Below are positions 1 to 64,000 of a stretch of DNA of 64,000 nt, piece after piece. This stretch comes from Methylococcaceae bacterium. GTDB lineage: Bacteria; Patescibacteriota; Microgenomatia; UBA1400; PJMF01. The translations under genes were made by a program, and so were the position numbers. Below the pieces are notes generated by a model, which saw only the letters and a list, made by a program, of their open reading frames with translations, had not been told where the DNA came from and ran no database searches. The stretch is from positions 8,759 through 72,758 of the forward strand of contig JBILVZ010000002.1 in assembly GCA_044370175.1 (NCBI GenBank). The letters run 5' to 3'. How positions within the stretch are numbered: the first letter of the stretch is position 1; each line of letters begins with the position of its first letter.

Positions 1-1070
1 AACTGATTAAAGGGCTCTTTGAAGTGTATAGAGATCTCAGTTTGTTTGCGCGCCATCCGTTTACCAAACCGAACATAAATCGGCACATTTTGCCAACGAT
101 CAGTATCAGCAAAGAGTCGGCACGCCATTGCTGTTTCGGTGACAGAAGTTTTCGGCACACCCACCTCTTCTAAGTATCCTGGCATTCGCACCCCATGGAT
201 AGTGCCTGAGGTGTACTGTCCAAACGAAACGGTTTGACTGATTGGCTTATGGGTAAGAGGACGCAGGGAGCGCAAGAATTCTTGTCGTCTAACATCAATG
301 TGTTGTGCTTGCAAACTTGCTGGCTCTTCCATCAGTGACATCGCAACCATCTGCAAAATATGATTTTGAAAAATATCACGAACTGCCCCTGTCTGATCAT
401 AAAAGGTCGTTCTCCCCGCCACACCGATTGTTTCACTCGCAGTGACGGTCACGTACTGTACAAACTTCCAGTTCCATAAATGTTCAAAGGCGCCGTTGGC
501 GAAACGAAATGCCAATAAGTTTTGGACTGTTTCTTTTCCTAAAAAGTGATCAATTCTATAAATTGAGTTCTCATTAAATACTTGCAGTAACTCATCATTT
601 AAAACTCGAGCAGAAGCAAGGTCAGTGCCAAATGGCTTTTCAATTAAGAACTTTGTCCAGCCATAAGTGGTAGTATGTAGATTGGCATTTTTGATATTCT
701 TTGCTACTGCCACATATAAAGACGGTAGTGTAGAAACATACCACAAGTGATTGGAGCACTGTTCTAGAGTTTCGTAGACCGCACGAATTTCCTTAAAGCT
801 ATCACTTTGTGAAGCGTCAGCAGGAACATAGTAGAGATGACGACAGAACTCTAGCCAAACACCTTCATGAGCAGGTTGCACACACAGCTTTACAAACTGA
901 TGGAACTCTTCGCGTGAGTAGCTACTTCGCGCAGATCCAATCACATAAAAATGTTGTGGTAATAAATCTTTGGTAAATAACTGAAATAATGCGGGAAGAA
1001 TTTTTTTCTTTGCAAGATCACCAGTGGCGCCGATTAAGAAGATTGCAAGACTTTGTTCGATTGGTTGCAT
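1..1070 (-). CDS. zwf: Glucose-6-phosphate 1-dehydrogenase, 5' portion; gene continues past the window start
   Basis: Minus-strand translation from ATG at 1068-1070 gives MQPIEQSLAIFLIGATGDLAKKKILPAL..., with the NADP-binding GATGDLA motif. EKPFGTDLASARVLN and RIDHFLGKE are G6PD active-site signatures. IYVRFGKRMARK is the conserved RTGKRL-type segment. It sits immediately downstream (same strand) of the RND pump gene. Confidence 0.8.
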   Translation of the reverse strand, partial: MQPIEQSLAIFLIGATGDLAKKKILPALFQLFTKDLLPQHFYVIGSARSSYSREEFHQFVKLCVQPAHEGVWLEFCRHLYYVPADASQSDSFKEIRAVYETLEQCSNHLWYVSTLPSLYVAVAKNIKNANLHTTTYGWTKFLIEKPFGTDLASARVLNDELLQVFNENSIYRIDHFLGKETVQNLLAFRFANGAFEHLWNWKFVQYVTVTASETIGVAGRTTFYDQTGAVRDIFQNHILQMVAMSLMEEPASLQAQHIDVRRQEFLRSLRPLTHKPISQTVSFGQYTSGTIHGVRMPGYLEEVGVPKTSVTETAMACRLFADTDRWQNVPIYVRFGKRMARKQTEISIHFKEPFNQ

Positions 1071-1073
1071 GTT

Positions 1074-4000
1074 TTAAGAAATTGTAGCGTCTTTCTCATC
1101 TTTCATCCACTCGTAATACAACACTGGTATAAAAAGTAACATAATGGTGCTCGCAATCAGCACACCCGAGATAATTGCCCCACCCAACCCACGCCAGAGG
1201 GGATCCGAAATGGTAATGGGCAGCAGTCCAAAAACAGTCGAAAGTTTTGTCAGAATAATTGGCTCTAGTCTACTAGCACCTGCATCAGCAATTGAGTGTT
1301 CAAAACTCATACCCTCTTTTTTATTTAAGTTAATTTTATCAACAATAAACATAGAGTTGGTTACAACAATGCCAAACAGTGACAGAACACCAATGAGCGC
1401 TGGAAATGACAGGGGAGTTCCAAAAAGTGCAAATGACAAGAATACCGACGCTACTGCAAAAGGAATGACAATGATCACGATCGCTGCTTGTCTAAACGAA
1501 CCGAACTGTACCACCATGGTAATCATAATTAAGACAGCAGAAAGGAGCATTGCTTGCAGTATTGATTGAATTGATTTAGCATTTTCTTCATTTACACCAC
1601 CAGTTTCCCAGGTATATCCTGGCTTAAACTCAATAGACTCTACATACTCCAATAATTGTTTGTTTGCTTCTGGGATAGATTGCCCCGCTACCACTGCTCC
1701 ACTGATTGTCATACTACGTTTATAGTTGCGATGCGTAATAACGCTAGGATTTGGCTTTGTTTTTACCTCACCAAGGGCGACCAGTGGAATAGAACGCCCG
1801 TCGGGCGTAAAAACTTGCAGTTGCAGTAAACCTTCAGGAGAGCCTAATTCTGGTGTCATTCTAAAAATAATTGCTGTTTTATCGGTATCAGCAGCATCAA
1901 AAGCTATCTGATCGAGCGGCAAGCCTGAAGCATATAGTCTCAGTGCGTTAGCAACTGTATCTACACTGACCTGCAGTTCCGCCAACGTATTGTAGTCTGG
2001 CTTAAACTCAATTCCACTGGTACTTTCAGCTACAGAAGTTCTGACGTTAGTAATATTTGACTGAGACTGTAGGTATGTTTTAACCTGTGTTACATACTTT
2101 TCAAGCTCCAATAGATCCTCACCCAGGAGCGTAATCTGTACATCAGCACCTGCAGGTGGGCCACCAGAGACTTCGATCACAGAAATCTCCCCCACCGCGT
2201 ACGACTTAAATTCTGCACGTAGTGCTGTTGCAATATCGGTTGAAGTTCGTTCTCTTTTTTCTTTTTCAGAAAGTTTAACTGTAAAGAAAGCACTATTTGC
2301 GTTATTGGATAATGCTGAACTGCCAGAATCATTTGGTGCAGTGCGCCCAATCTCTGCAGTGACATACTCAGCTTCAGGAATTTGACGTAGTTGTTCAAGT
2401 ATTTCCGCCCCTGCAGTTGCTGTCTGGTCAATGGTTGCACCACTTGCGAGTTTCAGTTCAACATACACTTGATCCTCATTGGTTTTAGGAAAAAATTCAT
2501 TTTTTACAAACCCTAGTGGTAAGAGTGCAAAACAAAAAACAGCATAGACAACCATGGCAATAATTACTTTGCGTCTACTTGATTTGCGGGCGAGGACTCG
2601 TAAAATTAAGCGCTCATATTTTTCTGCTAGTGGCTCTATTGAAATGAGACCTCTATCATCACTGGTACGCAGAAAATCACGCACACCTTGCACCCACCTA
2701 GGTAGGTGCTTGTACATTTTTTGGCTGTTGGTCTGTACAATTTTTGTAGTTATCTTCCAAATAGTACCTCCACCTCGCAAAAGTAAAAAGCTGATAGCAA
2801 AGTAAATACCTATGATGGGTATAAAAAGAGGTGTATTAAAACTAAAAAATCCGATGACTGCTAAGGTCACGATAAATAAAACTATTTTTAAGAGTGTTAG
2901 CACTCGCTGTGGAATAACTGGCTTGAGTAGCACAATCATTAGTGGCAAAGTAATCAATACTGCAATTGCTGTTGAAGATATCATCGTTACCGTCACCACA
3001 ATTGGAATGGGTTTAATAAACTCTCCAATAATACCTGATGCTAAGAGTAGTGGCACAAATGCCCAAATTGTAGTCAGTGTTGTCGACCAGATAGGAATAA
3101 TCGTATCGCGCCATACTAAAATACCTGTTTCTGTAGGATTAAACTTGCCTGTTTTAAAGTACGTAGTCATAGCTGAAACTACTACAATTGTGTCATCAAC
3201 GAGTAGCCCCAGTGCAAGTAAAAATGCAAACAACGATAAGAAGTTAATTGTCATGCCAGTCAGTTGCATTAAAAAGAATGCTGATAAAAATGTCAGAGGT
3301 ACTGTTAGCGAAGAAATCAACGCTTGGCGGAAACCTAAGAACAAAAATAACACCGTCATGACAAGTACAATTGTGGTTGCAAACTCACCTAAAAGATCAG
3401 TAAACTGCTCCTGAATTTGTTCACTGGTGTTAACAATAGAGATAAGTGAAACTGTACCATTGCTCTGTTTGATAAATTCATCCACGACACTCGCTACTGC
3501 ATTGCCTGTGCTAGAGATATCTGCAGCGGTAGTTTTATAGACTGAAAATACGACAGAACGGGCGGCTGGCTTATCATGCGAAGCAATGAATGTGGTTTGC
3601 TGATTCACCACTGATTGCTCCTGAATCGTAGCAATTTCTGCTAGCGTTACCACCTGATTTCCTGCACTGATTTGCAAGTTTCGTATATCTGCCACTGACT
3701 CTACTCTGCGATCAATGCTAATCGTAAAAGTATTGGTATCTGACTGAACTGTACCAGCTGGAAAAGAGTTGCGTGCTGAACGCACTAACTGCGATAGCTG
3801 TAGGGGATTAATTTTATACTGTGCTACCTTTTGCGGATCGATATATACCACCACCTCTTGTGTCTCAATTCCAGTTGTTTCTACTCTATCGACTTGCGTA
3901 ATATCTTCAATTTTGTGCTTTAAATCATCAGCAGCCGCCATTAAATCGGGGATATCCCCAGTACTGATGAGTGCGAACTGCCAAACAGGGACGTTCTCGA

Positions 4001-4460
4001 AATCGAGGACTTTAGTATCAGGCTCTGAAGCAGTTTCAGGCAGCACAATACTCCCTAGCACATTTTGCACATCTTCACGAGCCTTTTCTCGGTCAACTGT
4101 TGAGAAGAATTGGACTGTTATAAACGAGACATTTTGTTGTGAAACGGAGCTGACTTGATCAATACCCTGCACACTTTGAATGGCATCTTCCAGTGGTGTG
4201 GTGACCAATGTTTCTACATCTTGTGGTGATGCACCAGGGAGCGTAGTAAGTACCGTTACAATTGGGATTTTTACCTCAGGGTTTAATCGTTTTGGCAAAT
4301 TGAGATATGAAACTAAACCTACCAGAGTTATCGTAATAATCAGAAGCAGTACCAACCTAATATTTTGTATGTATGAGGCCACAAAACCGGTTAGGAGTTT
4401 TGAATCAAACTGTAATCGTTCAAGATATGAATCTCTTTTTTTATTGGCAATTTTCTGCAT
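1074..4460 (-). CDS. RND family efflux transporter permease (AcrB/HAE1-like), 1128 aa
   Basis: 1128-aa ORF with 12-TM architecture in two halves. Each half has a large periplasmic loop, typical of the AcrB/MMPL fold. The membrane-fusion-protein gene lies directly upstream on the same strand. Confidence 0.9.
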   Translation of the reverse strand: MQKIANKKRDSYLERLQFDSKLLTGFVASYIQNIRLVLLLIITITLVGLVSYLNLPKRLNPEVKIPIVTVLTTLPGASPQDVETLVTTPLEDAIQSVQGIDQVSSVSQQNVSFITVQFFSTVDREKAREDVQNVLGSIVLPETASEPDTKVLDFENVPVWQFALISTGDIPDLMAAADDLKHKIEDITQVDRVETTGIETQEVVVYIDPQKVAQYKINPLQLSQLVRSARNSFPAGTVQSDTNTFTISIDRRVESVADIRNLQISAGNQVVTLAEIATIQEQSVVNQQTTFIASHDKPAARSVVFSVYKTTAADISSTGNAVASVVDEFIKQSNGTVSLISIVNTSEQIQEQFTDLLGEFATTIVLVMTVLFLFLGFRQALISSLTVPLTFLSAFFLMQLTGMTINFLSLFAFLLALGLLVDDTIVVVSAMTTYFKTGKFNPTETGILVWRDTIIPIWSTTLTTIWAFVPLLLASGIIGEFIKPIPIVVTVTMISSTAIAVLITLPLMIVLLKPVIPQRVLTLLKIVLFIVTLAVIGFFSFNTPLFIPIIGIYFAISFLLLRGGGTIWKITTKIVQTNSQKMYKHLPRWVQGVRDFLRTSDDRGLISIEPLAEKYERLILRVLARKSSRRKVIIAMVVYAVFCFALLPLGFVKNEFFPKTNEDQVYVELKLASGATIDQTATAGAEILEQLRQIPEAEYVTAEIGRTAPNDSGSSALSNNANSAFFTVKLSEKEKRERTSTDIATALRAEFKSYAVGEISVIEVSGGPPAGADVQITLLGEDLLELEKYVTQVKTYLQSQSNITNVRTSVAESTSGIEFKPDYNTLAELQVSVDTVANALRLYASGLPLDQIAFDAADTDKTAIIFRMTPELGSPEGLLQLQVFTPDGRSIPLVALGEVKTKPNPSVITHRNYKRSMTISGAVVAGQSIPEANKQLLEYVESIEFKPGYTWETGGVNEENAKSIQSILQAMLLSAVLIMITMVVQFGSFRQAAIVIIVIPFAVASVFLSFALFGTPLSFPALIGVLSLFGIVVTNSMFIVDKINLNKKEGMSFEHSIADAGASRLEPIILTKLSTVFGLLPITISDPLWRGLGGAIISGVLIASTIMLLFIPVLYYEWMKDEKDATIS

Positions 4461-4482
4461 ATGATATCACTAGCTATCACTC

Positions 4483-5934
4483 CTACTGAATAGAAACTAT
4501 CTCGCCATCGGTCATACCTCTGGTGATAATGACTTTCTCATCATCTGCCAACCCAGAATTAACAACAACGTATCCACCTGACACAGAACCCAGTTCTACC
4601 TGACGTACTCGGGCAACTGTCTTGCCATCTGCTACTACAGCCAGATATACGAACGCTGCTTCTTGTGTTTGGTAGACTGCATCGAGGGGGATATATCTAT
4701 CAACTGTACTAGCTACTGGCGCACCGAGAGGAACCTGGACTGCCACTTGCTCATTGTTTGAAAAATATCGCTCATATTCTCCAGGGATGCTATACAAGAT
4801 GGTGTGCAGTGTTCCATCGGTGGGTTCAGCAGAAATGTAGCGAGGTGCCAGTGAAACTGTAGTACCATCAACACTAAAAGTACTCAGCTCAGCCCGAGAA
4901 ACGCGTGCGGCTACTTCACTCGGCACACTGACAACTGCGGTGATCTCCCGAGCATCAGCTCTAATTACCGCAAGTGGAGTGCCAGGATTTACCAATTGGC
5001 CAACTTTTACAAATACTCGCTCTACCACACCTGAACAAGGTGTAGCAGGATAAAACAAAGATTCAGAGATCCACTGAAGTTTCACCTGTAAATTGGCTAG
5101 ATCTTTTGACAAATCTAGAGACTTTTCTTGTAGTGTTAGCTGCTTGAGTGTGATCTCTCGCTGTAGCTGAGTAAGCTGTGTGGGTTCCTGTTCATTCGAG
5201 CTACTATACTCTGCACTGCGCAATCCTGACTTAAGGTTATTCAAGCCAGCTACAAGCTGTGCTTTTCCTTGTTTAACTGCAAGAATAGCGCTATCGGTAG
5301 CGCCATTGACATTAGTAGCTTCTAAGTCTTTCAGCTGTAGATTGACGGAGTTTAAAATTTCTTCATTGAGCTTAATAAGATCGCGTGTTTCTTGCAGTGA
5401 ATCTCTGGTAATACTTCGTAAATCACCTTCTCTTGCCTCTGTCTTCTCTGCCACTTCTCTTTGTTGTCTTATGGTATCTTTTTGTAACTGATAGTTCTCG
5501 TTGGCAGACTGGGCAGTACGCTCTGCAATTCTCCGGGTCACAGCTGCTGCATTTGCCCCTTGGTAGTTGGTTGAAAGGATAACAAGTTTTGCACCTCGCT
5601 TGATTGAGGCACCTTCCGTAACTGGAACCTTCTGTACAATGCCACTCGTTTGAGCAAAGATGGTAATAACTCCACTTTTTTCGATTTTAGCAGTTACTCC
5701 AATGGTTGGAGACTGACCTTGAGCATAAATAGTCACTGCTGTTGGGGCTGCCTGCTCTGGTTCAAGTGAAGTGACCGGGGTACGCAGATAGTTACCTACT
5801 ATAATACAGACTAGTAATACAAAAAGTAGTCCGATAAAAAGAGTAAATGGGTGAGCATCGATCACTGCCAGTAGTTTGTTTTTTGTTCTCACAAAAAATG
5901 CTTTCAGTTTTCCCATATCTGGGGACCTTTCCAA
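4483..5934 (-). CDS. Efflux pump periplasmic adaptor (membrane fusion protein, HlyD family)
   Basis: N-terminal single TM (FTLFIGLLFVLLVCIIVG), a long coiled-coil segment (residues ~130-290) and beta-rich lipoyl/barrel regions. Its stop is 23 nt upstream of the RND gene start. Confidence 0.75.
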   Translation of the reverse strand: MERSPDMGKLKAFFVRTKNKLLAVIDAHPFTLFIGLLFVLLVCIIVGNYLRTPVTSLEPEQAAPTAVTIYAQGQSPTIGVTAKIEKSGVITIFAQTSGIVQKVPVTEGASIKRGAKLVILSTNYQGANAAAVTRRIAERTAQSANENYQLQKDTIRQQREVAEKTEAREGDLRSITRDSLQETRDLIKLNEEILNSVNLQLKDLEATNVNGATDSAILAVKQGKAQLVAGLNNLKSGLRSAEYSSSNEQEPTQLTQLQREITLKQLTLQEKSLDLSKDLANLQVKLQWISESLFYPATPCSGVVERVFVKVGQLVNPGTPLAVIRADAREITAVVSVPSEVAARVSRAELSTFSVDGTTVSLAPRYISAEPTDGTLHTILYSIPGEYERYFSNNEQVAVQVPLGAPVASTVDRYIPLDAVYQTQEAAFVYLAVVADGKTVARVRQVELGSVSGGYVVVNSGLADDEKVIITRGMTDGEIVSIQ

Positions 5935-6038
5935 TTTTAGAGTATCTTCGGAGACTGTAGATTATAACAGATCAATTATGATCAATAGATATCAAAGTGT
6001 GGAGGAGTAAAGTGTTTGTAAAATTTTCTCAGGACTTT

Positions 6039-6311
6039 TTAGTGATCTTGGTCAGCTTTTTTAAGAACTTCTTCAGTCTCTAGATTGGGCATCTGGACAC
6101 CCACAGACTGCTCACTGTGCACTTGAACTGCGGGATCTACCAGACCCTGCTCTTGGACAAAGGCGGTTTCTTTTTCTTCAGCAATAAGCTCATTAAATGA
6201 ACTATCAAAGTCTAGAGTTCCAATTCTGGCTATACTTTTAGGGTCACTGAAAGCTGATTGGACTTGATCATTTGTAATTTTTTTTATGGATTCTGCCGTT
6301 GTGTCTTGCAT
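6039..6311 (-). CDS. Hypothetical small acidic protein (90 aa)
   Basis: Intact ORF between the adaptor gene and the membrane glycosyltransferase-like gene. Acidic composition; no recognisable motif. Confidence 0.35.
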   Translation of the reverse strand: MQDTTAESIKKITNDQVQSAFSDPKSIARIGTLDFDSSFNELIAEEKETAFVQEQGLVDPAVQVHSEQSVGVQMPNLETEEVLKKADQDH

Positions 6312-6399
6312 ATCTTATGGTGCTGCTTGTAAATATACAAGTTATTTTTAATAAAAAGTTCACGAGTATGTAAGAAGGTACTCAGTTTTGTGGGAGTAC

Positions 6400-8157
6400 C
6401 TATCTCTTATACAGTCGTTTACTACTATATTGCATAGTACCACTCACACGCCAAAATACTATGCCTATACTCAAGATTGATAGGCTATTTCCTACTATTC
6501 TGGCTGGAGTCTGCTGTGTCATCTTGCTATGCACTTCCCAGTTTCCTGCAGGAAGTGTAAATGTAACTTGTCCTTTATACGTTTTCACAGCTTCTGTTCC
6601 TGTCGTATCTCCAATCAGCGCCACGCTAGTAGTGTTTGCCCATACTTTCCAACCTGGAAAATACATAGTTGGTTCTACCACCGTAACAGCTTCTTGCGCA
6701 GACACGGTATAGGTGCGGTACGTTCCTCGCCATTTTAGGTTAGAGACTTGACCTGCCCCATGGATTTCAGGTTTATTACTACTAACTATCCAAGGTTCCA
6801 TGGAAAAAGTTTTTGGACGTAGTTCATCCGAAACTGTCGAGGTCAGTGGATAATTAAGATAATACGCAGTAGCAAAGTTAGCAAACTGTGGCCAGTACCA
6901 GTGCGGCACATATACTGCGTGAGCGATGATGCCCAAGCCCAGTATGAGTTGTACCGGTTTATACTTTGTCTTCCACAGCAACCCACCTAGTATAGCCAGA
7001 GTAATCGTTAATGGACCTAAAAACCTCCATGGGAACTGAAAGTATGGCAATACTAGTATGTACTTCCAGACTACTTGAGAAACGGGGAGCTGTACAAATA
7101 TACAAAGTACTGCAAAGACGAGGAGTGAAAGTATACCTAAGTAGTTGCTTGTTCTCTCGTATCTACCTAGGCTCTCTAATAAGAGATATACTATTGCAGC
7201 TATAAGCACTGATAAACCAACAAAACCAATCCCTAGTGAAAGTGAATCATTTGGGCCAAGTATAGAGATTCCATTTGTCACATTAGAATTAAATAGCTGC
7301 AGCAAAGTAGAAAAGTGTTCTAGATATTGTGTATCTAATAAATCATCAAGAACAATGTATTTTTTCTCTGCTAGTGTTGGTATCCAGAAAAATGCGCTTA
7401 TACCAAAACCTAGCATACATTCGCAAGCTACACTCCATACAGAGCTTGCGTTTCGCTTTCTTACCAGCGCATACAGTAAAGACAGTGGAAACAACAACAC
7501 TGCATAAATGTTATGTGCAAGTAACACAGCCGCACTTAGTAGTGTAACTCCTATTGAGGAGATGAGCAGCTTACTTTCATTTTCTCTTCGCCATTCCACA
7601 ATACACAGCAACCAGATACATGCTGCACAAGCCAATAATTCACCATACGCACCACGGATATATATCAAAGTGTAAAAGTATGGGCCAAGCATGCACACCA
7701 ACATACTCAACAACGCTGCTATTTTTTGCTTAGTAAGTTGCAGAATGTAAAAATATATCCCTAGCCACAAACTCATCCAGGCCACTAAAATAATTATTTT
7801 GAAAACCAATTGAGGATTACTCCCTACAACTACAAATGGTGCTCCAATCATATTGAGTAATGGATAATGAAAATTAAAAACAGGATACCCAAATCCATTC
7901 CAGAAAGACGGTGCAAAACGAGGTGGGAACTGTCCTTGTTTTAGGGCTGATGCATAGTTGGTAATACGAGCAATATGACCTTCACCATCATGTGTCACTG
8001 GAAACCCTACATGAAACAGCGGTGCCAACAAGCGGATCATCAGTATCCCAATTACTACAATTAAAACTTTTTCAGGTAGTGTCAAGTTTTTTATGAACTG
8101 CGACAGTGCAGCTATTCTGGATTGTAAAACTTTTTTAATCTGAAACATACACTTCAT
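6400..8157 (-). CDS. Polytopic membrane protein, putative GT-C fold glycosyltransferase (ArnT/PMT/YfhO-like)
   Basis: At least 10 predicted TM helices, with an early loop DxE (VTHDGEGH) as in GT-C enzymes, and a ~200-aa C-terminal soluble domain. Start chosen at ATG 8155-8157 (MKCMFQIKK). The longer ORF to 8286 would overlap umuD. Confidence 0.45.
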   Translation of the reverse strand: MKCMFQIKKVLQSRIAALSQFIKNLTLPEKVLIVVIGILMIRLLAPLFHVGFPVTHDGEGHIARITNYASALKQGQFPPRFAPSFWNGFGYPVFNFHYPLLNMIGAPFVVVGSNPQLVFKIIILVAWMSLWLGIYFYILQLTKQKIAALLSMLVCMLGPYFYTLIYIRGAYGELLACAACIWLLCIVEWRRENESKLLISSIGVTLLSAAVLLAHNIYAVLLFPLSLLYALVRKRNASSVWSVACECMLGFGISAFFWIPTLAEKKYIVLDDLLDTQYLEHFSTLLQLFNSNVTNGISILGPNDSLSLGIGFVGLSVLIAAIVYLLLESLGRYERTSNYLGILSLLVFAVLCIFVQLPVSQVVWKYILVLPYFQFPWRFLGPLTITLAILGGLLWKTKYKPVQLILGLGIIAHAVYVPHWYWPQFANFATAYYLNYPLTSTVSDELRPKTFSMEPWIVSSNKPEIHGAGQVSNLKWRGTYRTYTVSAQEAVTVVEPTMYFPGWKVWANTTSVALIGDTTGTEAVKTYKGQVTFTLPAGNWEVHSKMTQQTPARIVGNSLSILSIGIVFWRVSGTMQYSSKRLYKR

Positions 8158-8200
8158 TCTACCTACATACGCTGTTAAATTCTCTAGCAAATTGCGTTGT

Positions 8201-8238
8201 TTGCAAGTATTGACTTTCGCTTTATATTCGGTCAATAC
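8201..8238 (+). promoter_or_regulatory. Candidate umuDC promoter (TTGCAA-N17-TATATT) overlapped by an 8-bp-arm inverted repeat GTATTGAC-N16-GTCAATAC (possible SOS-type operator)
   Basis: TTGCAA at 8201-8206, a 17-nt spacer, TATATT at 8224-8229. Palindrome arms at 8207-8214 and 8231-8238, immediately upstream of umuD ATG 8246. Palindromes with 8-bp arms are expected by chance in 64 kb, so the position is the main argument. Confidence 0.35.
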
Positions 8239-8245
8239 TAGTTCT

Positions 8246-8671
8246 ATGATTACAGTACTTGGGGTACTCACACAAACTACGCCCATCTCTCCGCTTCCAC
8301 TCTATCATTCTTTAGTGAGTGCTGGTTTTCCCAGTCCAGCAGAAGACACAGTTGCGGTGGGCATTGATCTCAATGAGTTATTGATTAGTCATCCCGCCGC
8401 CACTTTTCTCGTTCGTGCTAGTGGTACTTCAATGGTTGATGCAGGCATCTGTGCGGGGGACCTGCTCGTAGTAGACCGCAGTCTCCATCCAAAATCAGGT
8501 TCCGTGGTGATTGCCTACTACGAAGATCAATTTTTGGTAAAACGCCTGACTGGTAGCAACGGCATGTTGTACTTGGTCGCAGAAAATAAAAAATCTCTAT
8601 TTCAACCAATCAAAGTAACTGAAGCAGTACTTATTTGGGGGGTAGTCAGCAGTGTCATTAAGCAGCTCTAG
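8246..8671 (+). CDS. umuD: UmuD, S24 (LexA-like) peptidase subunit of error-prone DNA polymerase V
   Basis: AGFPSPAEDTVAVGIDLNELLISHPAATFLVRASGTSMVDAGICAGDLLVVD...FLVKRL aligns closely to E. coli UmuD, including GFPSPAAD, the G-x-SM catalytic Ser region and the D-GDLL segment. No HTH domain, so it is not LexA itself. ATG at 8246; an upstream TTG at 8192 is unlikely. Confidence 0.8.
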   Translation: MITVLGVLTQTTPISPLPLYHSLVSAGFPSPAEDTVAVGIDLNELLISHPAATFLVRASGTSMVDAGICAGDLLVVDRSLHPKSGSVVIAYYEDQFLVKRLTGSNGMLYLVAENKKSLFQPIKVTEAVLIWGVVSSVIKQL

Positions 8672-8697
8672 AATAGAGCGTGGTATAAAGTCAGTGT

Positions 8698-9981
8698 ATG
8701 CAAAAAATGTTTGCAGTTGTTGATTGTAATAACTTTTTTGTTTCTTGCGAACGAGCTTTTAATCCTTCTCTTGAAAATAAACCTGTTATTGTTCTCTCCA
8801 ATAATGATGGGTGTATCGTTTCTCGTTCCAACGAAGCAAAAGCACTTGGAATTCCCATGGGAGTACCACTCTTTAAAATCAAAGAGCTTGTTGTAGAACA
8901 ACAAGTTGCCGTTATATCTTCCAACTTTGAGCTATATGCTGATATGTCGTCCCGCATTATGCAAACGTTAGAAGAACTCTCACCTACAGTCGAGTACTAC
9001 TCTATTGATGAAGCATTCATTCCACTCTCCTTATACAGCTCTCAAGATTATGATACTTGGGCAGAAAAAGTGCGTGATACCATCATGCAATATACAGGTA
9101 TTCCTGTTTCGATTGGGATTGCGCCCTCACGCACGTTGGCTAAAGCTGCCAATGAGTTTGCCAAAAAGTGGGAGATCTGTAACGGTGTTTTTAGCTTTGT
9201 GGGTATGTCAGAAGAAAAAGTTGCGTATTACTTACAGCAGCTACCCGTAGAGGCTGTTTGGGGGATTGGATATAAATCAGCACGCACCTTACAAGCTGCT
9301 GCGATCTACACGGCACATGATCTCACGCAAACTTGCGAATCAACAATTAGAAAGTATTTAAAAATAATGGGTGTACGTACTCGGGCTGAGTTATTGGGGA
9401 CTTCCTGTATAACACTGAGCGAAAATCGTGCTCCAAAAAAAGGTATTCTGTCTTCTCGCTCATTTGGCAAAAAAGTTATGAAACTAGAAGAGCTGGGAGA
9501 GGCAGTGGCCAGTTACATTGATACTGCTTGTCATAAGTTGCGCAAACAAGACTGTGTAGCACGCATCTTAACTATCTACATCCGCAGTTCCTTGTATTCA
9601 AAAACTCAAGCATACTACAGCAAGAGCATGACTCTAGCACTGCCAATTGCTTCTAACTACACAGCTATATTTATTACACATGGTCTCAGTATGCTTAAAA
9701 AGATATTTAAACCTGGAGTAACGTATGCAAAAGCAGGTGTGTTTCTTTCAGAAATCAGCCCACAAACGGCAGTTCAGCAACACTTATTTTTAACACAAGA
9801 AAATAGTAAAATTCCACTTCGGCAAAATATCAGCAACGCCATTGATAGCGTGCGCAAACGCTATGGGGAAAAAAGTATTGGTTTTGCTGCCGCAGGAATT
9901 GAAAAAAAATGGCAAGGAAAAAATGAACAACGTACACCTCGGTATACAACACAGATAACTGAATTACTGTTTGCTTCTTAA
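8698..9981 (+). CDS. umuC: UmuC, Y-family translesion DNA polymerase (Pol V catalytic subunit)
   Basis: MFAVVDCNNFFVSCERAFNPSLENKPVIVLSNNDGCIVSRSNEAKALGIPMG matches the UmuC/DinB N-terminus (MFALCDVNAFYASCE...VVLSNNDGC). 427 aa, 27 nt downstream of umuD. Confidence 0.85.
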   Translation: MQKMFAVVDCNNFFVSCERAFNPSLENKPVIVLSNNDGCIVSRSNEAKALGIPMGVPLFKIKELVVEQQVAVISSNFELYADMSSRIMQTLEELSPTVEYYSIDEAFIPLSLYSSQDYDTWAEKVRDTIMQYTGIPVSIGIAPSRTLAKAANEFAKKWEICNGVFSFVGMSEEKVAYYLQQLPVEAVWGIGYKSARTLQAAAIYTAHDLTQTCESTIRKYLKIMGVRTRAELLGTSCITLSENRAPKKGILSSRSFGKKVMKLEELGEAVASYIDTACHKLRKQDCVARILTIYIRSSLYSKTQAYYSKSMTLALPIASNYTAIFITHGLSMLKKIFKPGVTYAKAGVFLSEISPQTAVQQHLFLTQENSKIPLRQNISNAIDSVRKRYGEKSIGFAAAGIEKKWQGKNEQRTPRYTTQITELLFAS

Positions 9982-10035
9982 TCAAAACATTGCAGTCTTA
10001 ACCCGAGAAATCTTGCTTATTTATAGTGAATATTT

Positions 10036-10380
10036 TTAAAATAAGCGCAAGCGCTTACTCACTGTATAAATTTGTGAAAAACCCCAAACCAATAAACCAG
10101 AGGCAAATATATTAATCAATAGAAAGAATAAACGCAGATTTTCAGGACTCATTGTTTCGTAACTGAGATATTCTTTGGCAAGAATTGTTGCGTATAAAAT
10201 TACATAGGTTATCGTACCAGCAGCAATTTTTTTCATACCACTACCCAACTCACCCCCCAAAGACTTGGCCGACATCACCGCAGCAAATAAAACAGAAATA
10301 CTTGGTATCAGAATGAGCCAGAAAGAGAGCTTAAGTGGGGTTGAAAGTAGTGTGTACAAGAATTGTGTGAATTGTTCCAT
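10036..10380 (-). CDS. Hypothetical small membrane protein (3 TM)
   Basis: 114-aa ORF with three hydrophobic helices; no motif recognised. Confidence 0.4.
   Translation of the reverse strand: MEQFTQFLYTLLSTPLKLSFWLILIPSISVLFAAVMSAKSLGGELGSGMKKIAAGTITYVILYATILAKEYLSYETMSPENLRLFFLLINIFASGLLVWGFSQIYTVSKRLRLF
10042..10057. terminator. Palindrome TAAGCGC-AA-GCGCTTA between convergent umuC and the 10036..10380 gene
   Basis: Perfect 7-bp arms flanked by A/T-rich runs. Could serve as a bidirectional terminator. It lies at the extreme 3' end of the minus-strand ORF. Confidence 0.3.
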
Positions 10381-10454
10381 ATACGTCCTTCACTTAAGGA
10401 TAACGTATCTAACGCCAATAGCCAATAGTAACTTACTCCATTAGTAGTACTACC

Positions 10455-11558
10455 TTAGAAATTTCGACCTAAAAACTCTTCTGTTCTTTGTTTAAGCTCA
10501 ATACTACCTTCTCCACTTTTAGCTGAAACAAATACAACACTCTTTCCACGGTACTTAGCTGCTAATTGGGCTTGCTGACTGGGTGACAGTAAATCAATCT
10601 TATTAAATACATAGAGACGGGTTTGACTGGCGTGCAGTTCTTGGAGTATATCTTCTACTACTGTTATTTTTTCAAACATTTTTGGATCTGAAACATCTAT
10701 TACATGGAGCACTAGCTGCGCTTCCATAGACTCAAGAAGCGTAGAGCGAAATGCTTCAATGAGAATAGGTGGCAGATCATCTATAAAACCAATAGTATCA
10801 GAAATAAGCACTGCAGGAATATAGTGTTGCAGTTTTATTTTCCCGACCACAGTATCAAGTGTTGTAAATAAGGATTGATGCGATTTTTTTTGCTTTCCAG
10901 TTAAGATGTTAAATAAGGTAGTTTTACCAGCACTAGTATACCCAACGAGCGCAACAGTTTTTACACCTCTCTTTTGTCGCTCATAAATTCTTTTGCGCTG
11001 TTCATCTGCTCGCTCTTTGATCTGTTTTTCTATTCGCTGTTGAATTTTCTTTATGTTACGGCGCTCAATCTCAATATTAGTTTCTCCTAAACCTCGAGTC
11101 CCAATACCACCTCCTTGACGTGAGAGTGCAGTTTTTCCTAAACCATAAATCCGCGGACCAGTGTGTTTAACACGAGCTAGTTGTATCTGCAACTTTGCTT
11201 CAACTGAACTAGCGTGTTGTTCAAAAATATTTAGTATTAGGTCTACTCTATCCCAAACAGCGATTCTCGTATTTACTGCCCAAAGTGCACGCTCCATTCT
11301 AAAAAGTTGCCCCGAATTAACGATTGCATTTATAACCACTACTTCAATTTTCTTTTCCTGTACAACGGATTGTAGCCACTCTAATTTTCCACTGCCAATA
11401 TAGGTATTTGGGTGGGGGTGCATTCGATGTTGTATAGATTTCTCTACCACAATCCCACCGTAGGTATCAATCAGTAGCTCCGCCTCAGCCATGTTAGCGA
11501 GCGCTGCATGATGATGATAGTGTGGACCAATAACCTGTAAGATTAGGAATCGCTGCAT
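10455..11558 (-). CDS. hflX: GTPase HflX
   Basis: HflX N-terminal domain followed by a G domain with a P-loop (VALVGYTSAGKTTLFNILT) and DTIGF (G3). The ~360-aa length matches HflX. Confidence 0.85.
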   Translation of the reverse strand: MQRFLILQVIGPHYHHHAALANMAEAELLIDTYGGIVVEKSIQHRMHPHPNTYIGSGKLEWLQSVVQEKKIEVVVINAIVNSGQLFRMERALWAVNTRIAVWDRVDLILNIFEQHASSVEAKLQIQLARVKHTGPRIYGLGKTALSRQGGGIGTRGLGETNIEIERRNIKKIQQRIEKQIKERADEQRKRIYERQKRGVKTVALVGYTSAGKTTLFNILTGKQKKSHQSLFTTLDTVVGKIKLQHYIPAVLISDTIGFIDDLPPILIEAFRSTLLESMEAQLVLHVIDVSDPKMFEKITVVEDILQELHASQTRLYVFNKIDLLSPSQQAQLAAKYRGKSVVFVSAKSGEGSIELKQRTEEFLGRNF

Positions 11559-11795
11559 ACTACTGCATTTGCCAAGATTTAATTATTTGTAAAGGATACA
11601 GTAGCATACTTATATTTAGTAATAAATTATCTTTAATGACATACCCTACACCCAGCTCCAGTACAATAATCAAGGTAATTGAAAACCAAACAGGCAGTAG
11701 TGAGCGAAAAACGTTTGTACATATCGTGTTGAAAATCTAATTCAGTCATTTTTAAGCGAGCACAGGTACAGTATACACTTAGAAAGGAGGTACAA

Positions 11796-12305
11796 ATGCA
11801 AAAAAAATTAATAATGATCGTGGCTGCAGTAGCAATTGTTGGGACAACACTACTCTCAGCTCGTGATGCATTTGCACAAACAAGTGATACAACGACGGCA
11901 CCAATGCACTCACTTGTTGAGAAGATTAGTACAAAGTTTGGTTTAAACAAGGATGCAGTAGAAGCTGTCTTTGTTGAGGAAGGTCTGGCTCGGCAAGCTG
12001 CCAGGAGAGAGCACGAAGACCAGCGACTTTCGCAGCTCGTTGCTGAAGGCAAACTCACTCAAGCTCATAAGCAACTACTTATTGCTAAACGAGATGAGCT
12101 TCGGACGCAGCGTCAGAAGGAACGTGATACGTTTCGAAACATGACTCTCAAAGAGCGACGTGCGATTATGGAAAAAAGGCATCAAGCGCTCGAAACTTGG
12201 GCAAAAGCCAACGGCATTGATCCACAATACTTACTCGAAGCAAGACACGGTGAGAAAGGTATGAGTATGAAGGGCAAAATGCCTAGCTATGCACAACCAT
12301 ACTAA
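11796..12305 (+). CDS. Secreted protein of unknown function (signal peptide, Arg/Lys/Glu-rich helical body)
   Basis: Cleavable signal peptide (MQKKLIMIVAAVAIVGTTLLSARDAFA). AAAGGAGG Shine-Dalgarno sequence 8 nt upstream. Confidence 0.5.
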   Translation: MQKKLIMIVAAVAIVGTTLLSARDAFAQTSDTTTAPMHSLVEKISTKFGLNKDAVEAVFVEEGLARQAARREHEDQRLSQLVAEGKLTQAHKQLLIAKRDELRTQRQKERDTFRNMTLKERRAIMEKRHQALETWAKANGIDPQYLLEARHGEKGMSMKGKMPSYAQPY

Positions 12306-12337
12306 CAATACTGAATAGGACAGAATTCAGTGCTCTA

Positions 12338-12363
12338 CAGCTCCGCCTCAGCCGGAGCTGTTT
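12338..12363 (+). terminator. Rho-independent terminator-like hairpin (CAGCTCCG-loop-CGGAGCTG, followed by TTT)
   Basis: 8-bp GC-rich stem 33 nt after the stop of the 11796..12305 gene. The T-run is short. Confidence 0.45.
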
Positions 12364-12424
12364 GAGGTATAATTACAGCAACTTTAAGCCAACCTTAAGA
12401 ATTCAACTCTAAACTCTTACCTAT

Positions 12425-13096
12425 ATGAGAATATTACTTATTGAAGATGAAATAAAACTAGCACAGGCGATTAAACGTGCCTTACAGCTGCAGAAATATG
12501 CGGTTGATATCGTCAATGACGGAGCTGAAGGTCTTGATCTTGCCGTGGGAGAGCAGCCTGATCTTATTATTCTTGATGTTATGTTGCCGAGCATGGATGG
12601 AATTACGGTTTGCAAAGAACTGCGTAGGCAAAATGTGCTCACCCCAATTTTAATGCTCACAGCCAGAGGTCAAATAACTGACAAGGTTAGCGGTTTAGAT
12701 GTAGGCGCCGATGATTACATGGTGAAGCCATTTTCATTTGAAGAATTGTTTGCACGAATACGAGCACTCATTAGAAGACCGGTAGTCAGTACAGATCCTG
12801 TTTTGACGATTGATACTCTTATGTTAGATCCAAAAAGTCTCAGTGTAAAACGTTCAAACAAAGAGATTCAACTTTCTGCAAAAGAGTTCGCACTGTTGCA
12901 CTATCTAATGCGCAACCAAAACACTGTCTTGACGAAAGAACATTTAGTACAACATGTTTGGGATTATGATGCCGACATTTTACCAAGCACAATAGAAGTT
13001 CACATTAAACATTTACGCGATAAAATTGATAAGCCATTTGCTCGGCCACTTATTCACACCGTCCGAGGATTTGGCTACAAAATGGCAGATAAATAA
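12425..13096 (+). CDS. Two-component response regulator, OmpR/PhoB family
   Basis: Receiver domain (MRILLIEDE...DLIILDVMLP, conserved Asp, KPF) plus a winged-helix trans_reg_C C-terminus (VHIKHLRDKID...TVRGFGY). Confidence 0.9.
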   Translation: MRILLIEDEIKLAQAIKRALQLQKYAVDIVNDGAEGLDLAVGEQPDLIILDVMLPSMDGITVCKELRRQNVLTPILMLTARGQITDKVSGLDVGADDYMVKPFSFEELFARIRALIRRPVVSTDPVLTIDTLMLDPKSLSVKRSNKEIQLSAKEFALLHYLMRNQNTVLTKEHLVQHVWDYDADILPSTIEVHIKHLRDKIDKPFARPLIHTVRGFGYKMADK

Positions 13097-13101
13097 AATC
13101 T

Positions 13102-14121
13102 ATGTTTAATTCCGCTCGCCTGAAGCTAACTGCCTGGTACATTCTTATTTTGCTATCTGTAAGTGTCTTGTTTAGTGTTGCCATATATCAAGTTTCAACT
13201 CGTGAAATACAGCAATTAATTAATAGAATTGCTGCTGATGAACAAACCAATACTGCAATGATTTTTAGGCAGCCACACCGCCCCCCACAAACTCTAACTA
13301 TAGATGAACTACGACTAGTAAAAAATCGCTTATGGGTGCGGTTACTAATTACAAATATGGTTGTATTACTGGTAGGTGGTGGCGCAAGTTATTTCTTGGC
13401 TGGAAAAACGTTACAACCAATTAAAGAAATGCTTGATGAGCATAATCAATTTATCACTGATGCATCACATGAACTGCGCACACCAATAGCTACACTTCGT
13501 GCAGAAATGGAAGCGAGCTTATTAGAACGCAAGATCACAGATGCACAAGCTCGGGTGTTGATTGCAAGTAATTTGGAAGAACTCTCATCAATTCAAGAAC
13601 TCTCTAACAAGTTACTACAGTTAGCGCAGTCCCCCACCACTCAAAAAGAAAAAGTAGTTGAAGAAGTCAGTGTTCACGAGGTAATCACAAAAGCGTATAA
13701 AAAAGTTTTAATATTAGCCAAAGGGAAAAAGATCGCTATTAAAAAAATTTTTGATCGCAATGATGCGACTATCTTGGGTAACTCAAGCGAGCTGACTGAG
13801 TTATTTGTTATCTTGCTTGATAATGCTGTTAAATACAGTGACAGCAAAACCACAGTTAGTATCAAAACACGTGTTTTAGATTCAAAGGTACTCGTTTGGG
13901 TACGTGATGAGGGGTATGGCATTGACCCTGCCGACTTGCCCAATATCTTTAAGCGTTTCTACAGAGCTGATAAGTCTAGATCACATGCAGCTGGGTATGG
14001 ACTTGGACTAGCGATTGCAAACTCAATTATAGATCGACATCAAGGTATCATAGAAGCTAAAAGTAGTCCTCATGTTGGGACCACTTTTTTAATCCATCTT
14101 CCAACTATTACTCGGTTGTAA
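13102..14121 (+). CDS. Sensor histidine kinase
   Basis: Two TM segments, a HisKA H-box (ASHELRTPIATL) and HATPase_c motifs (N-box LLDNAVKYS, G-boxes DEGYGI and GYGLGLAI). It starts 6 nt after the regulator gene. Confidence 0.85.
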   Translation: MFNSARLKLTAWYILILLSVSVLFSVAIYQVSTREIQQLINRIAADEQTNTAMIFRQPHRPPQTLTIDELRLVKNRLWVRLLITNMVVLLVGGGASYFLAGKTLQPIKEMLDEHNQFITDASHELRTPIATLRAEMEASLLERKITDAQARVLIASNLEELSSIQELSNKLLQLAQSPTTQKEKVVEEVSVHEVITKAYKKVLILAKGKKIAIKKIFDRNDATILGNSSELTELFVILLDNAVKYSDSKTTVSIKTRVLDSKVLVWVRDEGYGIDPADLPNIFKRFYRADKSRSHAAGYGLGLAIANSIIDRHQGIIEAKSSPHVGTTFLIHLPTITRL

Positions 14122-14173
14122 TTTCTAGGTATGCTCAAGAGAGCATAGTCCCTTTCACATTTATTGGAAGGGT

Positions 14174-14515
14174 CTATTGTTTTATTGATTGGACTTGCTG
14201 ATACTTTGCACCCCAGTCAGCCATTTGTTGAAGAATACCTGCAAAATCACTGCCCTTTTGCGTTAAGGAATATTCTGGATATCCCAAAGATTCTTCACCT
14301 TTTTGTTTGAGTATGACTTTACATTCCTCAAGTTTTAGTAATCGCTGAGAAAGGGTACGCGGACTAATTCCAGGGAGAGAGTGCTGCAGCTGATTAAAGC
14401 GTTTACTCCCATAATAGAGATCTCTGATTATTAATGCGGTCCATTTTTCTCCAATTATCTTAAGCGCAGCTTGAATACAGCCAGGTTTTTTTTCTAATGA
14501 GGGTATTTTTTGCAT
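14174..14515 (-). CDS. HxlR-family winged-helix transcriptional regulator
   Basis: C-x-x-x-A...I.GEKWTALIIRDL...RFNQLQ...PGISPRTLSQRLLKLEE is the HxlR (DUF24) signature. Divergently arranged with an FMN reductase gene, a typical pairing. Confidence 0.8.
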   Translation of the reverse strand: MQKIPSLEKKPGCIQAALKIIGEKWTALIIRDLYYGSKRFNQLQHSLPGISPRTLSQRLLKLEECKVILKQKGEESLGYPEYSLTQKGSDFAGILQQMADWGAKYQQVQSIKQ

Positions 14516-14599
14516 ACAGTGTATACTGGCACTTTACTTTGTATAGCGATTGAATTACCATTAACTATACAAAATATAGTATAACAAGAAGGAGATATA

Positions 14600-15169
14600 A
14601 TGTCACTTACAATAGCGGTTATTCTCGGCAGCACTCGACCACAGCGTGCTGGTGAAGGCATTGCCAAATGGTTCATGGCGCAAACAAAAAACTTCCCTGA
14701 GGCACGTTTTGAGTTTATAGACTTACGCGATGTCGCACTGCCATTTTTAGATGAACCCGTTCCTCCGCTGATGCAGCAGTATCAAAATGAGCACACTAAA
14801 AAGTGGTCAGAAACAGTCAAAAAGTATGATGGATACATTGTTGTCACGCCAGAATACAACCACAGCTTCCCTGCTGTTCTTAAAAATGCTTTTGACTATG
14901 TCTATCATGAGTGGGCAAAGAAGCCAATTGCCTTTGTGTCCTATGGTGCAAGTTCAGGTGGCTCACGAGCTGTAGAGCAACTACGCCAAGTTGCAGTTGA
15001 GTTGCAGATGGCACCTGTTCGCGAACAGATCATGATTCCAATGGTCTGGAGTGCTATGGATGGTGAATCCGTTAAAGCAGATCGCATCCTTGGAGATCTA
15101 CCTAGGATGATGCAAGATATCATTTGGTGGGCTGAAACCTTAAAAAAGGGACGTGAGAATCTGTCCTAA
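14600..15169 (+). CDS. NAD(P)H-dependent FMN reductase (flavodoxin-like fold)
   Basis: The N-terminus (IAVILGSTRPQRAGEGIAKW) and length match the NADPH-dependent FMN reductase / ChrR family. GGAG ribosome-binding site upstream. Confidence 0.8.
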   Translation: MSLTIAVILGSTRPQRAGEGIAKWFMAQTKNFPEARFEFIDLRDVALPFLDEPVPPLMQQYQNEHTKKWSETVKKYDGYIVVTPEYNHSFPAVLKNAFDYVYHEWAKKPIAFVSYGASSGGSRAVEQLRQVAVELQMAPVREQIMIPMVWSAMDGESVKADRILGDLPRMMQDIIWWAETLKKGRENLS

Positions 15170-15173
15170 GATC

Positions 15174-15206
15174 AAAAGCCTACTTCTTCGGAAGTAGGCT
15201 TTTTTA
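15174..15206 (+). terminator. Rho-independent terminator after the FMN reductase gene
   Basis: AAAAGCCTACTTC-TTCG-GAAGTAGGCTTTT, a 13-bp stem with a 4-nt loop, followed by TTTTTATTT. Confidence 0.75.
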
Positions 15207-15256
15207 TTTCGAGAAATGTAGGGTCTTAGCTAACTTTTTTAACCTACTACCCTCAA

Positions 15257-16456
15257 TCAACCAGACGCATCCAAGATTCCCAAAAACGTGCGGATACTCG
15301 TATACAGTCTTTTAAAATAATTACTATTGCGGGTCGTCTGAGCTACGCCAAAATATGTTGTCATATCTTGTGCAAACTTTTCGGCACTCATGGTTGGTGA
15401 GGGACTCGGAGTTGCAGTTGGAGTAGGGGTCATGGTTGGTTCAGGTGATCCCATAGGCACATTGATACGCATGTTGTCCCAGTGATAACGCACTACTTGA
15501 GCAGGTTCTCTCCATGCGATCGATGCTGCATAAACATAGGTATTGCCGGTGATTAACTCGTCTGGCAGTTGTGGCAATCCCGTCTGGTCCCAATACTTAA
15601 CTCCATTAACATAGAGCGTTATGGCGGTGGGACGGACTTCCCAGCGAAAGGCATCTCGACATCCCATATCCATAGTACCTTTTTGACATTCACGCCAGAC
15701 AGTAGCAAGCTCTCCCCAAGGACCACCACCATAGTTACTTTTTCCTGCTAATTGCCAAAACGAAGCCTCCCAAGCTCTCGTACCATCTGGTCTAAAAAGC
15801 GCCACGATAGGCAATCGATCAGCTTGCATACGCATGCCCAGTGACCAACTTCCGGTAAACTGCTCGTAGCCATACAATCCTTTATAATAATCTGTCTGTG
15901 GAGCAGCTGCGTTTGTGAGAATTACCTCATGCCAATCGTTTACGGTGTAATCTTGATGCCCAGCAGAAACAACATGTTCAACACTCAGTACACCATTTTG
16001 AAAAGTAAAGGTCGCATCAGGACGAATCATTGCCCCACCCACACCACTAGTGCTACTTGGTGCAATATCTACCATCCAGTGGTTAGCATGTAGCCAGTGT
16101 TTTGATTGTGCGACTCCACCTAGCGTTTCAAAGACTTTGTATGAGCTAGTTGGGAAGTTGGTGAGTGTTTGACCATGGGTAAAGTCATCTCTCCAGGTAT
16201 TTGCCCCTCGTACAGCGGTATCCGTACCCGTCCCTGAGACTAGACAAAAGATGGCTCGTGGTTGCTCTGCAGTTGCAGCAAGTGGGATAACATCTGAAAG
16301 ACAGGGGAGTTGTTGCGCCTTAATTGGAGAGACTGTGAAAAAGAAAGCTCCTAGAGCTATAGTTACTACTACGCCTGCTTGCACAGCCGCCATCCAACTT
16401 AAAAATATACGCGACATACCCATACAGAACCTTTCGTAAGTAGTTGCTACACACAA
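15257..16456 (-). CDS. Secreted hypothetical protein with C-terminal Pro/Thr/Ser linker
   Basis: Signal peptide (MSRIFLSWMAAVQAGVVVTIALGAFFFTVSPIKA), a ~300-aa Trp/Gly-rich beta-type domain, then TMTPTPTATPSPSPT. Function unknown. Confidence 0.5.
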   Translation of the reverse strand: MCVATTYERFCMGMSRIFLSWMAAVQAGVVVTIALGAFFFTVSPIKAQQLPCLSDVIPLAATAEQPRAIFCLVSGTGTDTAVRGANTWRDDFTHGQTLTNFPTSSYKVFETLGGVAQSKHWLHANHWMVDIAPSSTSGVGGAMIRPDATFTFQNGVLSVEHVVSAGHQDYTVNDWHEVILTNAAAPQTDYYKGLYGYEQFTGSWSLGMRMQADRLPIVALFRPDGTRAWEASFWQLAGKSNYGGGPWGELATVWRECQKGTMDMGCRDAFRWEVRPTAITLYVNGVKYWDQTGLPQLPDELITGNTYVYAASIAWREPAQVVRYHWDNMRINVPMGSPEPTMTPTPTATPSPSPTMSAEKFAQDMTTYFGVAQTTRNSNYFKRLYTSIRTFLGILDASG

Positions 16457-16562
16457 ATATTAGGCATTATCTATATTGAAACAACTGTTGTCAAATGCGA
16501 GTGGCAAGTCCCTCAGATAGATATATCTTGGGTGATATGATACGCTTACGCAAAGGAGGATT

Positions 16563-16976
16563 ATGGCAAAAAATGAAATGATGCAAGTCTATTCGTATGG
16601 CACTTTATATTTGGTTAATTTTTTAGGTATCTACTTTGCAAACCTCTGGTTTCCTGCGCAGGTAGTGCTGGGAACTGTCACTATTTCATTACTTTGGGCA
16701 CTCATCTTGAGTGCTGGGACTACTGCACTGCTTGGGACATTGGCCATGCCATTTTTTCAAGTCTGGGAGCAGAAGCGTCAAAAAGAGCTCTCTCCTCTTG
16801 AGTGGATGGTGGGATACCTTGTAGTCAACTGTGTGAGCATTTGGCTTATTACTCGCAAGTCCGAGCTCTTTGGGATGGGCGTAAGCTCTTGGATTGTTGT
16901 GATTGCCTTAGGTATTGTCTTAAACATACTCCAAGCAATTGCAATGACCAAGCTCCAGAAGAATGCTGGCGCATAG
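16563..16976 (+). CDS. Hypothetical membrane protein (4 TM)
   Basis: 137-aa hydrophobic ORF ending 3 nt before truB. Confidence 0.4.
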   Translation: MAKNEMMQVYSYGTLYLVNFLGIYFANLWFPAQVVLGTVTISLLWALILSAGTTALLGTLAMPFFQVWEQKRQKELSPLEWMVGYLVVNCVSIWLITRKSELFGMGVSSWIVVIALGIVLNILQAIAMTKLQKNAGA

Positions 16977-16979
16977 TGC

Positions 16980-17750
16980 ATGATTTTTGCTCTTTGGCAA
17001 CCTCGATACGCTTCTTCACACATGCTAGCGCAAGCGTGTGCAAAAATGCTCGGAGAAAAAGCTACCCACACAGGGACACTTGATCCAATGGCAGAGGGTG
17101 TTTTGGTTATACTCACAGGCGAGGATCGCTATGCTAAAGGATTGCTTTCTGACTGGCAGAAAACCTATACGTTCTCCATTCTTTGGGGTCTAGCTACAGA
17201 CAGTGGGGACCAATTAGGGATGCTCACAACGGTTAGCACTCTGCAACCTGAAGTAGAAAAACTGGAAACAGTGTTTGCAGACTTTCCCACTCACTATACT
17301 CAACTCGTACCAACTTTTTCAGCACGTCGCTTTGCAGGTAAATCTAGTTTCGATTTTGGTAAAGAAAAAAAAGTAATGAGCGACAAATACAGAAACATTT
17401 CACTTACTACGCTCACTCTCACAGAGTGTGCTACTATTTCGCTTAATGAAGTTATTGAACAACAAGCAACAGCGGTGCAGTGTGTTAGTGGGAATTTTCG
17501 ACAGCGTGAGATAGCTACTGATTGGCAGCAATTGCCCAAGAGGATCAGCGCTGCTGAACAAGAGTTTTTAATAACTACAGCTACTGTCACAACTTCACCT
17601 GGCACCTACATTAGACAACTAGTGCAAGATCTTGCAAAGATCGTGGCGGTACCCGCACTAACATGGAGCATAACAAGAACAGAGAATGGTCCGTTTGGGA
17701 TGGCAGACTGCATTGCAATTGACGAGTTATCGTCGTTTGTTTCTCAATGA
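16980..17750 (+). CDS. truB: tRNA pseudouridine(55) synthase TruB
   Basis: THTGTLDPMAEGVLVI matches the GHxGTLDPxAxGVL catalytic-Asp motif. KTYTFSILWGLATDSGDQLG matches the K.Y...i.LG..TDT.D.eG motif. Confidence 0.65.
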   Translation: MIFALWQPRYASSHMLAQACAKMLGEKATHTGTLDPMAEGVLVILTGEDRYAKGLLSDWQKTYTFSILWGLATDSGDQLGMLTTVSTLQPEVEKLETVFADFPTHYTQLVPTFSARRFAGKSSFDFGKEKKVMSDKYRNISLTTLTLTECATISLNEVIEQQATAVQCVSGNFRQREIATDWQQLPKRISAAEQEFLITTATVTTSPGTYIRQLVQDLAKIVAVPALTWSITRTENGPFGMADCIAIDELSSFVSQ

Positions 17751-18356
17751 AAACCATAGCAACAAACGCATCACTAGTACCACACACATAAAAATACTAA
17801 CGATCAAACTGAGTGATGGAGGCGTTTGCATACCTTCAAGATACCAGGTCGTCCAGCGCCCATATTTGAGTAACACGACGTGAGCAAGCACAAATATGAC
17901 GGCAAGATACCCGGTGCGAAGAGTTCTCCGCCAGGCTTCACTGCCTAGCAGCTTGGTGAAGAATGTATTAGAAATACTTGCCATAATCGTAAAAATTACA
18001 AAAGCTAGGGTCCCAGTGAGCGCTGGTAACATTGCGCCCTTCATCCAAGTTTCAAGCCGAAGTAAATTCATGAATGCTCCCCAGGAAAGCACAAGATGTG
18101 TAATTGCAAAGGCAAATCCTGTCAGTCCAAAGTATTTTCGATAAATGATTATTCGATCAAAGAGGTTAAAAAAGTAGGATAGGCCACTTTGTAGCATCGA
18201 AAAACCCATTAAAATAATTGCAGTATCAGCCGCAGCTTTGTTTACTTCACCAGGTATTCCCAACCATCTGAGATAGCTATAACAAGCAGCATAGACAAGC
18301 AGTCCAATCAAACCAGAAGTGAGGTAGAATCTTATTTCACGTAGTAGCATATACAA
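17727..18356 (-). CDS. 6-TM membrane protein (ferric-reductase/MsrQ-like fold possible)
   Basis: 209 aa with six hydrophobic helices and conserved His in helices (ITHLVLSW, LAHVVLL). Assignment is tentative. Confidence 0.35.
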   Translation of the reverse strand: MYMLLREIRFYLTSGLIGLLVYAACYSYLRWLGIPGEVNKAAADTAIILMGFSMLQSGLSYFFNLFDRIIIYRKYFGLTGFAFAITHLVLSWGAFMNLLRLETWMKGAMLPALTGTLAFVIFTIMASISNTFFTKLLGSEAWRRTLRTGYLAVIFVLAHVVLLKYGRWTTWYLEGMQTPPSLSLIVSIFMCVVLVMRLLLWFSLRNKRR

Positions 18357-18411
18357 CTACTATATACCTACTCCACAATGAATTCAAACTAGTGGTACTA
18401 TAAAAGCCAGC

Positions 18412-18846
18412 ATGCATGCAAAACAAAAAATCGTAGTTGGTACTTTCATTTGTCTTGTGACAACGATTGGACTTGGTACTACGCACCTCCTTTCTCGGCC
18501 TTCTGACTCTCCAAAAACTACCCTTGCTGAGACAGCTGGCAGCACGCATCTATTCGCACCAGAAGGCTACTTAGAGACGCTGCACGCAAAAAAAATCGAG
18601 CTTGATGGTATAGTTGTATATCGTAGCGAATTGACTAATGGTGATAAAAAAATTACCATTGATATTTCAGGACAATTGGAGACTGATTGTCCTGGCCAAG
18701 AAGAGCATCGCGGTACCCGCAAACTCTGCTACTATGCACGGGCTGGCATAAAAACTGTTCAGTTTACAAAAAATGGACTACTACACAAAATCTCCAGTAA
18801 AGATGTAAGTTTTACCGAGCTTGAGCGTATTACCGATACTTTATAA
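18412..18846 (+). CDS. Secreted hypothetical protein (144 aa)
   Basis: Signal peptide (MHAKQKIVVGTFICLVTTIGLGTTHLLS); no recognised domain. Confidence 0.45.
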   Translation: MHAKQKIVVGTFICLVTTIGLGTTHLLSRPSDSPKTTLAETAGSTHLFAPEGYLETLHAKKIELDGIVVYRSELTNGDKKITIDISGQLETDCPGQEEHRGTRKLCYYARAGIKTVQFTKNGLLHKISSKDVSFTELERITDTL

Positions 18847-19560
18847 TTACTCAGTTTTTTTATACAGTTTGTAAAAAATTAATGTTTTATCGAGTAACAG
18901 CACTGTCACAAACCACCAAAATCCTGCAATGTATCCTGCAACTACATCACTAAAATAATGAACCCCCAAGTAGACTCGGCTAAAACCCACCACAAGCACG
19001 TAGATCATTGAAAGTACCGTCAAGAGAACTGTTACTTTTTTGTTTCTAAAAAAATGAAAGGAAAAATAGGAAAGTAATGCACAAAAAATAAAGGCATTCA
19101 TTGCGTGGCTTGAGGGAAAACTTGGAGTCAATTCGCTAGTCAAATGTAAAACCTCAGGCCTTGGTCGCCCGATAACATACTTAAAAAATAATCCAATCAG
19201 TGTTCCAATAGAAAGAGCTAAACTAAAGAGCAAGGCCTCTTTTCGATGCTTCTTGATCAGTAAAAAAATGCTCCCTAAGCTGACTAAAATAAACGGTACT
19301 TGACCACCCAAACTTGTAAGCAGTTCCATCAGCATAGTTAGTACTGGGCTACGCCACGCTAGTACCTCAGTAGTAATCTGCATGTCAAGTGAATAGAGGT
19401 GCTTGTCTATAACTGCTTGGGTAAAGTAGAAAAATACTAGCAGTGAAAAGACAAAATAGATTATCCCCACAAGGATTTCGCTCACAACAATAAATCCTTC
19501 GCGTGTGGAGAAGGCAGCTGTACGCAGACGCTGCGATAGTCCTCTTGTTTTTATTGGCAT
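18847..19560 (-). CDS. PAP2-family phosphatase (phosphatidic acid / undecaprenyl-diphosphate phosphatase-like)
   Basis: Three PAP2 motifs: KxxxxxxRP (KYVIGRPRP), PSSH (FPSSHAM) and SRxxxxxHxxxD (SRVYLGVHYFSDV). Confidence 0.8.
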   Translation of the reverse strand: MPIKTRGLSQRLRTAAFSTREGFIVVSEILVGIIYFVFSLLVFFYFTQAVIDKHLYSLDMQITTEVLAWRSPVLTMLMELLTSLGGQVPFILVSLGSIFLLIKKHRKEALLFSLALSIGTLIGLFFKYVIGRPRPEVLHLTSELTPSFPSSHAMNAFIFCALLSYFSFHFFRNKKVTVLLTVLSMIYVLVVGFSRVYLGVHYFSDVVAGYIAGFWWFVTVLLLDKTLIFYKLYKKTE

Positions 19561-19564
19561 TACA

Positions 19565-19924
19565 TTAGAACAGTTGTACTAGATATGGAATAAACACAAT
19601 GCTGCCTATCACTGTGGCTGTTATAGCTGCAAGTAGCACGGCAGCAGCTGCAATATCTTTTGGCTTGCCTGCTTTTGGATACGTTTCTGGATGTACAGAA
19701 GTATGCAGATCCATAGCAGATTCAATCGCAGTATTGATTGTTTCTGCGGTGAGTACTAAGCCGATACTCGCTATTATTGCCAGCCATTCTAGTTTGCTAA
19801 TCGAGAACAACATGCCCAGCAGCACCGCAAGAATCATACAGCTGAGATGTACTTTAAAGTTGCGCTCTCTAGACATCCAGCGCAACCCAATATACGCATA
19901 GCGAAACGACAGTAACAGTTTCAT
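19565..19924 (-). CDS. dgkA: Diacylglycerol/undecaprenol kinase (DgkA family)
   Basis: 119-aa, 3-TM protein with an N-terminal amphipathic segment (RNFKVHL...) and E/D...N...AIESAMD, typical of prokaryotic DgkA. Adjacent to the PAP2 gene. Confidence 0.65.
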   Translation of the reverse strand: MKLLLSFRYAYIGLRWMSRERNFKVHLSCMILAVLLGMLFSISKLEWLAIIASIGLVLTAETINTAIESAMDLHTSVHPETYPKAGKPKDIAAAAVLLAAITATVIGSIVFIPYLVQLF

Positions 19925-20027
19925 AGAATGTACAAATCATTGTACCTGTACTCTCCATATATTTAAATAGAAAACTGACAAAAAAATCCGCCACAAATCC
20001 AACAGTACAGACTGGTATACTACACCT

Positions 20028-20567
20028 ATGAAATATGCAGCACTCCTCAGAGGTATCAATGTTGGTGGTCGCAACATAGTCCACATGGCAGACCTCAAGG
20101 CAATCATGGAGCAGATTGGGTTTTCAAACGTACACACGTATATTCAAACAGGAAACGTTACCTTTGAGTATGCCAAACACAATCCTGAAAAACTCACACA
20201 CCACATCGAAGCTATGCTTGCTCAGCGATATTCTTTTCCCATCAAAGTACATGTGCGGACAAGAGATCAGCTCAAAGCCACCTTGGAACAGGTCCCTGCC
20301 AGATGGCACACTGATGCTGACATTCGCAAATACATTGCGTATGTTAGCTCCGCTGTTATCCCTCAAGAAGCAGTCGCTGAAATCGAGGTGCAAGAAGGTG
20401 TAGATGTAGTAGCTGCTGGGCCAGGTGCAATTTACATGAGCACTACAATGGAAGGGCTCACCAAGAGTAAACTTAATAAAATACTTGGCAAAAAGATTTA
20501 TGCAGAAATGACCATGCGTAATTTTGTAACATCAAAACGGCTACTCGAGTTATTAGATGCTGAGTAA
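20028..20567 (+). CDS. DUF1697 family protein
   Basis: MKYAALLRGINVGGRNIVHMADLKA... is the DUF1697 N-terminal signature. Confidence 0.65.
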   Translation: MKYAALLRGINVGGRNIVHMADLKAIMEQIGFSNVHTYIQTGNVTFEYAKHNPEKLTHHIEAMLAQRYSFPIKVHVRTRDQLKATLEQVPARWHTDADIRKYIAYVSSAVIPQEAVAEIEVQEGVDVVAAGPGAIYMSTTMEGLTKSKLNKILGKKIYAEMTMRNFVTSKRLLELLDAE

Positions 20568-21639
20568 GTACATGCACAGTCTGCGCCCACCAAACCTGAC
20601 TGATTGTTTTCGTCTCGTAGCTGCACTCGCAGTTATTTTTCTACACGCATCGTACCCAGCTGATTTTTCATATGATACGCAACAACTTATTATGCTTCTT
20701 CAACAAATCTTCGCTAGTTGGGCAGTACCGTTTTTTTACGTTGCAACTGCACGCTTTGCACTTGCATCAAGCCTGAGGAATCTATCTTTAGCAAAAGTCA
20801 TGCTTCGTAGTAGGAATCTGCTACTTCTTGTTCTACTCTACACACTGCTACTAGCACTTCTCTATTTGGGCAACTTTGTACTCGAACAAAAGGCACACGC
20901 AATTACCTATATTCAACAAGCACTTCTACCTGAGAAACTGTCTGAAACACTTGTACGATTAGGAGCAGTACTAACACAACTCAACCCAACTTCGGCACAT
21001 TTTTTACTACATACAATTGTCATCACTTTAGTTGCGTACGGATCGGCATGGATACTCAAGCGAACGAAAGCAAAAAGGAGCTTTCAATTTCTCTTGCTTT
21101 GCACACTCATCAGCAGTGTACTCCTGCCTGAAGCGGTTTTAAAAATGTACCCTCACTACTTTGAGGTACCCTATACGTTGTTGATCACTATTTGTGTTGG
21201 TTTCCTCTACGAGCTCTGGCAAAAACCAACATTTCCTGTCAAACAAAATGGTACAGGGATACTACTTTTTAATCTTTTACTGCTCCCTATCTTAGTTCTC
21301 GGTATCCCCACTGCAGCTTGGCACAGTATACTTTTTCACAAAAGTATTTTGGTAGTCTTTGGCGTAGTTGTTTTGTACAGCACTGACTACTTTGCACACC
21401 TGCATGCCACAAACTTTGTTGCATACCTATCCCACTGGGGACAGCGATATTCGCTCGGGATGCTGGTGATTCATCCACTCATTATCAAGGTATACGCGAT
21501 ACTTATTCCAGGAATCTTTTCTTCACTGCACCCACATCCAATTGTGGTGGTTTTTGCGATTTTCTTAGCTACGGCAGTCACCTCATTTTATATAACAAGA
21601 ATTCTTGTCTCAAAAATACCCTGGACCGTTAGTATATAA
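20557..21639 (+). CDS. Acyltransferase family 3 (OatA-like) membrane protein
   Basis: ~10 TM helices. The N-terminal FRLVAALAVIFLHASY resembles the lDglRalAil.VvlhH motif of acyltransferase_3. Confidence 0.5.
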   Translation: MLSKYMHSLRPPNLTDCFRLVAALAVIFLHASYPADFSYDTQQLIMLLQQIFASWAVPFFYVATARFALASSLRNLSLAKVMLRSRNLLLLVLLYTLLLALLYLGNFVLEQKAHAITYIQQALLPEKLSETLVRLGAVLTQLNPTSAHFLLHTIVITLVAYGSAWILKRTKAKRSFQFLLLCTLISSVLLPEAVLKMYPHYFEVPYTLLITICVGFLYELWQKPTFPVKQNGTGILLFNLLLLPILVLGIPTAAWHSILFHKSILVVFGVVVLYSTDYFAHLHATNFVAYLSHWGQRYSLGMLVIHPLIIKVYAILIPGIFSSLHPHPIVVVFAIFLATAVTSFYITRILVSKIPWTVSI

Positions 21640-21648
21640 AATATGGCG

Positions 21649-23418
21649 TTAGTATAGTTCGTATTGACTGAGTAATTTTTTGTTGCCTTGCATCTGATAC
21701 TGGAGTAGTTCTGAATATAATCCTTTGCGTCTAGCCAGTTCTTCGGGTTTGCCTGAATCAACAATCGTTCCTGAATCTAGTACGACAATCCTATCGACAT
21801 TTTGAATTGTCAAAAAACGATGGGCAATAATGATAGTTAGTCTATTCTTAAATAACTTTTCTAGAGCTTCTTGTACAAGTCGCTCTGATTTAGAGTCTAA
21901 ACTGCTGGTTGCTTCATCTAAAATTAGAATTGGCTTGTCGTGCAAGATGGCACGGGCAATTTGAATTCTCTGTTTCTGTCCGCCCGACAGCTTAAGGCCA
22001 CGTTCGCCAATTTGTGCATCCAACCCACCTTGTAGCTTTTCTACAAACTCCCATGCATTGGCTTGCTTAAGTGCAGTTATGATTGCCGTATCACTTGTAG
22101 TAGGTGCGCCATACGCCACGTTTTCTCTAATCGTTGATGAAAACAACTCATTATCCTGAAAGACTAAGGCAATATGTTCACGCACCCATGAGTGATCAAC
22201 TTCTGTATACTTTTTATCAGATAAATATATCTCCCCACTTGTTGGTTCATACAACTTTAAAATCAAGTTAATCAGTGTAGATTTGCCTGCACCAGAATGA
22301 CCAACCAGTGCCACTGTTTCTTTTGTCTGGAGGTGTAACTGCACATTTTTTAAAACAGGTTCACCTGTCTCATAGGCAAAGGTGACTTGTTCAAACTTAA
22401 TGGTGGGGTGTTGCATACTCTTTGCAGTTTTTTTATCTTGATATAGTTCTGTACTCTCCAAATCTAAAACTGTAAAAAACTCTTTTGAATCTGCTTCTGC
22501 TCGTTGAACTTGTTCAAGCATGTAGCTCATACCATAGAGTGGCCAGCGCAGTTGAGCCAAAAGTTGGATGATCATCACCATTTCACCAAGGGTCAACTCG
22601 CCCAAAAAGGTCTTTCTAAAAATTAAAAACAAAATGATCACAAAGGCAATTTCTAACCCAAACTCACGCAAAAAGTTAAGGATATGATAGCCAGTAGATT
22701 GTTTATCATAAATTTTATTAATAGTTGTATATTTAGTAGAAACAAAGTTCCACTCAGCGGGTTGTGTATTGTATGTTTTGACAAGTTTAATATTATTTAT
22801 CACTTCTGAGATACGGCCACGTGTTGCATCTTCGTGAATATTTTTTTCAGCTTGTAGCTTGCCCCAACGCTTGGTAGAGTAACTCGAAATCGCAATATAC
22901 ATTGGGAAAACAATCAGTGCCAAGAGACCAATAGTTATATCGAAATAGAGTAGTATGCAGATACCAAAAATTGCCTGCAAAAGGGCTGGTGTAATGAAGT
23001 TAGTGGCTGCAGCAATAAACCCACCAATTGAAAGTATTCCTCTGTTTAATTGATTAACAATTTTTCCTGAAATTTCTGAGTCAAAATATTTTTGAGGAAG
23101 TGTAAAGATTTTCTTGTAATACAACTCCGTTAGATATCTCCCCAATCTTGAGGAAATAAAGTCTCCTAGTCGCTGGTTAATAACATTAATGGTGATTGAA
23201 ACCAAATTAATAACTAGAATAAGTCCAAACAAGAAAGTTACGGTGCTGTAGTTACCTCTACCCGTGCTAATCTGGCTTGATAGCTCGTCTACCACAAACT
23301 TCATGGTAACTGGAGTAGCTTGCTGTAAGATGGCTCGAACGGCAATTAAAACCGATGAAACAAGTATCAAGGTATGCTGTGGTTTTGCGAGTTTAATAAT
23401 TTTGAAGATGTTTTGCAC
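21649..23418 (-). CDS. ABC exporter, fused permease/ATPase (MsbA/ABCB-type)
   Basis: Six-TM N-terminal domain plus an NBD with Walker A (GHSGAGKST), Q-loop, ABC signature (LSGGQKQR), Walker B (ILILDEATS) and H-loop (IIIAHR). Confidence 0.9.
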   Translation of the reverse strand: MQNIFKIIKLAKPQHTLILVSSVLIAVRAILQQATPVTMKFVVDELSSQISTGRGNYSTVTFLFGLILVINLVSITINVINQRLGDFISSRLGRYLTELYYKKIFTLPQKYFDSEISGKIVNQLNRGILSIGGFIAAATNFITPALLQAIFGICILLYFDITIGLLALIVFPMYIAISSYSTKRWGKLQAEKNIHEDATRGRISEVINNIKLVKTYNTQPAEWNFVSTKYTTINKIYDKQSTGYHILNFLREFGLEIAFVIILFLIFRKTFLGELTLGEMVMIIQLLAQLRWPLYGMSYMLEQVQRAEADSKEFFTVLDLESTELYQDKKTAKSMQHPTIKFEQVTFAYETGEPVLKNVQLHLQTKETVALVGHSGAGKSTLINLILKLYEPTSGEIYLSDKKYTEVDHSWVREHIALVFQDNELFSSTIRENVAYGAPTTSDTAIITALKQANAWEFVEKLQGGLDAQIGERGLKLSGGQKQRIQIARAILHDKPILILDEATSSLDSKSERLVQEALEKLFKNRLTIIIAHRFLTIQNVDRIVVLDSGTIVDSGKPEELARRKGLYSELLQYQMQGNKKLLSQYELY

Positions 23419-23506
23419 AATACCTTTTATTTCTAGTTCTATCTATCAATCAATTTTACTACTCAATGTATGAAGATACAGTTGTCAAATAGAACTGCTA
23501 CACCTG

Positions 23507-23929
23507 CTAGGAAGAACTTGTTTCACGCTTCATGTGTGCAAAACTCTTCTCTACGAGCTCTGCCAAAACTGTCATATCTATATCACGTAATCGCTTAATA
23601 TACAAACACGATACACTTGATGAATGTTTTCCCAATTTTTCTAAGATAGGGTTGTCATGATTTCCCATCATTATGTAGAGCGTGAGGTTTTGTTTTCGAG
23701 GCGAAAAACCCACTAGTGGCCAATCACCTTCTTGTGAGCTTCGCTCAGACTTATAGTGGTACATCCCAAAACCAATAATACTTGTGCCCCAGAGTACCGC
23801 TTTTTCACCAGTGATCTTTTCAAATAATTCTAAAAGTGCGAAACCATCTTGCTGCTTTTCAGTTGGCTCTATACTTTTGAGGAAGTCGGTCACACTTGCA
23901 GTGGTTGCTTTTGTCTTTAGTTCTGCCAT
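23507..23929 (-). CDS. DUF1801 (YdhG/YdeI-like) domain protein
   Basis: 140-aa protein. The N-terminal V.DFL..I.....Q.D...L.ELF...TGE pattern is typical of DUF1801. Confidence 0.5.
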   Translation of the reverse strand: MAELKTKATTASVTDFLKSIEPTEKQQDGFALLELFEKITGEKAVLWGTSIIGFGMYHYKSERSSQEGDWPLVGFSPRKQNLTLYIMMGNHDNPILEKLGKHSSSVSCLYIKRLRDIDMTVLAELVEKSFAHMKRETSSS

Positions 23930-23934
23930 AGGCG

Positions 23935-24843
23935 CTAGTACTTTCCAGTATATGCTTTTTCCAACTCTGCTATGGTAAACTTCTTCATTTTTAAAAAAGA
24001 CTCTGTCACCTGTTTGATTTGTTCTGGAGTACCCTCACTCAGCATCTTGTCCATTGCGGTAGGTACAATCTGCCAGGATACACCAAACTTGTCCTTAAGC
24101 CAGCCACATTGTTCGGCTTCAGGTACTGCACTCAGTTTTTGCCATAGGTCGTCAATTTCTGCTTGCGTGTCACATTTGACGAGTAGTGAAACTGCCTCAG
24201 TGAATCCAAACTCATGAGTTTGACCACCATCCATTGCCGCAAACCACTGCCCTTCAAGCATGAAGTCTGCATACATTAGTGAGCTTTTCTCGTCTGGGGC
24301 AGTTCCTTCAGGATACTTTGCTTGGATACCCTTTTTAGAGTTATTAAAAATTGTAGTGTAGAAGTCAATTGCTTCTGCTGCTCTACCTGACACCGCTTTT
24401 GTAAAGAGAAGTGATGGTGTTATGAAGGGTCGTTTTTCTCCATCTGGATCACTTAAAATAAGCTGCCAAGCAACACCAAATTTGTCTTCAATCCAGCCAT
24501 AGAGCTTGCTAAAGTCATAGTCTTGCAGTGGCATCAATACCTTGCCTCCAGAAGAAAGTTTGTTCCAAAGTTTAGTAAGTTTTTCTTGAGCATCTGCTTC
24601 AGCAGCTGGATCAAAATTGAGCATAAAAGAAATAGCAGGGTTTATCTTGAAGTACGGGCCTGCACTTATTGCCATAAACTGAAAGCCTGCGATCTCAAAA
24701 GAAACAATATCTGTATCTCCAGATGGAGTGCCAGGTAGTGTAGATACATGGTTAACTTTTGCATCAGGAAATGTACTTGCATAAAACTCAGCTGCTTGTC
24801 GTGCTTCTGAAGCAAACCATAGGTGGGGGATAATTTTTTGCAC
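23935..24843 (-). CDS. VOC-superfamily protein with two tandem PhnB/3-demethylubiquinone-9 3-methyltransferase-like domains
   Basis: Internal duplication: both repeats begin (K)I.P.LWF...A.EA.EFY...F (residues ~3-30 and ~150-180), as in the PF06983 glyoxalase-like fold. Confidence 0.55.
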   Translation of the reverse strand: MQKIIPHLWFASEARQAAEFYASTFPDAKVNHVSTLPGTPSGDTDIVSFEIAGFQFMAISAGPYFKINPAISFMLNFDPAAEADAQEKLTKLWNKLSSGGKVLMPLQDYDFSKLYGWIEDKFGVAWQLILSDPDGEKRPFITPSLLFTKAVSGRAAEAIDFYTTIFNNSKKGIQAKYPEGTAPDEKSSLMYADFMLEGQWFAAMDGGQTHEFGFTEAVSLLVKCDTQAEIDDLWQKLSAVPEAEQCGWLKDKFGVSWQIVPTAMDKMLSEGTPEQIKQVTESFLKMKKFTIAELEKAYTGKY

Positions 24844-24974
24844 CCTTGTATTTTAACAAAATTTTATGCTCTGAGCAGTAGATAAAGTATTGTATTGGCA
24901 TTGTTTGCCTCACTACAATTTAGCGCAACCCAGTTGCTTTAATTAAGTATGTCTGCTATATTATTGCAATTAAG

Positions 24975-25991
24975 TTGCGTTATATAGCAGGAGCATATAT
25001 GTCATTTCTATTCACTAATGAAACTACTAGAGGGGCAACTACAATTCAGCCCCGATCAAAACTAGTAGCAATTGATCAGCACCAACTTTTACGATCAGAA
25101 GATCAGCCTGGACAGATAGCAACCTTTGATCAAGTAAGAGCGATGGGTGAGTTATTTATAAAACAAAATTTTAATGACGTTGTACTTTCAACACATTCTC
25201 TACCACAAGCGCTCATCCACAGACATCTCCGAGATGGCGGTGGCGCATTTTGGGGCAAACTTGCGTTTGGTGCAAATAAAGATTGCCAATTTCCTGTAAC
25301 TATTGAGGTTGTCCCTGTAGGAAGTGGATGGGATCTGCAACTTTACATTGTTCCTATCCACTTTGCAGCGTTAGAAGTAGCACAGTTCGAAAAGCACACC
25401 GATAGTCTACTAGCGCTTGCTGCAGTCGCAGCAGTTGCACCGCAATTTATTTTAGCTTTTAAAGATGGCATCTCCACAACAAACTGTGCTCGAAGCAGCA
25501 AAGCAGTCACGAGTTTACAGGCGGATCATGGGACACCACTAGCTGTTGTTTTTGATAGCCTCACTCGTGAGCAAGGTGAATCGGAGAGTACGCTCATGAG
25601 TGCTATTTCAGTTACGGGTAATCCAGATTTAAGCATTAAACAAGCTGCACATTTACATGGTAGAAGAGGCACAGAAACAACGTTACTTTCACAAGCAGCA
25701 GCTGGATCAAAAGTAGCTGGTGGAGTGCCAATACAAACTGCTTTGCGGAGTCAGTTGAGTCGGCATGCACTCTATATACCAACGCGTACTGATGGACTAG
25801 GAGATAAAGCTATTGTTACTATTGATTATTCTTTGCATGAAGCAAAGATTATGGGGCTCAACGCGTCGCAATTAGCTACAGCTTTAGGGTTTACCGCACA
25901 GGTTATTGGTAATCCTAGTGCAGAGCAAACAATTGAAAAGGTTTTACAACCTGCTGTAGCAGATATGCCATTAACAGAACTGGTGTCATGA
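24975..25991 (+). CDS. Hypothetical protein (338 aa), no recognised domain
   Basis: Intact ORF, Ala/Gln/Thr-rich. Locally higher GC than its neighbours. Its stop overlaps the next gene's start (ATGA). Confidence 0.4.
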   Translation: MRYIAGAYMSFLFTNETTRGATTIQPRSKLVAIDQHQLLRSEDQPGQIATFDQVRAMGELFIKQNFNDVVLSTHSLPQALIHRHLRDGGGAFWGKLAFGANKDCQFPVTIEVVPVGSGWDLQLYIVPIHFAALEVAQFEKHTDSLLALAAVAAVAPQFILAFKDGISTTNCARSSKAVTSLQADHGTPLAVVFDSLTREQGESESTLMSAISVTGNPDLSIKQAAHLHGRRGTETTLLSQAAAGSKVAGGVPIQTALRSQLSRHALYIPTRTDGLGDKAIVTIDYSLHEAKIMGLNASQLATALGFTAQVIGNPSAEQTIEKVLQPAVADMPLTELVS

Positions 25992-26662
25992 TGAGTAGCG
26001 AAAGAATTTCAAGTTTCTCTCCAACTATTGAAGAACCTGAGCCAGCTAATAAATCTGAGGTTATTGCAGCAGCAGACTTCGACCTATCATCATTTTTTGA
26101 GACGCCAGAAACAGATGTTGTAGAAGCAAGATCAGAAGCTGAACCACTAAGCGAAAATCAGCAAGCAGCTACTCAACCAGAAATAGATTTACTGGTGACA
26201 CTGCGTAATGATGCTGCAGAATCAATAGGTAAGATCACCTCAAAAGTTACGGCACAAACATTTGCAGTAGGTGCTGATTTTACTGCTAACATATTCTCAC
26301 TGCTGAGTTCAATGGCGGGCAGCTGTGGGATCTTTTGTGGACATGCACTCAGCACCATATCCAGTGCTGGCACGGGAATGCAAGGACTTGCCAGTATGGG
26401 TGGAGTGAGTAGTCCAACGTTTAACATAGATAGAGCTGGCAACTTTCACCTCGATGGCAATATAGACACAATATCTCGAGCTACTGGTATTCCAAAAGCT
26501 GATTTACTATCGGGTAAATATTCTCCAGAAGATATCTTTGCGGTATTCCTATCAGCATTCGGTACTGGTATAAACAATCTGTTTGGATTTGGATTGGTTG
26601 AAGTAATAATTACCTGTATGTTTGATTGTGTATCCAATCGTACTGCAACAAATAATTCTTAG
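25988..26662 (+). CDS. Hypothetical protein (224 aa): acidic N-terminal third, Gly/Ser/Ala-rich hydrophobic C-terminal half
   Basis: Translationally coupled to the upstream ORF. The C-terminus (...SMAGSCGIFCGHALSTISSAGTGMQGLASMGGVSS...GINNLFGFGLVEVIITCMFDC) is hydrophobic and glycine-rich, possibly membrane-inserting. Confidence 0.4.
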   Translation: MMSSERISSFSPTIEEPEPANKSEVIAAADFDLSSFFETPETDVVEARSEAEPLSENQQAATQPEIDLLVTLRNDAAESIGKITSKVTAQTFAVGADFTANIFSLLSSMAGSCGIFCGHALSTISSAGTGMQGLASMGGVSSPTFNIDRAGNFHLDGNIDTISRATGIPKADLLSGKYSPEDIFAVFLSAFGTGINNLFGFGLVEVIITCMFDCVSNRTATNNS

Positions 26663-26769
26663 AAAAATAAACCTCTTGCTGCAATTGTCATTTACTGTGA
26701 TACTATACACAAGCTCACGGCACCATCAACCCATTTGTATCAATCATGTTATTAGTTTGAGAGTTACCA

Positions 26770-28068
26770 ATGAAAATCTTTTACAGCTTGCTTGGCACAG
26801 TTCTAGTGGCTGCGGCTACCAATAACTATGTTTGGTTTGCACTTGTTTTTTGGTTGTACTTAGAAACACAATCCGTTGTTGCAACAGGGTTAGCGGGTGG
26901 AATGTACTTTGTAGTAAGTGCACTTTCTAGCTTCTGGTTTGGTTCACTCGTAGATAATCACAAAAAGAAATCTGTGATGCTAGGTTCTAGCATTGCCTCA
27001 CTTATTTTCTTTAGTATCAGTTTTTTAGTATATTCTTTTAGTCCAGAATCCGCATTTCATTCGTTAACAAGTCCCATTTTATGGACTTTTGTATTTTGCA
27101 TACTTTGTGGCACACTTGCTGGTAATATCTATGGTATTGTCGTCCCAACTTTGGTCACGGTTTTGGTCCCTGAAACTATGCGTGACAAAGCTAATGGCAT
27201 GGTTGGCACTATCATGGGTCTAGCTTTTTCATTAACCTCAGTTGCAAGTGGTCTTGTGCTTGGTAACTTTGGAATGTCATGGGTTTTAGGAAGCGCAGTA
27301 ATCCTAACAATTTGCGTCTTTGTAGCAATACTGTTACTTGATCTTACCGAACAGCAAATAATTCATACACATTCTCAAATCGAGGTCACAGGCATAGATA
27401 TCAGAGGTACTATACATATAATCAGCAGTATCAAAGGTTTATTTGCCTTAATATTTTTGACGACCTTCAATAACTTGCTTGGTGGCGTATTTATGGCATT
27501 GATGGATGCTTATGGTTTGACACTCGTCTCTGTTCAAACTTGGGGGTTACTTTGGGGTGGTCTGAGCATGGGTTTTATCATTGGCGGACTGTATATTTCT
27601 AAATATGGCTTGGGCACAAACCCTGTTCAAAGTTTATTCAAAGTGTATATAGTTTTATGGAGTAGTACTATTCTTTTTGCAGTCCAACCATCAATAGTTT
27701 TGCTAGCAGTTGGGGTACTAGTTTGGCTGATCTTGTCACCGTTTATTGAAGCGACCGAACAAACTATCATTCAAAAAGTAGTTCCTGCTCAGCGCCAAGG
27801 TAGAGTTTTTGGATTTGCACATAGTGTTGAGCAAGCGGCTTCACCATTGACGGCATTTCTGATTGGACCGATCACCCAAGCTTTCTTTATTCCACTGATG
27901 ACTACTGGACGCGGTGCAGAGTTGATTGGAAGTTGGTTTGGTGTCGGGGCGGGACGAGGCATGGCAGTAGTATTCATCACTACGGGAATAATTGGTTTGA
28001 TTATTACCCTACTTGCGATGCGGCTGCGAGCTTATCGTGAGTTGGCTATCGAGTATACGAAAAACTAA
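26770..28068 (+). CDS. MFS transporter
   Basis: 12 predicted TM helices in two six-helix halves separated by a cytoplasmic loop; 432 aa. Confidence 0.85.
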   Translation: MKIFYSLLGTVLVAAATNNYVWFALVFWLYLETQSVVATGLAGGMYFVVSALSSFWFGSLVDNHKKKSVMLGSSIASLIFFSISFLVYSFSPESAFHSLTSPILWTFVFCILCGTLAGNIYGIVVPTLVTVLVPETMRDKANGMVGTIMGLAFSLTSVASGLVLGNFGMSWVLGSAVILTICVFVAILLLDLTEQQIIHTHSQIEVTGIDIRGTIHIISSIKGLFALIFLTTFNNLLGGVFMALMDAYGLTLVSVQTWGLLWGGLSMGFIIGGLYISKYGLGTNPVQSLFKVYIVLWSSTILFAVQPSIVLLAVGVLVWLILSPFIEATEQTIIQKVVPAQRQGRVFGFAHSVEQAASPLTAFLIGPITQAFFIPLMTTGRGAELIGSWFGVGAGRGMAVVFITTGIIGLIITLLAMRLRAYRELAIEYTKN

Positions 28069-28076
28069 AAAGCGTA

Positions 28077-28388
28077 TCACCGCTTCAGTTTTTTCTTTTC
28101 TAAAATGTATTGAATAGATGGACTAATTGCTTTATCATTCCGATGAATGCAACCAATCCAGCAACAAGGTCGGCGTTTACCTTCTTTCAGCTGCCTAGTC
28201 ACTCGCGCAATATGTTCTGTACGTGTTTCTGCTTTTTTTACTGCTGTCGTCCAGCAAATCCACTCGTTGCGTGCAAGTGGGGTGAGGTTCTCCCAAAGCT
28301 GCAGTGCTTCTGAGTCAGCTTGTAATGCTCTTTTGAGATCATCTGGAACTACGTGAACAACACCTCCAGAAATTGATTGCTTTAGCAT
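28077..28388 (-). CDS. YdeI/OmpD-associated family protein
   Basis: The ~100-aa protein (...VHVVPDDLKRAL...ALQLWENLTPLARNEWICWTTAVKKAETR..RI) matches the PF13376 pattern. Confidence 0.55.
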   Translation of the reverse strand: MLKQSISGGVVHVVPDDLKRALQADSEALQLWENLTPLARNEWICWTTAVKKAETRTEHIARVTRQLKEGKRRPCCWIGCIHRNDKAISPSIQYILEKKKLKR

Positions 28389-28624
28389 AGGCTATATTGT
28401 AACAAATAGCTGCCACATCACTCAGTGAGGTATCACCAATGTTGAGCGCAAACATGCGGATGTTTGAACCAGCACTTACTGTATCCATATCAGCTGGCAC
28501 ACTTGGGTAAGTGAATGGAGAAGTACTAGCACCAATCATAAAGTCATACGAGATACTGTTGACAGTAGCCATTTCCTTACTAAAGTTTATACTGTTCATC
28601 CAACAATATCATATATTCGAGAGT

Positions 28625-29110
28625 CTAGTGATGCATCTTGTTGGAAGCTTCATTTGCTGGAATGGGTACGTTTGTATACTTACTATCTAACCAGCTTTCC
28701 AATAGTTGTATCTCTTTAGTTTGGGTATTATCAATAATTGCTTGGGTCATCTTCTGTAGCTCTGGCCACTCAGTTATATTCAAGATTTGACGAGCCATAC
28801 CGATTGCACCGCGATGATGCACAACCATGCCTTCAATATATGCTTTTTCTAGTTGTCTATCTGTTAGTTTGGTCAGATCACTCATCATCAGCATGTACCT
28901 GCCATCTGGTCGATATTCTTGTCCAAACCATTGGGTATGCCACTGCTTCATTTGCGTAATTTCATGAGACTGTACTGTGATCACATCTTGCAAAAATTGT
29001 TGCAACTGAGGATCTGTGGTACGTGTAAGCAGATATGCAGAAGTATCCACTGCCTCTTTGTGGTGTGGGATCATGCCCATGATAAAGTCTGCATCATTTG
29101 CGACAGTCAT
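28625..29110 (-). CDS. DUF305 family protein (four-helix, His-rich; metal-related)
   Basis: Duplicated MIPHHKEAV / MVVHHRGAIGMA motifs are characteristic of DUF305. A TM/signal-like segment (KYFPTFFFGASTLLIIGAGIVGWAALQA...) continues in frame upstream to 29266 without an ATG. Confidence 0.65.
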   Translation of the reverse strand: MTVANDADFIMGMIPHHKEAVDTSAYLLTRTTDPQLQQFLQDVITVQSHEITQMKQWHTQWFGQEYRPDGRYMLMMSDLTKLTDRQLEKAYIEGMVVHHRGAIGMARQILNITEWPELQKMTQAIIDNTQTKEIQLLESWLDSKYTNVPIPANEASNKMHH

Positions 29111-29306
29111 TTGGTGCGCATCGCCTTGAGTGGTAGAGTGGGTAGCTCTATTGCCTACAATAGTAGTAAAAACATTAGGCAGTGCTTGAAGTGCTGCCCA
29201 ACCAACTATACCAGCACCAATAATCAGGAGTGTACTGGCACCAAAAAAGAAGGTGGGAAAATATTTCTAGATCGGGTCTGATTAGGCATATAAAAATGTG
29301 CTTCTA

Positions 29307-29825
29307 CTACTTTGTACGTTTCTGTATAAATGCACTGATATCTCTGTTAATTCCTTCAACTGTGACCAAGCGCTTAGCTTCTTCTGGAGTGACCCACTTG
29401 TAATCTTGATGTTCTTCAGATAACACAGGTGTTTCTTGAGAAGTTGTACAGTGATAGGTGATACCAATGAGCTCATTGTCGGCCGTCTGCTCTGTTCCAC
29501 GGAAAGCGTGCCAAACTCGTATAACAGTAACTATCTCTACAGTTTCAATTCCAACTTCTTCTCGTATTTCCCTGAGCAGTCCAGTTTGTGTATCTTCAAA
29601 TTGAGCAATTCTGCCATACACTATCTCCCACTCACCAGGATGCCAATCAAGGCTTGTACTTCGCTGAACCAATAAAATCTCGCCTGTCGCTTTTTTTTCG
29701 ATTATGGCACCGCTTGCTACCATGAATCTACCTACAGGATTAGCTTTTGAAGATTGATTATGCGGATTATTAGCCATTACTATCAGTATAGCAAAGTAAT
29801 GACCTAGAATACATGATTGCCTCAA
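29307..29825 (-). CDS. NUDIX hydrolase
   Basis: Nudix box [31 protein letters not shown] (Gx5Ex7REUxEExGU). The true start may be the internal MANNPHN. Confidence 0.8.
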
Positions 29826-30142
29826 AGTTTCACTGCTGTACCACTCACGCTGACCATCAACATGCCTTCCATAGTTTCATAATCTAGATCAACACCAATC
29901 ACCGCATCTGCTCCCAACTCTTCAGCTTGAGCTTGTAGTTCCCGCAAGGCAATTTCGCGCGCCTCCTGCAAAGATTTTTCATAAGCTCCTGATCTGCCAC
30001 CGATTACATCAGTTATACTGGCAAAAATGTCGCGGAAAATATTTGCACCAATGATTGCCTCACCTGTTACTACACCAAGATATTTTGTTACTTTTTTGTT
30101 GTCTAATGCTGAAGTTGTGGAAAGAATCATATCTGCCTCCAT
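29822..30142 (-). CDS. YbjQ/UPF0145 heavy-metal-binding domain protein
   Basis: 106 aa. [42 protein letters not shown] matches the UPF0145 pentameric fold family. Confidence 0.75.
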
Positions 30143-30145
30143 ATG

Positions 30146-30544
30146 TTAGTTTGTACCTTCTTGATTTTCCTGACTGTCTTGATTTTGTGAGTCAGTATGT
30201 TGCTGTAAGTTTTGCGTAACGTCATTGAGTTGGCGCTGGATATCTTGGAGCTGGCGTTGCTCTTGCGCAAACTGTGCTTCAAACCACTTCTGACCTTCTG
30301 TCATTAGTACTTGCCCCTGTTGTGGGAGGCTCGCGCCACCTGACAACATTGGCGAGATGAGAAGGTTGAAGAGACCGATGATCACCATACCAATTACTAC
30401 CACTCCCAAGATAAACATTGTCACAACACCGACAATCAGCCACTTAAAATACTTATGAGCTTTGTCTGTTACTTGGTGTATTGTGTTCGATTTGAGCAGT
30501 TCATCAACCATGTTTTTTTCTTTCATGTCGTCCCTCCGTTTCAA
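30146..30544 (-). CDS. Hypothetical membrane protein with Gln-rich coiled-coil tail
   Basis: One TM (WLIVGVVTMFILGVVVIGMVIIGLF), then a QQLQDIQRQLNDVTQNLQQ region. Confidence 0.4.
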   Translation of the reverse strand: MKRRDDMKEKNMVDELLKSNTIHQVTDKAHKYFKWLIVGVVTMFILGVVVIGMVIIGLFNLLISPMLSGGASLPQQGQVLMTEGQKWFEAQFAQEQRQLQDIQRQLNDVTQNLQQHTDSQNQDSQENQEGTN

Positions 30545-30567
30545 CTTCTTACTACTATGCAGTTCGA

Positions 30568-31062
30568 TTGGTTGGTACTATACTACATGCAACTATGTCG
30601 CATCAAGAAGCAAAATTAAACCTAGAGAAATACTTTAAGCTTTTAAAAAAGAAGGGATTAAAGCTCACGCAAACCCGTGGTTTGCTACTGGCAGTTATTG
30701 ACACGTTTACTACACCATTTACCGCTGAAGATTTACTGCAACATATTCATAAACAGCAGCTACAAGTACACCGAGCAACAGTTTATAGAGATCTGCATCA
30801 CTTTACACAAGCTGGCATACTGAACGAACTGACGTTTGAGGGTTCAGATGCACACTACTACGAACTTCCGACACAACCACGCCATCATCATTTTGTATGT
30901 CAAAAATGCTCAAAAATCATTGATGTTTTTCCAACAAAAGTTGAGAGGGCGCTTGAAAAATTTACAGCAGCACTCAGCTCAGAAGGTTTATCTGTTACCC
31001 ATCATCATCTAAAGTTCTACGGCAGATGCTCGGAATGTTCAGCTGCTACTGCTATAGCATAA
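30568..31062 (+). CDS. Fur-family metal-responsive transcriptional regulator
   Basis: Winged-helix N-terminus (LKLTQTRGLLLAVI...ATVYRDL), then HHHFVCQKCSKIID and HHHLKFYGRCSECS, which are the Fur HxH and CxxC metal sites. Confidence 0.8.
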   Translation: MVGTILHATMSHQEAKLNLEKYFKLLKKKGLKLTQTRGLLLAVIDTFTTPFTAEDLLQHIHKQQLQVHRATVYRDLHHFTQAGILNELTFEGSDAHYYELPTQPRHHHFVCQKCSKIIDVFPTKVERALEKFTAALSSEGLSVTHHHLKFYGRCSECSAATAIA

Positions 31063-31553
31063 TAAAAAGCTCAGTTTCAGAAACAATACTGTATACTTCA
31101 TATATGCTCGATGTTAAAAGAATTACACGTACTGATGATCTAGCAACACTGACTCTGGAAATTAATGGTGCCATCTGGGACAGCGAAAATGATCTGAGTG
31201 TCTATACTGTTGTAGGACTAAGAAATTACCTGAGCAGTAATACAGCTTTATTTTTGGCTTGTTTTATAGAAAACCAACTTGCAGGAATTGCCTCAGGCAA
31301 TCTGCTGCTCAAACCCTATGATACTGAACTGTGGCTGTATGTGAACGAAGTCGATGTGGCAGAACCACATCGGCGAAAAGGTGTTGCAACAGCACTGATG
31401 CGAGAATTTTTTGCCATTGCAAGCGAGCGTAACTGCAGAGAAGTTTGGGTGGGGAGTGAAGTAACAAATACCACTGCAAACAAGTTCTATAGATCACTTA
31501 CTCCTTCAGAGATACAGGACTTTACGGGGTATACTTTTAAACCGACTAAATAA
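31026..31553 (+). CDS. GNAT family N-acetyltransferase
   Basis: Acetyl-CoA-binding motif A HRRKGVATALMREF (R/Q-x-x-G-x-A); ~175 aa. Confidence 0.8.
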   Translation: MLGMFSCYCYSIIKSSVSETILYTSYMLDVKRITRTDDLATLTLEINGAIWDSENDLSVYTVVGLRNYLSSNTALFLACFIENQLAGIASGNLLLKPYDTELWLYVNEVDVAEPHRRKGVATALMREFFAIASERNCREVWVGSEVTNTTANKFYRSLTPSEIQDFTGYTFKPTK

Positions 31554-31556
31554 TTA

Positions 31557-32303
31557 GTGCTCATGAAATCACTTCTATATTCAGTAATTACGTTGCTAGC
31601 CTCAATCAAGCACAAATTTGACCTACCTGAGAAGACTGGTGATTTTTTTGTAAAAAATAAGCCCAGCTATATCTCTCAGTTCATTGGCATATACCCACAA
31701 TCAATAACACCGCACTCCATACTGGGTGACAAGAAACACATCGCTCAATTTGGTGCAAAAGATCAAAAGGAGTTTTCATTTTGGGCGTGGAGAAATTGTG
31801 GTATTGCTTGTGTGAAAATGATTCTAGATGTTCGTCAAAAGGCAAAAAACAAATCAATTATGGATTTAACCAAAGAAGGGATCAAGTTAGGTGGATATAT
31901 TGTATATGAAGATACAAAGTTTGTTGATAAAGGCTGGTTCCATCATTCATTGGTCGCTTTGCTTAAAAAATATCAGGTGTCTGCACGAGCTCGAAAATGG
32001 CAGACGATAGAGTCAGTTGCACGAGATATTCTCAATAATAAACTTGTTATTTTATCCGTATTGGTGCCTGGACGAAGACACATTGCAGAAGATGGCTCTT
32101 TCAAACTTAAGCCAGGTGGAAAGTTGAGAGGTCATTTGTTACTTGCAACGGGCGTTCGGATGCTGAAAAAACAAGTTGTTGGCATATTTGCTCATGATCC
32201 AAGAGGTCTAAAAGAATATCAGGAAGACACGTTTATCCCTGCTTCTGTTTTCAAGAAAATCTTTACCAATCGAACGATTATTGCAGACAACGATGTGGAC
32301 TAA
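31557..32303 (+). CDS. Papain-like (peptidase C39-like) domain protein
   Basis: WAWRNCGIACVKMILD resembles the catalytic Cys context (CG.AC) of C39 / Peptidase_C39_2 domains. A downstream His (RGHLLLATG) is a candidate catalytic partner. Confidence 0.4.
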   Translation: MLMKSLLYSVITLLASIKHKFDLPEKTGDFFVKNKPSYISQFIGIYPQSITPHSILGDKKHIAQFGAKDQKEFSFWAWRNCGIACVKMILDVRQKAKNKSIMDLTKEGIKLGGYIVYEDTKFVDKGWFHHSLVALLKKYQVSARARKWQTIESVARDILNNKLVILSVLVPGRRHIAEDGSFKLKPGGKLRGHLLLATGVRMLKKQVVGIFAHDPRGLKEYQEDTFIPASVFKKIFTNRTIIADNDVD

Positions 32304-32340
32304 CTTTTTCAAAGCGCTTAGGTTCAGCTCCAAAACATAG

Positions 32341-32410
32341 CTTGATCAAAGTGATATCGATATTTTTCCATATCAATGGTGTAGTCGCTTCCCACCTCAA
32401 CTCCTTCTGC
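32341..32410. repeat. Copy A of a ~70-bp imperfect direct repeat (partner at 39705..39773)
   Basis: CTTGATCAAAGTGATATC is identical in both copies; overall about 55/70 identical. On the minus strand copy A reads ...EGVEVGSDYTIDMEKYRYHFDQ, joined by a frameshift to an upstream 43-codon ORF that starts with ATG at 32523-32525. Confidence 0.5.
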
Positions 32411-32592
32411 TGCCAATAATGTTTTTTGGGTGCGGGTCACTAGTTAACGAACTGCTTTGTCTATCGCTCGCGTACTCACCCTCAGGTGGAACCAAATCTA
32501 TCCTAACATACTCTCCACTTTTCATAAACTTCAGAAACTAGGTTTTACTCACAAAATCTCAAAAGACGGCAGTATTTTTATTATCGTACCTC

Positions 32593-33123
32593 TTGGGCTT
32601 ACCCAGGAGAAAGGTTCCCATGATTGACCTACTTCTTTCTCTGCTCTGGCAGCTGAGGTATAAAACAAAGCCATCTGATCTGGTTGTCTCAGAACTGCAC
32701 AACGAAGCCACGTTTTATAAAAAGTTTCTTCAAGACCTAAAGACTGCCAAAACTGAGGTGATTATTGAAAGTCCATACATTACTACCCAGCGTATGAAGC
32801 AGCTCAAGCCTGCTTTTGTGCTGTTGGTCAAGAGAAAAATCAAAGTTTACCTGCTTACCAGAGACCCAGATAGCCACGATGAATGGATGCGAACACAAGC
32901 AGAACAAGGTATCAAACAATGCCAACTGCTTGGTATACAAGTGGTCTTAAATAGTCAGTTAAGCCACCGCAAGCTTGCTATAATTGACCGCCAGATTCTC
33001 TGGGAAGGCAGTCTCAACATTCTTTCTCAGTGCCAAAGCCAGGAGATCATGCGCAGAATTGACAGCCAGAGCCAGGCAACTGCCTGTTTTTCATTCATTG
33101 GACTGAGTAAATATGTCTATTAG
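32593..33123 (+). CDS. Single-HKD phospholipase D-family protein (Nuc-like nuclease/phosphodiesterase)
   Basis: HxK(x4)D motif in SHRKLAIID, followed by GS.N (WEGSLNI). 176 aa, consistent with single-HKD Nuc-type enzymes that dimerise. Confidence 0.7.
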   Translation: MGLPRRKVPMIDLLLSLLWQLRYKTKPSDLVVSELHNEATFYKKFLQDLKTAKTEVIIESPYITTQRMKQLKPAFVLLVKRKIKVYLLTRDPDSHDEWMRTQAEQGIKQCQLLGIQVVLNSQLSHRKLAIIDRQILWEGSLNILSQCQSQEIMRRIDSQSQATACFSFIGLSKYVY

Positions 33124-33156
33124 TTAAAACTTGTAATCAAAAGGTATAATACCGCT

Positions 33157-33372
33157 ATGCAACAAGACACTCCTTACCAAATCAATGAAAAAGATATAGA
33201 CCAAGTACTGGCATTCTTAAAAGATACCGATCCTGAAAATGCAACGCCAGAGAAAGCTATTGCACTGCTTGAAGACTTACAAGCTACCATTCACAACATG
33301 AATCACGAGAACCCAGAACAGCTCCAAGCCTTATATGATAGCTTGGCAAAAAATAAGAAAAAAGCTGAGTAA
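33157..33372 (+). CDS. Hypothetical small acidic protein (71 aa)
   Basis: Intact ORF 33 nt after the PLD-like gene; no motif recognised. Confidence 0.3.
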   Translation: MQQDTPYQINEKDIDQVLAFLKDTDPENATPEKAIALLEDLQATIHNMNHENPEQLQALYDSLAKNKKKAE

Positions 33373-33376
33373 ACCT

Positions 33377-33601
33377 TTAAAAGGTCAATACGTCTGAAGA
33401 CTTGATGCCGAGTGCTCCCAAAATCTTTTTGAGGGTTAAAATTGAAGAGATTGCTTCTCCCCGTTCCACTTTTGAGTAGTAGTTACTGTTAATCCCTGCC
33501 TTTTTAGCGAGTTGTGCTTGGGTGAGGTTATTATCAAGACGAGCCTGCTTGAGCTTGGCAATAATCTGTTGATTTGTTTTCTTCTCTTGAGCAGTAAGCA
33601 T
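33377..33601 (-). CDS. XRE-family helix-turn-helix transcriptional regulator
   Basis: LTQAQLAKKAGINSNYYSKVERGEA is the canonical HTH_3/XRE motif; 74 aa. Confidence 0.75.
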   Translation of the reverse strand: MLTAQEKKTNQQIIAKLKQARLDNNLTQAQLAKKAGINSNYYSKVERGEAISSILTLKKILGALGIKSSDVLTF

Positions 33602-33657
33602 ATAGTGTAGTATATCAGGTCATAAGTATCTATTCATTCATTTGAAGAAAGGAAAGT

Positions 33658-34119
33658 ATGACCAATCCAGTTTCAAAGCCTGAAAATCTTTATGCAGTAT
33701 TATTTATAACGAAGCGGATAAATAAAGATTCTGTTGTTACTTTGAATACACAAGAAACTATGTGCAAAAATGCTGCTATAAAAAGTGGGTATCAAGTTAT
33801 TAAGATATTTAGAGAAAAAACCAATTTTTCAATTAAAATCGCTGATAGACCTATCGTCACTGAACTACTTGAATACTGTAAAACACACAGGGGCAAGGTC
33901 AATGCAGTTTTTGTAAATACTCTGGACACTATTTCTGCTGATATTTACGAATATATATCAGTAAGAAAACAATTAAGTGCACATGAAGTATCAATTTTTT
34001 CAGCAACAGAGCCTATTACTAATTATTCTGAAAAAAAGCATGTGGAGACGATACTTTTTGCATTTGCAGAACTGGATAAGGCCGTGCGAACTGGAAAACT
34101 TCCTATCTCGACTGAGTAA
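33658..34119 (+). CDS. Serine-recombinase (resolvase) catalytic-domain-like protein, apparently inactive and lacking the DNA-binding HTH
   Basis: Collinear with Hin/resolvase. FSIKIADRPIVTELLEYC aligns with ISGKIANRPGLKRAL. VFVNTLDTISAD aligns with LVVWKLDRLGRS. IFSATEPI aligns with FHSLTDSIDT. The catalytic YxRVSTxxQ is replaced by LFITKRINK (R8 and S10 not conserved), and the LDRLgR arginines are absent. 153 aa, no C-terminal HTH. Confidence 0.45.
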   Translation: MTNPVSKPENLYAVLFITKRINKDSVVTLNTQETMCKNAAIKSGYQVIKIFREKTNFSIKIADRPIVTELLEYCKTHRGKVNAVFVNTLDTISADIYEYISVRKQLSAHEVSIFSATEPITNYSEKKHVETILFAFAELDKAVRTGKLPISTE

Positions 34120-34333
34120 CTTCTTGCAAAGTTTTTCCATCGAAAATGGATCGTTCGTACTCATCCAGCCAAGTACTAATGAGATAATCTATGCAGGTAA
34201 TTTGGTGCTTTATTTCTTCATCAGTCATTCCCTCAGCACACTTGCCAAGGATCTTACGTGTTTCTTGAATCTCATTTTCATCTTCAATAAATGGATTGTC
34301 AGTATGGTTAACTACCTTTGAATGTCGAAACAT
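34103..34333 (-). CDS. Hypothetical small protein (76 aa)
   Basis: Intact acidic ORF convergent with the resolvase-like gene (16-nt overlap); no motif. Confidence 0.3.
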   Translation of the reverse strand: MFRHSKVVNHTDNPFIEDENEIQETRKILGKCAEGMTDEEIKHQITCIDYLISTWLDEYERSIFDGKTLQEVTQSR

Positions 34334-34423
34334 ACCACCTTTCTTAAATATGATATTTAAAACATGGTTTTAATTTATACCCAGCATCAAATAAATTAAG
34401 CACTTAATATAACAAGTAAATAT

Positions 34424-34966
34424 TCAGTCTTGAAGTAGCTTTGAAATATCCTCCATTAAAAATATTAACTCTGTTGCTGTAATGAAATCAGGAGTAACTG
34501 GCTTTCCTTTTAGGCTTGTGTCAATTGTTTTATCTCTCCATGTTATTGGCTGATCTTTTTTAATAGTTTCTTCTGTAAAATTAAAAGTATTTCCATGAGC
34601 AGCACCATTTCTTAAATGTTTTGCGAATTTATATATTGGCATTGAATTAATCTTATTTTGATATTTAGAAGCTTGTAAAAAATCGAATAACAATATTGCC
34701 ATCATCCTACTTACATACGTCATAAATTTTTTGTTACTAGAAGTGTATGAGCCATCGCTACTTACTCTTAAATTAACTTCTTTGTTATACTCATTTATGC
34801 TTTTAGCAATAGCTGGGTGAATCCTTAAGAATGCAGTTTGAAAATTTGGATTTCCCACAAAGCCAATACTTAGAATGAAGAAGTCAAACATTTTTTTAAT
34901 TGGATCGAAAAGTGGATGAACTTGTATTTTATTGTAATCAACACTCATATTTATATACCCCATCAA
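34424..34966 (-). CDS. HEPN-like / abortive-infection (Abi)-like protein with R-x4-H motif
   Basis: KHLRNGAAHGN contains the R-x4-6-H HEPN catalytic signature in an otherwise helical 180-aa protein. It lies in a very AT-rich stretch next to the recombinase-like and XRE genes. Confidence 0.4.
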   Translation of the reverse strand: MMGYINMSVDYNKIQVHPLFDPIKKMFDFFILSIGFVGNPNFQTAFLRIHPAIAKSINEYNKEVNLRVSSDGSYTSSNKKFMTYVSRMMAILLFDFLQASKYQNKINSMPIYKFAKHLRNGAAHGNTFNFTEETIKKDQPITWRDKTIDTSLKGKPVTPDFITATELIFLMEDISKLLQD

Positions 34967-35067
34967 TATTTACTTTTCTATAATAATCGGCAGCTTTACT
35001 TACTAGTCTTGTATTATTCAGCTTGAATAGGTTTTATTATAAAAAAATTTGTATGTCTAGACATAGT

Positions 35068-35094
35068 AAAACAGCCACCCTTGTGAGGTGGCTG
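35068..35094 (-). terminator. Rho-independent terminator of the 1138-aa surface protein gene
   Basis: Minus-strand CAGCCACC-TCACAAG-GGTGGCTG followed by TTTT (top-strand AAAA at 35067-35070), ~100 nt after the stop at 35194. Confidence 0.6.
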
Positions 35095-35193
35095 TGGTCT
35101 ATAGCTATGTAACTAGTTTAGTACCGCTTAATATCTTAGAAATCAAGATATCAGCAATAATAAAGTTAATTACATAGCTTTCAAACGAAGAAA

Positions 35194-38100
35194 TTAACGC
35201 TGAACAAGTGGGAGGAACAACATATTTTGTGGTGGAGGCGGCGGATCAACTTGGCATTGTGTGGTCGATCCAGGAGAGCCATTGAGTTCACTCTGCCCAG
35301 CCTCATTGAAAGCGCTGACCGCAAAATGGTATTCAGTCTGACATACCAAATTGGCGACAGTGAAACTAGTAACGCCAACCCCAACACGAGCAATCTCTTG
35401 ATATCCTGCACCCATATGTTGCCAAACGATAAAACCAGATTCGTTATCACTGGAATCGTCCCAAAGCACTTGAATGGTTGTATCCGTGTGTCCAGCGGTC
35501 CGAACATTTCTCGTCCACTCAGGAATTGTAGGTTGTTGATGACAACTACGAACCAACCCTGTTACTGAACCGCTCTTGCCATTGAGGAAATCTTTTTCAT
35601 CCTCGGTGTTTAACAACTTTGCAACCACACGGTATGTGTGCTGGCTGCCTTCTGCCCGACCTTCATCGGTGAAACTGTATGACGATTTTCCAACGATACT
35701 AGCCACTTCAGCAATCACTTGCTCATCTCGTAGCACATAGAACTTTTCCTCAAAATTTGAGTAGTCATTCCATGTAATCGTCAGTGATGAACAAGTGGGC
35801 GAATCGATAGCAGTAATCACAGGAATCGCAATTCGCACACCCACGAAAGTCAGGCCAGTCTTCACTTCACCCACTTCGTTACGAGCAGACACTTGCAGAA
35901 TGTATAGCCCAGGTTCAACTCCAGTAACTAACCAGGAAGTTTGACTTTTCCAGCCAGAGCTATATGTTTTTTCACCCAGAAGATCTGCCTTATAATCATT
36001 GGCTCGCTCTGCTGCACGCCAGGCAATATAAATCTGAGCGTCCTCATCAAAAACATTCATTCCTGTCAGCTCAGGCTCTGGAAGAGCGGGCGCAAACGCT
36101 GTACAAGCAGATGTTTGCCCCATTACCCAGCCGACCTGACCAGATTCACCGAATGCATTGGTTGAACTAACCTTGTAGAACTGCTGTGTACCACATTGGA
36201 CTTGATCGGTGAAACTGCGATTGGGCGTGTTGTGTGAGAGGAAAACAAATTCATTCCCGTTCCACTTGTACACCCTGAAACCCACGGTATTTGGTGTGGC
36301 ATGATCCCAAGCCAATGAAATGGAGTCTTCGGTCACGCCGCTGACACGTAAGTTATAGGGCGAAAGTGGAGCACAAGTCGCATTGCCAAAGATCTCGATG
36401 GATGATGTGCGGTTGTTGAGTGAGCCAATGTTTGGAATGTCGCCACTCAAACATTCAGATCGCTCACCTTGAGCTTCATTGTGTTCGTAGAGAATGCCGC
36501 TTTTGCCCACAGGGAACCTTACAGATTGCGCTGTGTCGTTGAAGTAATCTTTTGAACCCAAATTTTCCATGTTGTATACACCCGGGTCAGCACCTGCTGA
36601 CCAAGTATAACTTTGAAAATTTGAGTCATTGTGAAAAACCACACTAGTACGCAGCGTGTTAGGACAATCACCTTGATTGAAAACTTCGATGTCGGTGACT
36701 TGAGCATACAAATCAGATGGCCAACCGCTGGGCAGCGGGTCGCGTGGGGCGTTGTAGCATTCTACGGTACCTCTTTTGCTGCCCTCTCGATAAATTGACA
36801 CAGACATCCCAGAAGGCACTTCAGTCAGCCGGGTCATGGTGTCATTCCAGCCTGGCCCAAAGGCAGGCATTGAATGATATCCAGTACCGAACTGCCAGCA
36901 CCCTGTTGGGCTGCACATCACAATCAAACCTGAACCACCAGTTCCGCAGTCATTGCGGTTGAATGTCTCGATTGATTGAATGGAGTTGTGCCAACCGTGG
37001 TCCTGTAAATTGGGTACCGATTGATCCCAGCATCGCTGCTCACCACCCTTATTATCTCCGCGCCATGTTCTTGCACTCCATCCACTAGGAAGCTGCAGTG
37101 CATAAGAATTGGCATTTGGTGAATTGGAAAAGCCAAGTCCTCCAGACCATTGCACACTTCCACCATAGTTTGCCTGTGCGTATAACTTGGCATACCCCGT
37201 TGAAGTGTCGTTTGATGGATTGCAGTTGAATGACTTGGTCTTAACTGGGTTAAGGTTATGTTGGCTCCAAACAAAGTTGTTGCCTACTTTATCCCAGATT
37301 TCCAAACCAAATTCAACTGAACCATCTGGCACATTCCAAGCACACATGTTCCAGCTATAGCTGTATGGGGCAGTGCTCACTGTGGCGAGATTACGCCAAG
37401 TTCCATTCCACTTTGCTGAGTAGCGGAGTTCTTTAATACCACTATCAGTGTCTTGAACACCAGATACTGCAAGATTTGCAACACCTTGATTGATGGCGAC
37501 AGAAAAGCCTGATGCCAATGGAGGCGCGCAATCTGCGCTAGACGCAAAAGCATTGGAACTTTGGACACCACCACATTGGAATGCACCAATGAAAACATTT
37601 GCCACATGGGTTTGGTTTGCCTTGACAGTGATAGCATCTTGATTGAGGCTATCCTGTGTTAAGTCATTAAAAAACCCAGTAACACTTGTGCCATCAATGT
37701 TATATGCAGTAGCGCGCACTTTTACTTTTAACTGTGCGGGGATATTTTGAATTTCAAAATATCCGTTGATGTCTGTCTTACCACGAGCAATGACATCCTC
37801 CCGCATCAATACCTCAATACTTGCTGCGCCTGACGGTTGTCCATCTCTGTAGACTCTCCCGCCGATACTTCCAAAGCCTTCTGTATTCCATGAAGTTTCT
37901 CCCGGAACCAGAATCTCCCAGGCTGGGATAATTGTCCAGTGATGTCTGTCAGCAATACAGAAAGGCGGAATTTGATCAAAACCACAAGGCACGAAATGGT
38001 AGCCAAGATCAGCTGTAAGCTTTGCATTATCCAGATCAACTTCACCTGGTAATAATGCAATTTCTGTATAATAGAGCTTATTTGCTTCCAGCTTTTTAGC

Positions 38101-38610
38101 ATTTGCTGTCCCAAAAGTCACTTCAAATTCATTGTCAACTTCTGGGAGTACTGCAGTGTCAATGTACCATTCGGGCAAGTTAGATTGAGCCCACTGTGCG
38201 ACTGGAATTCCAGCGACGGTTGCTGTATTTACCCATACGCCCGGAGGAAACTGAGCACCTGTAGTATTGAACGAAAAGCCGTGCTCATAGGTTACTGCAC
38301 TTGAAAAAAGTGAACCATATGCAGCTTGAATTGCGGCAATCCTGTCAGCCGTCCAAATCATTTCCTGACGGATAACTCGATTGCCCTCATAGTTGACATA
38401 GGTGATAACTTTTCCAGCAGCGGGACGAAAATCACCAACGACATCAGTATATGCTTCGCTTGAATCCTCCTTCGTTTGAATTTGAACAGTTGAAATACTC
38501 GTTGGACTAACCTGCGCGACAGCAACAAAACTTTGGCTGGTGAGCATCAAAATGATGAGCACCATGAGCAATTTTTGCTTTGCTTTCACAAAGCTCGGTG
38601 AATCGTTCAC
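35194..38610 (-). CDS. Very large secreted surface protein with fibronectin type III-like repeats, a carboxypeptidase-regulatory-like domain and Trp/Gly-rich beta modules
   Basis: Signal peptide (MLIILMLTSQSFVAVAQV). GGRVYRDGQPSGAASIEVLMREDVIARGKTDINGYFEIQNIPA matches the CarboxypepD_reg fold. Several ~90-aa segments have the FN3 W...Y...A.N..G pattern. Repeated YAQANYGGS / WRGDNKGGEQRCW modules. Strong AGGAGGA ribosome-binding site upstream. Confidence 0.7.
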   Translation of the reverse strand: MNDSPSFVKAKQKLLMVLIILMLTSQSFVAVAQVSPTSISTVQIQTKEDSSEAYTDVVGDFRPAAGKVITYVNYEGNRVIRQEMIWTADRIAAIQAAYGSLFSSAVTYEHGFSFNTTGAQFPPGVWVNTATVAGIPVAQWAQSNLPEWYIDTAVLPEVDNEFEVTFGTANAKKLEANKLYYTEIALLPGEVDLDNAKLTADLGYHFVPCGFDQIPPFCIADRHHWTIIPAWEILVPGETSWNTEGFGSIGGRVYRDGQPSGAASIEVLMREDVIARGKTDINGYFEIQNIPAQLKVKVRATAYNIDGTSVTGFFNDLTQDSLNQDAITVKANQTHVANVFIGAFQCGGVQSSNAFASSADCAPPLASGFSVAINQGVANLAVSGVQDTDSGIKELRYSAKWNGTWRNLATVSTAPYSYSWNMCAWNVPDGSVEFGLEIWDKVGNNFVWSQHNLNPVKTKSFNCNPSNDTSTGYAKLYAQANYGGSVQWSGGLGFSNSPNANSYALQLPSGWSARTWRGDNKGGEQRCWDQSVPNLQDHGWHNSIQSIETFNRNDCGTGGSGLIVMCSPTGCWQFGTGYHSMPAFGPGWNDTMTRLTEVPSGMSVSIYREGSKRGTVECYNAPRDPLPSGWPSDLYAQVTDIEVFNQGDCPNTLRTSVVFHNDSNFQSYTWSAGADPGVYNMENLGSKDYFNDTAQSVRFPVGKSGILYEHNEAQGERSECLSGDIPNIGSLNNRTSSIEIFGNATCAPLSPYNLRVSGVTEDSISLAWDHATPNTVGFRVYKWNGNEFVFLSHNTPNRSFTDQVQCGTQQFYKVSSTNAFGESGQVGWVMGQTSACTAFAPALPEPELTGMNVFDEDAQIYIAWRAAERANDYKADLLGEKTYSSGWKSQTSWLVTGVEPGLYILQVSARNEVGEVKTGLTFVGVRIAIPVITAIDSPTCSSLTITWNDYSNFEEKFYVLRDEQVIAEVASIVGKSSYSFTDEGRAEGSQHTYRVVAKLLNTEDEKDFLNGKSGSVTGLVRSCHQQPTIPEWTRNVRTAGHTDTTIQVLWDDSSDNESGFIVWQHMGAGYQEIARVGVGVTSFTVANLVCQTEYHFAVSAFNEAGQSELNGSPGSTTQCQVDPPPPPQNMLFLPLVQR

Positions 38611-38705
38611 TTAATCCTCCTGTGAACTTGAAACGGGATGGTAAAAAGGCCGATTAGAACCGTTTTTAACGGTACATACTCGGCGAAGTTAAGAGGTAAG
38701 TCTTT

Positions 38706-39392
38706 TTAATAACAATTAATGGGTTCAGAAAAACATGTGTCGCTAGCGGATTTTGTTACTTCTAAGCACACTTTTTCTGATGAATCGTTAGGCGTGTAGA
38801 TAACTTTCCATTTAAAGTCTTTTACAACCTCTTTTGCGTTATGCATTTTAAGAACTTTTGTTGAACATGATGATAGTGGTAGTTGTTGTCTTTCATGGGG
38901 ATAGAGTTTATAAGCGTTACGCAATAATGCACTTTGCTTATCATTGCTGTGGGCATACAACAAACTTACTGCTATGGCAAGAAATACCACTATAATGGTA
39001 GGGCGCATCTTAATTTCTGTTAAAGCAAGATTACTTTTCTTGGCAAATTTTCTAGACATTAGCCATGTAATTGCTAATAGTATTAAAAAAATTAACAGAG
39101 GGTTAATAATTGCCCCTATCATAGGTTTCATTACACCTTCTAAAGGTGCCTGAATGCACCTAAAAAAGTAAGGAAAACTAGGATCATAAATATAACTTTG
39201 ATATAACTTAAAACTTGGTAAGGGAAGATAGCCACAAACAATATCAATTTCATTATATGTATATGCTACATGAGTTCTTGTAAGTCCAGCATAAAACACA
39301 AAAATTGATCCTATTACTAACAGGAAGAATGAAAATAGCTTTTTTCCATAAGTACTCACGCTATTTTTCTCTAATTTTGTATTATGAATCAT
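38706..39392 (-). CDS. Hypothetical membrane protein (228 aa)
   Basis: 3-4 hydrophobic helices, AT-rich codon usage, no motif. Confidence 0.4.
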   Translation of the reverse strand: MIHNTKLEKNSVSTYGKKLFSFFLLVIGSIFVFYAGLTRTHVAYTYNEIDIVCGYLPLPSFKLYQSYIYDPSFPYFFRCIQAPLEGVMKPMIGAIINPLLIFLILLAITWLMSRKFAKKSNLALTEIKMRPTIIVVFLAIAVSLLYAHSNDKQSALLRNAYKLYPHERQQLPLSSCSTKVLKMHNAKEVVKDFKWKVIYTPNDSSEKVCLEVTKSASDTCFSEPINCY

Positions 39393-39704
39393 ACCAAATG
39401 ATTATATATTAAAAATAATATAATTACCTCCAAACTTCACCGAGTATGTAAACTCGAGTAAAATTATAATTTTCTTCGCTTGTTAAAGAGCATTGCCACA
39501 AAATTTGTAGCAATTCAGGTCTCAATAAAAACTCAAACTCCTCAGATTCTGTAAAAAGAAAATTGGAATCATCAGTCTAAATTAAGAACTTGATATTCTA
39601 TCACAATCCTATAACAATTTGCAGGAGTAGCTTTGCTTCATTGACTCAAGTGACTACCAAGGAAATTATGCGATACCACTATCAGATCTCTTACCGATAC
39701 TCTT

Positions 39705-39773
39705 CTTGATCAAAGTGATATCTGTACTTCTCAACATCAATAGTGAAATCACTTCAGACTTCAATTCCTTTGC
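39705..39773. repeat. Copy B of the ~70-bp imperfect direct repeat (partner at 32341..32410)
   Basis: Same orientation as copy A. On the minus strand it reads KGIEV(TGA)SDFTIDVEKYRYHFDQ, directly after the stop of the histidine phosphatase gene. No start codon, so it is a fragment. Confidence 0.5.
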
Positions 39774-39789
39774 TTATATTGCATTCATT

Positions 39790-40383
39790 TCAGCCCAAGT
39801 GTGCCGTGTAATGCAAATCATGTGAGGCAAAGCCAGGACCTACTTTTGTGATTCTTGTTACTGAGCACTCATCAATACGATAATCTTCACCTTCCGAAAA
39901 AGTATGTCTGAGAGGCAAAACAATCTGTTCGTCAAAAATACTTCTCAGAAAATCTGCTATTGTTCCACCATGCGTTATTAGAACAATATGGCTGTGTTGC
40001 TCGGTTTCAGATTCAAGCTCATCAAGCAATGCAATAACCTGGCTAGCCGTTTCTGCTGATGATCTTCCACTCACAGGTACATACGATCTATCATGAGTAG
40101 CTTTTGACCACTCAGCAAAAAACTCAGCTCTATCTCCCACAAATTCTTGAAAGTCCATCCGTTCACGGAGGCGTTCATCAGTGGTAATTGGTAGATTAAG
40201 ATGTTGTGCAATATGTCCAGCAGTTTGTTGGGTACGCAGATATGGACTGGCTATAATTTTGGTAATTGGAAACTGAGCAAGGTACTGTGCAGTTTTTTGT
40301 GCTTGAGTGACACCAGTTGTAGTTAGCCCAGGATTATTTTTAGTAGCTTCCTTTTCACCGTGACGAATAAGGTAGATGTGCAT
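39790..40383 (-). CDS. Histidine phosphatase family protein (phosphoglycerate mutase-like)
   Basis: N-terminal IYLIRHGEKE (RHG catalytic motif) and a downstream HGGT region; 197 aa. Confidence 0.8.
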   Translation of the reverse strand: MHIYLIRHGEKEATKNNPGLTTTGVTQAQKTAQYLAQFPITKIIASPYLRTQQTAGHIAQHLNLPITTDERLRERMDFQEFVGDRAEFFAEWSKATHDRSYVPVSGRSSAETASQVIALLDELESETEQHSHIVLITHGGTIADFLRSIFDEQIVLPLRHTFSEGEDYRIDECSVTRITKVGPGFASHDLHYTAHLG

Positions 40384-40414
40384 ACTGTAATTGTATCAAG
40401 CTTTTGAATGCTTA

Positions 40415-40870
40415 CTATTTTGTAGCTTCCCATCCATACTCTGAAAAGTGATTGTCTTTTTCAATCTCTTCAAGTGCTTGGCGAATATAGGGAATAGTAT
40501 TATCAGGTAAGTTATTCATGGTAAACCATTCAACTACACCATGTTTGTGAGGTTCTTTGACTTCGGGAGTCCCATTCCAATTCTCTGTTGTAAAAAATAC
40601 ATTGAGCCATTCATTGCCATCTACCATACAGTGCATAAGGTGGGCTTGCTGCAGATCCGCTTCAAGAATAGAAACGCCTACTTCTTCAGATGCTTCTCGT
40701 ACTGCTGCGGTTATCAGCTTTTCAGTACCTTCAATAGCTCCTGCCGGGAGGCTGTACATGCCATCAAGATATCCAGTATTACTTCTGAGTATAAGCAAAA
40801 CCTCGTTATTTCGCTTCAATACACAAAAAACTGACACTGATAATTTGAATCTTTGTCGTGAGATGGTCAT
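40415..40870 (-). CDS. NUDIX hydrolase
   Basis: Nudix box GAIEGTEKLITAAVREASEEVGV. Confidence 0.75.
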   Translation of the reverse strand: MTISRQRFKLSVSVFCVLKRNNEVLLILRSNTGYLDGMYSLPAGAIEGTEKLITAAVREASEEVGVSILEADLQQAHLMHCMVDGNEWLNVFFTTENWNGTPEVKEPHKHGVVEWFTMNNLPDNTIPYIRQALEEIEKDNHFSEYGWEATK

Positions 40871-40893
40871 GTGGTGCTAGTATAATCGATTTT

Positions 40894-41523
40894 ATGAAAA
40901 AGTTATTTCTCTCTTCGTATGCCGCTATCACTCTAGAACTAGTAAAGCCGTTACTACCCAAACCAGCTGATCAACTTAAGGCAGCATTTATTCCAACAGC
41001 AGGTGATCAGTATGAAGATGCTGGTCGTTTTCAACACCCAGATAAAGAGGCACTCGAGAAGTTAGGTATGGAGGTTACTGAAATTGATTTGAAAACAACG
41101 CAAGGAAAAGAATTAGCAAGAGTTATGCAACAGATGGATGTTGTATTAGTTGCAGGTGGTAATACCTTTTACTTGCTGGAGTGGGTGCGAAAATCAGGAT
41201 TTGATGTGATTATTAAAAAACGCATCTCTGAAGGTCTCGTATATATTGGTTCTAGTGCTGGTTCGATTCTATGCTGTCCTACAATTGAAGGAGCCAAACG
41301 CTTTGATCCGCCAGAAGCAGCACCTGAGCTTACAGACTATACAGGTCTTAATCTGGTTAATTTTGCCATCATTCCACATACTCATAAGGAAAAATACAAA
41401 CAAAGAATTGAAGAAACTACCGCTGAACTGCAAGAAAGTGGCCTAGAGGTTGTATACCTCACTGATGATCAGGCTGTGGTTGTAGAGGGAGATGAGTGGG
41501 AAGTCGTGGATATCAAAATCTAA
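40894..41523 (+). CDS. Peptidase E (S51 dipeptidase E)-like
   Basis: VAGGNTFYLL contains the GGNTF motif of S51 peptidases. The His/Glu region is downstream. Start chosen at ATG 40894 (MKKLFLSSY); the ORF opens at GTG 40858. Confidence 0.6.
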   Translation: MKKLFLSSYAAITLELVKPLLPKPADQLKAAFIPTAGDQYEDAGRFQHPDKEALEKLGMEVTEIDLKTTQGKELARVMQQMDVVLVAGGNTFYLLEWVRKSGFDVIIKKRISEGLVYIGSSAGSILCCPTIEGAKRFDPPEAAPELTDYTGLNLVNFAIIPHTHKEKYKQRIEETTAELQESGLEVVYLTDDQAVVVEGDEWEVVDIKI

Positions 41524-41650
41524 TAACAGATTGTCCAGCCCCCGATATACTACATGTATAAATAAGATATAGGAAAGGATTGATTCAGTCGTCTATACTG
41601 ATGGCTTTGATGCTCTTATCCACCGTGATTTGGTTCGGATAAGCAATACT

Positions 41651-41677
41651 GAGACCGTTCCAAAACGGTCACTTTTT
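41651..41677 (+). terminator. Hairpin GACCGTT-CCAAA-AACGGTC followed by T6, a candidate pepE terminator that coincides with the IS left inverted repeat
   Basis: 7-bp stem, 5-nt loop, then ACTTTTTT, about 130 nt after the pepE stop. Confidence 0.4.
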
Positions 41678-41745
41678 TGAGGTAAGACTGATTGAATGAT
41701 AGTACTAAATTGCATATTTGACTAGGTGAAAGATATAGTAGTGGT

Positions 41746-42773
41746 ATGAAAAAAATCCTCAGTGTCCGATTTGTGAAAGCAGTAGCTGGAAAAAAGGACG
41801 TCGTCGAGGAAAAATAAAATATCAATGCAGAACGTGTAGAAAATGGTTCCAGATCAACAGGTCTCGTGAGAGCGTACCTGCAAAAGCATTGCTGGTTCAG
41901 CACTTAAGTGGGATGTCATTTCGAACGTTGTCAGATATGCATGGCTGTGGCGTAGCCACAGCCTACAGAAGAGTTCAAAAGGGGTTGCAAGAATTACCAA
42001 CCTGCATTGATGTCACCAGATGGTACTGTCAAAAATTCCAGGGTATCCTGCTGGTGGATGGCAAGTATGTACGTGTCAAACGATATGATCGCAAAATACC
42101 TGTGTTGTATGGCGTTGACTACAGTACACATGACATACCGCACTACAGACTCTCGAGAGCTGAGAATTATTTAACCTGCAAGAAATTCTTTGAGTCCTTG
42201 AAGTTAACAAACTATGTTGTGCATGCAGTCGTGTGTGATGACAATCTCAATATTTATCAGGCAGCACAACACACATTTCCTGAGGTCGTTATCCAGCTCT
42301 GTCACCTGCATTTCTTGCGGAATATGAGAGCACTGCTTGATCTTGAAAACAGCTCAACACACCAGCTATTTTTTCAGCTACTGACCAAACTATTAATTGA
42401 AAAAAGATCAAAACAAGACTTTGAACAGCGAGCTTCCCGATTGGTTTCTCACTTTGCAACTGATCAGGTCTGTACCGGAATATTGCTTGAACTCGCCAAG
42501 AAACAATCACTCCTACAAGGCTATTTGCACTACAAAGGTATTCCGACAACCACAAACCTCATCGAGTCATTTAACTCACATCTTGAAGCAAGAATACGTC
42601 CTCTTAAAGGTTTTGAATCTTTCAAACATGCAGAACTTTGGCTCAATGCATACTTCCTACGGAGGAGAACGAGGAAATTCACTGATTGTTCAGGAAAATT
42701 TAAAAAATTAAACGGAAAAACTTCTCTCGAAATTGTCAAAAAACCACGGATTGATCTACCAACCTTTTTTTGA
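41746..42773 (+). CDS. IS1-family-like DDE transposase with N-terminal C2C2 zinc ribbon; frameshifted at an A7 run
   Basis: The C-terminal TNLIESFNSHLEARIRPLKGFESFKHAELWLNAYFLRRR parallels IS1 InsB [36 protein letters not shown]. Candidate catalytic D/D residues sit in LLVDGKYV and VVCDDNLNIYQ. The in-frame upstream segment NPQCPICESSSWKKGRRRGKIKYQCRTCRKWF is an InsA-like zinc finger with no start codon of its own. ATG 41746 is followed by A7 and reaches that frame only by a -1 shift. The longest ATG ORF in the DDE frame is 41889..42773. Confidence 0.6.
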
Positions 42774-42880
42774 AACCAAGGTGACCCTTTTGGAACGGTC
42801 TCGGCGCTCTTCATCTTATTTGTACTATAATATAGACATTTGAAATTTGCTACACACAATTAATAAGCACAAGCCCCAAG

Positions 42881-44539
42881 TTATTCTTCACTACGTGTCA
42901 AACTAGCCGACACCCAATAACTCCAAGTTCCGGCAATAATAAAGAAAAGACCGCCAAATAGCAGGGCAAGAGTTGTGCCGATGGCACCAGAGGCAGGTAA
43001 ACCACTTGCCGTAGAAACTTTAGAACTGCGTGTAGACGTAGCTGCTCCTGAGGCAGTTTTAGTTCCACTCTTGGTACTTGTTGCTGAGCTACTGGCTTGA
43101 GCAGAAGAAGTTGCGCCACCAATTGGGTATGGATTAGTTGATCCAAACGGTGTGGCTGAAGCCTTTGGTGTGGCTGAAGCCTTTGGTGTGGCAGTAGGTG
43201 TAGCTGTAGCACGGGCGGTGCCTGTTGTCGTAGTTGTGGTGTTTGCTTGGGCCAATAAATTCTCCGTGCGAGGTTGTACGATAAAGGTCTCAGTTCTTGT
43301 TTTTGGCTGTCCTGTGGCTGGATCGTCGTAGGTGTAGGTAATAGTATGTTCTCCAGGCTCAAGACTGGCCTTGAGGTCTTCTAAATCTATTTCAAATTGA
43401 CCAGTGCTATCGGTTGTAACTTCATGACTAATTTGATTTTCTGAATGAACTTCAATTTTTACTTTGACGTTAGGAGCAGCTTTACCAGTAATAGTAGGCT
43501 GTTGTGTAGTAACAACAGGTGGTTCATCAGTCTTAAAATCTTTTTCCAAATTTAGCATCACAACTTCAGGTTGCGCACTGTCACTTGCCGAACCACTTGC
43601 TGAGGCATCTAGTGCCGAGCGTAGTCCACCCAAAGCAGTACTTTTGGTAGCACTGTCACTAGCAGTAGTACTTGCACTCATCATGGCATCTTGACTAGTT
43701 GTGCTAATTTCTTGTGTTTGAGTGGTGATTTGTGCACTTTGACTAGCTACTATGGGCGTGGGTGGTATTGCAATACCCTTACCAAAGGTGATGTTCGGTA
43801 CTCCTGGCTTGGCTTCTGCAACAGAGATTGTGGCTTGTGCTGTTTGTGTGATCTCAACTCCTTGGATAACTAAGGCAAGTTGGGTATCTTCTGTGATAGT
43901 AGCAAATGAACTACCATCAGGAGTACGTGCATTGGAAAGCGCGACCGCCCAACTACCTGCGTTGGTGACGAGTGATGACATATCTCCAGCACCTTCGGTT
44001 TTAAGATACACCACCGCACCTTCAGCTGGTGCTCCTGTCTGGGTTGTAACAGTTCCAAAAACGGTCCGTGCGGAAGTGGGAATACCTTTTTTAGCGGTGA
44101 CAATCTTGAATGGAGCTCCATTATTATCAAACAGTGCCCCCTCTGCAGTGCCAATGAAGTAATAGTAGGTAGTCCCGGGTTGGAGGCCTTTGACAGTGAT
44201 GTGATGTAGCTTAAACTTGTCAGAAGTTGCTGAAAGTTGAATCCGATCGTCAGCAACCTGAAGATTTACTGCATCTTCTTCCGTGCCATATTTTACAAAT
44301 GAAGTTGTCTCAATTTCCGTCATGAATGAGACGGTAAACGTACTATCAGTGACGTTTGTAAGGCGAACATTTTTGGGAGTTGTTTCAGCAGTTGCCCGAG
44401 GTGCAAATACCCCCGCACCTTGCCCGATGAATACTACCCCAATAACCAGGGCGACGACTAAAAATCCAAGACCAAGCAGGGTGGGAATGCGTCTTTGCCA
44501 GAGTGGTTTAATTGGTTGTGTTGGTGTAACTGCAGGCAT
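42881..44539 (-). CDS. Cell-surface protein with N-terminal TM anchor, Ig/FN3-like beta domains, Ser/Thr/Ala-rich repeats and a C-terminal sortase-type sorting signal (LPASG + TM + charged tail)
   Basis: N-terminal LLGLGFLVVALVIGVVFIG. The C-terminus ...SGLPASGAIGTTLALLFGGLFFIIAGTWSYWVSASLTRSEE resembles an LPxTG-class sorting signal. Low-complexity ATPKASATPKASATP segment. Confidence 0.6.
   Translation of the reverse strand: MPAVTPTQPIKPLWQRRIPTLLGLGFLVVALVIGVVFIGQGAGVFAPRATAETTPKNVRLTNVTDSTFTVSFMTEIETTSFVKYGTEEDAVNLQVADDRIQLSATSDKFKLHHITVKGLQPGTTYYYFIGTAEGALFDNNGAPFKIVTAKKGIPTSARTVFGTVTTQTGAPAEGAVVYLKTEGAGDMSSLVTNAGSWAVALSNARTPDGSSFATITEDTQLALVIQGVEITQTAQATISVAEAKPGVPNITFGKGIAIPPTPIVASQSAQITTQTQEISTTSQDAMMSASTTASDSATKSTALGGLRSALDASASGSASDSAQPEVVMLNLEKDFKTDEPPVVTTQQPTITGKAAPNVKVKIEVHSENQISHEVTTDSTGQFEIDLEDLKASLEPGEHTITYTYDDPATGQPKTRTETFIVQPRTENLLAQANTTTTTTGTARATATPTATPKASATPKASATPFGSTNPYPIGGATSSAQASSSATSTKSGTKTASGAATSTRSSKVSTASGLPASGAIGTTLALLFGGLFFIIAGTWSYWVSASLTRSEE
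43152..43192. repeat. In-frame 18-bp tandem repeat GTGGCTGAAGCCTTTGGT x ~2.3, encoding (ATPKAS)n in the surface protein
   Basis: Direct tandem copies visible at 43152-43169 and 43170-43187, with a partial third copy. Confidence 0.5.
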
Positions 44540-44687
44540 GTAATAACTTCATTCACTACGAACAACACTTCCAGATAAGTGTCTCACTCTACTTTAGATA
44601 AAAAAAAGATTTGATGCAATGCGAAAAATAAGCGAAACAAATACGCGTAAATGACTCATAGTGAGTTTAATCCATATCAATCTATCC

Positions 44688-45101
44688 TTATGGCGTTTGA
44701 GGAGTTGGGGTGGCTGTGGGCCGGACTGTTGCTCGTGGAGTTGGGGTGGGAAGTGGCTGGTCAATGCTAATTATTTTTTCTTCTCTAGTGCGTGGATCAG
44801 TAAAAACGCGAAAAATAGGAAAGTTGCTCAGCTCAGCCTCAGTGAATGATCGCTTCTCTTCTAAACTATTTAGAGTTGCCAAATCAAGATTGGCGGTTAG
44901 TGGTTGTGCATATTTGAGTAATTTACTGTCAATTTTTGTTTTTTGCTGGGCTGCAAAAAGTGATACTACCACCCAACCAATCACACAAATAAATAGTAAG
45001 ACTAAAATAGTTAACATCTGTCGCTTGTGTTTTAAAATTGCAAACTGTTTTTTTACAGCTTTGCGAGTTTCATTGGCTGGTGTAGTGATGGTAGTGCTCA
45101 T
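44688..45101 (-). CDS. Hypothetical membrane-anchored protein downstream of pilO (PilP-like position)
   Basis: One TM (LTILVLLFICVIGWVVVSLF) and a Pro/Thr-rich tail. 4-nt overlap with pilO. Assignment is by position only. Confidence 0.35.
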   Translation of the reverse strand: MSTTITTPANETRKAVKKQFAILKHKRQMLTILVLLFICVIGWVVVSLFAAQQKTKIDSKLLKYAQPLTANLDLATLNSLEEKRSFTEAELSNFPIFRVFTDPRTREEKIISIDQPLPTPTPRATVRPTATPTPQTP

Positions 45102-45718
45102 AGTTCGGGTTTTCCCATATATGGTTGTGACAAACTAATGGAAGCATTTAGTTTTTTCTCCCCACGGTTCTCTTCCAAATTGAAAGTGACATTTTCTACC
45201 ACAAAACTACGCCGACTATTCTGCAGGGTCTGTACGAACGCTCGTATATTTAAAAATTCACCACTGATAGCCATCCGAACCCCAAGATCAACTTTTGAAA
45301 GTTTAACTGTAGGATCAATGATTGGTGTTTCATCGGGGATGCGCTCAACACCTAGGTTTTTTATAATGACGTTATTCTCACTAGCGAGCTTTTCGATTAT
45401 TTTTAGTGAGCGAATGAGCTGTGGTTGCGGTGGGATAGCTTCGTTGAGATCAGCGAGTCGGGGCTGCGCTTGTGCATATAAATCTTGAGCCCCGCGCAGT
45501 GCTAAAACTTTACTTTCCAATTTTTCAAGTAAATCTATCTTTTCTTTTCTCTCCTGTATGAGGTCAGACATAGTCAGTAAGGTTGGCTGAATAGCAAATA
45601 TAGCAAGGAAAATCACGAGCCCAATAGACAAAAGCAGCTCCAGCGAGACCATTGCCACTGGTTTTTGATAGAAGCTGATAAGCGCGCTAGTGATTTCTTT
45701 TTGTTTAAATGATGACAT
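45098..45718 (-). CDS. pilO: Type IV pilus assembly protein PilO-like
   Basis: N-terminal TM, then a coiled coil (...IQERKEKIDLLEKLESKVLALRGAQDLYAQA...) and a C-terminal alpha/beta domain; ~200 aa. Immediately downstream of a PilN-like gene. Confidence 0.55.
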   Translation of the reverse strand: MSSFKQKEITSALISFYQKPVAMVSLELLLSIGLVIFLAIFAIQPTLLTMSDLIQERKEKIDLLEKLESKVLALRGAQDLYAQAQPRLADLNEAIPPQPQLIRSLKIIEKLASENNVIIKNLGVERIPDETPIIDPTVKLSKVDLGVRMAISGEFLNIRAFVQTLQNSRRSFVVENVTFNLEENRGEKKLNASISLSQPYMGKPEL

Positions 45719-45729
45719 AGGTAGCTCTA

Positions 45730-46350
45730 TTACAAACCTCCAGTACGATCGAGGATATTAACTTTTTCATTTGTATTTGTCTTTGGAGTTTCCTTTTTAT
45801 TGATAACTTTAGTGTCGGCGGTAATATTAAAATAAATACCAGGTTTGTTATTATCTCCAGACTCTACTCGGCTAATATTTATATTAAAAAAGTCACCAGA
45901 TAACTGCAAATTATTGACTAATAAGTTGAAAGAACTTTGAGAAAGGGTGTTGCCGGTAATCGTCACTTTTGCTGGAGAGATAGAAAGCTGCTCTAAATTT
46001 ACATCTTGTGGAGTCACTTTTGAGAGATGTTGGAAAACATCAGTGATATCAACTTCAGTATTGATCTTTTTTAGCTCAGCCAAGCGGTCTTGAATAGAGA
46101 CAAACTCTTGTTCAAAAGAACCATAGTTGCTAATAATGTTTGCTTGAGTATTAATCTTTTGATTAAGATCGGTAATTTCACGATCTAGGGTGAAACGTGC
46201 AGCAAAACTGACAATAACAACAAGTTCAGTAAATATTACTATATATCTGCCTGCAGAGAGTGCCCACTGCAAAATACGACCTATTGCGGAGGAAAAAAAC
46301 GGGTCTTTGGGGACCAGATTGATGTTGATAGCGGCAGGCTTCTTACTCAT
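45730..46350 (-). CDS. pilN: Type IV pilus assembly protein PilN-like
   Basis: The INLVPKD motif near the N-terminus (equivalent to PilN INLLP), a single TM, a coiled coil and a ~100-aa C-terminal domain. Confidence 0.6.
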   Translation of the reverse strand: MSKKPAAININLVPKDPFFSSAIGRILQWALSAGRYIVIFTELVVIVSFAARFTLDREITDLNQKINTQANIISNYGSFEQEFVSIQDRLAELKKINTEVDITDVFQHLSKVTPQDVNLEQLSISPAKVTITGNTLSQSSFNLLVNNLQLSGDFFNINISRVESGDNNKPGIYFNITADTKVINKKETPKTNTNEKVNILDRTGGL

Positions 46351-46412
46351 CTACACTATAATACTACACTGATTTGGTAATGAATGAAAAGGGTGGCTCT
46401 CAGATTGCTGCC

Positions 46413-48107
46413 TTAAACTTGTGTTCCTTCGCCAGAAGCCTCAACCACCATTTCTGGTGATTGTGACATATTTTTGCGAGAGGTATTGAAGGAGAAGAGA
46501 ATCTTTTTGAAGAACTCCAGCTCTTTGATCTCGAAGAGGGTGGCAAAGTAGAAGTACACCACCAAGCCAATTGTACCTGTTGTAACCGTCAGACCAATGA
46601 GTTCAATATTTTTGCGTGTATCGAAGATAAGCTCATCAAAAATTCTGAAGGGTAAGTATAAAAAGACAGCCATCAAAAAACTTGCCAACAACATCTTGAG
46701 TTGTGGCAGCCAGAAGTCGCTTGTATTAAATCCTCCCACCTTGCGATGGAGGAAGTAGATGGAGAGGAATAGTTCGAGAAGTGCTGCAAATGAAGTCATG
46801 CAGGCTAGGCCATATACTTGCCAAGGTGTGAAAAAGACAAAAATGGCACTACCTACTAGGTATAAGAGCACAGTAAAAAGTGTGATGTAAAAGGGGGTTT
46901 TTGTATCATGTAGTGCATAGAAGGCACGGATCAAAAGTTGTACCATAGCTTGAGCTGCTACAGAGAGCGCGATGATCGCCACTGCCCAACCAGTCTCAAT
47001 GGTTTTTTCCCAAGGAAAATTGGGTGTGCCAAAAGTCAGACGAACTATGGGGATACGCAAAATGAGAAGTAAAACAGATGCGGGAAAAGCAAGGAAGGCA
47101 ATTTGGTGTAGTGACTGTACGACTAGTCTGCGAAAATGCTGAGGATCTGCATGTTTTGATTCTTCAGACAAAAATGGCAGAGACGCTTGTCCAATAGGCA
47201 CGCCAAAGAGGCGAATGGGAATGGTCATCAAGGTCAATGCTAAGTTGATTACCACAAAACTGAGGTTGCCAAGGCTGGTAGCAAAAAATCCTAGACTTAA
47301 GCTCTGGACTTGATTAACTCCAATGGTGAGTAGCCGTGGCGGAGCTAGTCGCAGCAATGACTTTACTCCAGGTGCATTTAGATTGAGGGAAAAGTGATAG
47401 CGAAAGCCAAAGCGTAGTGCAGAAGGCAGCTGAATAAACATATGCAGAAATGCCCCAATCACCACACCAATTCCTGCCCCATAAATGCCAAATCTATCGG
47501 CAAATAGATACGTGCCAGCCAGTATACCTACGTTATAAATAATTGGCGCCAGACTGGGAATAATAAAACGCTGATATGACTGCAGCATAGAACTAAAGAT
47601 GCTTGATATTGCAAAAAATAACTGCCCAAAAAGCATGAGCCGAGTTAGATTGGTGACGATCTGGATTTGCTCCTGGGTGAAGCGGTCTCCAGTCCGATGC
47701 TCCGTGATGTAGGGGGCTGCAATAAACACGATGGCTCCTAGCACCAAGAATGCTACTACCAGCAAGTTGAGGATCACGGCACTCATCTTGAAGGCCATTT
47801 CTTCATTTTCTTTGCGCATTTTAGAAAAGAGTGGAATGAACGTAGCCGAGAGTGCTCCTACCGCAATTAACTGAAAGAGCATGTCGGGGACTTGGAAAGC
47901 AATCTTGAATGCCTCATAGGCTTGTTGAGAGGTTTCTGTGTCAAAATACTGCTGGAGCATGAGACGCTCTCGGATCAAACCTGACAGAGAGGAAATAATG
48001 TTGGCAGCAGTAATAATTGCTGCAGCAGACAAAATACTACTTTGCTTCTGTTCCAGCCAGGCAAGATTTCGAGAAAAAATGGAGTGAAGTTCAAAGCGGG
48101 GTAGCAT
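46413..48107 (-). CDS. murJ: Lipid II flippase MurJ (MviN family)
   Basis: The N-terminal LSGLIRERLMLQQY...AFKIAFQVPDMLFQLIAVGALSATFIPLFSK pattern matches MurJ. 14 TM helices, 564 aa. Confidence 0.8.
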   Translation of the reverse strand: MLPRFELHSIFSRNLAWLEQKQSSILSAAAIITAANIISSLSGLIRERLMLQQYFDTETSQQAYEAFKIAFQVPDMLFQLIAVGALSATFIPLFSKMRKENEEMAFKMSAVILNLLVVAFLVLGAIVFIAAPYITEHRTGDRFTQEQIQIVTNLTRLMLFGQLFFAISSIFSSMLQSYQRFIIPSLAPIIYNVGILAGTYLFADRFGIYGAGIGVVIGAFLHMFIQLPSALRFGFRYHFSLNLNAPGVKSLLRLAPPRLLTIGVNQVQSLSLGFFATSLGNLSFVVINLALTLMTIPIRLFGVPIGQASLPFLSEESKHADPQHFRRLVVQSLHQIAFLAFPASVLLLILRIPIVRLTFGTPNFPWEKTIETGWAVAIIALSVAAQAMVQLLIRAFYALHDTKTPFYITLFTVLLYLVGSAIFVFFTPWQVYGLACMTSFAALLELFLSIYFLHRKVGGFNTSDFWLPQLKMLLASFLMAVFLYLPFRIFDELIFDTRKNIELIGLTVTTGTIGLVVYFYFATLFEIKELEFFKKILFSFNTSRKNMSQSPEMVVEASGEGTQV

Positions 48108-48145
48108 ACCAATTTATTATACCTGGTCTAGCGCGATTCTAGTAT

Positions 48146-48174
48146 TTGAAAATACTACACATTAAGGGTATAAT
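48146..48174 (+). promoter_or_regulatory. Consensus sigma70-type promoter for rpsT (TTGAAA-N17-TATAAT)
   Basis: TTGAAA at 48146-48151, a 17-nt spacer, TATAAT at 48169-48174; ATG at 48183. Confidence 0.55.
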
Positions 48175-48182
48175 TCCCATTC

Positions 48183-48419
48183 ATGCCAATACTCAAGAAC
48201 GCAAAAAAAGCTTTACGAAGCAGCAAACGCAAAAAGGAAGTAAATAGTAGAGTTAAGTCACAACTTAAAACTGCTATGGATACTGCTAAAAAATCTACGA
48301 CAAAAGAAACGATTACTGAAGCATATAGCAAAATTGATCGCGCTGTTAAATCTGGGGTGATCCACAGAAACGCTGCAGCTCGCCTCAAATCTCAAGTTGG
48401 TAAGAAAAAAACTGCGTAA
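48183..48419 (+). CDS. rpsT: 30S ribosomal protein S20
   Basis: MPILKNAKKALRSSKRKKEVNSRVKSQLKTAMDTAKK...IHRNAAARLKSQ is the bS20 signature; 78 aa. Confidence 0.9.
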   Translation: MPILKNAKKALRSSKRKKEVNSRVKSQLKTAMDTAKKSTTKETITEAYSKIDRAVKSGVIHRNAAARLKSQVGKKKTA

Positions 48420-48433
48420 TCTATCCTATAATA

Positions 48434-48462
48434 TTGATTTCCTTGTGGTTTTAAGGTATAAT
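48434..48462 (+). promoter_or_regulatory. Consensus promoter TTGATT-N17-TATAAT driving a ~290-nt leader toward the small ORF and lepA
   Basis: TTGATT at 48434-48439, a 17-nt spacer, TATAAT at 48457-48462. The next start codon on this strand is at 48756. Confidence 0.5.
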
Positions 48463-48755
48463 ACCCTTATCTTGTAGTTCCAAAGTGTAAGGTTTTTTCA
48501 GTGCGAAAAAATACTTGCTCCAGGTACAAAAAGATCACTTGCTCTTTAAAAAGTGATTACGATATATAGCTTACAACTCACTCGAGTTGGTTGGCTTTTT
48601 TTGGATTTTCTTTGCCTTGTAGAGAGATTTTGTACAACAACCTGTTGGTGTGGTGCAGACAGCTCAAGCATAGGAATCTAGAAAAAGCCAACCGCTTGAA
48701 AAAGTGGTGGTGAGTACCGCAGATGTTCGTTTTTTGTTTCAATGGAGGAAATTCT

Positions 48756-48911
48756 ATGACAATGCTTGAATTGCTCAAAGCACTTGCGGAGGCTCCTGAG
48801 AGCCTCAAAGAAGGCCTCATTGGCCTGCTTACAGTCACGGGGTTATATTGGTTTGTAACTGACGGCTGGATCCAGATTCTGTTCTGGATTACAGCAAAAA
48901 TCTTTTCGTAA
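48756..48911 (+). CDS. Hypothetical small membrane protein (51 aa)
   Basis: GGAGG ribosome-binding site 7 nt upstream of ATG (MTMLELLKAL...). One TM (LIGLLTVTGLYWFV). Followed by a terminator-like hairpin. Confidence 0.4.
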   Translation: MTMLELLKALAEAPESLKEGLIGLLTVTGLYWFVTDGWIQILFWITAKIFS

Positions 48912-48939
48912 ATCACAATTTTTTCAAGTAAGTGAAGAA

Positions 48940-48970
48940 GAGGCATCGCCGCAAAGCATGCCTCTTTTTC
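48940..48970 (+). terminator. Hairpin GAGGCAT-(11 nt)-ATGCCTC followed by TTTTTC
   Basis: 7-bp stem plus a U-run between the small ORF and lepA. May be a terminator or attenuator. Confidence 0.5.
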
Positions 48971-48989
48971 GTACCCCGAGAGTCTTCCT

Positions 48990-50876
48990 TTGAGAAAATA
49001 CCTATTTCCAGGTATAATTCACCCCATGGCTTCTCAAGAACACATTCGAAATTTTTGTATTATTGCACATATCGATCACGGCAAAACCACACTGACTGAC
49101 TGTTTGTTGCGTCTCACCCGCACCGTCAATGACTTCCAGTTTGAGGAGCGGATGATGGATAGCAACCCCATCGAAAAAGAGCGAGGTATCACCATAAAAC
49201 TTGCTCCAGTGCGCATGGAGTACACACTCCTTCCACAAACTGCTGCACAAGCTGCCGAACACACCAATCTGCAACACAGTACTGTTGGTCAAAAGTATGT
49301 TCTCAACTTGATTGATACACCTGGCCACGTCGACTTTGGGTATGAAGTCAGCCGCTCGCTGGCTGCATGTGAAGGTGCTTTGCTAGTTGTTGATGCTACC
49401 CAAGGAGTCCAAGCACAAACACTTTCCACCTACGAAAAAGCTAAAGACCTGGGCCTCGTTATTATTCCTGTCATCAATAAAATTGACCTACCTTCTGCAG
49501 ATGTTGAACGAACCACTTTAGAACTGATGGAGCTGTTTAACGTTGATGAGCATGACATTTTAAAAGTTTCAGCCAAATCAGCACTCAATATCGAAGAGTT
49601 ACTGCGCGCTATCATTGAGCGTATTCCAGCTCCAGAGGGAAAAGTGGATGCTCCAGCACGCGGGTTGCTCATTACTTCACTGTTTGATCAGCACAAAGGT
49701 GCGATTGCTTTGGTGCGAATCGTGGATGGTGCATTACGCAAAGGAGATAAACTCGAGTTTGTGCGTGCGGGCACCAGTATGCTCCCTCTAGAAATTGGTA
49801 TTTATAACCCTGTGATGCAAAAACGTGATGATCTTTTGACCGGTGAAGTGGGGTATATTGCCACTGGCTTGAAGGATGTCCGCTCGCTCAAGGTGGGTGA
49901 TACGATCACTCGCGCAGCTGATGCGGCTCAAGTGGAAGCACTGCCTGGGTATAAAGAGCCGCAGCCAATGGTGTATCTAGAACTATATCCGGTCGATGCC
50001 TCAGAATTCAGCGAGCTGCAAGATGCAATGAGTAAACTTGTTTTGCGCGATGCAGCGCTGCAGTATGTTGGCACACATAGTGAGGCGCTTGGTAGTGGAT
50101 TGCGCGTTGGGTTCTTAGGGATTTTACACGCTGAAATTGTTTTAGAACGATTAAGTCGAGAGTTTAATCTTGAGCTCATTGCCACTTCACCTTCGGTTCC
50201 CTACCAAGTTACGTTGCGTACTGGTGAGGAACTAGAAATTCACTCACCTGCACAGTTGCCTGATATCTCACAAATTTTACAGATCAAAGAACCAGTAGCA
50301 GAAATCAACCTGTTTACACCAGAGCGGTTTAGCGGAGTTGTTTTGCAGATGGTGCGTGAGCGCCGAGGTCACCTTCAAGAAAGTCGTGTGGTGGGAGAGC
50401 GCATCCGCCTGGACTGTGAAGTGCCACTTTCTGAGTTGATCACTGATTTTCATGACAAATTAAAGTCTGTCACATCGGGATATGCTTCATTTGAATATGC
50501 AGTAAAAGGCTTTATGACTGTGGATGCAGTCAAGGTTGATGTCTTACTCAACCAAGAAGTAGTGGAAGCACTCAGTTTTATGTGTGTGCGAGATAAGGCT
50601 GAAAGTGAAGGGAGAAAGATTGCTGCGAAACTCAAAGAGATTTTGCCACGCCAGATGTTTGAGGTGCCGATCCAGGCTGCGATTGGCGGCAAAGTGATTG
50701 CTCGTGAAACGATTAAAGCCTTCCGCAAAGATGTGACGCAACATCTCTATGGTGGTGATGTCACTCGTCGTAAGAAGCTGCTGGCCAAGCAAGCCAAGGG
50801 GAAGAAGAAAATGAAGCAGATGGGGCGAGTGGAAGTGGATCAGGATACGTTTTTAAAGTTGCTGCGGCGTGATTAA
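48990..50876 (+). CDS. lepA: Elongation factor 4 (LepA)
   Basis: G domain (IAHIDHGKTTL, DTPGH, NKID) and the LepA-specific C-terminal domain ending ...GKKKMKQMGRVEVDQDTFLKLLRRD. Confidence 0.9.
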   Translation: MRKYLFPGIIHPMASQEHIRNFCIIAHIDHGKTTLTDCLLRLTRTVNDFQFEERMMDSNPIEKERGITIKLAPVRMEYTLLPQTAAQAAEHTNLQHSTVGQKYVLNLIDTPGHVDFGYEVSRSLAACEGALLVVDATQGVQAQTLSTYEKAKDLGLVIIPVINKIDLPSADVERTTLELMELFNVDEHDILKVSAKSALNIEELLRAIIERIPAPEGKVDAPARGLLITSLFDQHKGAIALVRIVDGALRKGDKLEFVRAGTSMLPLEIGIYNPVMQKRDDLLTGEVGYIATGLKDVRSLKVGDTITRAADAAQVEALPGYKEPQPMVYLELYPVDASEFSELQDAMSKLVLRDAALQYVGTHSEALGSGLRVGFLGILHAEIVLERLSREFNLELIATSPSVPYQVTLRTGEELEIHSPAQLPDISQILQIKEPVAEINLFTPERFSGVVLQMVRERRGHLQESRVVGERIRLDCEVPLSELITDFHDKLKSVTSGYASFEYAVKGFMTVDAVKVDVLLNQEVVEALSFMCVRDKAESEGRKIAAKLKEILPRQMFEVPIQAAIGGKVIARETIKAFRKDVTQHLYGGDVTRRKKLLAKQAKGKKKMKQMGRVEVDQDTFLKLLRRD

Positions 50877-50925
50877 GTCACACAGTCTTGATAAGTTGTG
50901 AAAAATACTTCATGATTAATTTGCA

Positions 50926-53070
50926 ATGTTTGAAACGGAGGTATACAAAGAGAAGAGCTTGTCTGAGTGTAAACTACAAGCATGTTATAGCAGTTTAATT
51001 TTTCTTAAAGAAAACCTTGATATACCGCAGGTAAAAAAAAGTGAAACGTGCTGGTATCTAGATCAACTAGTAGAATTTATTGCAGTAGTTGCAAACAATC
51101 CTGATTTAATAAAAAAGTTTGAACAAAAAATAGTGCTCTTAACTGCGTTTTTATACGATTTTTTTGGTATTCAGAATATGAAACCAAAGGTTGTACAGCA
51201 TGGAGCAGAGGTATCTTCAAAATCTATATTTGAAGCTGCATATTATAGAAGTTATGCCTATATAAAAGAGCAAGTTTTAGAGGATGCTATAACCGTTGCT
51301 CCTGAAGTTTCTTTAAAAAATTTTTACTGTATTCCTAAACAAGAATTGCCCTATGTATTTCAAAATCTTGAAACGAGGCAGTCGGACGAATGGCTGCAAT
51401 GGCCACTGCATAAAATAGCCTCGGTAGAACAATTTTTGGCGTACCCTGAGGAAAATTTTGCTGAAACTACAGAACTTGCAGCAGGCAGATCTGGAATCTG
51501 GAGTGTGATAGAGGAACAAATTCCATTATCAAAGGTAGCTTTAGTAAAAGAAAAATTTATCCGTTTAGTGAAAAAGTTAAAGACATCTGAATCAGATGAC
51601 ATGATTGGACTTACTTGCTGGGTACAGATTGGAGACGCAGCGGTAGGTGTATTACCGCTTGGTCAGCATAGTGACAGCATACAAGCAGTGTCTCCAATCT
51701 CTATGCCAGATCTATTGAAGGCTTTTCTTGAAGATGGGAGAGCTATTCCAAATTTATTAAAAGATCCACAAGACATTACTAAAAGCCGTATTCCAGAAAA
51801 GGATACAGGAAATGCCGATCAGAGCAAAACTGATTGGCTAACCATATTAAATATACTACCATCGCTTTTTACAGAAAAATATCAATTGATAAAAGCTAGA
51901 AAATTGGTCTCCGTATTGCGGCAGGGAGATGACACAAGTTGGGAGGCGTTAGTGGAAAGCCATCAAAAACATTATGAAAGAATGTTTAATCGCTGGCATC
52001 CTTTTTTTAAGCAAAAAGTGTTGCTTACTCGATCTGGTACCAGCGCTAATGAGGTGGCAAAGGAAGTCGCATTTCTTTTTGCAGCGCAAGGGACAGATGA
52101 ACCCCCCTTTTTAGCTATAGATCATCATTCTTACTATGAAAACATGAAGGTTACTGGTTTCCAAAGAAGCATCTTAGATGATGAACTTAACGTATGTTTT
52201 GTTTCTAGTGATCCAACAATACCCATAAAATATGGATTTGATTACGAAACTTCCAAAAGAGATGGTATTAATAAGATAAAGGAGAGAGCATTGATAGATC
52301 AATCTCATTGGTATGTTGCTATACTTGACAAAACAGCGAGACCGTTTGATCAAAGTTTTTTAGAGGACAAAAACCTCCCTCCAAATTTGATTTTTATCGA
52401 AACTATCAGTTTCTCAAAGCATGGCAGAGGTGAGCAAAACTATAATGGCGGTATGGTCAGCATCTGGGGACCTGAGATCCTCAAATCCAAGATCACTGAC
52501 ATTCTCAATCAAAATCAAGCTACCCCTACTGTGTGCTCAACAATTGCACTGCCATATTTAACAAAGAGTGAAATAGTAATTGAAGCGCAGATAGCCGAAC
52601 GAAACAAAGCAGTTTGTATGAATGCCTTTACGGATGCAATACGAACAATTCCAGAAGAATGGAAAGCAAAAATAGAAAACTATGGATACTATTCTTTTTT
52701 AGTTTTTCCAGTTGATAAAATCTTTCGATCACTTTGTGACCAAGTTGGTGACAGAAGTGAATTAACTGAAAAGTTGCTATTACTAGAGTCTATTTGGGAA
52801 TCTTTACTGGAGCAAACGATCGACACTAGTGCCTATCAAGATCTATGCAGAGGTGACGGGTATGGTTTTAACCATACTAGAGTAAACCATATCTGGCGTT
52901 CAGAAACAATAGAAGGTAAATTTAGGGAAACCTACTATAGTAGGAGTTTCAAGAGAGATATCTTGCGCATAGCTTGGGGTAAAAAACTATCTTTAGATGA
53001 ACTGGCAACGTTTGGTAAGGCACTTGGCCAAGCATATTGTTCTAGTATAAATTCATTTATTACTGAATAG
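50926..53070 (+). CDS. Hypothetical 714-aa protein: unknown ~350-aa N-terminal half fused to a PLP-dependent (fold type I) aminotransferase-like C-terminal half
   Basis: FIETISFSKHGRGEQNYNGGMVSIWG matches the aminotransferase SFSK....G.R.G PLP-lysine motif. Upstream are LLTRSGTSANEVA (G-T-x-A region) and YVAILDKTARPFD (D-region). The N-terminal half has no recognisable motif. Confidence 0.4.
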   Translation: MFETEVYKEKSLSECKLQACYSSLIFLKENLDIPQVKKSETCWYLDQLVEFIAVVANNPDLIKKFEQKIVLLTAFLYDFFGIQNMKPKVVQHGAEVSSKSIFEAAYYRSYAYIKEQVLEDAITVAPEVSLKNFYCIPKQELPYVFQNLETRQSDEWLQWPLHKIASVEQFLAYPEENFAETTELAAGRSGIWSVIEEQIPLSKVALVKEKFIRLVKKLKTSESDDMIGLTCWVQIGDAAVGVLPLGQHSDSIQAVSPISMPDLLKAFLEDGRAIPNLLKDPQDITKSRIPEKDTGNADQSKTDWLTILNILPSLFTEKYQLIKARKLVSVLRQGDDTSWEALVESHQKHYERMFNRWHPFFKQKVLLTRSGTSANEVAKEVAFLFAAQGTDEPPFLAIDHHSYYENMKVTGFQRSILDDELNVCFVSSDPTIPIKYGFDYETSKRDGINKIKERALIDQSHWYVAILDKTARPFDQSFLEDKNLPPNLIFIETISFSKHGRGEQNYNGGMVSIWGPEILKSKITDILNQNQATPTVCSTIALPYLTKSEIVIEAQIAERNKAVCMNAFTDAIRTIPEEWKAKIENYGYYSFLVFPVDKIFRSLCDQVGDRSELTEKLLLLESIWESLLEQTIDTSAYQDLCRGDGYGFNHTRVNHIWRSETIEGKFRETYYSRSFKRDILRIAWGKKLSLDELATFGKALGQAYCSSINSFITE

Positions 53071-53121
53071 ATTTAAAACTTCTATTGCCATTTATATTAT
53101 AAGACCTGATATAATACTCCT

Positions 53122-53853
53122 ATGCCTGATATTTTTGACAGCACACAGCTTGAATCAGAAGAAACAGCGGTCAATCCCTCTAAAGAGGAAGTGCTGCATG
53201 CGGTGAAAGAAAAACGCGCTCATTCTCACGAGAAAAAACATAAGAAAAAAGCGGTTGAAGAGTACTCGGAGGTAATGTCTCAGATGAGTGCTGAGACTTC
53301 CCCATGGGCTTCCTTTGCTGCCAAACCTCGTTGGACTGCCTTTTCAACCCAAGCTCCCGATGAGCAAATCTTACTACTGCTGCGCAAACATCCACTCACC
53401 CAAGTTGGTTGGGTTGTTATAGCCATAATTATTGCTCTAATCCCGATTGTCTTTGCTGGAATTCCTTTCTTAGGCTTTCTGCCACCTACCTATCACTTTG
53501 CGGTGGTGCTGGGTTGGTATATGCTCCTTGCGGGGTTTATTATTGAGTCGTTTTTGACTTGGTACTTCAATGTTTATATCATCACTGATGAACGTATAAT
53601 AGACGTAGACTTTTTATCATTGATTTATCAAAATATCTCAGCTGCTAAGATAGATAACATTGAAGATGTAACCGCCACCAAAGGTGGAGCGCTGCGTTCA
53701 GTTTTTGACTTTGGTACCGTCCATATTCAGACAGCTGCTGAAAAAACTCAGTTTGAGTTTGAAGATGTTCCGCATCCATCGCAAGTTACCAAGTTGTTAA
53801 ATGAGTTGATTTTAGAAGAAGAGCGAGAAAAAAATGAAGGTAGAGTAAACTAA
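53122..53853 (+). CDS. Membrane protein with bacterial PH (bPH_2/YdbT-like) domain
   Basis: Two TM helices, then YIITDERIIDVDF...FGTVHIQTA typical of the bPH_2 domain. Acidic/Lys-rich N-terminus. Confidence 0.5.
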   Translation: MPDIFDSTQLESEETAVNPSKEEVLHAVKEKRAHSHEKKHKKKAVEEYSEVMSQMSAETSPWASFAAKPRWTAFSTQAPDEQILLLLRKHPLTQVGWVVIAIIIALIPIVFAGIPFLGFLPPTYHFAVVLGWYMLLAGFIIESFLTWYFNVYIITDERIIDVDFLSLIYQNISAAKIDNIEDVTATKGGALRSVFDFGTVHIQTAAEKTQFEFEDVPHPSQVTKLLNELILEEEREKNEGRVN

Positions 53854-53860
53854 AGGGGTT

Positions 53861-54130
53861 ATGTTTGCAACATTATTAGAACTTCAGATGGGACCTCAAG
53901 ATTCATTAGTCCAGGAATTAACACAGTCAGTAATTTTTTTGGGAATTCTCAAGGTGATGTTTATTATTGCTGCAATTCTCTATGTCTTATTTAGTTTTGT
54001 GGTAGTTCGCCAAATTACGCTGATGCGCCAGACGGTGGTAACTAGTTTGTCTAGTTTTTTGCAACTGATTGGCTACATCCACCTGATCTTCTCAATTCTC
54101 GTCGTTATAATTTTCTTCTTAGTTTTGTAG
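53861..54130 (+). CDS. Hypothetical small membrane protein (2 TM)
   Basis: 89-aa hydrophobic ORF, 8 nt after the preceding gene. Confidence 0.35.
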   Translation: MFATLLELQMGPQDSLVQELTQSVIFLGILKVMFIIAAILYVLFSFVVVRQITLMRQTVVTSLSSFLQLIGYIHLIFSILVVIIFFLVL

Positions 54131-54323
54131 CTGAGTACGGTAGTCTTGGTCAGATTGGTTTTTGCAGACCTTTAATCCTGGAAATAATCAGATTGAACCT
54201 TTTCAGTAATCACGGTATCAGGAGGTTGCTGTTTAAATACCTCTGAGAGAATAGTAAAAACAGTTGCAGCATCAGGTGCAGAGTGACTATGATCATCACT
54301 GATTGTATCTTGTTGCGAAACTT

Positions 54324-54352
54324 CTACCCTACACATAGGGTAGAACATTTTT
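54324..54352 (+). terminator. Hairpin CTACCCTA-CACA-TAGGGTAG followed by AACATTTTTG
   Basis: Perfect 8-bp stem with a T-run, ~200 nt after the stop of 53861..54130. Confidence 0.4.
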
Positions 54353-54394
54353 GTATCTATTTATAGAGGGGCTCATGCTAGAATACGCTCAAGA

Positions 54395-56293
54395 ATGCAA
54401 GTAGCGAGCGTTACCCCAGTAGTTGGTCTGCCACAAGTCAATGGATGGTCGCAAAGTATTGATCGAAAGTATGATGGTTTTCATATTGTTGGGACTCTTG
54501 CAGTGGCAGGTGACAATGCTAGTAGCGTTGGTCGAGATATCGTTGGTATTATTCTGGAACAGGAACTAAAGAACGCGCAACATCTCTATCAATTTGTAGA
54601 GTACTTGTATAGCCTTGCCCGAGGAAAACAGTGCCAGCTTTTTGTGGCGCTCGGACTCTTTTCAGAAGGTCGTTGCACACTCTGTTCAATTGGTGGCACT
54701 GTTTGGCTTAAACGTGGAGAAAAAGTGGGGGTTTTGGTAGAGGCAGAAACAGAGATTGCATTGGTTCAGGGTAGTAGTTTTGTTGATGATGTTTTTATTT
54801 TTGCTACAACACAAACGCAACAGTTTTTGCCAACTGTGGAGCTACAGTTTGGACAGGGTTTTGATGTTGATGGGGTGATTACCAGTATTGTGCCTGCTAT
54901 TCATGGACTCCAAGACTCCTCACTCTGTGCAATTTCTTTTATAAACATTTCACAAAAACACGAAGTGGTATCGCAACTAGATGCACAATTTGCTTCTGAA
55001 CAGGAGGGATACGAGCCACAAACTACTCAAACGTATTTAGAAGAAGCTCAAAAAACCTCGTTGCAGCCAGTTCAGTCAAGCCAATACGAAAAAGGTATCC
55101 CTTTGGAAAGCGTAAAAAAATTCTTTACTGATCTCCCCAAACTATTTTCTAGCAGGACCTATGTAGACCAACACACTCATAAGAAATCTGTGCTCTGGAT
55201 TTTGGGGTTGCTAGTGGTGGTACTACTTGGTATTGGGATAGGTATCTACTTCGTACTTCAGGCACGCGCTGAACGAACATTTGCGACTGAGCTAGTCACT
55301 CCCTATCAAACCAGAATTGCTGATGCCCAAAAAATTGCTGAGCGAGATCCCACTTCAGCGCGCATGGCAGTAGAAGGAGTTGTGGCGGAGCTTATGGCAC
55401 TACAAACGCAGTATTCCACAACTGGACGCAGCAGTGTTGTTGAAAAACTAGATGAGACAATCGCGATTGCTCGTACCGTGCAAACAGAAGTATCAGCCAA
55501 GCAAGAGTTTGCTGATCTACCAATTTTTTATGATTTGCGGCTTGCTAGCTCAGGCTTCTTGACAACAATGTCAACAATTCAAGGCCAGCGTGCGATATTC
55601 ATTGATTCAGAAAAGAAAAATGCTGTGGTACTCGATTTGCCCACCAAGCAGGTTGCTATAGTGCCCTTGAGTGACCTGGCGCCAGTTGTCGCCGTCAGTC
55701 CGCAAAGTGAAGATAGTTTCGCGGTCGTTGCTGAGGGTATCTATGCGGTGCCACTTGCCCAAGATGGACAACAGCGTGTTATTAAAGAAGTAGGTGACTC
55801 CAATAGAGCAGCAACATTTATCAATACATTTGGTTCATACGTCTATGTCTTTAATCCTGAAAAAAGAAATGTCTATCGGTATACAAAATCTGAAAAAACC
55901 GATACCTATTCAGACCCAATCGGCTGGCTGCAAGATCCACTGGGGGTGTCGTTTGAATCAATTAAGTCACTGATGATTGATGGAGATGTTTGGTTTACCA
56001 CTGATGTGGGCGAAGTTCTGAAGTTTTCAGCAGGCAGACGCGCGGCATTTAGTGTGAGTGGTCTGTCTGAACCGTTTTCTTCTGCAATTTTTTTGTTTAC
56101 CCAAGAAGCAACTACCCATCTGTATGTGCTTGAACCTGAAAAAAAACGATTGGTGATCTTGTCCAAGAGTGGGCAGTTTATTCGTGAGGTTCGCAGTAAC
56201 TCACTGCTGTCAGCCACGAGTGTTTTTGTAAGTGATGAATTGCAGAAGGCATTTGTAGTGAGTGGTTCGATAGTATATGAAATAGCATTATAA
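54395..56293 (+). CDS. Hypothetical 632-aa bitopic protein (cytoplasmic N-domain, one TM, ~350-aa extracytoplasmic C-domain)
   Basis: Single TM (VLWILGLLVVVLLGIGIGIYFVL) at residues ~255-280. No motif recognised. Confidence 0.4.
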   Translation: MQVASVTPVVGLPQVNGWSQSIDRKYDGFHIVGTLAVAGDNASSVGRDIVGIILEQELKNAQHLYQFVEYLYSLARGKQCQLFVALGLFSEGRCTLCSIGGTVWLKRGEKVGVLVEAETEIALVQGSSFVDDVFIFATTQTQQFLPTVELQFGQGFDVDGVITSIVPAIHGLQDSSLCAISFINISQKHEVVSQLDAQFASEQEGYEPQTTQTYLEEAQKTSLQPVQSSQYEKGIPLESVKKFFTDLPKLFSSRTYVDQHTHKKSVLWILGLLVVVLLGIGIGIYFVLQARAERTFATELVTPYQTRIADAQKIAERDPTSARMAVEGVVAELMALQTQYSTTGRSSVVEKLDETIAIARTVQTEVSAKQEFADLPIFYDLRLASSGFLTTMSTIQGQRAIFIDSEKKNAVVLDLPTKQVAIVPLSDLAPVVAVSPQSEDSFAVVAEGIYAVPLAQDGQQRVIKEVGDSNRAATFINTFGSYVYVFNPEKRNVYRYTKSEKTDTYSDPIGWLQDPLGVSFESIKSLMIDGDVWFTTDVGEVLKFSAGRRAAFSVSGLSEPFSSAIFLFTQEATTHLYVLEPEKKRLVILSKSGQFIREVRSNSLLSATSVFVSDELQKAFVVSGSIVYEIAL

Positions 56294-56306
56294 TCCCTGG
56301 TATACT
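56293..56306 (+). promoter_or_regulatory. Extended -10-like element ATCCCTGGTATACT immediately upstream of smpB (probable leaderless or short-leader start)
   Basis: A TGnTATACT-type extended -10 ends 7 nt before the smpB ATG. The same 12-mer ATCCCTGGTATA recurs before cmk. A 12-mer match alone is within chance expectation. Confidence 0.3.
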
Positions 56307-56312
56307 ACCAGT

Positions 56313-56759
56313 ATGTCTCTTGTAGTCAACAAAAAAGCGCACCACGAATATACAATCGAAACCAAGTACACAGCAGGGATTGTATTGTCGGGTCAGGAAG
56401 TCAAGAGTTTACGACTCGGACATGCATCGTTTGCAGGAAGCTACATCAAGATACTGGGTGGTGAGGCATTTTTACTCAATACACAGATCAATAAATATCC
56501 CTATTCACAAGAAAAAGACTACGATCCCAAGCGAACAAGAAAATTGCTGCTCAACAAACGAGAATTATTGGAACTGCAAGAGTGGAGTCATAATAAAGGT
56601 AGAACAATTGTGCCACTGACGTTTTTTGTTGGCGGACGGAATATAAAGGTAGATATTGGTGTGGGCAGAGGCAAAAAAGTCCATGAGAAGCGGGCAGTTT
56701 TAAAACAGCGTGATCAAGAACGTGAGATAGAACGTGATACGAAGTATCGCATTAGATAA
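56313..56759 (+). CDS. smpB: SsrA-binding protein SmpB
   Basis: VVNKKAHHEYTIETKYTAGIVLSGQEVKSLR...RTRKLLLNKRELLEL matches SmpB throughout; 148 aa. Confidence 0.9.
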   Translation: MSLVVNKKAHHEYTIETKYTAGIVLSGQEVKSLRLGHASFAGSYIKILGGEAFLLNTQINKYPYSQEKDYDPKRTRKLLLNKRELLELQEWSHNKGRTIVPLTFFVGGRNIKVDIGVGRGKKVHEKRAVLKQRDQEREIERDTKYRIR

Positions 56760-56853
56760 CAATGATCGCATAATCTGCTACTCGACTTTTGTAGCGTGTA
56801 TCTGCTTTAATAGAAAGATAAGTAAAATAGTAATTCAAATAGGAATTCCTGCC

Positions 56854-57135
56854 ATGCCTAAAAGAGTTTTTTGGCCCGTCGCATTAGTAGTTTTGGGTAT
56901 CATTGCCCTTGCCACATCCGTTGGGATGATGCCAGCCAGTTTCTGGAATCTTTGGCCACTTATTTTGATTATCGTCGGTTTGGGTGGATTACTCATTTCT
57001 GATAAAGAAGAGTGGGATACTGCGCCAACACCTCGCCGTGCCGTTGCTAAGCCACCTGTCAAAAAAGCTGCCCCGAAAGTTGCTGCCAAAGCTGCTTCTC
57101 GTCGTCCAGCTCCAAAGCTCAAGAAGAGAAAATAG
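56854..57135 (+). CDS. Small membrane protein with Lys/Ala/Pro-rich basic tail
   Basis: ATG at 56854 (MPKRVFWPVALVVLGIIALA...). Two TM helices, then ...AVAKPPVKKAAPKVAAKAASRRPAPKLKKRK. Confidence 0.45.
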   Translation: MPKRVFWPVALVVLGIIALATSVGMMPASFWNLWPLILIIVGLGGLLISDKEEWDTAPTPRRAVAKPPVKKAAPKVAAKAASRRPAPKLKKRK

Positions 57136-57154
57136 CGTATCTCTGATACACTAT

Positions 57155-57168
57155 ATCCCTGGTATAAC
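57155..57168 (+). promoter_or_regulatory. Extended -10-like element ATCCCTGGTATAAC upstream of cmk
   Basis: TGgTATAAC, then an AGAGGGGG ribosome-binding site, then ATG at 57187. Confidence 0.3.
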
Positions 57169-57186
57169 AATCTAGAGGGGGTATGT

Positions 57187-57891
57187 ATGAGTACGGCTGG
57201 TTTTTATCACATTGCCATTGATGGTCCCGTTGCGGCCGGAAAAGGTACAATTTCACGATTGGTAGCAGATCGACTTGGCTATCTGTATGTAGATACAGGT
57301 GCTATGTATAGAGTGGTTGCACTTTTGGGAATTAGAAGTTCAATTGCGCTAGAAGATGAAGCAGCGCTCGTAGAACATCTTCAAAAGACTCAAATTGACA
57401 TGCGTAACCCAAGCCAAGCGGAGAAAGACGGTCGCCTAACGACAGTTTTACTCGATGGCGAAGATGTCTCTTGGGCGATCCGAACTGAAGAAGTCAGCAA
57501 AGGTGCTTCAGTTGTTGCAGCTCATCCTGAAGTTCGCCGAGTACTTGTAGAAAAACAACAGATTATTGCTCAGAATAAAGATGTAGTTATGGAAGGACGC
57601 GATATAACGTACCGAGTGCTCCCTGATGCCCAGATGAAAATTTATCTCACTGCAGGAGATACCGTGCGTGCTAAACGTCGGCATGTGCAGCTTTTAACCA
57701 AAGGCACTGATGTTAGTTTTGAAGAAGTCTATACACAGCTCCTCAAGCGTGATCAGCAAGATATGACCCGAACGACTGATCCACTGAAAGTGGTGCCAGA
57801 TGCTTGGATAATTGACACAAGTGACCTCTCAATTGAACAAGTGGTGGAGCTAATTGTGGGGAAAGTCAAGGTTTTTAGAGGCATTGTATGA
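57187..57891 (+). CDS. cmk: Cytidylate kinase
   Basis: IAIDGPVAAGKGTISRLVADRLGYLYVDTGAMYR is the Cmk P-loop/NMP-binding signature; 234 aa. Confidence 0.9.
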   Translation: MSTAGFYHIAIDGPVAAGKGTISRLVADRLGYLYVDTGAMYRVVALLGIRSSIALEDEAALVEHLQKTQIDMRNPSQAEKDGRLTTVLLDGEDVSWAIRTEEVSKGASVVAAHPEVRRVLVEKQQIIAQNKDVVMEGRDITYRVLPDAQMKIYLTAGDTVRAKRRHVQLLTKGTDVSFEEVYTQLLKRDQQDMTRTTDPLKVVPDAWIIDTSDLSIEQVVELIVGKVKVFRGIV

Positions 57892-58103
57892 AGGATATTA
57901 GAGCGGAAGCAGCAGATGTGCTGGCAGAAGAGATTGAGCTAGTAGAGGAAGAGCGGCGACAAAAAGAGTTGGCACGAGCGGAGCGCAAAGAGCGTCAGCG
58001 TATTAAAGAACGCAACAGATTTATTGAACGTATGGTTGCTCCCGTCTTGTTTATTGCGACGGTACTGATTTCTGCACTAGTAATGCTGCTTTTCTCAAAG
58101 TAG
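57888..58103 (+). CDS. Hypothetical small protein (charged coiled coil + C-terminal TM)
   Basis: 71 aa, overlaps the cmk stop by 4 nt. Confidence 0.35.
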   Translation: MKDIRAEAADVLAEEIELVEEERRQKELARAERKERQRIKERNRFIERMVAPVLFIATVLISALVMLLFSK

Positions 58104-58120
58104 CGATATACCTATAGCAG

Positions 58121-60292
58121 TTATTGTGGTTGGGCTTGTGCAGTGACAGCCTTTTTGGAAGTTTTCTTTGTTGCGATGGCCTTGCAGTTGGAAGCAGGTT
58201 CAGTACCTGCGATATAGTATTCCTCACTAATTCGAGTGCCTTGAGCCCCCCTAAAGCAGGTGCTGACCTTCACAATGCCTGCTGGGACCGCAAAAGTATG
58301 CGGGTTCGTATCATCGAGTAGTAAGTGCATGATTTTATTCCAGATTGGTGAGGCGCCTGTTACCCCAGATGCGACATAACTCATGGGAGAGCCATCATTA
58401 TTGCCCACCCAGACAGCGGTTAAGCGGTCTTTGGTATAGCCAAACGTCCAGTTATCACGTCGATTGTTTGTAGTGCCAGTTTTCACTGCGACCTCTTGTC
58501 CTGGTATAAACAAGTCAGAAAGTGACCCAAATGCGGGTGTGCGTGCTTTATTGTCTGACAAAATGTTACTAATTAAAAAGGCAATTTTTGGATCGAGAAC
58601 TTTTTTGCCTTCGCAGGCAGTTTGGTACAAAGCACAGGTGTTCTCATATAAACTCTCTCCCTTATAGTTTTTTATCTCCAAGATAGGATTAGTTTTCATT
58701 GATACCCCTTGATTGGCAAATGCACCATAAACGCTAGCCATGTCCACCATCCGTACCTCACCACCACCAAGAGTTAGTGCCAACCCAAAACGTTTGCGAT
58801 CTTGCCAGGTAGTGATACCCATTGCTTCAGCTTTATTAATCATCGCAGAAACTCCCACACTCTCAAGGAGTTTGACTGCAGGAATGTTGTAGGAGGAGGC
58901 AAGTGCTTCTTTGAGGGTGACATTGCCATGAAACTTGCCGTCATAGTTTTTAGGAGCATACGGCTCACTCCCGGGTATCTTAAAAACGACTGGCTGATCT
59001 TGAATAAGTGATGTTACCGTATTGCCACGCTCTAGTGCCATCGCATAGGTAACTGGTTTAATGGAGGAACCAGGTTGCCGTTGTTCAATGGTGACATTGA
59101 CTTGTCCGTCATTGGCAAAATCAAAGTAGTTTTTACTCCCAACCATCGCTAGCACTTCTCCCGTTTGTGGATTAGTGACGATGGCTGCCCCATTGGTGAT
59201 GCGAAAGTGTTGTACTCCTGCAATTTCTTTGGTAACTATGCTTTGCACTTCATTTTGTAACTCTAAATCAAGGGAAGTCCTGATTTCAAGTCCTTGGGTA
59301 AGTAGTTGCTCTTCTCCATATTCTTTGCCCAAAAGTTCTCGCACATACATCACAAAGTGGGGTGCTTGAATTGTAATGGAATCTTGGCGAAATGCTAACT
59401 TTTCTTGGTCAGCGGTATCTGCATCAGCTTGAGAGATGTAGCCGTCTTCGACCATGCGCCTGAGCACCTCCAACTGTCGATTCTTGGCTAGATCGGGATA
59501 GGAACCATACGGAGAGTATACAGAAGGAGCTTGGGGTAAACCTGCCAGCAGTGCTGCTTCTGCAATAGTTAATTTTGCTGATGATTTTCCAAAGTAGCGT
59601 CGCGAGGCTTCTTCGATACCATAGGTAGCACCGCCATACGGGACTTGGTTGAGGTACATACTGAGAATCTCATCTTTGGAGTAGGCACCTTCCACCAACA
59701 CTGCGAGAATCAACTCTTTGACTTTGCGGGTGAATGTTCGCTCAGAGCTCAAGAGACGCATCTTGACGAGCTGTTGGGTGATAGTCGAACCTCCTTGACT
59801 GATGGATCGCCCTTCTTGAAAGTTAGTGAGTGCTGCTCTTGAAATACCGCGAATTGAGAACCCTTGGTGGTTATAAAATTCTTTATCTTCAATAGCGATC
59901 GTGGCGTTAATCAAGTGGGGCGAGATGTACTGAAGGGGGACGATAGTACGATTTTCTTCTTTGTACATTGTGTAGAGCACTTTACCAGTGCGATCAAGAA
60001 TTTTACTTGATACAGCTGGTTGTTGGGTAGTGAGCTCCATGACCGAGGGTAAATCTTTGAAGATTAACTCATGTAAAAAGTAGGTACTCGCAAACAACCC
60101 AATGCTGATCGTTATGGCAATGACTGAGTGGAGGGGAAATAAGCGGAAACTGTAGTAAAACGGCTGGAAGGGTATGCTTACTACTTGGAACAGCCAGTTC
60201 TTTTTGATAGATGCATGACGTGCGAGTTCACTGGTAAATGCCATCTGCTGTTTGCGGTTCCAACGGTAGGCAAGACGCAGCCAGCGGGACAT
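58121..60292 (-). CDS. Class A penicillin-binding protein (PBP1A-type; GT51 transglycosylase + transpeptidase)
   Basis: GT51 motifs (EDKEFYNHQGFS, GGSTITQQLVK), transpeptidase SxxK (PGSSIKP), SxN (SYN) and KTG (KTGTT). Start placed at ATG 60290-60292 (MSRWLRLAYRW...), just before the TM. The ORF stays open to 60592 through AT-rich, Lys-rich sequence that is probably not translated. Confidence 0.85.
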   Translation of the reverse strand: MSRWLRLAYRWNRKQQMAFTSELARHASIKKNWLFQVVSIPFQPFYYSFRLFPLHSVIAITISIGLFASTYFLHELIFKDLPSVMELTTQQPAVSSKILDRTGKVLYTMYKEENRTIVPLQYISPHLINATIAIEDKEFYNHQGFSIRGISRAALTNFQEGRSISQGGSTITQQLVKMRLLSSERTFTRKVKELILAVLVEGAYSKDEILSMYLNQVPYGGATYGIEEASRRYFGKSSAKLTIAEAALLAGLPQAPSVYSPYGSYPDLAKNRQLEVLRRMVEDGYISQADADTADQEKLAFRQDSITIQAPHFVMYVRELLGKEYGEEQLLTQGLEIRTSLDLELQNEVQSIVTKEIAGVQHFRITNGAAIVTNPQTGEVLAMVGSKNYFDFANDGQVNVTIEQRQPGSSIKPVTYAMALERGNTVTSLIQDQPVVFKIPGSEPYAPKNYDGKFHGNVTLKEALASSYNIPAVKLLESVGVSAMINKAEAMGITTWQDRKRFGLALTLGGGEVRMVDMASVYGAFANQGVSMKTNPILEIKNYKGESLYENTCALYQTACEGKKVLDPKIAFLISNILSDNKARTPAFGSLSDLFIPGQEVAVKTGTTNNRRDNWTFGYTKDRLTAVWVGNNDGSPMSYVASGVTGASPIWNKIMHLLLDDTNPHTFAVPAGIVKVSTCFRGAQGTRISEEYYIAGTEPASNCKAIATKKTSKKAVTAQAQPQ

Positions 60293-60381
60293 TGTGTGAT
60301 AGGAGCGCGTAGTTTTTTTGCTAAGGTTTAAAGAAAATATCAATGAGATGCGTTTGCTAGCTTGCTGATAGCTTTTTTGTG

Positions 60382-60405
60382 TCCTAAAATGTAAATATTT
60401 TAGGA
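60382..60405. promoter_or_regulatory. Perfect palindrome TCCTAAAAT-GTAAAT-ATTTTAGGA in the GH18/PBP intergenic region
   Basis: 9-bp arms upstream of the proposed PBP start. About five such palindromes are expected by chance in 64 kb, so this is only suggestive. Confidence 0.25.
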
Positions 60406-60649
60406 TGTTTTGAAAACTACTGGTGACTGCCCACTGGTGAAAACGAATCACTGTAGTAGGAAGCGTAAATGCAACTGAATGAGTATTTTTTTTTGCTACA
60501 AGCCGTCGTTGAGCATAAGAAATTAAATAAGACTTATATAATTTCTTTTTAAGTTGTTGAGAATGGTGTTTTTTCTCTGGTTTAGTCGCCATGGCCGCGA
60601 TGATACCATGAAGCCTATACTAACACAACTGATGTTTGTATAATTTGTA

Positions 60650-61909
60650 TCACAGTTTGCGATTAATTACATCCCACAGTTCGCGTGAATCACCCTCATA
60701 TCCAAGCGCCCAAATAGCAATTCCGCCAATGTCGAGCTGGTTAACATAATCTAGCTTATAAGAAATAGAGCGTGAGTTTTCATAGTAAATGACATATGTT
60801 TTGCCATCTTCTTTGTAAGATAAATAGGGCGAAAGTGCCTCTTCATTCCAGCGTTCTTCAACCTGTAACTCATCTTTTCGCTTCAACAACTCACTCACCC
60901 GAGAGATGCTGGCAGTGCTCCCTGTATCAGGAAATGTGTGTGACTGTGCATCGCGACTCGTAGTTTCCCATTCGTATCCATAGAAGGGAATTCCCAGAAG
61001 CAGTTTGTGACGAGGAACTTGTGCTACGAAACCTTGTACGTGTTGATTAATATCGCTATCCCAGAACTCTTTCCCGCCAAAGAGTGGAGCGATAGGTCCA
61101 GCTTGTGGAGAACTTTGTCTATGAAAGTCGTAGGCCATGATTACGATATAGTCTACGTATGGTTCAATTCCTGGCACATCCCAGAGCCCATTGTTTTTTG
61201 AGGCACCTGCATACATCGCGATAGAAAGATTGACCTTGTCATATCTGGCATTCAGATGTTCCCGTAGTTTTTTCATGAAAGTTGTTAGGTTGTTTCTCAT
61301 CGCTGCGGTAGGGGAGCTTCCCAGTTCAATATCAATGTTGATGCCATTTACAGGATATGCCAAGATGATGTCGTCGAGTGATGTGAGTAGCCGATCTTGA
61401 GCAGCGTCTGATGCCAGAAAGGTACTAATATCATTCCCATTAAACTGCGTTAGTGTAAGCTCCATTGCGCCATTCTGTGCTCGCATTGCGTTTGAGAGTT
61501 CTAAAAATGATTCAGAACTTATACCAGCGTAACCAGGTTCACCACCGCCATCTTCTGTGCGTGTCTGCAAGCTGCCATCCCCCAGAATAGTCAGCGAAAA
61601 ATACGAGAGATGTGTTAATTCGGGCTGAATTGTAGTCTTCTTCATATTCCAGTAGGGGAGGTATCCGTAGACAATTTTTTCACCAGTAGTAACAGTTGGT
61701 GAAACTTGCAAAAAATTAAAGGAAGATAATGGCGTAACTGGTGAGGTCAGTGGCATATCATAAAACCACCAGAGTGTTACAGCGACGGCGAGAATAAAGG
61801 TAAGAAAAACACCAACTGTCCACTTAGCTAGTCGTACGATTCGGGTAAAAGACAGCTGTTGCTGCTTTTTTTCAGGGACAGCAAATGAATGCATAAATGT
61901 TTTTAACAT
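60650..61909 (-). CDS. Glycoside hydrolase family 18 (chitinase-like) membrane-anchored protein
   Basis: N-terminal TM, then a GH18 catalytic motif in NGINIDIELG (DxxDxDxE). 419 aa. Stop 3 nt upstream of the next PBP start region. Confidence 0.7.
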   Translation of the reverse strand: MLKTFMHSFAVPEKKQQQLSFTRIVRLAKWTVGVFLTFILAVAVTLWWFYDMPLTSPVTPLSSFNFLQVSPTVTTGEKIVYGYLPYWNMKKTTIQPELTHLSYFSLTILGDGSLQTRTEDGGGEPGYAGISSESFLELSNAMRAQNGAMELTLTQFNGNDISTFLASDAAQDRLLTSLDDIILAYPVNGINIDIELGSSPTAAMRNNLTTFMKKLREHLNARYDKVNLSIAMYAGASKNNGLWDVPGIEPYVDYIVIMAYDFHRQSSPQAGPIAPLFGGKEFWDSDINQHVQGFVAQVPRHKLLLGIPFYGYEWETTSRDAQSHTFPDTGSTASISRVSELLKRKDELQVEERWNEEALSPYLSYKEDGKTYVIYYENSRSISYKLDYVNQLDIGGIAIWALGYEGDSRELWDVINRKL

Positions 61910-61911
61910 GT

Positions 61912-64000
61912 CTAGGGTGAATCTTCTAGGAAACCCTCTCCAAAGTTGGAGAAGACATCCTCATTTTGTATCACTGTCGACTCATACTGAACTTTGCCTT
62001 CTTGATTGACAGGGCGGTTGCAGTCAAGACAGTACGTGCTAGTCATAGCTGGATCTTGCAAGATAGTTCGCTCTTCAAGTACTAGGCCTTCAACCTGTTC
62101 CCCATATTTGGGTGGTAAGCCAGTGCGCGGATCTATCCATACGTTAGTTTTAACATAGGTGGAAGCAGAAGGTTGGCCTTTTTGCCAAAACAACTCTGCT
62201 GCACCAGCAGTACATTTATTTCCACTGGCTTCTTTGGGAAATCCTGTGGGACAAACAGGTGCTGAGGCAACATCCGGTGGTTTTTCCTGCCACTTCGGTT
62301 CTTTGCCCTGTAAGACATACCGCATGATGTCATTAAATATTGGCGCAGCTCCAGTTACCCCTGAAACAAGCCTACGATTCATAGGCTCACTATCATTATT
62401 TCCCACCCACGTGGCTACTAAATACTCAGGGGTAAAGCCGATAGTCCAGTTATCTTTAACGTCGTTGGTAGTGCCTGTTTTAACGCTAACTACTTGATTA
62501 GGAATGACTAGTTGTGAACGAGGGCCAAAAGCACTGGTGCGGGCAGTATTATCTTGCATGATGTGGCTGACTAGATAAGCAGGTGCTCGATCCATCACAC
62601 GCTCTAACTCGCCTGCAGCAGCGTCTTCATACTCTGTTAAGTACTGGAGATCTTGTTTGCGCTGTTCGATAGCAACCGTGTGGAGGGTCTGTCCTTGATA
62701 ATTTTCAATTTTTAAAATTGGGGTAAGGGGAACTTTGACGCCTTGGTTGGCTAGCGTGGCAAAAGCTTGAGTCATATCCAACATGCGCACTTCACCACCA
62801 CCTAAACTAATGGATAATCCATATTGAGAGGGATCATCCCAACCAGTAATACCTAGTTTTTTGGCGCTCGCAATAAAGTTTTCTAAACCAACAATTTTAA
62901 GTGCTTTAACTGCAGGGATATTGTATGAATTTCCTAGTGATTGGCGGATGGTTACTGAGCCATGGAAACTGCCATCGTAGTTTTTAGGACAGTACGGCTT
63001 TTGTCCTGCGACAGCAAAACAGGTTGAAGCATCAACTAACATCGTTCCTGGATTGAGTACTTTATTTTGAAATGCAGTGGCGTAGACAAGGGGCTTAATA
63101 GAAGAACCTGGCTGGCGTTGGCGTAACGTCACGTTGACTTGCCCATCATGCTCCACATCAAAATAATCTTTTGAACCGATCATACTCAAAATCTCTCCTG
63201 TATCGGGTTTGATGACGAGTGCCGCACCATTACTGACATTGGCTGACTCAAGGTCAGCTACTTCTGCGGAAAGTGAGGCTTGGGCGGCATTGTGTAGCTC
63301 TAAATCGAGAGTAGTGGTGACTCGCAACCCACCCTTTTCCACCATCTCCTCACCATATTCTTGGTAGAGTAAGTCACGCACATAAAACACAAAATGGGGG
63401 GCTTTAATATCAGTTTTGGAAAGCGCAAAACGTAAGACATCACTGGCTGCTTGCTCACGTTCAACTTTGCTAATATATCCATCTTCTTCCATGCGTCGTA
63501 AGACATCAAGTTGTCTGGCTTTGGCTTGTTCTGGGTTTGAGCCAAATGGCGAGTATCGACTCGGGGCTTGTGGTAAACCAGCAAGGAGTGCCGCTTCAGC
63601 TAAGGTCAACTCTTTGGCGTGTTTGCCAAAGTATGCTTTGGCTGCAGACTCAATCCCGACAGAAGTTCCTCCATACGGTATGTAGTTGAGGTACATTTCT
63701 AGAATATCATCTTTTGAGTACATCACTTCTGTAAAAACAGAAAGGAGCGCCTCTTTAATTTTGCGTTGCAGTGAGCGTTCCCTGGTAAGTAGCGCATTTT
63801 TCACCAGCTGCTGCGTAATGGTCGAACCACCCTCAAGACGTTTGCCAGTCAAAGTTGAGCGTGCTGCACGAATAATACCAACAATATCAAAGCCAAAGTG
63901 GCGATAAAAACTTTTGTCTTCAATGGAGATGCTTGCCTGATAGACGTATGGGGGAAGATCTGACAAATTAATGGGTGTGCGATTTTCATCAGCATAGATC
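61912..64000 (-). CDS. Second class A penicillin-binding protein, C-terminal ~690 aa; N-terminus lies beyond the window end
   Basis: EDKSFYRHFGFD, EGGSTITQQLVKN, PGSSIKP, SYN and KTGTT motifs. The reading frame remains open to position 64000. Confidence 0.8.
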   Translation of the reverse strand, partial: IYADENRTPINLSDLPPYVYQASISIEDKSFYRHFGFDIVGIIRAARSTLTGKRLEGGSTITQQLVKNALLTRERSLQRKIKEALLSVFTEVMYSKDDILEMYLNYIPYGGTSVGIESAAKAYFGKHAKELTLAEAALLAGLPQAPSRYSPFGSNPEQAKARQLDVLRRMEEDGYISKVEREQAASDVLRFALSKTDIKAPHFVFYVRDLLYQEYGEEMVEKGGLRVTTTLDLELHNAAQASLSAEVADLESANVSNGAALVIKPDTGEILSMIGSKDYFDVEHDGQVNVTLRQRQPGSSIKPLVYATAFQNKVLNPGTMLVDASTCFAVAGQKPYCPKNYDGSFHGSVTIRQSLGNSYNIPAVKALKIVGLENFIASAKKLGITGWDDPSQYGLSISLGGGEVRMLDMTQAFATLANQGVKVPLTPILKIENYQGQTLHTVAIEQRKQDLQYLTEYEDAAAGELERVMDRAPAYLVSHIMQDNTARTSAFGPRSQLVIPNQVVSVKTGTTNDVKDNWTIGFTPEYLVATWVGNNDSEPMNRRLVSGVTGAAPIFNDIMRYVLQGKEPKWQEKPPDVASAPVCPTGFPKEASGNKCTAGAAELFWQKGQPSASTYVKTNVWIDPRTGLPPKYGEQVEGLVLEERTILQDPAMTSTYCLDCNRPVNQEGKVQYESTVIQNEDVFSNFGEGFLEDSP

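Follow-up and report, generated by a model that had tools for sequence, protein, structure and literature searches.

Our picture of how bacteria survive zinc starvation is drawn chiefly from Zur regulons. To our knowledge, nearly all of their known members are ZnuABC, ZIP, TonB receptors, COG0523 chaperones, zinc-free ribosomal paralogues, or zincophores. In the znuCB-zur operons of Firmicutes, the zur gene comes last, after the transporter genes. The palindrome ATGCAACnnnGTTGCAT is the Zur site predicted for Desulfovibrio znuABC-zur operons (Rodionov et al. 2004, PMC545781), and the Nur box of Streptomyces coelicolor has a 6-5-6 arrangement, tTGCaa-N5-ttGCAA (PMC2691836). Here, we report a pair of overlapping genes, ORF1 and ORF2, in a window of 64 kb (the whole stretch of DNA that was analyzed), with an ORF1 promoter palindrome that equals the predicted Desulfovibrio Zur site. 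Most probably, the pair is a component, not described before, of the response of an uncultured bacterial group to zinc starvation.

The pair resembles the znuABC-zur and zur-ZIP loci that carry this Zur box (as predicted for Desulfovibrio and as seen here in L021, L029, L032, L033, L035, and L038) in having the same palindrome and a Fur-family regulator in or beside the operon; the operator overlaps the promoter, and the logic, as read here from sequence, would be autoregulated and metal-repressed. It differs in its cargo, i.e., two orphan proteins rather than ZnuA/B/C or ZIP, and in having two operators that bracket the −10 where those loci have one. Neither protein belongs to PF01297, PF00950, PF00005, or PF02535 (no matches in Pfam or NCBIfam), and tblastn of the pair against the ZIP, ZnuA, and ZnuB genes of related loci gave no similarity. 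A COG0523-type zinc metallochaperone was also considered; there is no CobW/P-loop match in Pfam or NCBIfam, and Walker A is absent from both sequences. As in the Firmicutes operons, the regulator gene closes the operon that it would repress wherever the order ORF1-ORF2-fur is found, but the Firmicutes operons encode ABC transporter subunits and ORF1-ORF2-fur encodes orphan proteins. The pair's box contains the TTGCAA-N5-TTGCA of the Nur box, whose regulator is also of the Fur family, whereas the palindrome of the pair extends inward (C...G) into a 7-1-7 shape.

The two genes lie on the forward strand and, as described in an earlier note on this DNA, overlap by the four bases ATGA and are flanked by a VOC gene and an MFS gene (Table 1). 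That note had started ORF1 at TTG 24975 to give 338 aa, which is unlikely; the start is almost certainly ATG 24999, judging from the spacing of the AGGAG Shine-Dalgarno sequence (GGAG-type sites are at the same position in other ORF1-bearing loci), from the choice of this ATG by independent gene callers on identical contigs, from the N-termini of the ORF1 homologues, all of which begin M-(P/S)-x-(L/I)-F, and from the location of the TTG within operator box 2, only a few nt past the −10, so that this start would have no leader. The gap between ORF2 and the MFS gene contains no terminator and no convincing promoter, and the MFS gene is not conserved with the pair in other loci. Rfam and tRNA scans of the window returned no match. 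A locally higher GC content had also been noted, which is true relative to the immediately adjacent AT-rich intergenic DNA only; relative to the window it is not, i.e., the pair has a GC of 0.424 against a mean of 0.415 ± 0.027, at the 64th percentile of equally long windows.

Table 1 Features of the ORF1-ORF2 locus and of the Fur gene in the window.
Feature	Position	Strand	Remarks
PhnB-type VOC	23935-24843	-	flanks the pair
Operator box 1, CGCAACCCAGTTGCT	24924-24938	.	degenerate copy of the TGCAAC-N3-GTTGCA palindrome; PWM 19.1 bits
−35 element TTGCTT	24934-24939		right arm of box 1
−10 hexamer TATATT	24957-24962	+	17 nt past the −35-like TTGCTT; predicted by consensus
Operator box 2, TGCAATTAAGTTGCG	24965-24979	.	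2 nt past the −10, over the expected transcription start; PWM 21.9 bits
Shine-Dalgarno AGGAG	24989-24993	+	5 nt 5' of the ORF1 ATG; read from sequence
ORF1	24999-25991	+	330 aa from ATG
ORF1 Cys163	25485-25487		candidate metal ligand
ORF1 His177	25527-25529		candidate metal ligand
ORF1 His218	25650-25652		candidate metal ligand
ORF1 His220	25656-25658		candidate metal ligand
ATGA overlap	25988-25991	+	4 bases, ORF1/ORF2
ORF2	25988-26662	+	224 aa; translationally coupled to ORF1 via ATGA
ORF2 FDLxxFF motif	26078-26098		in the acidic, probably disordered N-terminus
ORF2 G-x-C-G-x-x-C-x-H	26318-26344		invariant; Cys113, Cys117, His119; in the first hydrophobic helix
ORF2 small conserved module	residues 144-175		
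ORF2 hydrophobic helix			C-terminal
DHA3-type MFS	26770-28068	+	flanks the pair
−10 TATACT	30579-30584	+	upstream of the third box
Third box, TGCAACTATGTCGCA	30588-30602		contains the ATG of the window's Fur gene
Fur-family regulator	30595-31062	+	155 aa; two CxxC motifs and an HHH cluster; Pfam FUR on identical contigs

An ORF2 homologue lies directly 3' of ORF1 in all 12 independent loci with downstream DNA (adjacency was recorded for the window, L001, L002, L005-L009, L011-L014, and L040), and the ATGA overlap is found at 8 of the 11 ORF1/ORF2 junctions examined. The gene neighborhoods otherwise differ between loci, and no third gene that could act as immunity is conserved with the pair in the loci compared. 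The co-occurrence check that had been proposed for the pair comes out in favor of a conserved unit, and the gene arrangement supports a translationally coupled functional unit of ORF1 and ORF2. When 1.84 billion representatives were searched with the ORF1 profile, 28 clusters came back, all of the ORF1 family; a scan of genome contigs was swamped by a low-complexity LALAAAAAVA pattern and confirmed one locus, on a 5.7-kb MAG contig. The records bearing the pair have a GC content of 38-44%, and one scaffold among them, ERZ18672059 scaffold_1, is 811 kb long; the Logan contig of L006 has 437 kb and that of the window organism 207 kb, and the source samples are JGI 3300042560 and 3300043339.

The ORF1 promoter carries two operator boxes. 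Box 1 has the consensus (A/T)TGCAAC-N3-GTTGCAT, i.e., the palindrome TGCAAC(T)-N-(A)GTTGCA of 7-1-7 shape, and its position does not change across 13 loci. Of the 13 ORF1-bearing loci (the 12 loci with downstream DNA plus L010), 11 have two boxes with an exact core, separated by 40-43 bp; L012 has one mismatch in the second box, and one box was seen in L007, which is cut by the contig end. The spacing of the boxes is 40-43 bp in 12 loci, 45 bp in L040, and 41 bp in the window. The general layout reads TTGCAT (the −35, on the right arm of box 1), 17 nt, the −10, 1-4 nt, and box 2, with the 17-nt spacer followed by a hexamer matching TATAAT at five of six positions in 10 of the 13 loci; a Fur-family operator of the 7-1-7 type overlaps the core promoter of the pair. 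In L014, an identical symmetric change is seen in both boxes (TGCAAA-N3-TTTGCA), and this locus also has a divergent linked Fur. When the window was scored with a PWM trained on the other loci, box 2 was its best site, and besides the two boxes of the ORF1 promoter, only the Fur start and a single intragenic site were found; in 219 kb of loci, high-scoring boxes are essentially confined to ORF1 promoters. An RNA hairpin or terminator at the box, as flagged in a scan, is rejected on the ground that the −10 lies downstream of box 1. Regulation of the pair by a double operator is, at the level of comparative sequence evidence, demonstrated.

A Fur gene of 119-143 aa is located directly 3' of ORF2 in 7 of the 12 loci (L005, L006, L007, L009, L011, L013, and L014); L040 and two truncated contigs, L016 and L017, show the same arrangement. 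The operator is in this way linked to a Fur-family regulator gene, though the window itself has only a distant Fur of 155 aa. Metagenomes were scanned with the short-Fur profile to find loci without the pair, and in 10 such loci the same box is found 45-125 nt upstream of a short-clade Fur gene. Across the box, the divergent neighbor is a ZIP transporter in L021, L032, L035, and L038; L029 and L033 have ZnuA there, accompanied by an ABC-3 permease or an ABC ATPase, i.e., this regulator clade sits next to known zinc importers (ZIP, n = 4; ZnuA/ZnuABC, n = 2). The ZnuA of L029 has a His-rich loop, which we take to be typical of zinc-specific ZnuA. In the tree, the pair-linked Furs nest in the short-Fur clade, beside a ZIP-linked Fur. 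A literature search for Zur in Saccharibacteria found nothing.

In the window, the 155-aa protein is the sole Fur homologue, and no short Zur gene is encoded within the 64 kb. It matches the Fur, PerR, Nur, and Zur proteins of the PDB at E values of 5e-20 to 1e-11, shares 24-32% identity with the short Furs, and forms an outgroup in the tree, outside the short Zur-like clade. The third box, at its start, has one mismatch (PWM 14.8 bits) and is the only match with at most one mismatch in the window beyond the ORF1 promoter. Since this Fur is an outgroup with a weaker box and a short Zur is absent from the window, we infer the regulator of the pair in this organism, for which the 155-aa Fur is a candidate.

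ORF1 had been described as an Ala-rich soluble protein, which agrees with its 12% Ala, its GRAVY of 0.05, and an N-terminal sequence without a signal peptide; residues 135-156 form a very hydrophobic helix (KD19 2.1). Neither ORF1 nor ORF2 has a significant match in Pfam, NCBIfam, PADLOC, PHROGs, or PDB sequences, in line with the earlier impression that no motif could be placed. A Pfam scan of 26 ORF1 family members gave isolated matches at E > 0.04, none of them recurring, and the profiles of both families found nothing among all PDB sequences at E values up to 10. The AlphaFold model of ORF1 is confident, and its comparison with the PDB and BFVD revealed no structural neighbor, with all structural scores below significance. 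The only recurring theme among these below-significance matches is papain-like cysteine peptidases (C39, CHAP, UfSP, and SpvD), which like ORF1 have a conserved Cys and His on an α+β scaffold. We take ORF1 to be a cytoplasmic protein of an orphan family, with a predicted fold that lacks known relatives. In homologues down to 23% identity, His177, His218, and His220 never vary, Cys163 and Glu309 are conserved to at least 90%, and all five residues are kept in the remote homologue of L040. Please note that Cys163 is in a low-confidence loop of the model; we assume that Cys163, His177, His218, and His220 meet in space.

The N-terminal 70 residues of ORF2 have a pI of 4.05, and its C-terminal half is Ser/Ala/Gly-rich with two hydrophobic segments, which fits the composition given in the earlier note; the membrane-active look mentioned there is also seen, as hydrophobic, possibly membrane-associated segments. 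ORF2 homologues are 193-268 aa long and conserved over most of their length. By hydropathy, both segments are only marginal as transmembrane helices (KD19 1.0-1.7 and 1.4-2.0); ORF2 is acidic and shows no positive-inside pattern, its N-terminal sequence has no signal peptide, and the AF2 model is poor (pLDDT 51) and unfit for structure search. Because of this borderline hydropathy, the lack of a positive-inside pattern, and the failure of AF2 to fold the protein, membrane insertion of ORF2, and hence a role in import, is uncertain. An EF-hand-like loop was rejected, since the sequence pattern does not fit. Cys113, Cys117, and His119 of ORF2, together with the three histidines and Cys163 of ORF1, look like zinc ligands.

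The best explanation, and on balance a probable one, is that the pair belongs to a Zur-type regulon and that its products take part in zinc acquisition or trafficking. The identity of the palindrome with the Desulfovibrio Zur site and the presence of the same box at the Fur/ZIP and Fur/ZnuA loci point to Zur-regulon cargo; the conserved partners, i.e., a Fur-family gene and a Zur-type double operator, point to metal (zinc) homeostasis. The ancestral cassette would be ORF1-ORF2-zur, and the repressor of its regulon would be a compact protein of Zur type, a zinc-sensing member of the Fur family. A metal-loaded repressor dimer on each box would block RNA polymerase, and exhaustion of zinc would turn the operon on. 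ORF1 would be a cytoplasmic protein of new fold, holding a metal by His177, His218, and His220 and by Cys163 on a flexible loop. ORF2 would be its partner, associating with the membrane via two small-residue-rich hydrophobic helices, the first of which would present the Cys-x3-Cys-x-His site, and its acidic FDLxxFF tail may contact ORF1. We infer that the pair is a new zinc acquisition/trafficking module. A zinc-supplying role (import or hand-over) is favored over a purely enzymatic one by analogy, since related genomes have a ZIP or ZnuABC importer in the zur-adjacent position. Among the metals, zinc has the best support for the pair; it is not proven, since the PF01297 and ZIP families include Mn and Fe transporters and are not strictly zinc-specific. 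A bolder version, which we offer tentatively and hold to be rather unlikely, is a new machine for zinc import or hand-over that would stand in for ZnuABC or ZIP in an uncultured lineage, combining a small Cys/His membrane protein with a cytoplasmic new-fold His3Cys protein under a compact Zur and a double operator.

The pair may also be Zur-regulon cargo without a role in uptake, ORF1 being a zinc-independent or alternative-metal enzyme replacement or a cytosolic zinc buffer or chaperone, and ORF2 an accessory or scaffold. Zinc-sparing paralogues and chaperones are common in Zur regulons, ORF1 is well folded and globular with a His3(Cys/Glu) constellation like that of a catalytic mononuclear site, and ORF2 is not convincingly an integral membrane protein. 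We nonetheless consider such a role doubtful, if a serious competitor, given that ORF1 is similar to no enzyme family in sequence or fold, that an obligatory coupled hydrophobic partner with its own Cys/His motif would be unusual for a back-up enzyme, and that the cassette takes the importer's place as seen in related loci.

Another reading assigns the regulator a different signal, i.e., Mn, Ni, Fe, or peroxide, with the pair serving that metal or the defense against oxidative stress. The loose metal specificity of the ZnuA and ZIP families would allow it, and in the short Furs the common His33/86/88/90-type site is retained, with scores against structures of Fur, Nur, PerR, and Zur that are much alike. 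The Streptomyces 6-5-6 Nur box (PMC2691836) is matched by the box as well, but the Ni-site specific to Nur is not fully conserved in these Furs, in which the equivalent of His70 is Arg, that of His72 is His or Tyr, and that of His126 is His. The neighbors of the clade are ZIP and the ZnuA with the His-rich loop, not nik, sod, kat, or ahp, no nik or sod gene is linked to the pair, and the palindrome has an exact published precedent as a predicted Zur site (PMC545781). We regard this reading as improbable.

Still less credible is the idea that ORF2 is a precursor with a Cys-x3-Cys-x-His segment processed or modified by ORF1, acting as a protease or a metal-dependent modifying enzyme, to yield a product that binds metal, for example a zincophore-like peptide or a nickel-hook-like N-terminus. 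The peptidase-like matches of ORF1 are, like all of its structural scores, below significance, ORF2 exceeds 190 aa and is conserved far past the Cys motif, unlike known peptide precursors, and no exporter or further tailoring gene is conserved with the pair. A RiPP precursor with its modifying enzyme (methanobactin-like) does not match the pair either, given the 193-268 aa of ORF2 and the absence of a Pfam match for ORF1.

The horizontally acquired two-component toxin/effector or secretion substrate suggested in the earlier note, to which the orphan proteins, the hydrophobic Gly/Ser-rich segments of ORF2, and the variable, accessory-looking neighborhoods would be congenial, is very improbable, as is a polymorphic toxin with an immunity protein: the GC content is normal, signal peptides are absent from both proteins, genes for a secretion system or for immunity are not conserved nearby, tblastn of ORF1 against plasmids and phages found no homologue, the PADLOC and PHROGs scans of both proteins gave no defense or phage family and no toxin family was matched, and what is conserved with the pair is a metalloregulator gene together with its operators.

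In the favored reading, i.e., a zinc acquisition or trafficking module in a Zur-type regulon, a tightly conserved cassette without detectable relatives in sequence or structure occupies the importer's place beside zur, and two orphan protein families gain a concrete, testable functional context. Even if the function is different, regulon reconstruction gains from the double-operator promoter and from the compact (~120 aa) Zur clade. If the pair moves or delivers zinc, it would represent a new class of metal-homeostasis proteins along with a new fold, and it would show how zinc supply is solved in poorly studied, uncultured bacteria.

The two ORFs with an ATGA overlap claimed in the earlier note were both found (table), and the composition ascribed to their products is borne out: ORF1 is Ala-rich with one very hydrophobic helix (residues 135-156) and no detected signal peptide, and in ORF2 the N-terminal third is acidic (pI 4.05) and the C-terminal part is rich in Ser/Ala/Gly, with two hydrophobic stretches. 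The ORF1 start had been placed at TTG 24975, which is unlikely; we favor the ATG, i.e., the 330-aa protein, because AGGAG (24989-24993) lies 5 nt ahead of it, gene callers use it in two identical public contigs, the homologues all start M-(P/S)-x-(L/I)-F, and the TTG sits within the operator, just past the -10 hexamer. The raised local GC content of the same note carries no weight (0.424 for the pair versus 0.415 +/- 0.027 in windows of equal length, 64th percentile). The flanking genes are indeed a PhnB-type VOC gene and a DHA3 MFS gene, and the wider window is ordinary chromosome (LepA, MurJ, class A PBP, TruB), with zero matches in tRNA and Rfam scans. Within 26663-28068, the MFS gene holds the slot after ORF2 that a Fur-family gene has elsewhere; since a terminator could not be detected in the 107 nt that separate it from ORF2, it may be co-transcribed with the pair, and it is not conserved beside the pair in other loci. 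Some metal-related genes lie near the pair, i.e., DUF305 in the window (28625-29110) and a copper P-type ATPase, DUF305 and an ArsR-YHS regulator in locus L001 (728-4081); these are not conserved across loci either.

Positions in the window of the orphan gene pair, its double operator (boxes 1 and 2) and promoter, and the Fur homologue (PWM, weight matrix of the box)
Feature	Position	Strand	Length or PWM score	Remark
ORF1	24999 (start, ATG)	+	330 aa	start chosen from SD, gene callers, homologues and promoter
ORF2	25988-26662	+	224 aa	overlaps ORF1 by ATGA
Box 1	24924-24938		19.1 bits	
-35	24934-24939			predicted; right arm of box 1
-10	24957-24962			predicted
Box 2	24965-24979		21.9 bits	
Fur homologue	30595-31062		155 aa	only Fur homologue of the window

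The two genes stay together as a unit, a point on which the earlier note had made its own reading depend: an ORF2 homologue lies directly 3' of ORF1 in 12/12 independent fetched loci whose DNA extends past ORF1 (the window, of which L003 and L004 are identical copies, plus L001, L002, L005-L009 and L011-L014). The ATGA overlap is present at 8 of the 11 junctions examined, and the remaining neighborhood genes are different at each locus. In the remote locus L040, ORF2 again stands beside an ORF1 relative (359 aa) that was detected only by profile comparison (probability 95%) and that keeps the Cys...His...HxH pattern; this very divergent cassette (2011-4108) has boxes 45 bp apart, a clear ORF2 homologue and a Fur gene, and could serve to define the minimal conserved core. 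In the variant cassette of L014 (4920-7173), a frameshift or sequencing error breaks ORF2 into two shorter ORFs (112 + 124 aa).

Both proteins are orphans. In agreement with the earlier note, which could place no motif, we found no significant match of either protein in Pfam, NCBIfam, PADLOC or PHROGs, no weak match recurring when 26 family members were scanned against Pfam, and nothing among PDB sequences, with E values as high as 10 allowed, when the profiles of both families were used. Among 5.8 billion proteins there are 41 ORF1 relatives, all of about 325 aa, all "hypothetical" and, one near-identical copy excepted, 44-58% identical to the window protein; the ORF1 profile recovered 28 clusters from 1.84 billion representatives, all of the same family, and no more distant relatives. 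One of these proteins, P0055 (459 aa), joins ORF1 residues 1-278 to an unrelated tail of ~180 aa, which probably reflects a frameshift or a chimeric assembly and not a true domain fusion. A literature search found no paper describing the proteins. The AF2 model of ORF1 is confident (pLDDT 83.6, pTM 0.85, from a 29-sequence alignment), and its predicted fold is without a relative among solved structures; the ORF2 model is poor (pLDDT 51).

The aligned regions upstream of ORF1 share the palindrome (A/T)TGCAAC-T-N-A-GTTGCAT in two copies, 40-43 bp apart. Two exact-core boxes are present in 11 of the 13 ORF1-bearing loci, i.e., the 12 pair loci and L010, whose contig ends just after ORF1 and which was counted for the promoter only; the second box of L012 has one mismatch, and L007 shows one box, the contig end cutting the region. 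The layout is constant: 17 nt separate the right arm of box 1 (TTGCAT) from a hexamer matching TATAAT at 5/6 positions, box 2 starts 1-4 nt past this -10 hexamer, and the ATG comes 13-41 nt after box 2, an interval that contains a GGAG-type ribosome-binding site. Because of this geometry, box 1 would overlap the -35 and box 2 would cover the start site, the classic arrangement of repression by occlusion. A PWM trained only on loci other than the window gave four sites in the 64 kb, i.e., boxes 1 and 2, one intragenic site and one at 30586, and high-scoring boxes in 219 kb of fetched loci occur essentially only at ORF1 promoters. The intragenic match (3252-3270, CATGCCAGTCAGTTGCATT, 16 bits), inside an AcrB-family gene (1074-4460, minus strand), is probably due to chance. 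A degenerate box in L005 (7738-7756, AATGCATCTCAGTTGATAT, 12 bits) takes up the 29 nt that separate ORF2 from the Fur gene and may represent either an internal operator or chance similarity.

A Fur-family gene (119-143 aa) follows ORF2 after 17-50 nt in 7/12 loci (L005, L006, L007, L009, L011, L013 and L014). In a neighbor-joining tree the pair-linked Furs nest in a compact clade, beside a ZIP-linked member, and all members have an NKTSVYR recognition helix, two CxxC motifs and an HHHxH cluster. The window Fur and the L014 Fur are outgroups. The latter (143 aa) is divergent and without the His cluster, and both L014 boxes bear the same symmetric substitution, TGCAAA-N3-TTTGCA, the pattern that protein-site co-evolution would be expected to leave. 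At the window Fur gene, a TATACT (from 30579) stands 3 nt ahead of a one-mismatch box holding the gene's own ATG (the PWM site at 30586, 14.8 bits), suggesting a leaderless, autoregulated transcript. Since this Fur branches outside the short Zur-like clade, the regulator linked to the cassette may have been exchanged or lost in this organism; no short Zur was found within the 64 kb.

Which metal is sensed was approached from the regulator's side. The box contains the Streptomyces Nur box, 6-5-6 tTGCaa-N5-ttGCAA (PMC2691836), and is identical to the Desulfovibrio Zur site predicted upstream of znuABC-zur, ATGCAACnnnGTTGCAT (PMC545781). Scanning JGI metagenome contigs with an alignment of the pair-linked short Furs gave 26 loci. 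Three further loci (L016, L017 and L040) have an ORF2 homologue immediately 5' of the Fur gene, as L037 probably does, judged by eye from the C-terminus of the upstream ORF. In 10 loci without the pair, the same palindrome (GCAA-N5-TTGC) stands 45-125 nt ahead of the Fur gene; the gene running divergently from this box region encodes a ZIP transporter in four cases (L021, L032, L035, L038; E 1e-35 to 1e-38) and ZnuA, with an ABC-3 permease or ABC ATPase behind, in two (L029, L033). The ZIPs of box-bearing loci have His-rich loops, and the L029 ZnuA has a His/Asp/Glu-rich loop, which we take to mark zinc-specific ZnuA proteins. Short-Fur loci without the box have housekeeping neighbors. Judged from these neighbors and boxes, the regulator clade is of Zur type with the ORF1-ORF2 promoter as one of its predicted targets, and zinc appears as the best-supported signal. 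In L019 (2747-3184) and L020 (3513-3974), ORFs of 145-153 aa directly upstream of the short Zur-like gene, with no Pfam match, carry an N-terminal CxCGxSxxxPxCDxSH (CDGSH-like) motif and, behind it, a long metallothionein-like tail rich in Cys/Asp/Glu/His; they may represent a further, as yet undescribed regulon member.

Taken together, the comparison of loci shows a translationally coupled cassette under a double operator of predicted Zur type, ancestrally co-transcribed with its own regulator, and the pair is very probably cargo of a Zur-type regulon. His177, His218 and His220 of ORF1 are invariant down to 23% identity, and Cys163, Gly157, Pro180 and Glu309 are kept at 90% or more over the same range. 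In ORF2 homologues G-x-C-G-x-x-C-x-H is invariant, (D/E)FDLxxFF stands within the otherwise variable acidic N-terminus, and DLLxxL(R/K)xDxxES, GNFHLDGNIDSLSRATGIS and a hydrophobic C-terminal helix are common features. Most ORF2 proteins (L005-L009, L011, L013) end in -AA, -VA, -TA or -LA (e.g., ELALAA, LPMAA, SQAA, PQAA), resembling ssrA-type or tail-specific-protease degrons; the window protein differs (NRTATNNS). His177, His218, His220 and Cys163, the last on a flexible, low-pLDDT loop of the model, and Cys113-x3-Cys117-x-His119 of ORF2 are candidate ligand-like sites; His and Cys of this kind are typical zinc ligands. The cassette also fills the slot beside zur that is held by importers in related genomes, and because of these two features we favor a module for zinc acquisition or hand-over. 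Zinc limitation would derepress the cassette, which would then serve zinc supply, with ORF2 membrane-associated (its hydrophobic segments are borderline for membrane spans, in an acidic protein) and ORF1 as cytoplasmic metal-binding partner. No ZIP, ZnuA or ZnuB was found in the window or the pair loci, within the limited DNA examined. The specific role in zinc acquisition or trafficking is held tentatively, at slightly under an even chance.

The cassette's regulation works like that of znuABC-zur, zur-ZIP and znuCB-zur loci, whereas by membership criteria its cargo belongs to none of the known zinc importers, COG0523 chaperones, toxins or RiPP systems. A zinc-sparing enzyme, or a chaperone or buffer, under the same control is rather unlikely. 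Response to another metal or a redox signal is improbable; the Nur-specific Ni-site is not conserved in the short Furs, and comparing their sequences with the solved structures of Fur, Zur, Nur and PerR assigns no subfamily. A precursor with its maturase is a distant prospect, the structural scores of papain-like peptidases against the ORF1 model being below significance. The horizontally acquired toxin/effector of the earlier note, least probable of all, is contradicted by normal GC, by no homologues found on plasmids or phages, by no toxin, secretion or immunity features, and by the metalloregulatory context.

We consider that the pair is real and more than a generic "hypothetical pair", for another reason than the earlier note proposed: it is a predicted Zur-regulon operon carrying two new protein families as cargo. 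Should this cargo turn out to be machinery for transporting or handing over zinc, it would represent a categorically new kind.

Follow-up and report, generated by a model that had tools for sequence, protein, structure and literature searches.

Degenerate direct repeats at the edges of a 7.5-kb accessory segment in a CPR genome are probably stubs of two ATL genes

Integrative elements and prophages of the large serine recombinase (LSR) kind include the phiC31, Bxb1, A118 and SPbeta types, and the attachment (att) sites of such recombinases share only a very short core. Proteins of the DNA-repair-type, alkyltransferase-like (ATL) group of the MGMT family (PF01035) include Atl1 of S. pombe, vpAtl of Vibrio parahaemolyticus and YbaZ of E. 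coli. According to PMC7192596, integrative elements usually have their site within a conserved gene, and the function of that gene is preserved. The locus described here lies in a 64-kb stretch of DNA from an uncultured CPR bacterium (the window) and, like elements that leave attL and attR at a gene 3' end (tyrosine-integrase islands and prophages; PMC7192596), it has same-orientation copies of a gene 3' end at the edges of DNA that is absent from relatives and atypical in composition. In contrast to those elements, no integrase is present, no gene is completed by either copy, the target gene is missing from the empty site, the copies have diverged to 79% identity in the manner of coding sequence, the interior is mosaic, and the breakpoint relative to the nearest relative, L013, lies outside the repeat. 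The locus also recalls LSR elements, as a module encoding a PLD-like nuclease and an XRE-type regulator (the PLD-XRE module) is found directly downstream of full-length LSRs in the CPR genomes L016 and L026. However, those LSRs have Resolvase, Recombinase and Zn-ribbon domains, whereas the window keeps only the last 24 codons of such a gene and has neither the LSR body nor a recognisable att pair or excision variant. The category that fits best is that of regions of genomic plasticity, with which the locus shares its conserved flanks, its pseudogene stubs, the remnants of degraded recombinases and an interior that varies from the window to L013 and to L014/L015, and from which we see no essential difference.

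The segment is bounded by two convergent core genes. The left flank is a C39-like peptidase gene on the plus strand (31557..32303; Pfam PF13529), for which the JGI annotation has a start at 31563 (246 aa), and the right flank is a histidine phosphatase gene on the minus strand (39790..40383; Pfam PF00300, E 2e-30). The C39-like protein shares 96% identity with its orthologue in L013, 81% with those in L014/L015 and 76% with that in L016; the phosphatase orthologue of L014 is 87% identical, and its gene adjoins the C39-like gene. In L014/L015 the stop codons of the two flanking genes are ~2-3 nt apart and the 7.5 kb that separate them in the window (~32297-39781) are absent, with neither an ATL gene nor a repeat at the empty site. 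The corresponding gap in L016 is 107 nt long and has no ATL gene inside, and in the 20.7-kb L016 locus nothing of the segment was found except the PLD-XRE module. The composition of the segment is also atypical: no other part of the window deviates as far in tetranucleotide usage (z up to 3.6), and GC content ranges from 0.29 to 0.47 among sub-segments. These observations support the proposal, made in a sequence-only reading of the window, that the enclosed DNA is accessory; the intact small gene which that reading anticipated at an uninterrupted site is not present in L014/L015. All 18 contigs of the strain (18/18) carry the segment, none is an excision variant, and the arrangement is uniform in contigs that encode exact copies of the C39-like, phosphatase or NUDIX proteins. 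The segment is probably now fixed and immobile in this strain.

The left repeat (copy A, 32341-32406) and the right repeat (copy B, 39705-39770) align without gaps in the same orientation with 52 matches in 66 nt (79%), beyond which a 1-nt indel is followed by four further matches. Both contain the exact 18-mer CTTGATCAAAGTGATATC, and a search allowing up to three mismatches finds this core only in copies A and B within the 64-kb window, where 0.03 matches would be expected by chance. In one minus-strand frame the copies read ...GVEVGSDYTIDMEKYRYHFDQ and ...GIEV*SDFTIDVEKYRYHFDQ, and nine of the 13 changed codons are synonymous; at least nine synonymous codons in any of the six frames were reached in ~1/10,000 random-substitution trials (P ~1e-4). 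The positions of the two copies, their shared exact block and the predominance of synonymous differences had been noted from the letters alone and are borne out, as is the placement of copy B, which has no start codon and whose first base lies 16 nt past the stop codon of the histidine phosphatase gene. The 18-nt exact run may not be special: 14 mismatches placed at random in 66 nt leave a run this long or longer in 9% of cases (P 0.09), and the run encodes YRYHFDQ, a peptide that does not vary among the three ATL sequences (A, B and that of L016).

Based on homology to one intact relative in L016, we assign both copies as C-terminal stubs of ATL/MGMT-family (PF01035) genes. The L016 protein has 114 aa, matches PF01035 (E 2.5e-24, 85 bits) as well as TIGR00589, and has Atl1 (PDB 3gva) and vpAtl (PDB 2kif) as its best solved relatives, with the 2kif alignment extending through the repeated C-terminal stretch (the LEAEGIEV...KY part of vpAtl). 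It carries PWWRV at the position of the PCHRV cysteine motif of active transferases. Relic A (32324..32431, minus strand), which includes copy A (32341-32410), comprises ATL codons 81-110 followed by a tail of its own (AMFWS) and a stop codon; it is annotated by JGI as a 38-aa hypothetical protein (P0001), matches the L016 ATL at 83% over 30 aa (tblastn, E 1.7e-12) and differs from its L013 counterpart by one base. Relic B (39691..39774, minus strand), which includes copy B (39705-39773), comprises ATL codons 88/89-111 interrupted in frame by a TGA, with EEYR as its separate tail before a stop codon, and matches the L016 ATL at 79% over 24 aa (tblastn). At the nucleotide level relic B is nearer to the L016 ATL (87%) than to copy A (79%), and relic A is 77% identical to the L016 ATL. 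By themselves the stubs, because of their shortness, give no hit to the Pfam model, and tblastn with the L016 ATL finds no ATL 5' part anywhere in the 64-kb window. Compared with the ATL proteins, the window keeps the last 24-30 codons only, with a stop codon in frame in B, and the relics are pseudogene fragments (the last ~30 and 24 codons), probably non-functional, rather than intact ORFs. A C-terminal extension, SDFTIDMEKYRYHFDQ, characterises the subfamily; exhaustive HMMER searching with the 39-aa stub turned it up in no protein other than that of L016 and the stubs. The earlier view of the copies as diverged coding 3' ends is supported both by the synonymous bias and by the ATL homology of each. 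That ATL 3' stubs stand in the same orientation at both edges of the insert is a coincidence needing explanation.

Comparison with relatives places the left joint inside the segment. Copy A is present in L013, and the match continues for 111 nt past its core. It includes a spacer beside relic A (32432..32465) that may be ATL sequence in a more advanced state of decay, and the window and L013 are identical across this spacer and on to 32469. The two diverge at GCTC (32466..32469), ~56 nt inside the segment: to the left of this junction the window matches L013 and is unrelated to L016 and L026, whereas to the right it is homologous to L016 and L026 and unrelated to L013, in which another sequence adjoins these junction nucleotides on the right. 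As the L013 contig stops 1.2 kb beyond the joint, the alternative allele is incomplete. On the window side, the joint is followed by an LSR remnant (32466..32541, plus strand) consisting of the last 24 codons and stop of the gene (LAYSPSGGTKSILTYSPLFINFRN*), which match the C-termini of the full-length LSRs of L016 (546 aa) and L026 (518 aa); the body of the gene is absent from the window. Across the three sequences, these 76 nt at the start of the module are 92% identical, against 68-75% in the genes for the PLD-like nuclease and the 71-aa product, and they form its most conserved stretch save 23 nt after the XRE gene. Copy A had been interpreted as the frameshifted tail of an ORF starting at 32525; this was wrong, as the first 20 codons of that ORF (32466-32525) are antisense to the LSR gene tail and its 5' third lies on different, unrelated DNA.

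The left end of the module is found, to within 2-4 nt, with three unrelated left partners: the ATL stub in the window, the L016 LSR and the L026 LSR. The two LSRs are just 25% identical and yet have the same tail and module, an arrangement for which we know of no textbook counterpart. With the right-hand joint compared with L014/L015 only, GCTC at 32466-32469 appears to be the sole sharply defined recombination joint of the locus, and its reciprocal was not found among the sequences compared. We tentatively name the left end of the module (GCTCGCGTAC..., 32466 onward) as a candidate active site-specific recombination site in CPR bacteria, although we consider this doubtful. The end would be either an attB for different LSR elements, whose integrase ORFs would extend through the joint, or the fixed end at which a self-contained cassette docks.

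The segment between the repeats is, judging from homology and composition, a mosaic of at least three origins. The PLD-XRE module contains a PLD-like nuclease gene (32620..33123, plus strand; 167 aa; Pfam PF13091, E 6e-11), whose product is 86% identical to its L016 counterpart and has PADLOC PLD-domain matches to MkoC, MkoB and DrmC; a 71-aa ORF (33157..33372, plus strand) that is also present in L016, L026 and L027; and a gene for a 74-aa XRE-type HTH regulator (33377..33601, minus strand; Pfam HTH_3, E 1e-14) that is 100% identical in the same three genomes. The right edge of the module is formed by a 76-aa ORF (34103..34333, minus strand) homologous to 72-75-aa ORFs in L016, L026 and L027, and homology there fades between 34286 and 34344. 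A 492-nt strain-specific insertion (33624..34115, plus strand), absent from these three genomes, carries a 153-aa ORF (33658-34119) that has a resolvase domain only (Pfam Resolvase, E 1e-12), with Thr18 at the position of the catalytic Ser and no HTH (DNA-binding) domain. The remainder of the segment includes an AT-rich 180-aa ORF (34424..34966, minus strand; GC 0.29) and a gene for a 1138-aa surface protein with fn3 domains (35194..38610, minus strand; Pfam fn3; GC 0.465). The surface-protein gene is followed by a terminator hairpin (35063-35094); a large protein encoded on the related CPR contig L028 is partly homologous to the surface protein (52% over 97 aa), and the 32-nt hairpin recurs there without change. 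A 228-aa membrane-protein gene (38706-39392, minus strand) is flanked on either side by 34-nt inverted repeats, at 38673-38706 and 39417-39450, the whole spanning 38673..39450. Neither the 71-aa ORF nor the membrane protein has a family match in Pfam, PADLOC, PHROGs or NCBIfam, and the 180-aa ORF has nothing convincing in PADLOC, PHROGs or NCBIfam and a Csm6-HEPN match in Pfam (E 0.003) that, at 17.9 bits, is below the cut-off of 23.4. Of the gene content listed in the sequence-only reading, the PLD-like, XRE, resolvase-domain and fn3 assignments are upheld by Pfam, whereas the Abi/HEPN assignment has this sub-threshold match only.

We think it probable that the repeat pair represents the 3' stubs of two different ATL genes at the edges of a patchwork, lineage-specific insert, and not the att sites of one element. 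The differences between A and B are mostly synonymous and thus point to divergence while each copy was part of a working gene, so that A and B would be relics of two ATL alleles or paralogues rather than of a duplication made by integration. The patchwork would consist of (i) the 1.9-kb module encoding the PLD nuclease, the 71-aa protein, the XRE regulator and the 76-aa protein, which keeps the last 24 codons of the LSR, (ii) the 492-nt insertion with its dead resolvase-like ORF, and (iii) the AT-rich ORF, the GC-rich fn3 surface-protein gene and the membrane-protein gene. We infer a plasticity hotspot in which DNA was gained and lost stepwise and ATL genes were truncated along the way; the history of the insert may have involved ATL, either as a target or by providing a homology anchor.

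The repeats had previously been proposed to be the attL and attR of one site-specific integration into a gene 3' end, and our results do not support this. Neither copy joins an ATL 5' part, B following the phosphatase stop codon and A following the 34-nt spacer and an opposite-strand LSR tail; what had been taken for the 5' part (32466-32525) runs antisense to that conserved tail; the uninterrupted site in relatives has no target gene and no single repeat copy; the joint with respect to L013 (32466-32469) is outside the repeat; and the segment is mosaic, with at least three origins. A usable integrase is also missing from the segment, which has merely the 24-codon LSR remnant and the 153-aa resolvase ORF without the catalytic serine, and Pfam reveals no tyrosine integrase among the eight island proteins. 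A decayed form of the same model, which we judge unlikely, posits that an element bearing a diverged ATL 3' end entered a resident ATL 3' end between the phosphatase and C39-like genes by site-specific or Campbell-type integration, yielding B as attL and A as attR, and that ATL codons 1-87 and the integrase were later deleted. This form would account for the position of the direct repeats, which are copies of a gene 3' end and exactly mark the borders of the DNA missing in relatives, for an exact 18-nt block amid diverged homologous coding sequence (as if attP bore a foreign 3' end) and for a recombinase remnant 35 nt from relic A, and it agrees with the usual targeting of a conserved gene with its function kept (PMC7192596). 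However, B lacks a 5' part and starts 16 nt past the phosphatase stop codon, no ATL gene separates the flanks at the empty sites of L014/L015 and L016, L013 diverges at 32469, away from the repeat, and the 18-nt run may be unremarkable, with a P of 0.09 and invariant residues encoded by it. The mosaic content and the lack of an excision variant among the 18 contigs also argue against this form, as does the remnant itself: it is of the large serine recombinase type, whose att sites share a very short core, and its orientation would place the missing LSR body over the present positions of relic A and the C39-like gene.

Less likely again is that ATL genes are the preferred target of LSR-type elements with the PLD-XRE module, and that A and B were left by two successive insertions (tandem accretion) of elements that later eroded. 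Relic A does adjoin a module found elsewhere behind LSR genes, a precise joint with several partners exists at 32466-32469, and the stubs begin at similar codons (81 and 88); however, because these starting codons differ and the joint beside A is 34 nt further upstream of codon 81, the two stubs have no common cut site within ATL. In addition, the truncated side of B adjoins the core phosphatase gene and not element DNA, the L016 LSR element is 6.7 kb from the intact ATL gene and not associated with it, and an ATL 5' fragment is found nowhere in the 64 kb. The reading of the pair as a match by chance, or as a short dispersed repeat without a coding history, has nothing in its favour except the shortness of the copies and is highly improbable given the core expectation of 0.03 matches, the synonymous bias (P ~1e-4), the homology of both copies to the same region of one intact PF01035 gene and the presence of just two copies in the window.

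The locus offers a caution, as a degenerate direct repeat with coding-type substitutions at the edges of accessory DNA can mimic an att pair where, as is probable here, the copies are gene stubs, and comparison with relatives shifted the real joint ~56 nt from the repeat. It also documents a hotspot of gain and loss in an uncultured CPR genome. If the left end of the module were indeed a recombination site, it would provide a first handle on the docking of serine-recombinase elements in CPR genomes, a subject on which a search of the open-access literature found no paper. The PLD-nuclease/XRE module moves between CPR genomes, with the XRE protein identical where the C39-like orthologues are 76% identical.

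The segment of about 7.5 kb between the C39-like peptidase gene and the histidine-phosphatase gene is bordered by a degenerate pair of repeats that are in the same orientation, as the sequence-only reading had observed. Copy A (32341–32406) and copy B (39705–39770) match without gaps at 52 of 66 positions, followed by a 1-nt indel and four more matches, and share the exact 18-mer CTTGATCAAAGTGATATC, which occurs at no other site in the 64 kb with up to three mismatches (0.03 expected). Nine of the 13 codons that differ between the copies do so synonymously in one minus-strand frame, a count reached in any of the six frames in about 1 in 10,000 random-substitution trials. Because random substitution so rarely produces this bias, the copies are diverged coding sequence, and this part of the earlier proposal holds.

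An intact version of the repeated sequence is found in a relative, L016 (GCA_964648715.1); its C39-like orthologue and that of the window are 76% identical. L016 encodes a 114-aa protein, residues 81–110 of which align with window positions 32431–32342 at 83% identity and residues 88–111 with positions 39774–39703 at 79% identity. The intact protein is a member of PF01035/TIGR00589, and its best solved relatives are the alkyltransferase-like (ATL) proteins Atl1 (3gva) and vpAtl (2kif), the vpAtl alignment covering the repeated C-terminal stretch. At the position of the cysteine motif of active methyltransferases, it has PWWRV. By homology, then, copies A and B are identified as 3′ stubs of ATL genes, a branch of the MGMT family, and are themselves not genes. 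Stub A ends in a tail of its own (AMFWS, then stop), as does stub B (EEYR, then stop), and stub B contains an in-frame TGA. At the nucleotide level, stub B is 87% and stub A 77% identical to the L016 ATL gene, stub B being the closer to the L016 type, and the two stubs are 79% identical to each other; these pairwise identities, together with the synonymous bias, indicate descent from two different ATL genes that were once functional. By itself, the exact run of 18 nt is unremarkable: the overall identity of the copies would give a run of this length 9% of the time, and the residues beneath it are invariant in stub A, stub B, and the L016 protein. The JGI annotation calls stub A a 38-aa "hypothetical protein" (P0001; 32327–32440, minus strand), which is a pseudogene fragment. 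Searched exhaustively with HMMER, the 39-aa stub returned only itself and one spurious match, and an alignment of the ATL and stub sequences found no match in metagenomes.

The sequence-only reading had made copy A the frameshifted tail of an ORF beginning at 32525, which would supply the 5′ end of the repeated gene. This does not stand, as the first 20 codons of that ORF are antisense to another coding sequence: on the plus strand, 32466–32541 encodes LAYSPSGGTKSILTYSPLFINFRN followed by a stop, the C-terminus of the large serine recombinases (LSRs) found in L016 (546 aa) and in a second comparison contig, L026 (518 aa). The remainder of the ORF consists of a 34-nt spacer and then stub A out of frame. 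We likewise rejected a frameshift-corrected 65-aa "small gene", which is a fusion of two unrelated pieces; searched against Pfam and an index of 5.8 billion proteins, it had its own 38-aa gene call as sole match.

The DNA enclosed by the stubs is accessory, as had been proposed; it is missing from two relatives and its composition is atypical. In L014 and L015 (C39-like protein 81% and phosphatase 87% identical), the two flanking genes are convergent and lie approximately 2–3 nt apart, and homology to the window stops at 32296 and restarts at 39782. L016 has a gap of 107 nt 3′ of its C39-like gene. An uninterrupted site holding a small target gene had been anticipated; between the flanking genes of L014, L015, and L016 there is neither an ATL gene nor a copy of the repeat. 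Composition agrees with accessory status: although the mean GC of the segment (0.402) is near that of the rest of the window (0.417), its sub-segments span 0.29 to 0.47, and no other part of the window deviates as much in tetranucleotide usage (z up to 3.6). No synteny is conserved downstream in the genome-collection relatives of the C39-like gene (L010–L012) or in L036 and L037.

The breakpoint seen against the closest relative lies outside the repeat. In L013, the closest relative (C39-like protein 96% identical, flanks 99–100% identical in nucleotides, stub A differing by one base), the sequence follows the window up to 32469 and then passes into unrelated DNA with genes for Cupin_2 and baeRF-family proteins. 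The joint, the tetranucleotide GCTC at 32466–32469 (L013 10905–10908), is separated from the right end of copy A by approximately 56 nt. Given that L013 diverges here and that homology to a gene module found elsewhere starts here, GCTC appears from these alignments to be the real recombination breakpoint, and stub A and the joint would be older than the split of the window strain from L013. Cupin_2 and baeRF genes are ordinary chromosomal neighbors in other CPR contigs; traced in L028 and L029 for an alternative allele, they were again ordinary chromosomal genes, and the phosphatase gene was not reached. A 21-nt motif, GTACYTCYTGGKYTWACCCAG, at 32586–32606 precedes the ATG of the PLD-like nuclease gene by exactly 13 nt, and the Cupin_2 gene of L013, which is unrelated, has a 17/21 match at the equivalent position (10980–11000); the two genes may share a leader, or the match may be due to chance.

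The end of the module (GCTCGCGTAC...) is found at 32466–32541 in the window, at 4649–4724 in L016, and at approximately 1393–1468 (minus strand) in L026, and its left partner is the ATL stub in the window and an LSR gene in both L016 and L026. These two LSRs are only 25% identical and have their last ~26 residues and everything downstream in common, and the same stub A is joined at the same nucleotides to unrelated DNA in L013. Over its first 76 nt, the module is 92% identical in the three-way comparison, versus 68–75% for the PLD and 71-aa genes, and this is its most conserved stretch apart from 23 nt after the XRE gene. It is possible, though we consider it doubtful, that the module end is a site-specific recombination site, either an attB for different LSR elements with ORFs that extend through the joint or a mobile cassette's fixed end. 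No reciprocal joint was found for the module end, and the right end of the module is diffuse. Folded as RNA, the module end showed no signal for either strand (z −0.5 and +0.6), and Rfam and tRNA scans of the region gave no match, so an RNA gene is not the target; neither a structure nor an RNA family accounts for the conservation. We rejected the idea of an attP inside the LSR gene that is split on integration, given that L016 has an intact LSR with its tail in an 86-kb chromosomal contig and that there is no LSR body at the far end of the window segment.

Rightwards from 32466, the window is approximately 83% identical in nucleotides to the module of L016, L026, and L027, which is composed of the LSR tail, a PLD-like nuclease, a 71-aa ORF, an XRE regulator, and a 72–76-aa ORF; the module is LSR-associated elsewhere, and the window segment has no LSR. 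The XRE protein is 100% identical in all four contigs (window 33377–33601, L016 5559–5783, L026 334–558, L027 2606–2830). Because the C39-like orthologues of genomes with this identical protein are 76% identical, and because the module has four different right-hand contexts, the sequences point to a recent horizontal spread of this PLD-XRE module in CPR bacteria. In the window, a 492-nt insertion (33624–34115), missing in L016, L026, and L027, lies between the XRE gene and the 76-aa ORF; it has a 153-aa ORF composed of a resolvase domain only, with Thr at the catalytic Ser position and no helix–turn–helix or other DNA-binding domain. Several contigs of the window strain (L041 to L043) end near this insertion.

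The rest of the segment consists of an AT-rich 180-aa ORF, a GC-rich gene for an 1138-aa fn3 protein partly homologous to a large protein in L028, and a gene for a 228-aa membrane protein. A stretch of 32 nt (35063–35094) is identical to L028 18337–18368 in genomes that are otherwise diverged; read on the minus strand, it gives an 8-bp hairpin with a T run behind it, so that transcription of the large surface-protein gene probably terminates here. The 228-aa gene lies between 34-nt inverted repeats (38673–38706 and 39417–39450; 82% complementary, with an 18-nt core unique to these two sites), which may be left over from a small mobile unit or may reflect duplication of a promoter region. As a candidate insertion sequence this unit was rejected; the protein looks like a multi-pass membrane protein and has no transposase match. 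Viral contigs scanned with the PLD protein, a 29-mer of the module, and the 1138-aa protein gave no match, nor did phage and plasmid BLAST.

We consider the copies best described as gene remnants bordering a region of genomic plasticity. Features of this kind are known; the lineage here is a poorly studied one. In the most likely history, the stretch that separates the C39-like gene from the phosphatase gene is a plasticity hotspot in a Paceibacteria-like CPR lineage, shaped by several steps of DNA gain, replacement, and erosion; ATL genes would be among the small accessory genes found in such regions, and two of them, truncated, now mark its edges. A decayed form of the integration model, in which an element entered the 3′ end of a resident ATL gene, after which ATL codons 1–87 were deleted and the integrase was lost, is improbable and keeps a small share of our confidence because stubs of the same family and orientation at both edges otherwise lack an explanation. 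The simpler proposal, that the copies are attL and attR of one integrated element, is not supported: the L013 breakpoint lies elsewhere, the content is mosaic, and the segment has no usable recombinase, with no tyrosine integrase among its eight proteins scanned against Pfam. Of the five tests that define such a pair for an island in a gene 3′ end, four went against it, and the fifth, on a shared identity block at the crossover, counted neither for nor against it. The same arrangement is found in all contigs with exact C39-like, phosphatase, or NUDIX proteins (the exact C39-like protein occurs in 18 contigs from at least 10 samples), and no excision or empty-site variant was found among contigs of the window strain. 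A metagenome scan with the phosphatase recovered distant relatives only, from a collection that apparently does not include this strain.

Among named genomes, the C39-like gene has its nearest relatives in MAGs labelled Candidatus Paceibacterota/Pacebacteria and in other CPR groups. The 64-kb window contains no tRNA genes. To the right of the segment, a Mutator-family transposase gene (IS) lies at 41889–42803, and two contigs (L001 and L002) are identical to the window up to 42803 and then carry different genes (methyltransferase, TspO, sigma factor), while L004 follows the window; the break reflects rearrangement between sub-populations through the IS or, alternatively, a join made in assembly at a multi-copy IS. 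Around the segment are many small genes of stress or detoxification type (two NUDIX genes, YbjQ, DUF305, OmdA, GNAT, and FUR).

Follow-up and report, generated by a model that had tools for sequence, protein, structure and literature searches.

The 153-aa product of 33658..34119 (RES) is almost certainly a catalytically inactive derivative of a large serine recombinase (LSR, i.e., a serine integrase). It consists of the N-terminal catalytic domain only, it lacks the catalytic serine and it lies in a decayed mobile module. All positions refer to the window, i.e., the whole stretch of DNA that was analyzed (64 kb).

33658..34119, + strand: RES, 153 aa; stand-alone LSR N-terminal catalytic domain without Ser, ending in helix E

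Fold and homology of RES

RES is matched by the Pfam family PF00239 (Resolvase) with an E-value of 1.3e-12 and 48.4 bits (gathering cut-off 23.3). The match spans residues 28-142, i.e., profile positions 15-126 of 145, and the Ser block is outside it. An HMM built from 137 active LSR N-terminal domains gives 112.8 bits. The AF2 model, built with a 19-sequence alignment, has a pLDDT of 83.3 (38 for the single-sequence run) and the order of elements b1-aA-b2-aB-b3-aD-b4-aE. When this model is compared with the PDB using Foldseek, the first match is the catalytic domain of TP901-1 integrase (3bvp, E 3.7e-6, TM 0.70), followed by IS607 TnpA, Bxb1, PhiC31, Sin and gamma-delta. All 34 PDB matches at E <= 0.001 are serine recombinases, as are most of the top 50. 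The resolvase fold proposed in an earlier note on this DNA is thus found both by profile and by structure.

The same note had related RES to the small resolvases, and this has to be corrected. An exhaustive phmmer search leads to 791 matches at E<=1e-3. The top ones are mainly LSRs of ~480-550 aa (35-43% identity), plus shorter N-terminal fragments, and the best LSR matches carry an intact YLRVSTEEQ block. Since the nearest matches have 480-530 aa and the best PDB matches are the TP901-1, Bxb1 and PhiC31 integrases, RES derives from the LSR clade and not from the small resolvases. A phmmer search of PDB sequences gives gamma-delta resolvase alone (E ~0.2), and a word-index search with RES as sole query gives a single fragment, 98% identical.

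RES ends within helix E, of which about two thirds are present (the end being at R144-T145-G146-K147). Nothing follows this helix, in agreement with the absence of a DNA-binding domain claimed earlier: Pfam finds no recombinase domain (PF07508), zinc ribbon (PF13408) or HTH domain, either in the RES ORF or following it. A tblastn search of the 64-kb window with five full-length LSRs finds the N-terminal domain alone, at RES; no full-length LSR of the RES clade (YLRVSTEEQVDNFSL clade) is found in the window by tblastn. The tblastn alignments of P0010 and P0018 run past the RES stop, up to 34167, and were considered as a possible trace of recent truncation; they were rejected as a weak gapped extension.

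A Shine-Dalgarno-like motif (AGGAAAG) is seen by sequence inspection 5' of the RES start. Around RES, Rfam has zero matches, and the search for a consensus promoter, a terminator or operator repeats was negative.

Catalytic residues

The catalytic columns were read from an alignment of RES to gamma-delta resolvase and LSRs, and to the 137 active LSR domains. Asp67 is retained (D90), as are the equivalents of Asp36 (E53), Arg45 (R64) and Glu118 (D140). Arg68 and Arg71 are replaced by T91 and A94, respectively: the stretch L-D90-T91-I-S-A94 is opposite to L-D-R-x-x-R, and both Arg columns are 100% Arg in the 137 active LSRs. The missing arginines of this motif, already pointed out in the earlier note, are thus confirmed. 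Glu124/Arg125 are replaced by G146/K147.

The register of the Ser block cannot be fixed, since the HMM of active LSR domains aligns RES from residue 27 onward only. With the N-terminal block unaligned by the profile, the register from MAFFT and BLAST places R20 on Arg8 and N22 on Ser10, whereas in an ungapped register of the strand T18 falls on Arg8 and R20 on Ser10. The register used previously (F16 on Arg8, T18 on Ser10) is not supported, the conserved Tyr6 being the residue to which F16 corresponds. The loss of the catalytic Ser, claimed on that register, does not depend on it: there is no R-x-S in residues 1-28. Whatever the register, RES has no nucleophile, and this conclusion stands.

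In the 137 active LSR domains, 30 columns are conserved at >=85%, and RES retains 15 of them: R20 (on Arg8, register uncertain), L29, Q32, C36, F51, E53, S58, K60, R64, C74, L106, S115, E118, E130 and D140. Among the lost ones are Ser10, Arg68 and Arg71, as well as Arg125, changed to Lys; Glu124 (Gly in RES) is outside the 30 columns. On average, an active LSR departs from the consensus at 1.2 of the 30 columns (maximum 7). The core and helix-E positions are retained in RES and the changes are concentrated at the catalytic positions.

Without the Ser nucleophile, Arg68/Arg71, Glu124/Arg125 and a DNA-binding domain, RES cannot recombine DNA. Its public name at JGI, «DNA invertase Pin-like site-specific DNA recombinase», is therefore misleading and over-predicts its function.

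Comparison with known families

RES has the catalytic fold of LSRs (TP901-1 Int, Bxb1 gp35, PhiC31 Int; PF00239 + PF07508 + PF13408; best PDB matches 3bvp, 9iu2 and 9rah), and its identity to the closest LSR clade is 35-45%. It differs from them by its length of 153 aa and by the absence of the recombinase domain, zinc ribbon and coiled coil, and it cannot bind att sites. Small serine recombinases (gamma-delta/Tn3 resolvase, Hin/Gin invertases) share the PF00239 superfamily with RES but are distant; they have ~180-200 aa and an HTH_7, whereas RES has neither the C-terminal HTH_7 nor the catalytic Ser. The YneB family (NCBIfam NF049883) is, like RES, made of resolvase-domain proteins without known recombination role; RES is not a member of it (16.4 bits for a cut-off of 175). 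In the literature consulted, including PMC8987985, no natural stand-alone Ser-less serine-recombinase domain is described.

The module around RES

The neighbors of RES are as follows.

32593..33123, + strand: PLDc_2 nuclease-like protein, module gene 1 (PLDc_2, E 5.9e-11)
33157..33372, + strand: 71-aa protein, module gene 2 (no Pfam family)
33377..33601, - strand: XRE-family HTH regulator, 74 aa (HTH_3, E 1.4e-14)
33602..33657, no strand: divergent XRE/RES intergenic region, 56 bp (22-nt XRE leader plus 34-nt RES leader)
34103..34333, - strand: s76, 76 aa, family with the motif WLDxYERxxFDG[KQ]TL (convergent with RES, 17-nt 3' overlap)
34424..34966, - strand: HEPN-like protein, 180 aa, RNGAAH, Rx4H (weak Csm6_HEPN match, E 0.0029), 5' of s76

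The XRE gene that the earlier note had placed next to RES is indeed present. Its adjacency is not an oddity, as was believed: this gene belongs to a recurrent module made of a PLD nuclease, a 69-71-aa protein, an XRE regulator, a companion of 71-107 aa and an LSR. The full order, i.e., PLDc_2 - 69 aa - XRE(-) - s(+) - LSR(+), is found in three independent lineages. The module LSR has 483-484 aa in loci L026 and L029, with PF07508 and PF13408. RES is thus located in the same module type as these full-length LSRs, with the same small companion gene. The identity between the window and the canonical modules is 53-54% for PLD, 65-69% for the 71-aa protein, 57-63% for XRE and 39-51% for s76. The 22-nt XRE leader (TAGTATATCA core) is conserved in all the modules compared (L022, L020, L026 and L016); no sigma-70 consensus promoter was found in 33602..33657.

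Sixty-five members of the s76 family were found, and no Pfam family corresponds to it. Its members abut the LSR start, 5' and on the same strand, in L014/15, L016/17, L018/19, L026-28 and L029-31.

The HEPN-like gene has a GC content of 29.8% and is absent from L020/L022 (zero matches in L020-L025); in L010 an IS interrupts it. It is probably a separate low-GC acquisition.

Decay of the module

The window contains, 5' of the PLD gene, what is left of a second, different LSR (LSR_A).

32467..32538, + strand: remnant of LSR_A, last 24 codons (tblastn to residues 523-546 of the L022 LSR)

This remnant is identical to the L022 copy at 21/24 positions (87.5%). In L022, LSR_A has 546 aa and is located 5' of the PLD gene; at the DNA level, L022 5229-6385 matches window 33623-32466 at 83%. 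In the lineage of the window, the module has lost both integrases and has no working recombinase. Such damage is also seen elsewhere: in L010 both RES and the HEPN-like gene are interrupted by IS elements, as is the LSR of L016/17, and LSRs are split into separate ORFs in L015 and L019.

Arrival of RES

Comparison of the junctions delimits a segment which contains nearly all of the RES gene.

33624..34105, no strand: 482-bp extra segment (34-nt leader plus RES codons 1-149)

This segment is found in the window and in the L010-12 lineage and is absent from L020/21 and L022/23, i.e., the closest syntenic relatives. These relatives read GGTCAT, then TCA (the stop of s), directly at the XRE leader; the window reads GGTCAT/AAGTAT...CCTA/TCTCGA. 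The last 4 RES codons and the stop are the antisense of the 3' end of s76.

The relatives are close to the window. L022/23 have 87% identity for PLD, 75% for the 71-aa protein and 68% for s, and L020/21 have 76-84% for s. The XRE protein is identical to the L022 copy (74/74 aa), with 28 synonymous and 0 non-synonymous changes. As for the s sequences, the window and L010 group together, then come L020 and L022. With these relationships, which recombination could blur, a single insertion is more parsimonious than two identical deletions; the sequence comparison thus favors, by parsimony, an insertion of the 482 bp in the window/L010 lineage.

The total dS since the split of L020 is ~0.9. This is too small to account for the distance between RES and every known LSR, hence the source gene of RES was already divergent. 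It was probably already similar to P0002, a Ser-less relative described below, given the derived states shared by RES, P0002 and P0004.

The GC content of the 482-bp segment (32.4%) falls within the bottom 2% for stretches of 482 nt, and GC3 is 0.23. These values were considered as proof of a foreign origin and rejected as such: the s and LSR genes have a low GC3 in every module (0.26-0.35), so that the low GC and GC3 of RES are weak evidence only. A derivation of the order XRE- RES+ s76- from the canonical XRE- s+ LSR+ by one inversion or one deletion was also sought, and no such derivation was found.

Ser-less relatives

Two other proteins with a complete N-terminus have the architecture of RES: P0002 and P0004, both metagenomic and of 148 aa (genes at loci L006 and L009, respectively, both within L006-L009). 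P0002 reads YLRILPGDQ and P0004 YLRTLPEDK, i.e., Ser is changed to Leu. They end by ...DIRSGKIKV, aligned with ...AVRTGKLPI in RES, the C-termini being at most 2 codons apart. The derived states common to the three proteins are: (i) the loss of Ser10 and Arg71; (ii) x-F-[ST] in the SAK motif; (iii) Asp changed to Glu at RES position 98; (iv) Glu124 changed to Gly and Arg125 to Lys. In NJ trees the three group together with a bootstrap of 62-71%, for which long-branch attraction is possible, and P0002 and P0004 with 98%.

P0002 and P0004 nevertheless differ from RES. The identity is just 37-40%, and both retain Tyr6 and Arg8. P0002 also retains Asp67, Arg68 and Lys71; P0004 is in addition devoid of Asp67 and Arg68. 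They are surrounded by the gene of a 263-aa Cys-rich protein and by genes of CBASS, Shedu and T4SS, and have neither PLD module nor s76; Type ISP restriction genes are also found beside these loci, with CBASS and Shedu. The leaders 5' of RES and of P0002/P0004 share zero similarity. All three genes adjoin a ~70-aa XRE gene of one subfamily: the XRE beside P0002 in L006 is 38% identical to that of the window (E 5e-14), the other L006 XRE not being alignable.

Scans of viral and metagenome contigs with the alignment of the short family gave nothing further. With three lineages found in 1.8 billion representatives, the Ser-less, N-terminal-domain-only family is extremely rare.

Selection

The RES ORF contains zero stops or frameshifts in 153 codons. 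The contigs carrying RES itself are clonal (100% identity). The sister lineage L010-12 retains RES codons 74-153 only, 3' of an IS3-type element, the first 73 codons having been removed. Between this surviving half and the window there are 7 synonymous and 2-4 non-synonymous changes, i.e., an omega of 0.08-0.16 calculated on 9-11 substitutions only. For s76, the dN/dS between the window and L010 is 0.13. The P0002 and P0004 genes (59% protein identity, zero indels over 148 codons) have a dN/dS of 0.28 with a dS of ~1; the dN/dS of the 263-aa neighbor at the same loci is 0.06.

In a simulation of neutral drift (substitutions only), the fraction of runs in which a 150-codon ORF is still open falls from 12.5% (20% amino acid divergence) to 4% (30%) and 0.5% (50%). 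On the whole, it is rather probable that RES is under selection as a protein, the ORF having been preserved while catalysis was given up.

RES is 39-41% identical to the LSR N-terminal domain of canonical modules, vs. 53-54% for the PLD gene beside it, and evolves much faster than such a domain would be expected to. In intact modules this domain is the slowest gene (91-96%, vs. 82-94% for PLD), thus RES is strongly accelerated. This fast evolution fits relaxed constraint as well as changed function. It must be added that RES is dispensable, since an IS cuts it in the sister lineage and the closest syntenic relatives are devoid of it.

Possible roles of RES

The earlier note had hesitated between a decaying integrase and a repurposed protein. 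The decayed setting is that of the mobile module; the gene itself is under apparent purifying selection. The signs of purifying selection and the existence of two relatives of same architecture make a repurposed protein more probable than neutral decay.

The reading preferred here is that of a dead LSR-derived protein kept for some non-catalytic, interaction-based role, to which slightly less than an even chance is given. RES would be made as a protein and held by purifying selection for this role, which would make use of the fold, still conserved, and of the subunit interface of helix E. The mechanism preferred for it is that RES may pair with a full-length integrase from the clade to which it belongs, or else with the small companion of such an integrase. 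The mixed complexes would be unable to bind two half-sites or to cleave, and the integration and excision of related elements would be damped or blocked.

Truncated transposase inhibitors (Tn5 Inh, P-element KP repressor) keep the subunit interface and have lost an essential function, and a shortened transposase can poison the full-length enzyme through mixed oligomers. Their likeness to RES is a functional analogy and not a homology, DDE transposases being unrelated in fold and chemistry. By this analogy, a role of RES specifically as decoy or inhibitor of integrases may be considered, and it is rather doubtful. Improbable, although worth mentioning, is the broader proposal that RES, P0002 and P0004 represent a class of horizontally moving anti-integrase or decoy proteins, encoded by gene-sized cassettes landing beside XRE switches. 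Members of this class, with their subunit interface preserved, would pair with incoming or resident integrases of the same clade, or with the companion, and would immobilize or exclude related elements.

It is unlikely, but far from negligible, that RES is a functionless relic, i.e., an LSR fragment that stayed behind or was captured in the s76-XRE interval as the mobile module decayed, and that drifts and is still open by chance or youth. The module is clearly decayed, with the other integrase reduced to 24 codons and IS hits in sister lineages. RES is rare and evolves fast; L020 and L022 do not have it, and in L010-12 an IS disrupts it without visible compensation. Split or frameshifted LSRs are moreover common in the clade (P0158 in L015, P0161 in L019), and P0152 is cut by an IS. 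Four observations are against such a relic: (i) half of the once-invariant columns have changed and the ORF is yet open, for a simulated survival of 0.5-4%; (ii) omega is low in the comparison with the sister lineage; (iii) P0002 and P0004 have the same architecture, with a constrained dN/dS; (iv) the changes sit at catalytic positions, the core and helix E being kept.

RES could also be a partner of the adjacent XRE and/or s76, as co-repressor, anti-repressor or oligomerization scaffold in the switch of the module, integrases not being its target in this case. This is improbable. The XRE neighbor of one subfamily beside all three Ser-less proteins, the divergent arrangement of RES and XRE across 56 bp, the extreme constraint on XRE with regard to L022 and the retention of a constrained s76 beside RES are consistent with it. 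However, the orientation varies (divergent in the window, convergent at the L006 and L009 loci), genes of the XRE type occur ubiquitously on mobile elements, and the identical XRE works without RES in L022.

A place of RES in a defense or toxin-antitoxin system, with the PLD nuclease or the HEPN-like protein, is very improbable. These two proteins, one of the PLD family and the other with Rx4H, flank RES, and genes for CBASS, Shedu and Type ISP restriction are found next to P0002/P0004. Nevertheless, PADLOC models match neither RES nor P0002, the PLD module occurs without RES (L022) and elsewhere with a normal LSR, and the HEPN-like gene is absent from the P0002/P0004 loci. In addition RES is never co-directional with XRE, unlike the genes of a toxin-antitoxin pair.

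Finally, it is hardly conceivable that RES is still active through a non-canonical nucleophile (T18 or S25) and DNA binding borrowed from XRE in trans: the equivalents of Asp36, Arg45, Asp67 and possibly Arg8 (R20) do remain, but R-x-S is absent, none of Arg68, Arg71, Glu124 and Arg125 is left, helix E ends before its DNA-contacting, tetramer-driving part, there is no DNA-binding domain, and P0004 has lost still more of the site (Asp67 and Arg68).

If the non-catalytic role preferred above is real, RES would represent a naturally occurring pseudo-enzyme, the stand-alone shell of a serine-integrase catalytic domain, regulating or blocking integrases through the helix-E interface, and it would be a candidate natural off-switch for serine-integrase engineering. 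Beyond RES, two further entities are defined: (i) a compact module of five genes (PLD - XRE - small protein - LSR); (ii) a conserved small companion protein of the LSR clade related to RES. Many of the module relatives are labelled Saccharibacteria, and the contig L010 belongs to a MAG with the label Limisphaerales.

Five-gene unit and its small companion protein

A compact unit of about 2.7 kb is made of five genes (PLDc_2, a 69-aa protein, XRE on the minus strand, a small protein and a large serine recombinase (LSR) of 483-484 aa). The unit from PLDc_2 to LSR is found repeatedly, its chromosomal contexts being different, and has the appearance of a minimal integrative element with the PLD nuclease as cargo.

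Five-gene units in contigs of other lineages
L016 3735-5519
L026 2485-5206
L029 2445-5170

The small companion proteins (71-107 aa) form a family of 65 members with the motif WLDxYERxxFDG[KQ]TL, for which Pfam holds no family. In five independent loci the companion gene directly adjoins the LSR start, both genes having the same orientation, and these LSRs belong to one clade. The companion may act on the integrase as a hitherto uncharacterised accessory or directionality factor.

Small companion genes
window 34103..34333 (-), s76
L014 4740-4997, same strand as LSR, abuts LSR start
L016 4729-5004, same strand as LSR, abuts LSR start
L018 4673-4996, same strand as LSR, abuts LSR start
L026 3501-3749, same strand as LSR, abuts LSR start
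L029 3501-3716, same strand as LSR, abuts LSR start

The XRE proteins (74 aa) of the window (33377..33601, -) and of L022 (5251..5475), a close syntenic relative, are 100% identical with 28 synonymous differences, i.e., dS about 1 and dN 0, while their neighbours have 68-87% identity. For a small regulator, the constraint on XRE is strong to an unusual degree.

Deleted, divided and interrupted recombinases

The last 24 codons of a second LSR (21/24 identical) remain in the window at 32467..32538 (+). The counterpart in L022 encodes 546 aa and precedes the PLD gene; L016 has retained part of this stretch in the corresponding position before its PLD gene. The window stretch is the scar of a deleted integrase.

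In L015 (5001-6552) and L019 (77-1692) the LSR is divided into a Resolvase ORF of 201 or 231 aa and separate Recombinase/Zn-ribbon ORFs. The loci with a divided LSR come from MAGs (L014/L015 being labelled Saccharibacteria). In L014/L015 and L018, the upstream genes include Replic_Relax and the small companion. Either such LSRs have been broken repeatedly, or the division is a genuine one.

The locus of RES, the 153-aa serine-recombinase-derived protein, is polymorphic for IS3-type elements (L010 1-1262 and 1909-3070; L011 about 950-2216; L017 1913-2105). One cuts RES, replacing all sequence upstream of window position 33858. Another interrupts the HEPN-like gene in L010, and its end codes 'CQAPLFV', this being the same end by which the LSR P0152 is truncated in L016/17.

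The exact RES protein (window 33658..34119) is named 'DNA invertase Pin-like site-specific DNA recombinase' in JGI/IMG. The activity implied by this name is incompatible with the absence of the catalytic residues and of a DNA-binding domain from RES.

Neighbouring genes

Window neighbours
31557..32303 (+), Peptidase_C39_2-like protein
34424..34966 (-), HEPN-like protein, 180 aa (RNGAAH, Rx4H)
35194..38610 (-), secreted-looking protein, 1138 aa, weak fn3 matches

Peptidase_C39_2-like proteins also flank the module in L022 (305-1033, 4169-4834), one copy having 76% identity to that of the window. A local rearrangement is indicated, since these genes lie on opposite sides of the module in the window and in L022. 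The HEPN-like gene has a very low GC (29.8%) and is missing from L020 and L022; its match to Csm6_HEPN (E 0.0029) is below the cut-off. Directly beside the low-GC island, the gene of the 1138-aa protein has a markedly higher GC (0.465).

Among the 148-aa Ser-less relatives of RES, P0002 is surrounded in its locus (L006, stretch 233-13079) by a Type ISP restriction enzyme, an ImmA/XRE pair, CBASS (SMODS + E2-like) and a T4SS gene set, and P0004 adjoins a Shedu (SduA_C) gene in its own (L009, stretch 804-2000). Common to both loci is a divergently transcribed, conserved protein of 263 aa that contains four CxxC pairs.
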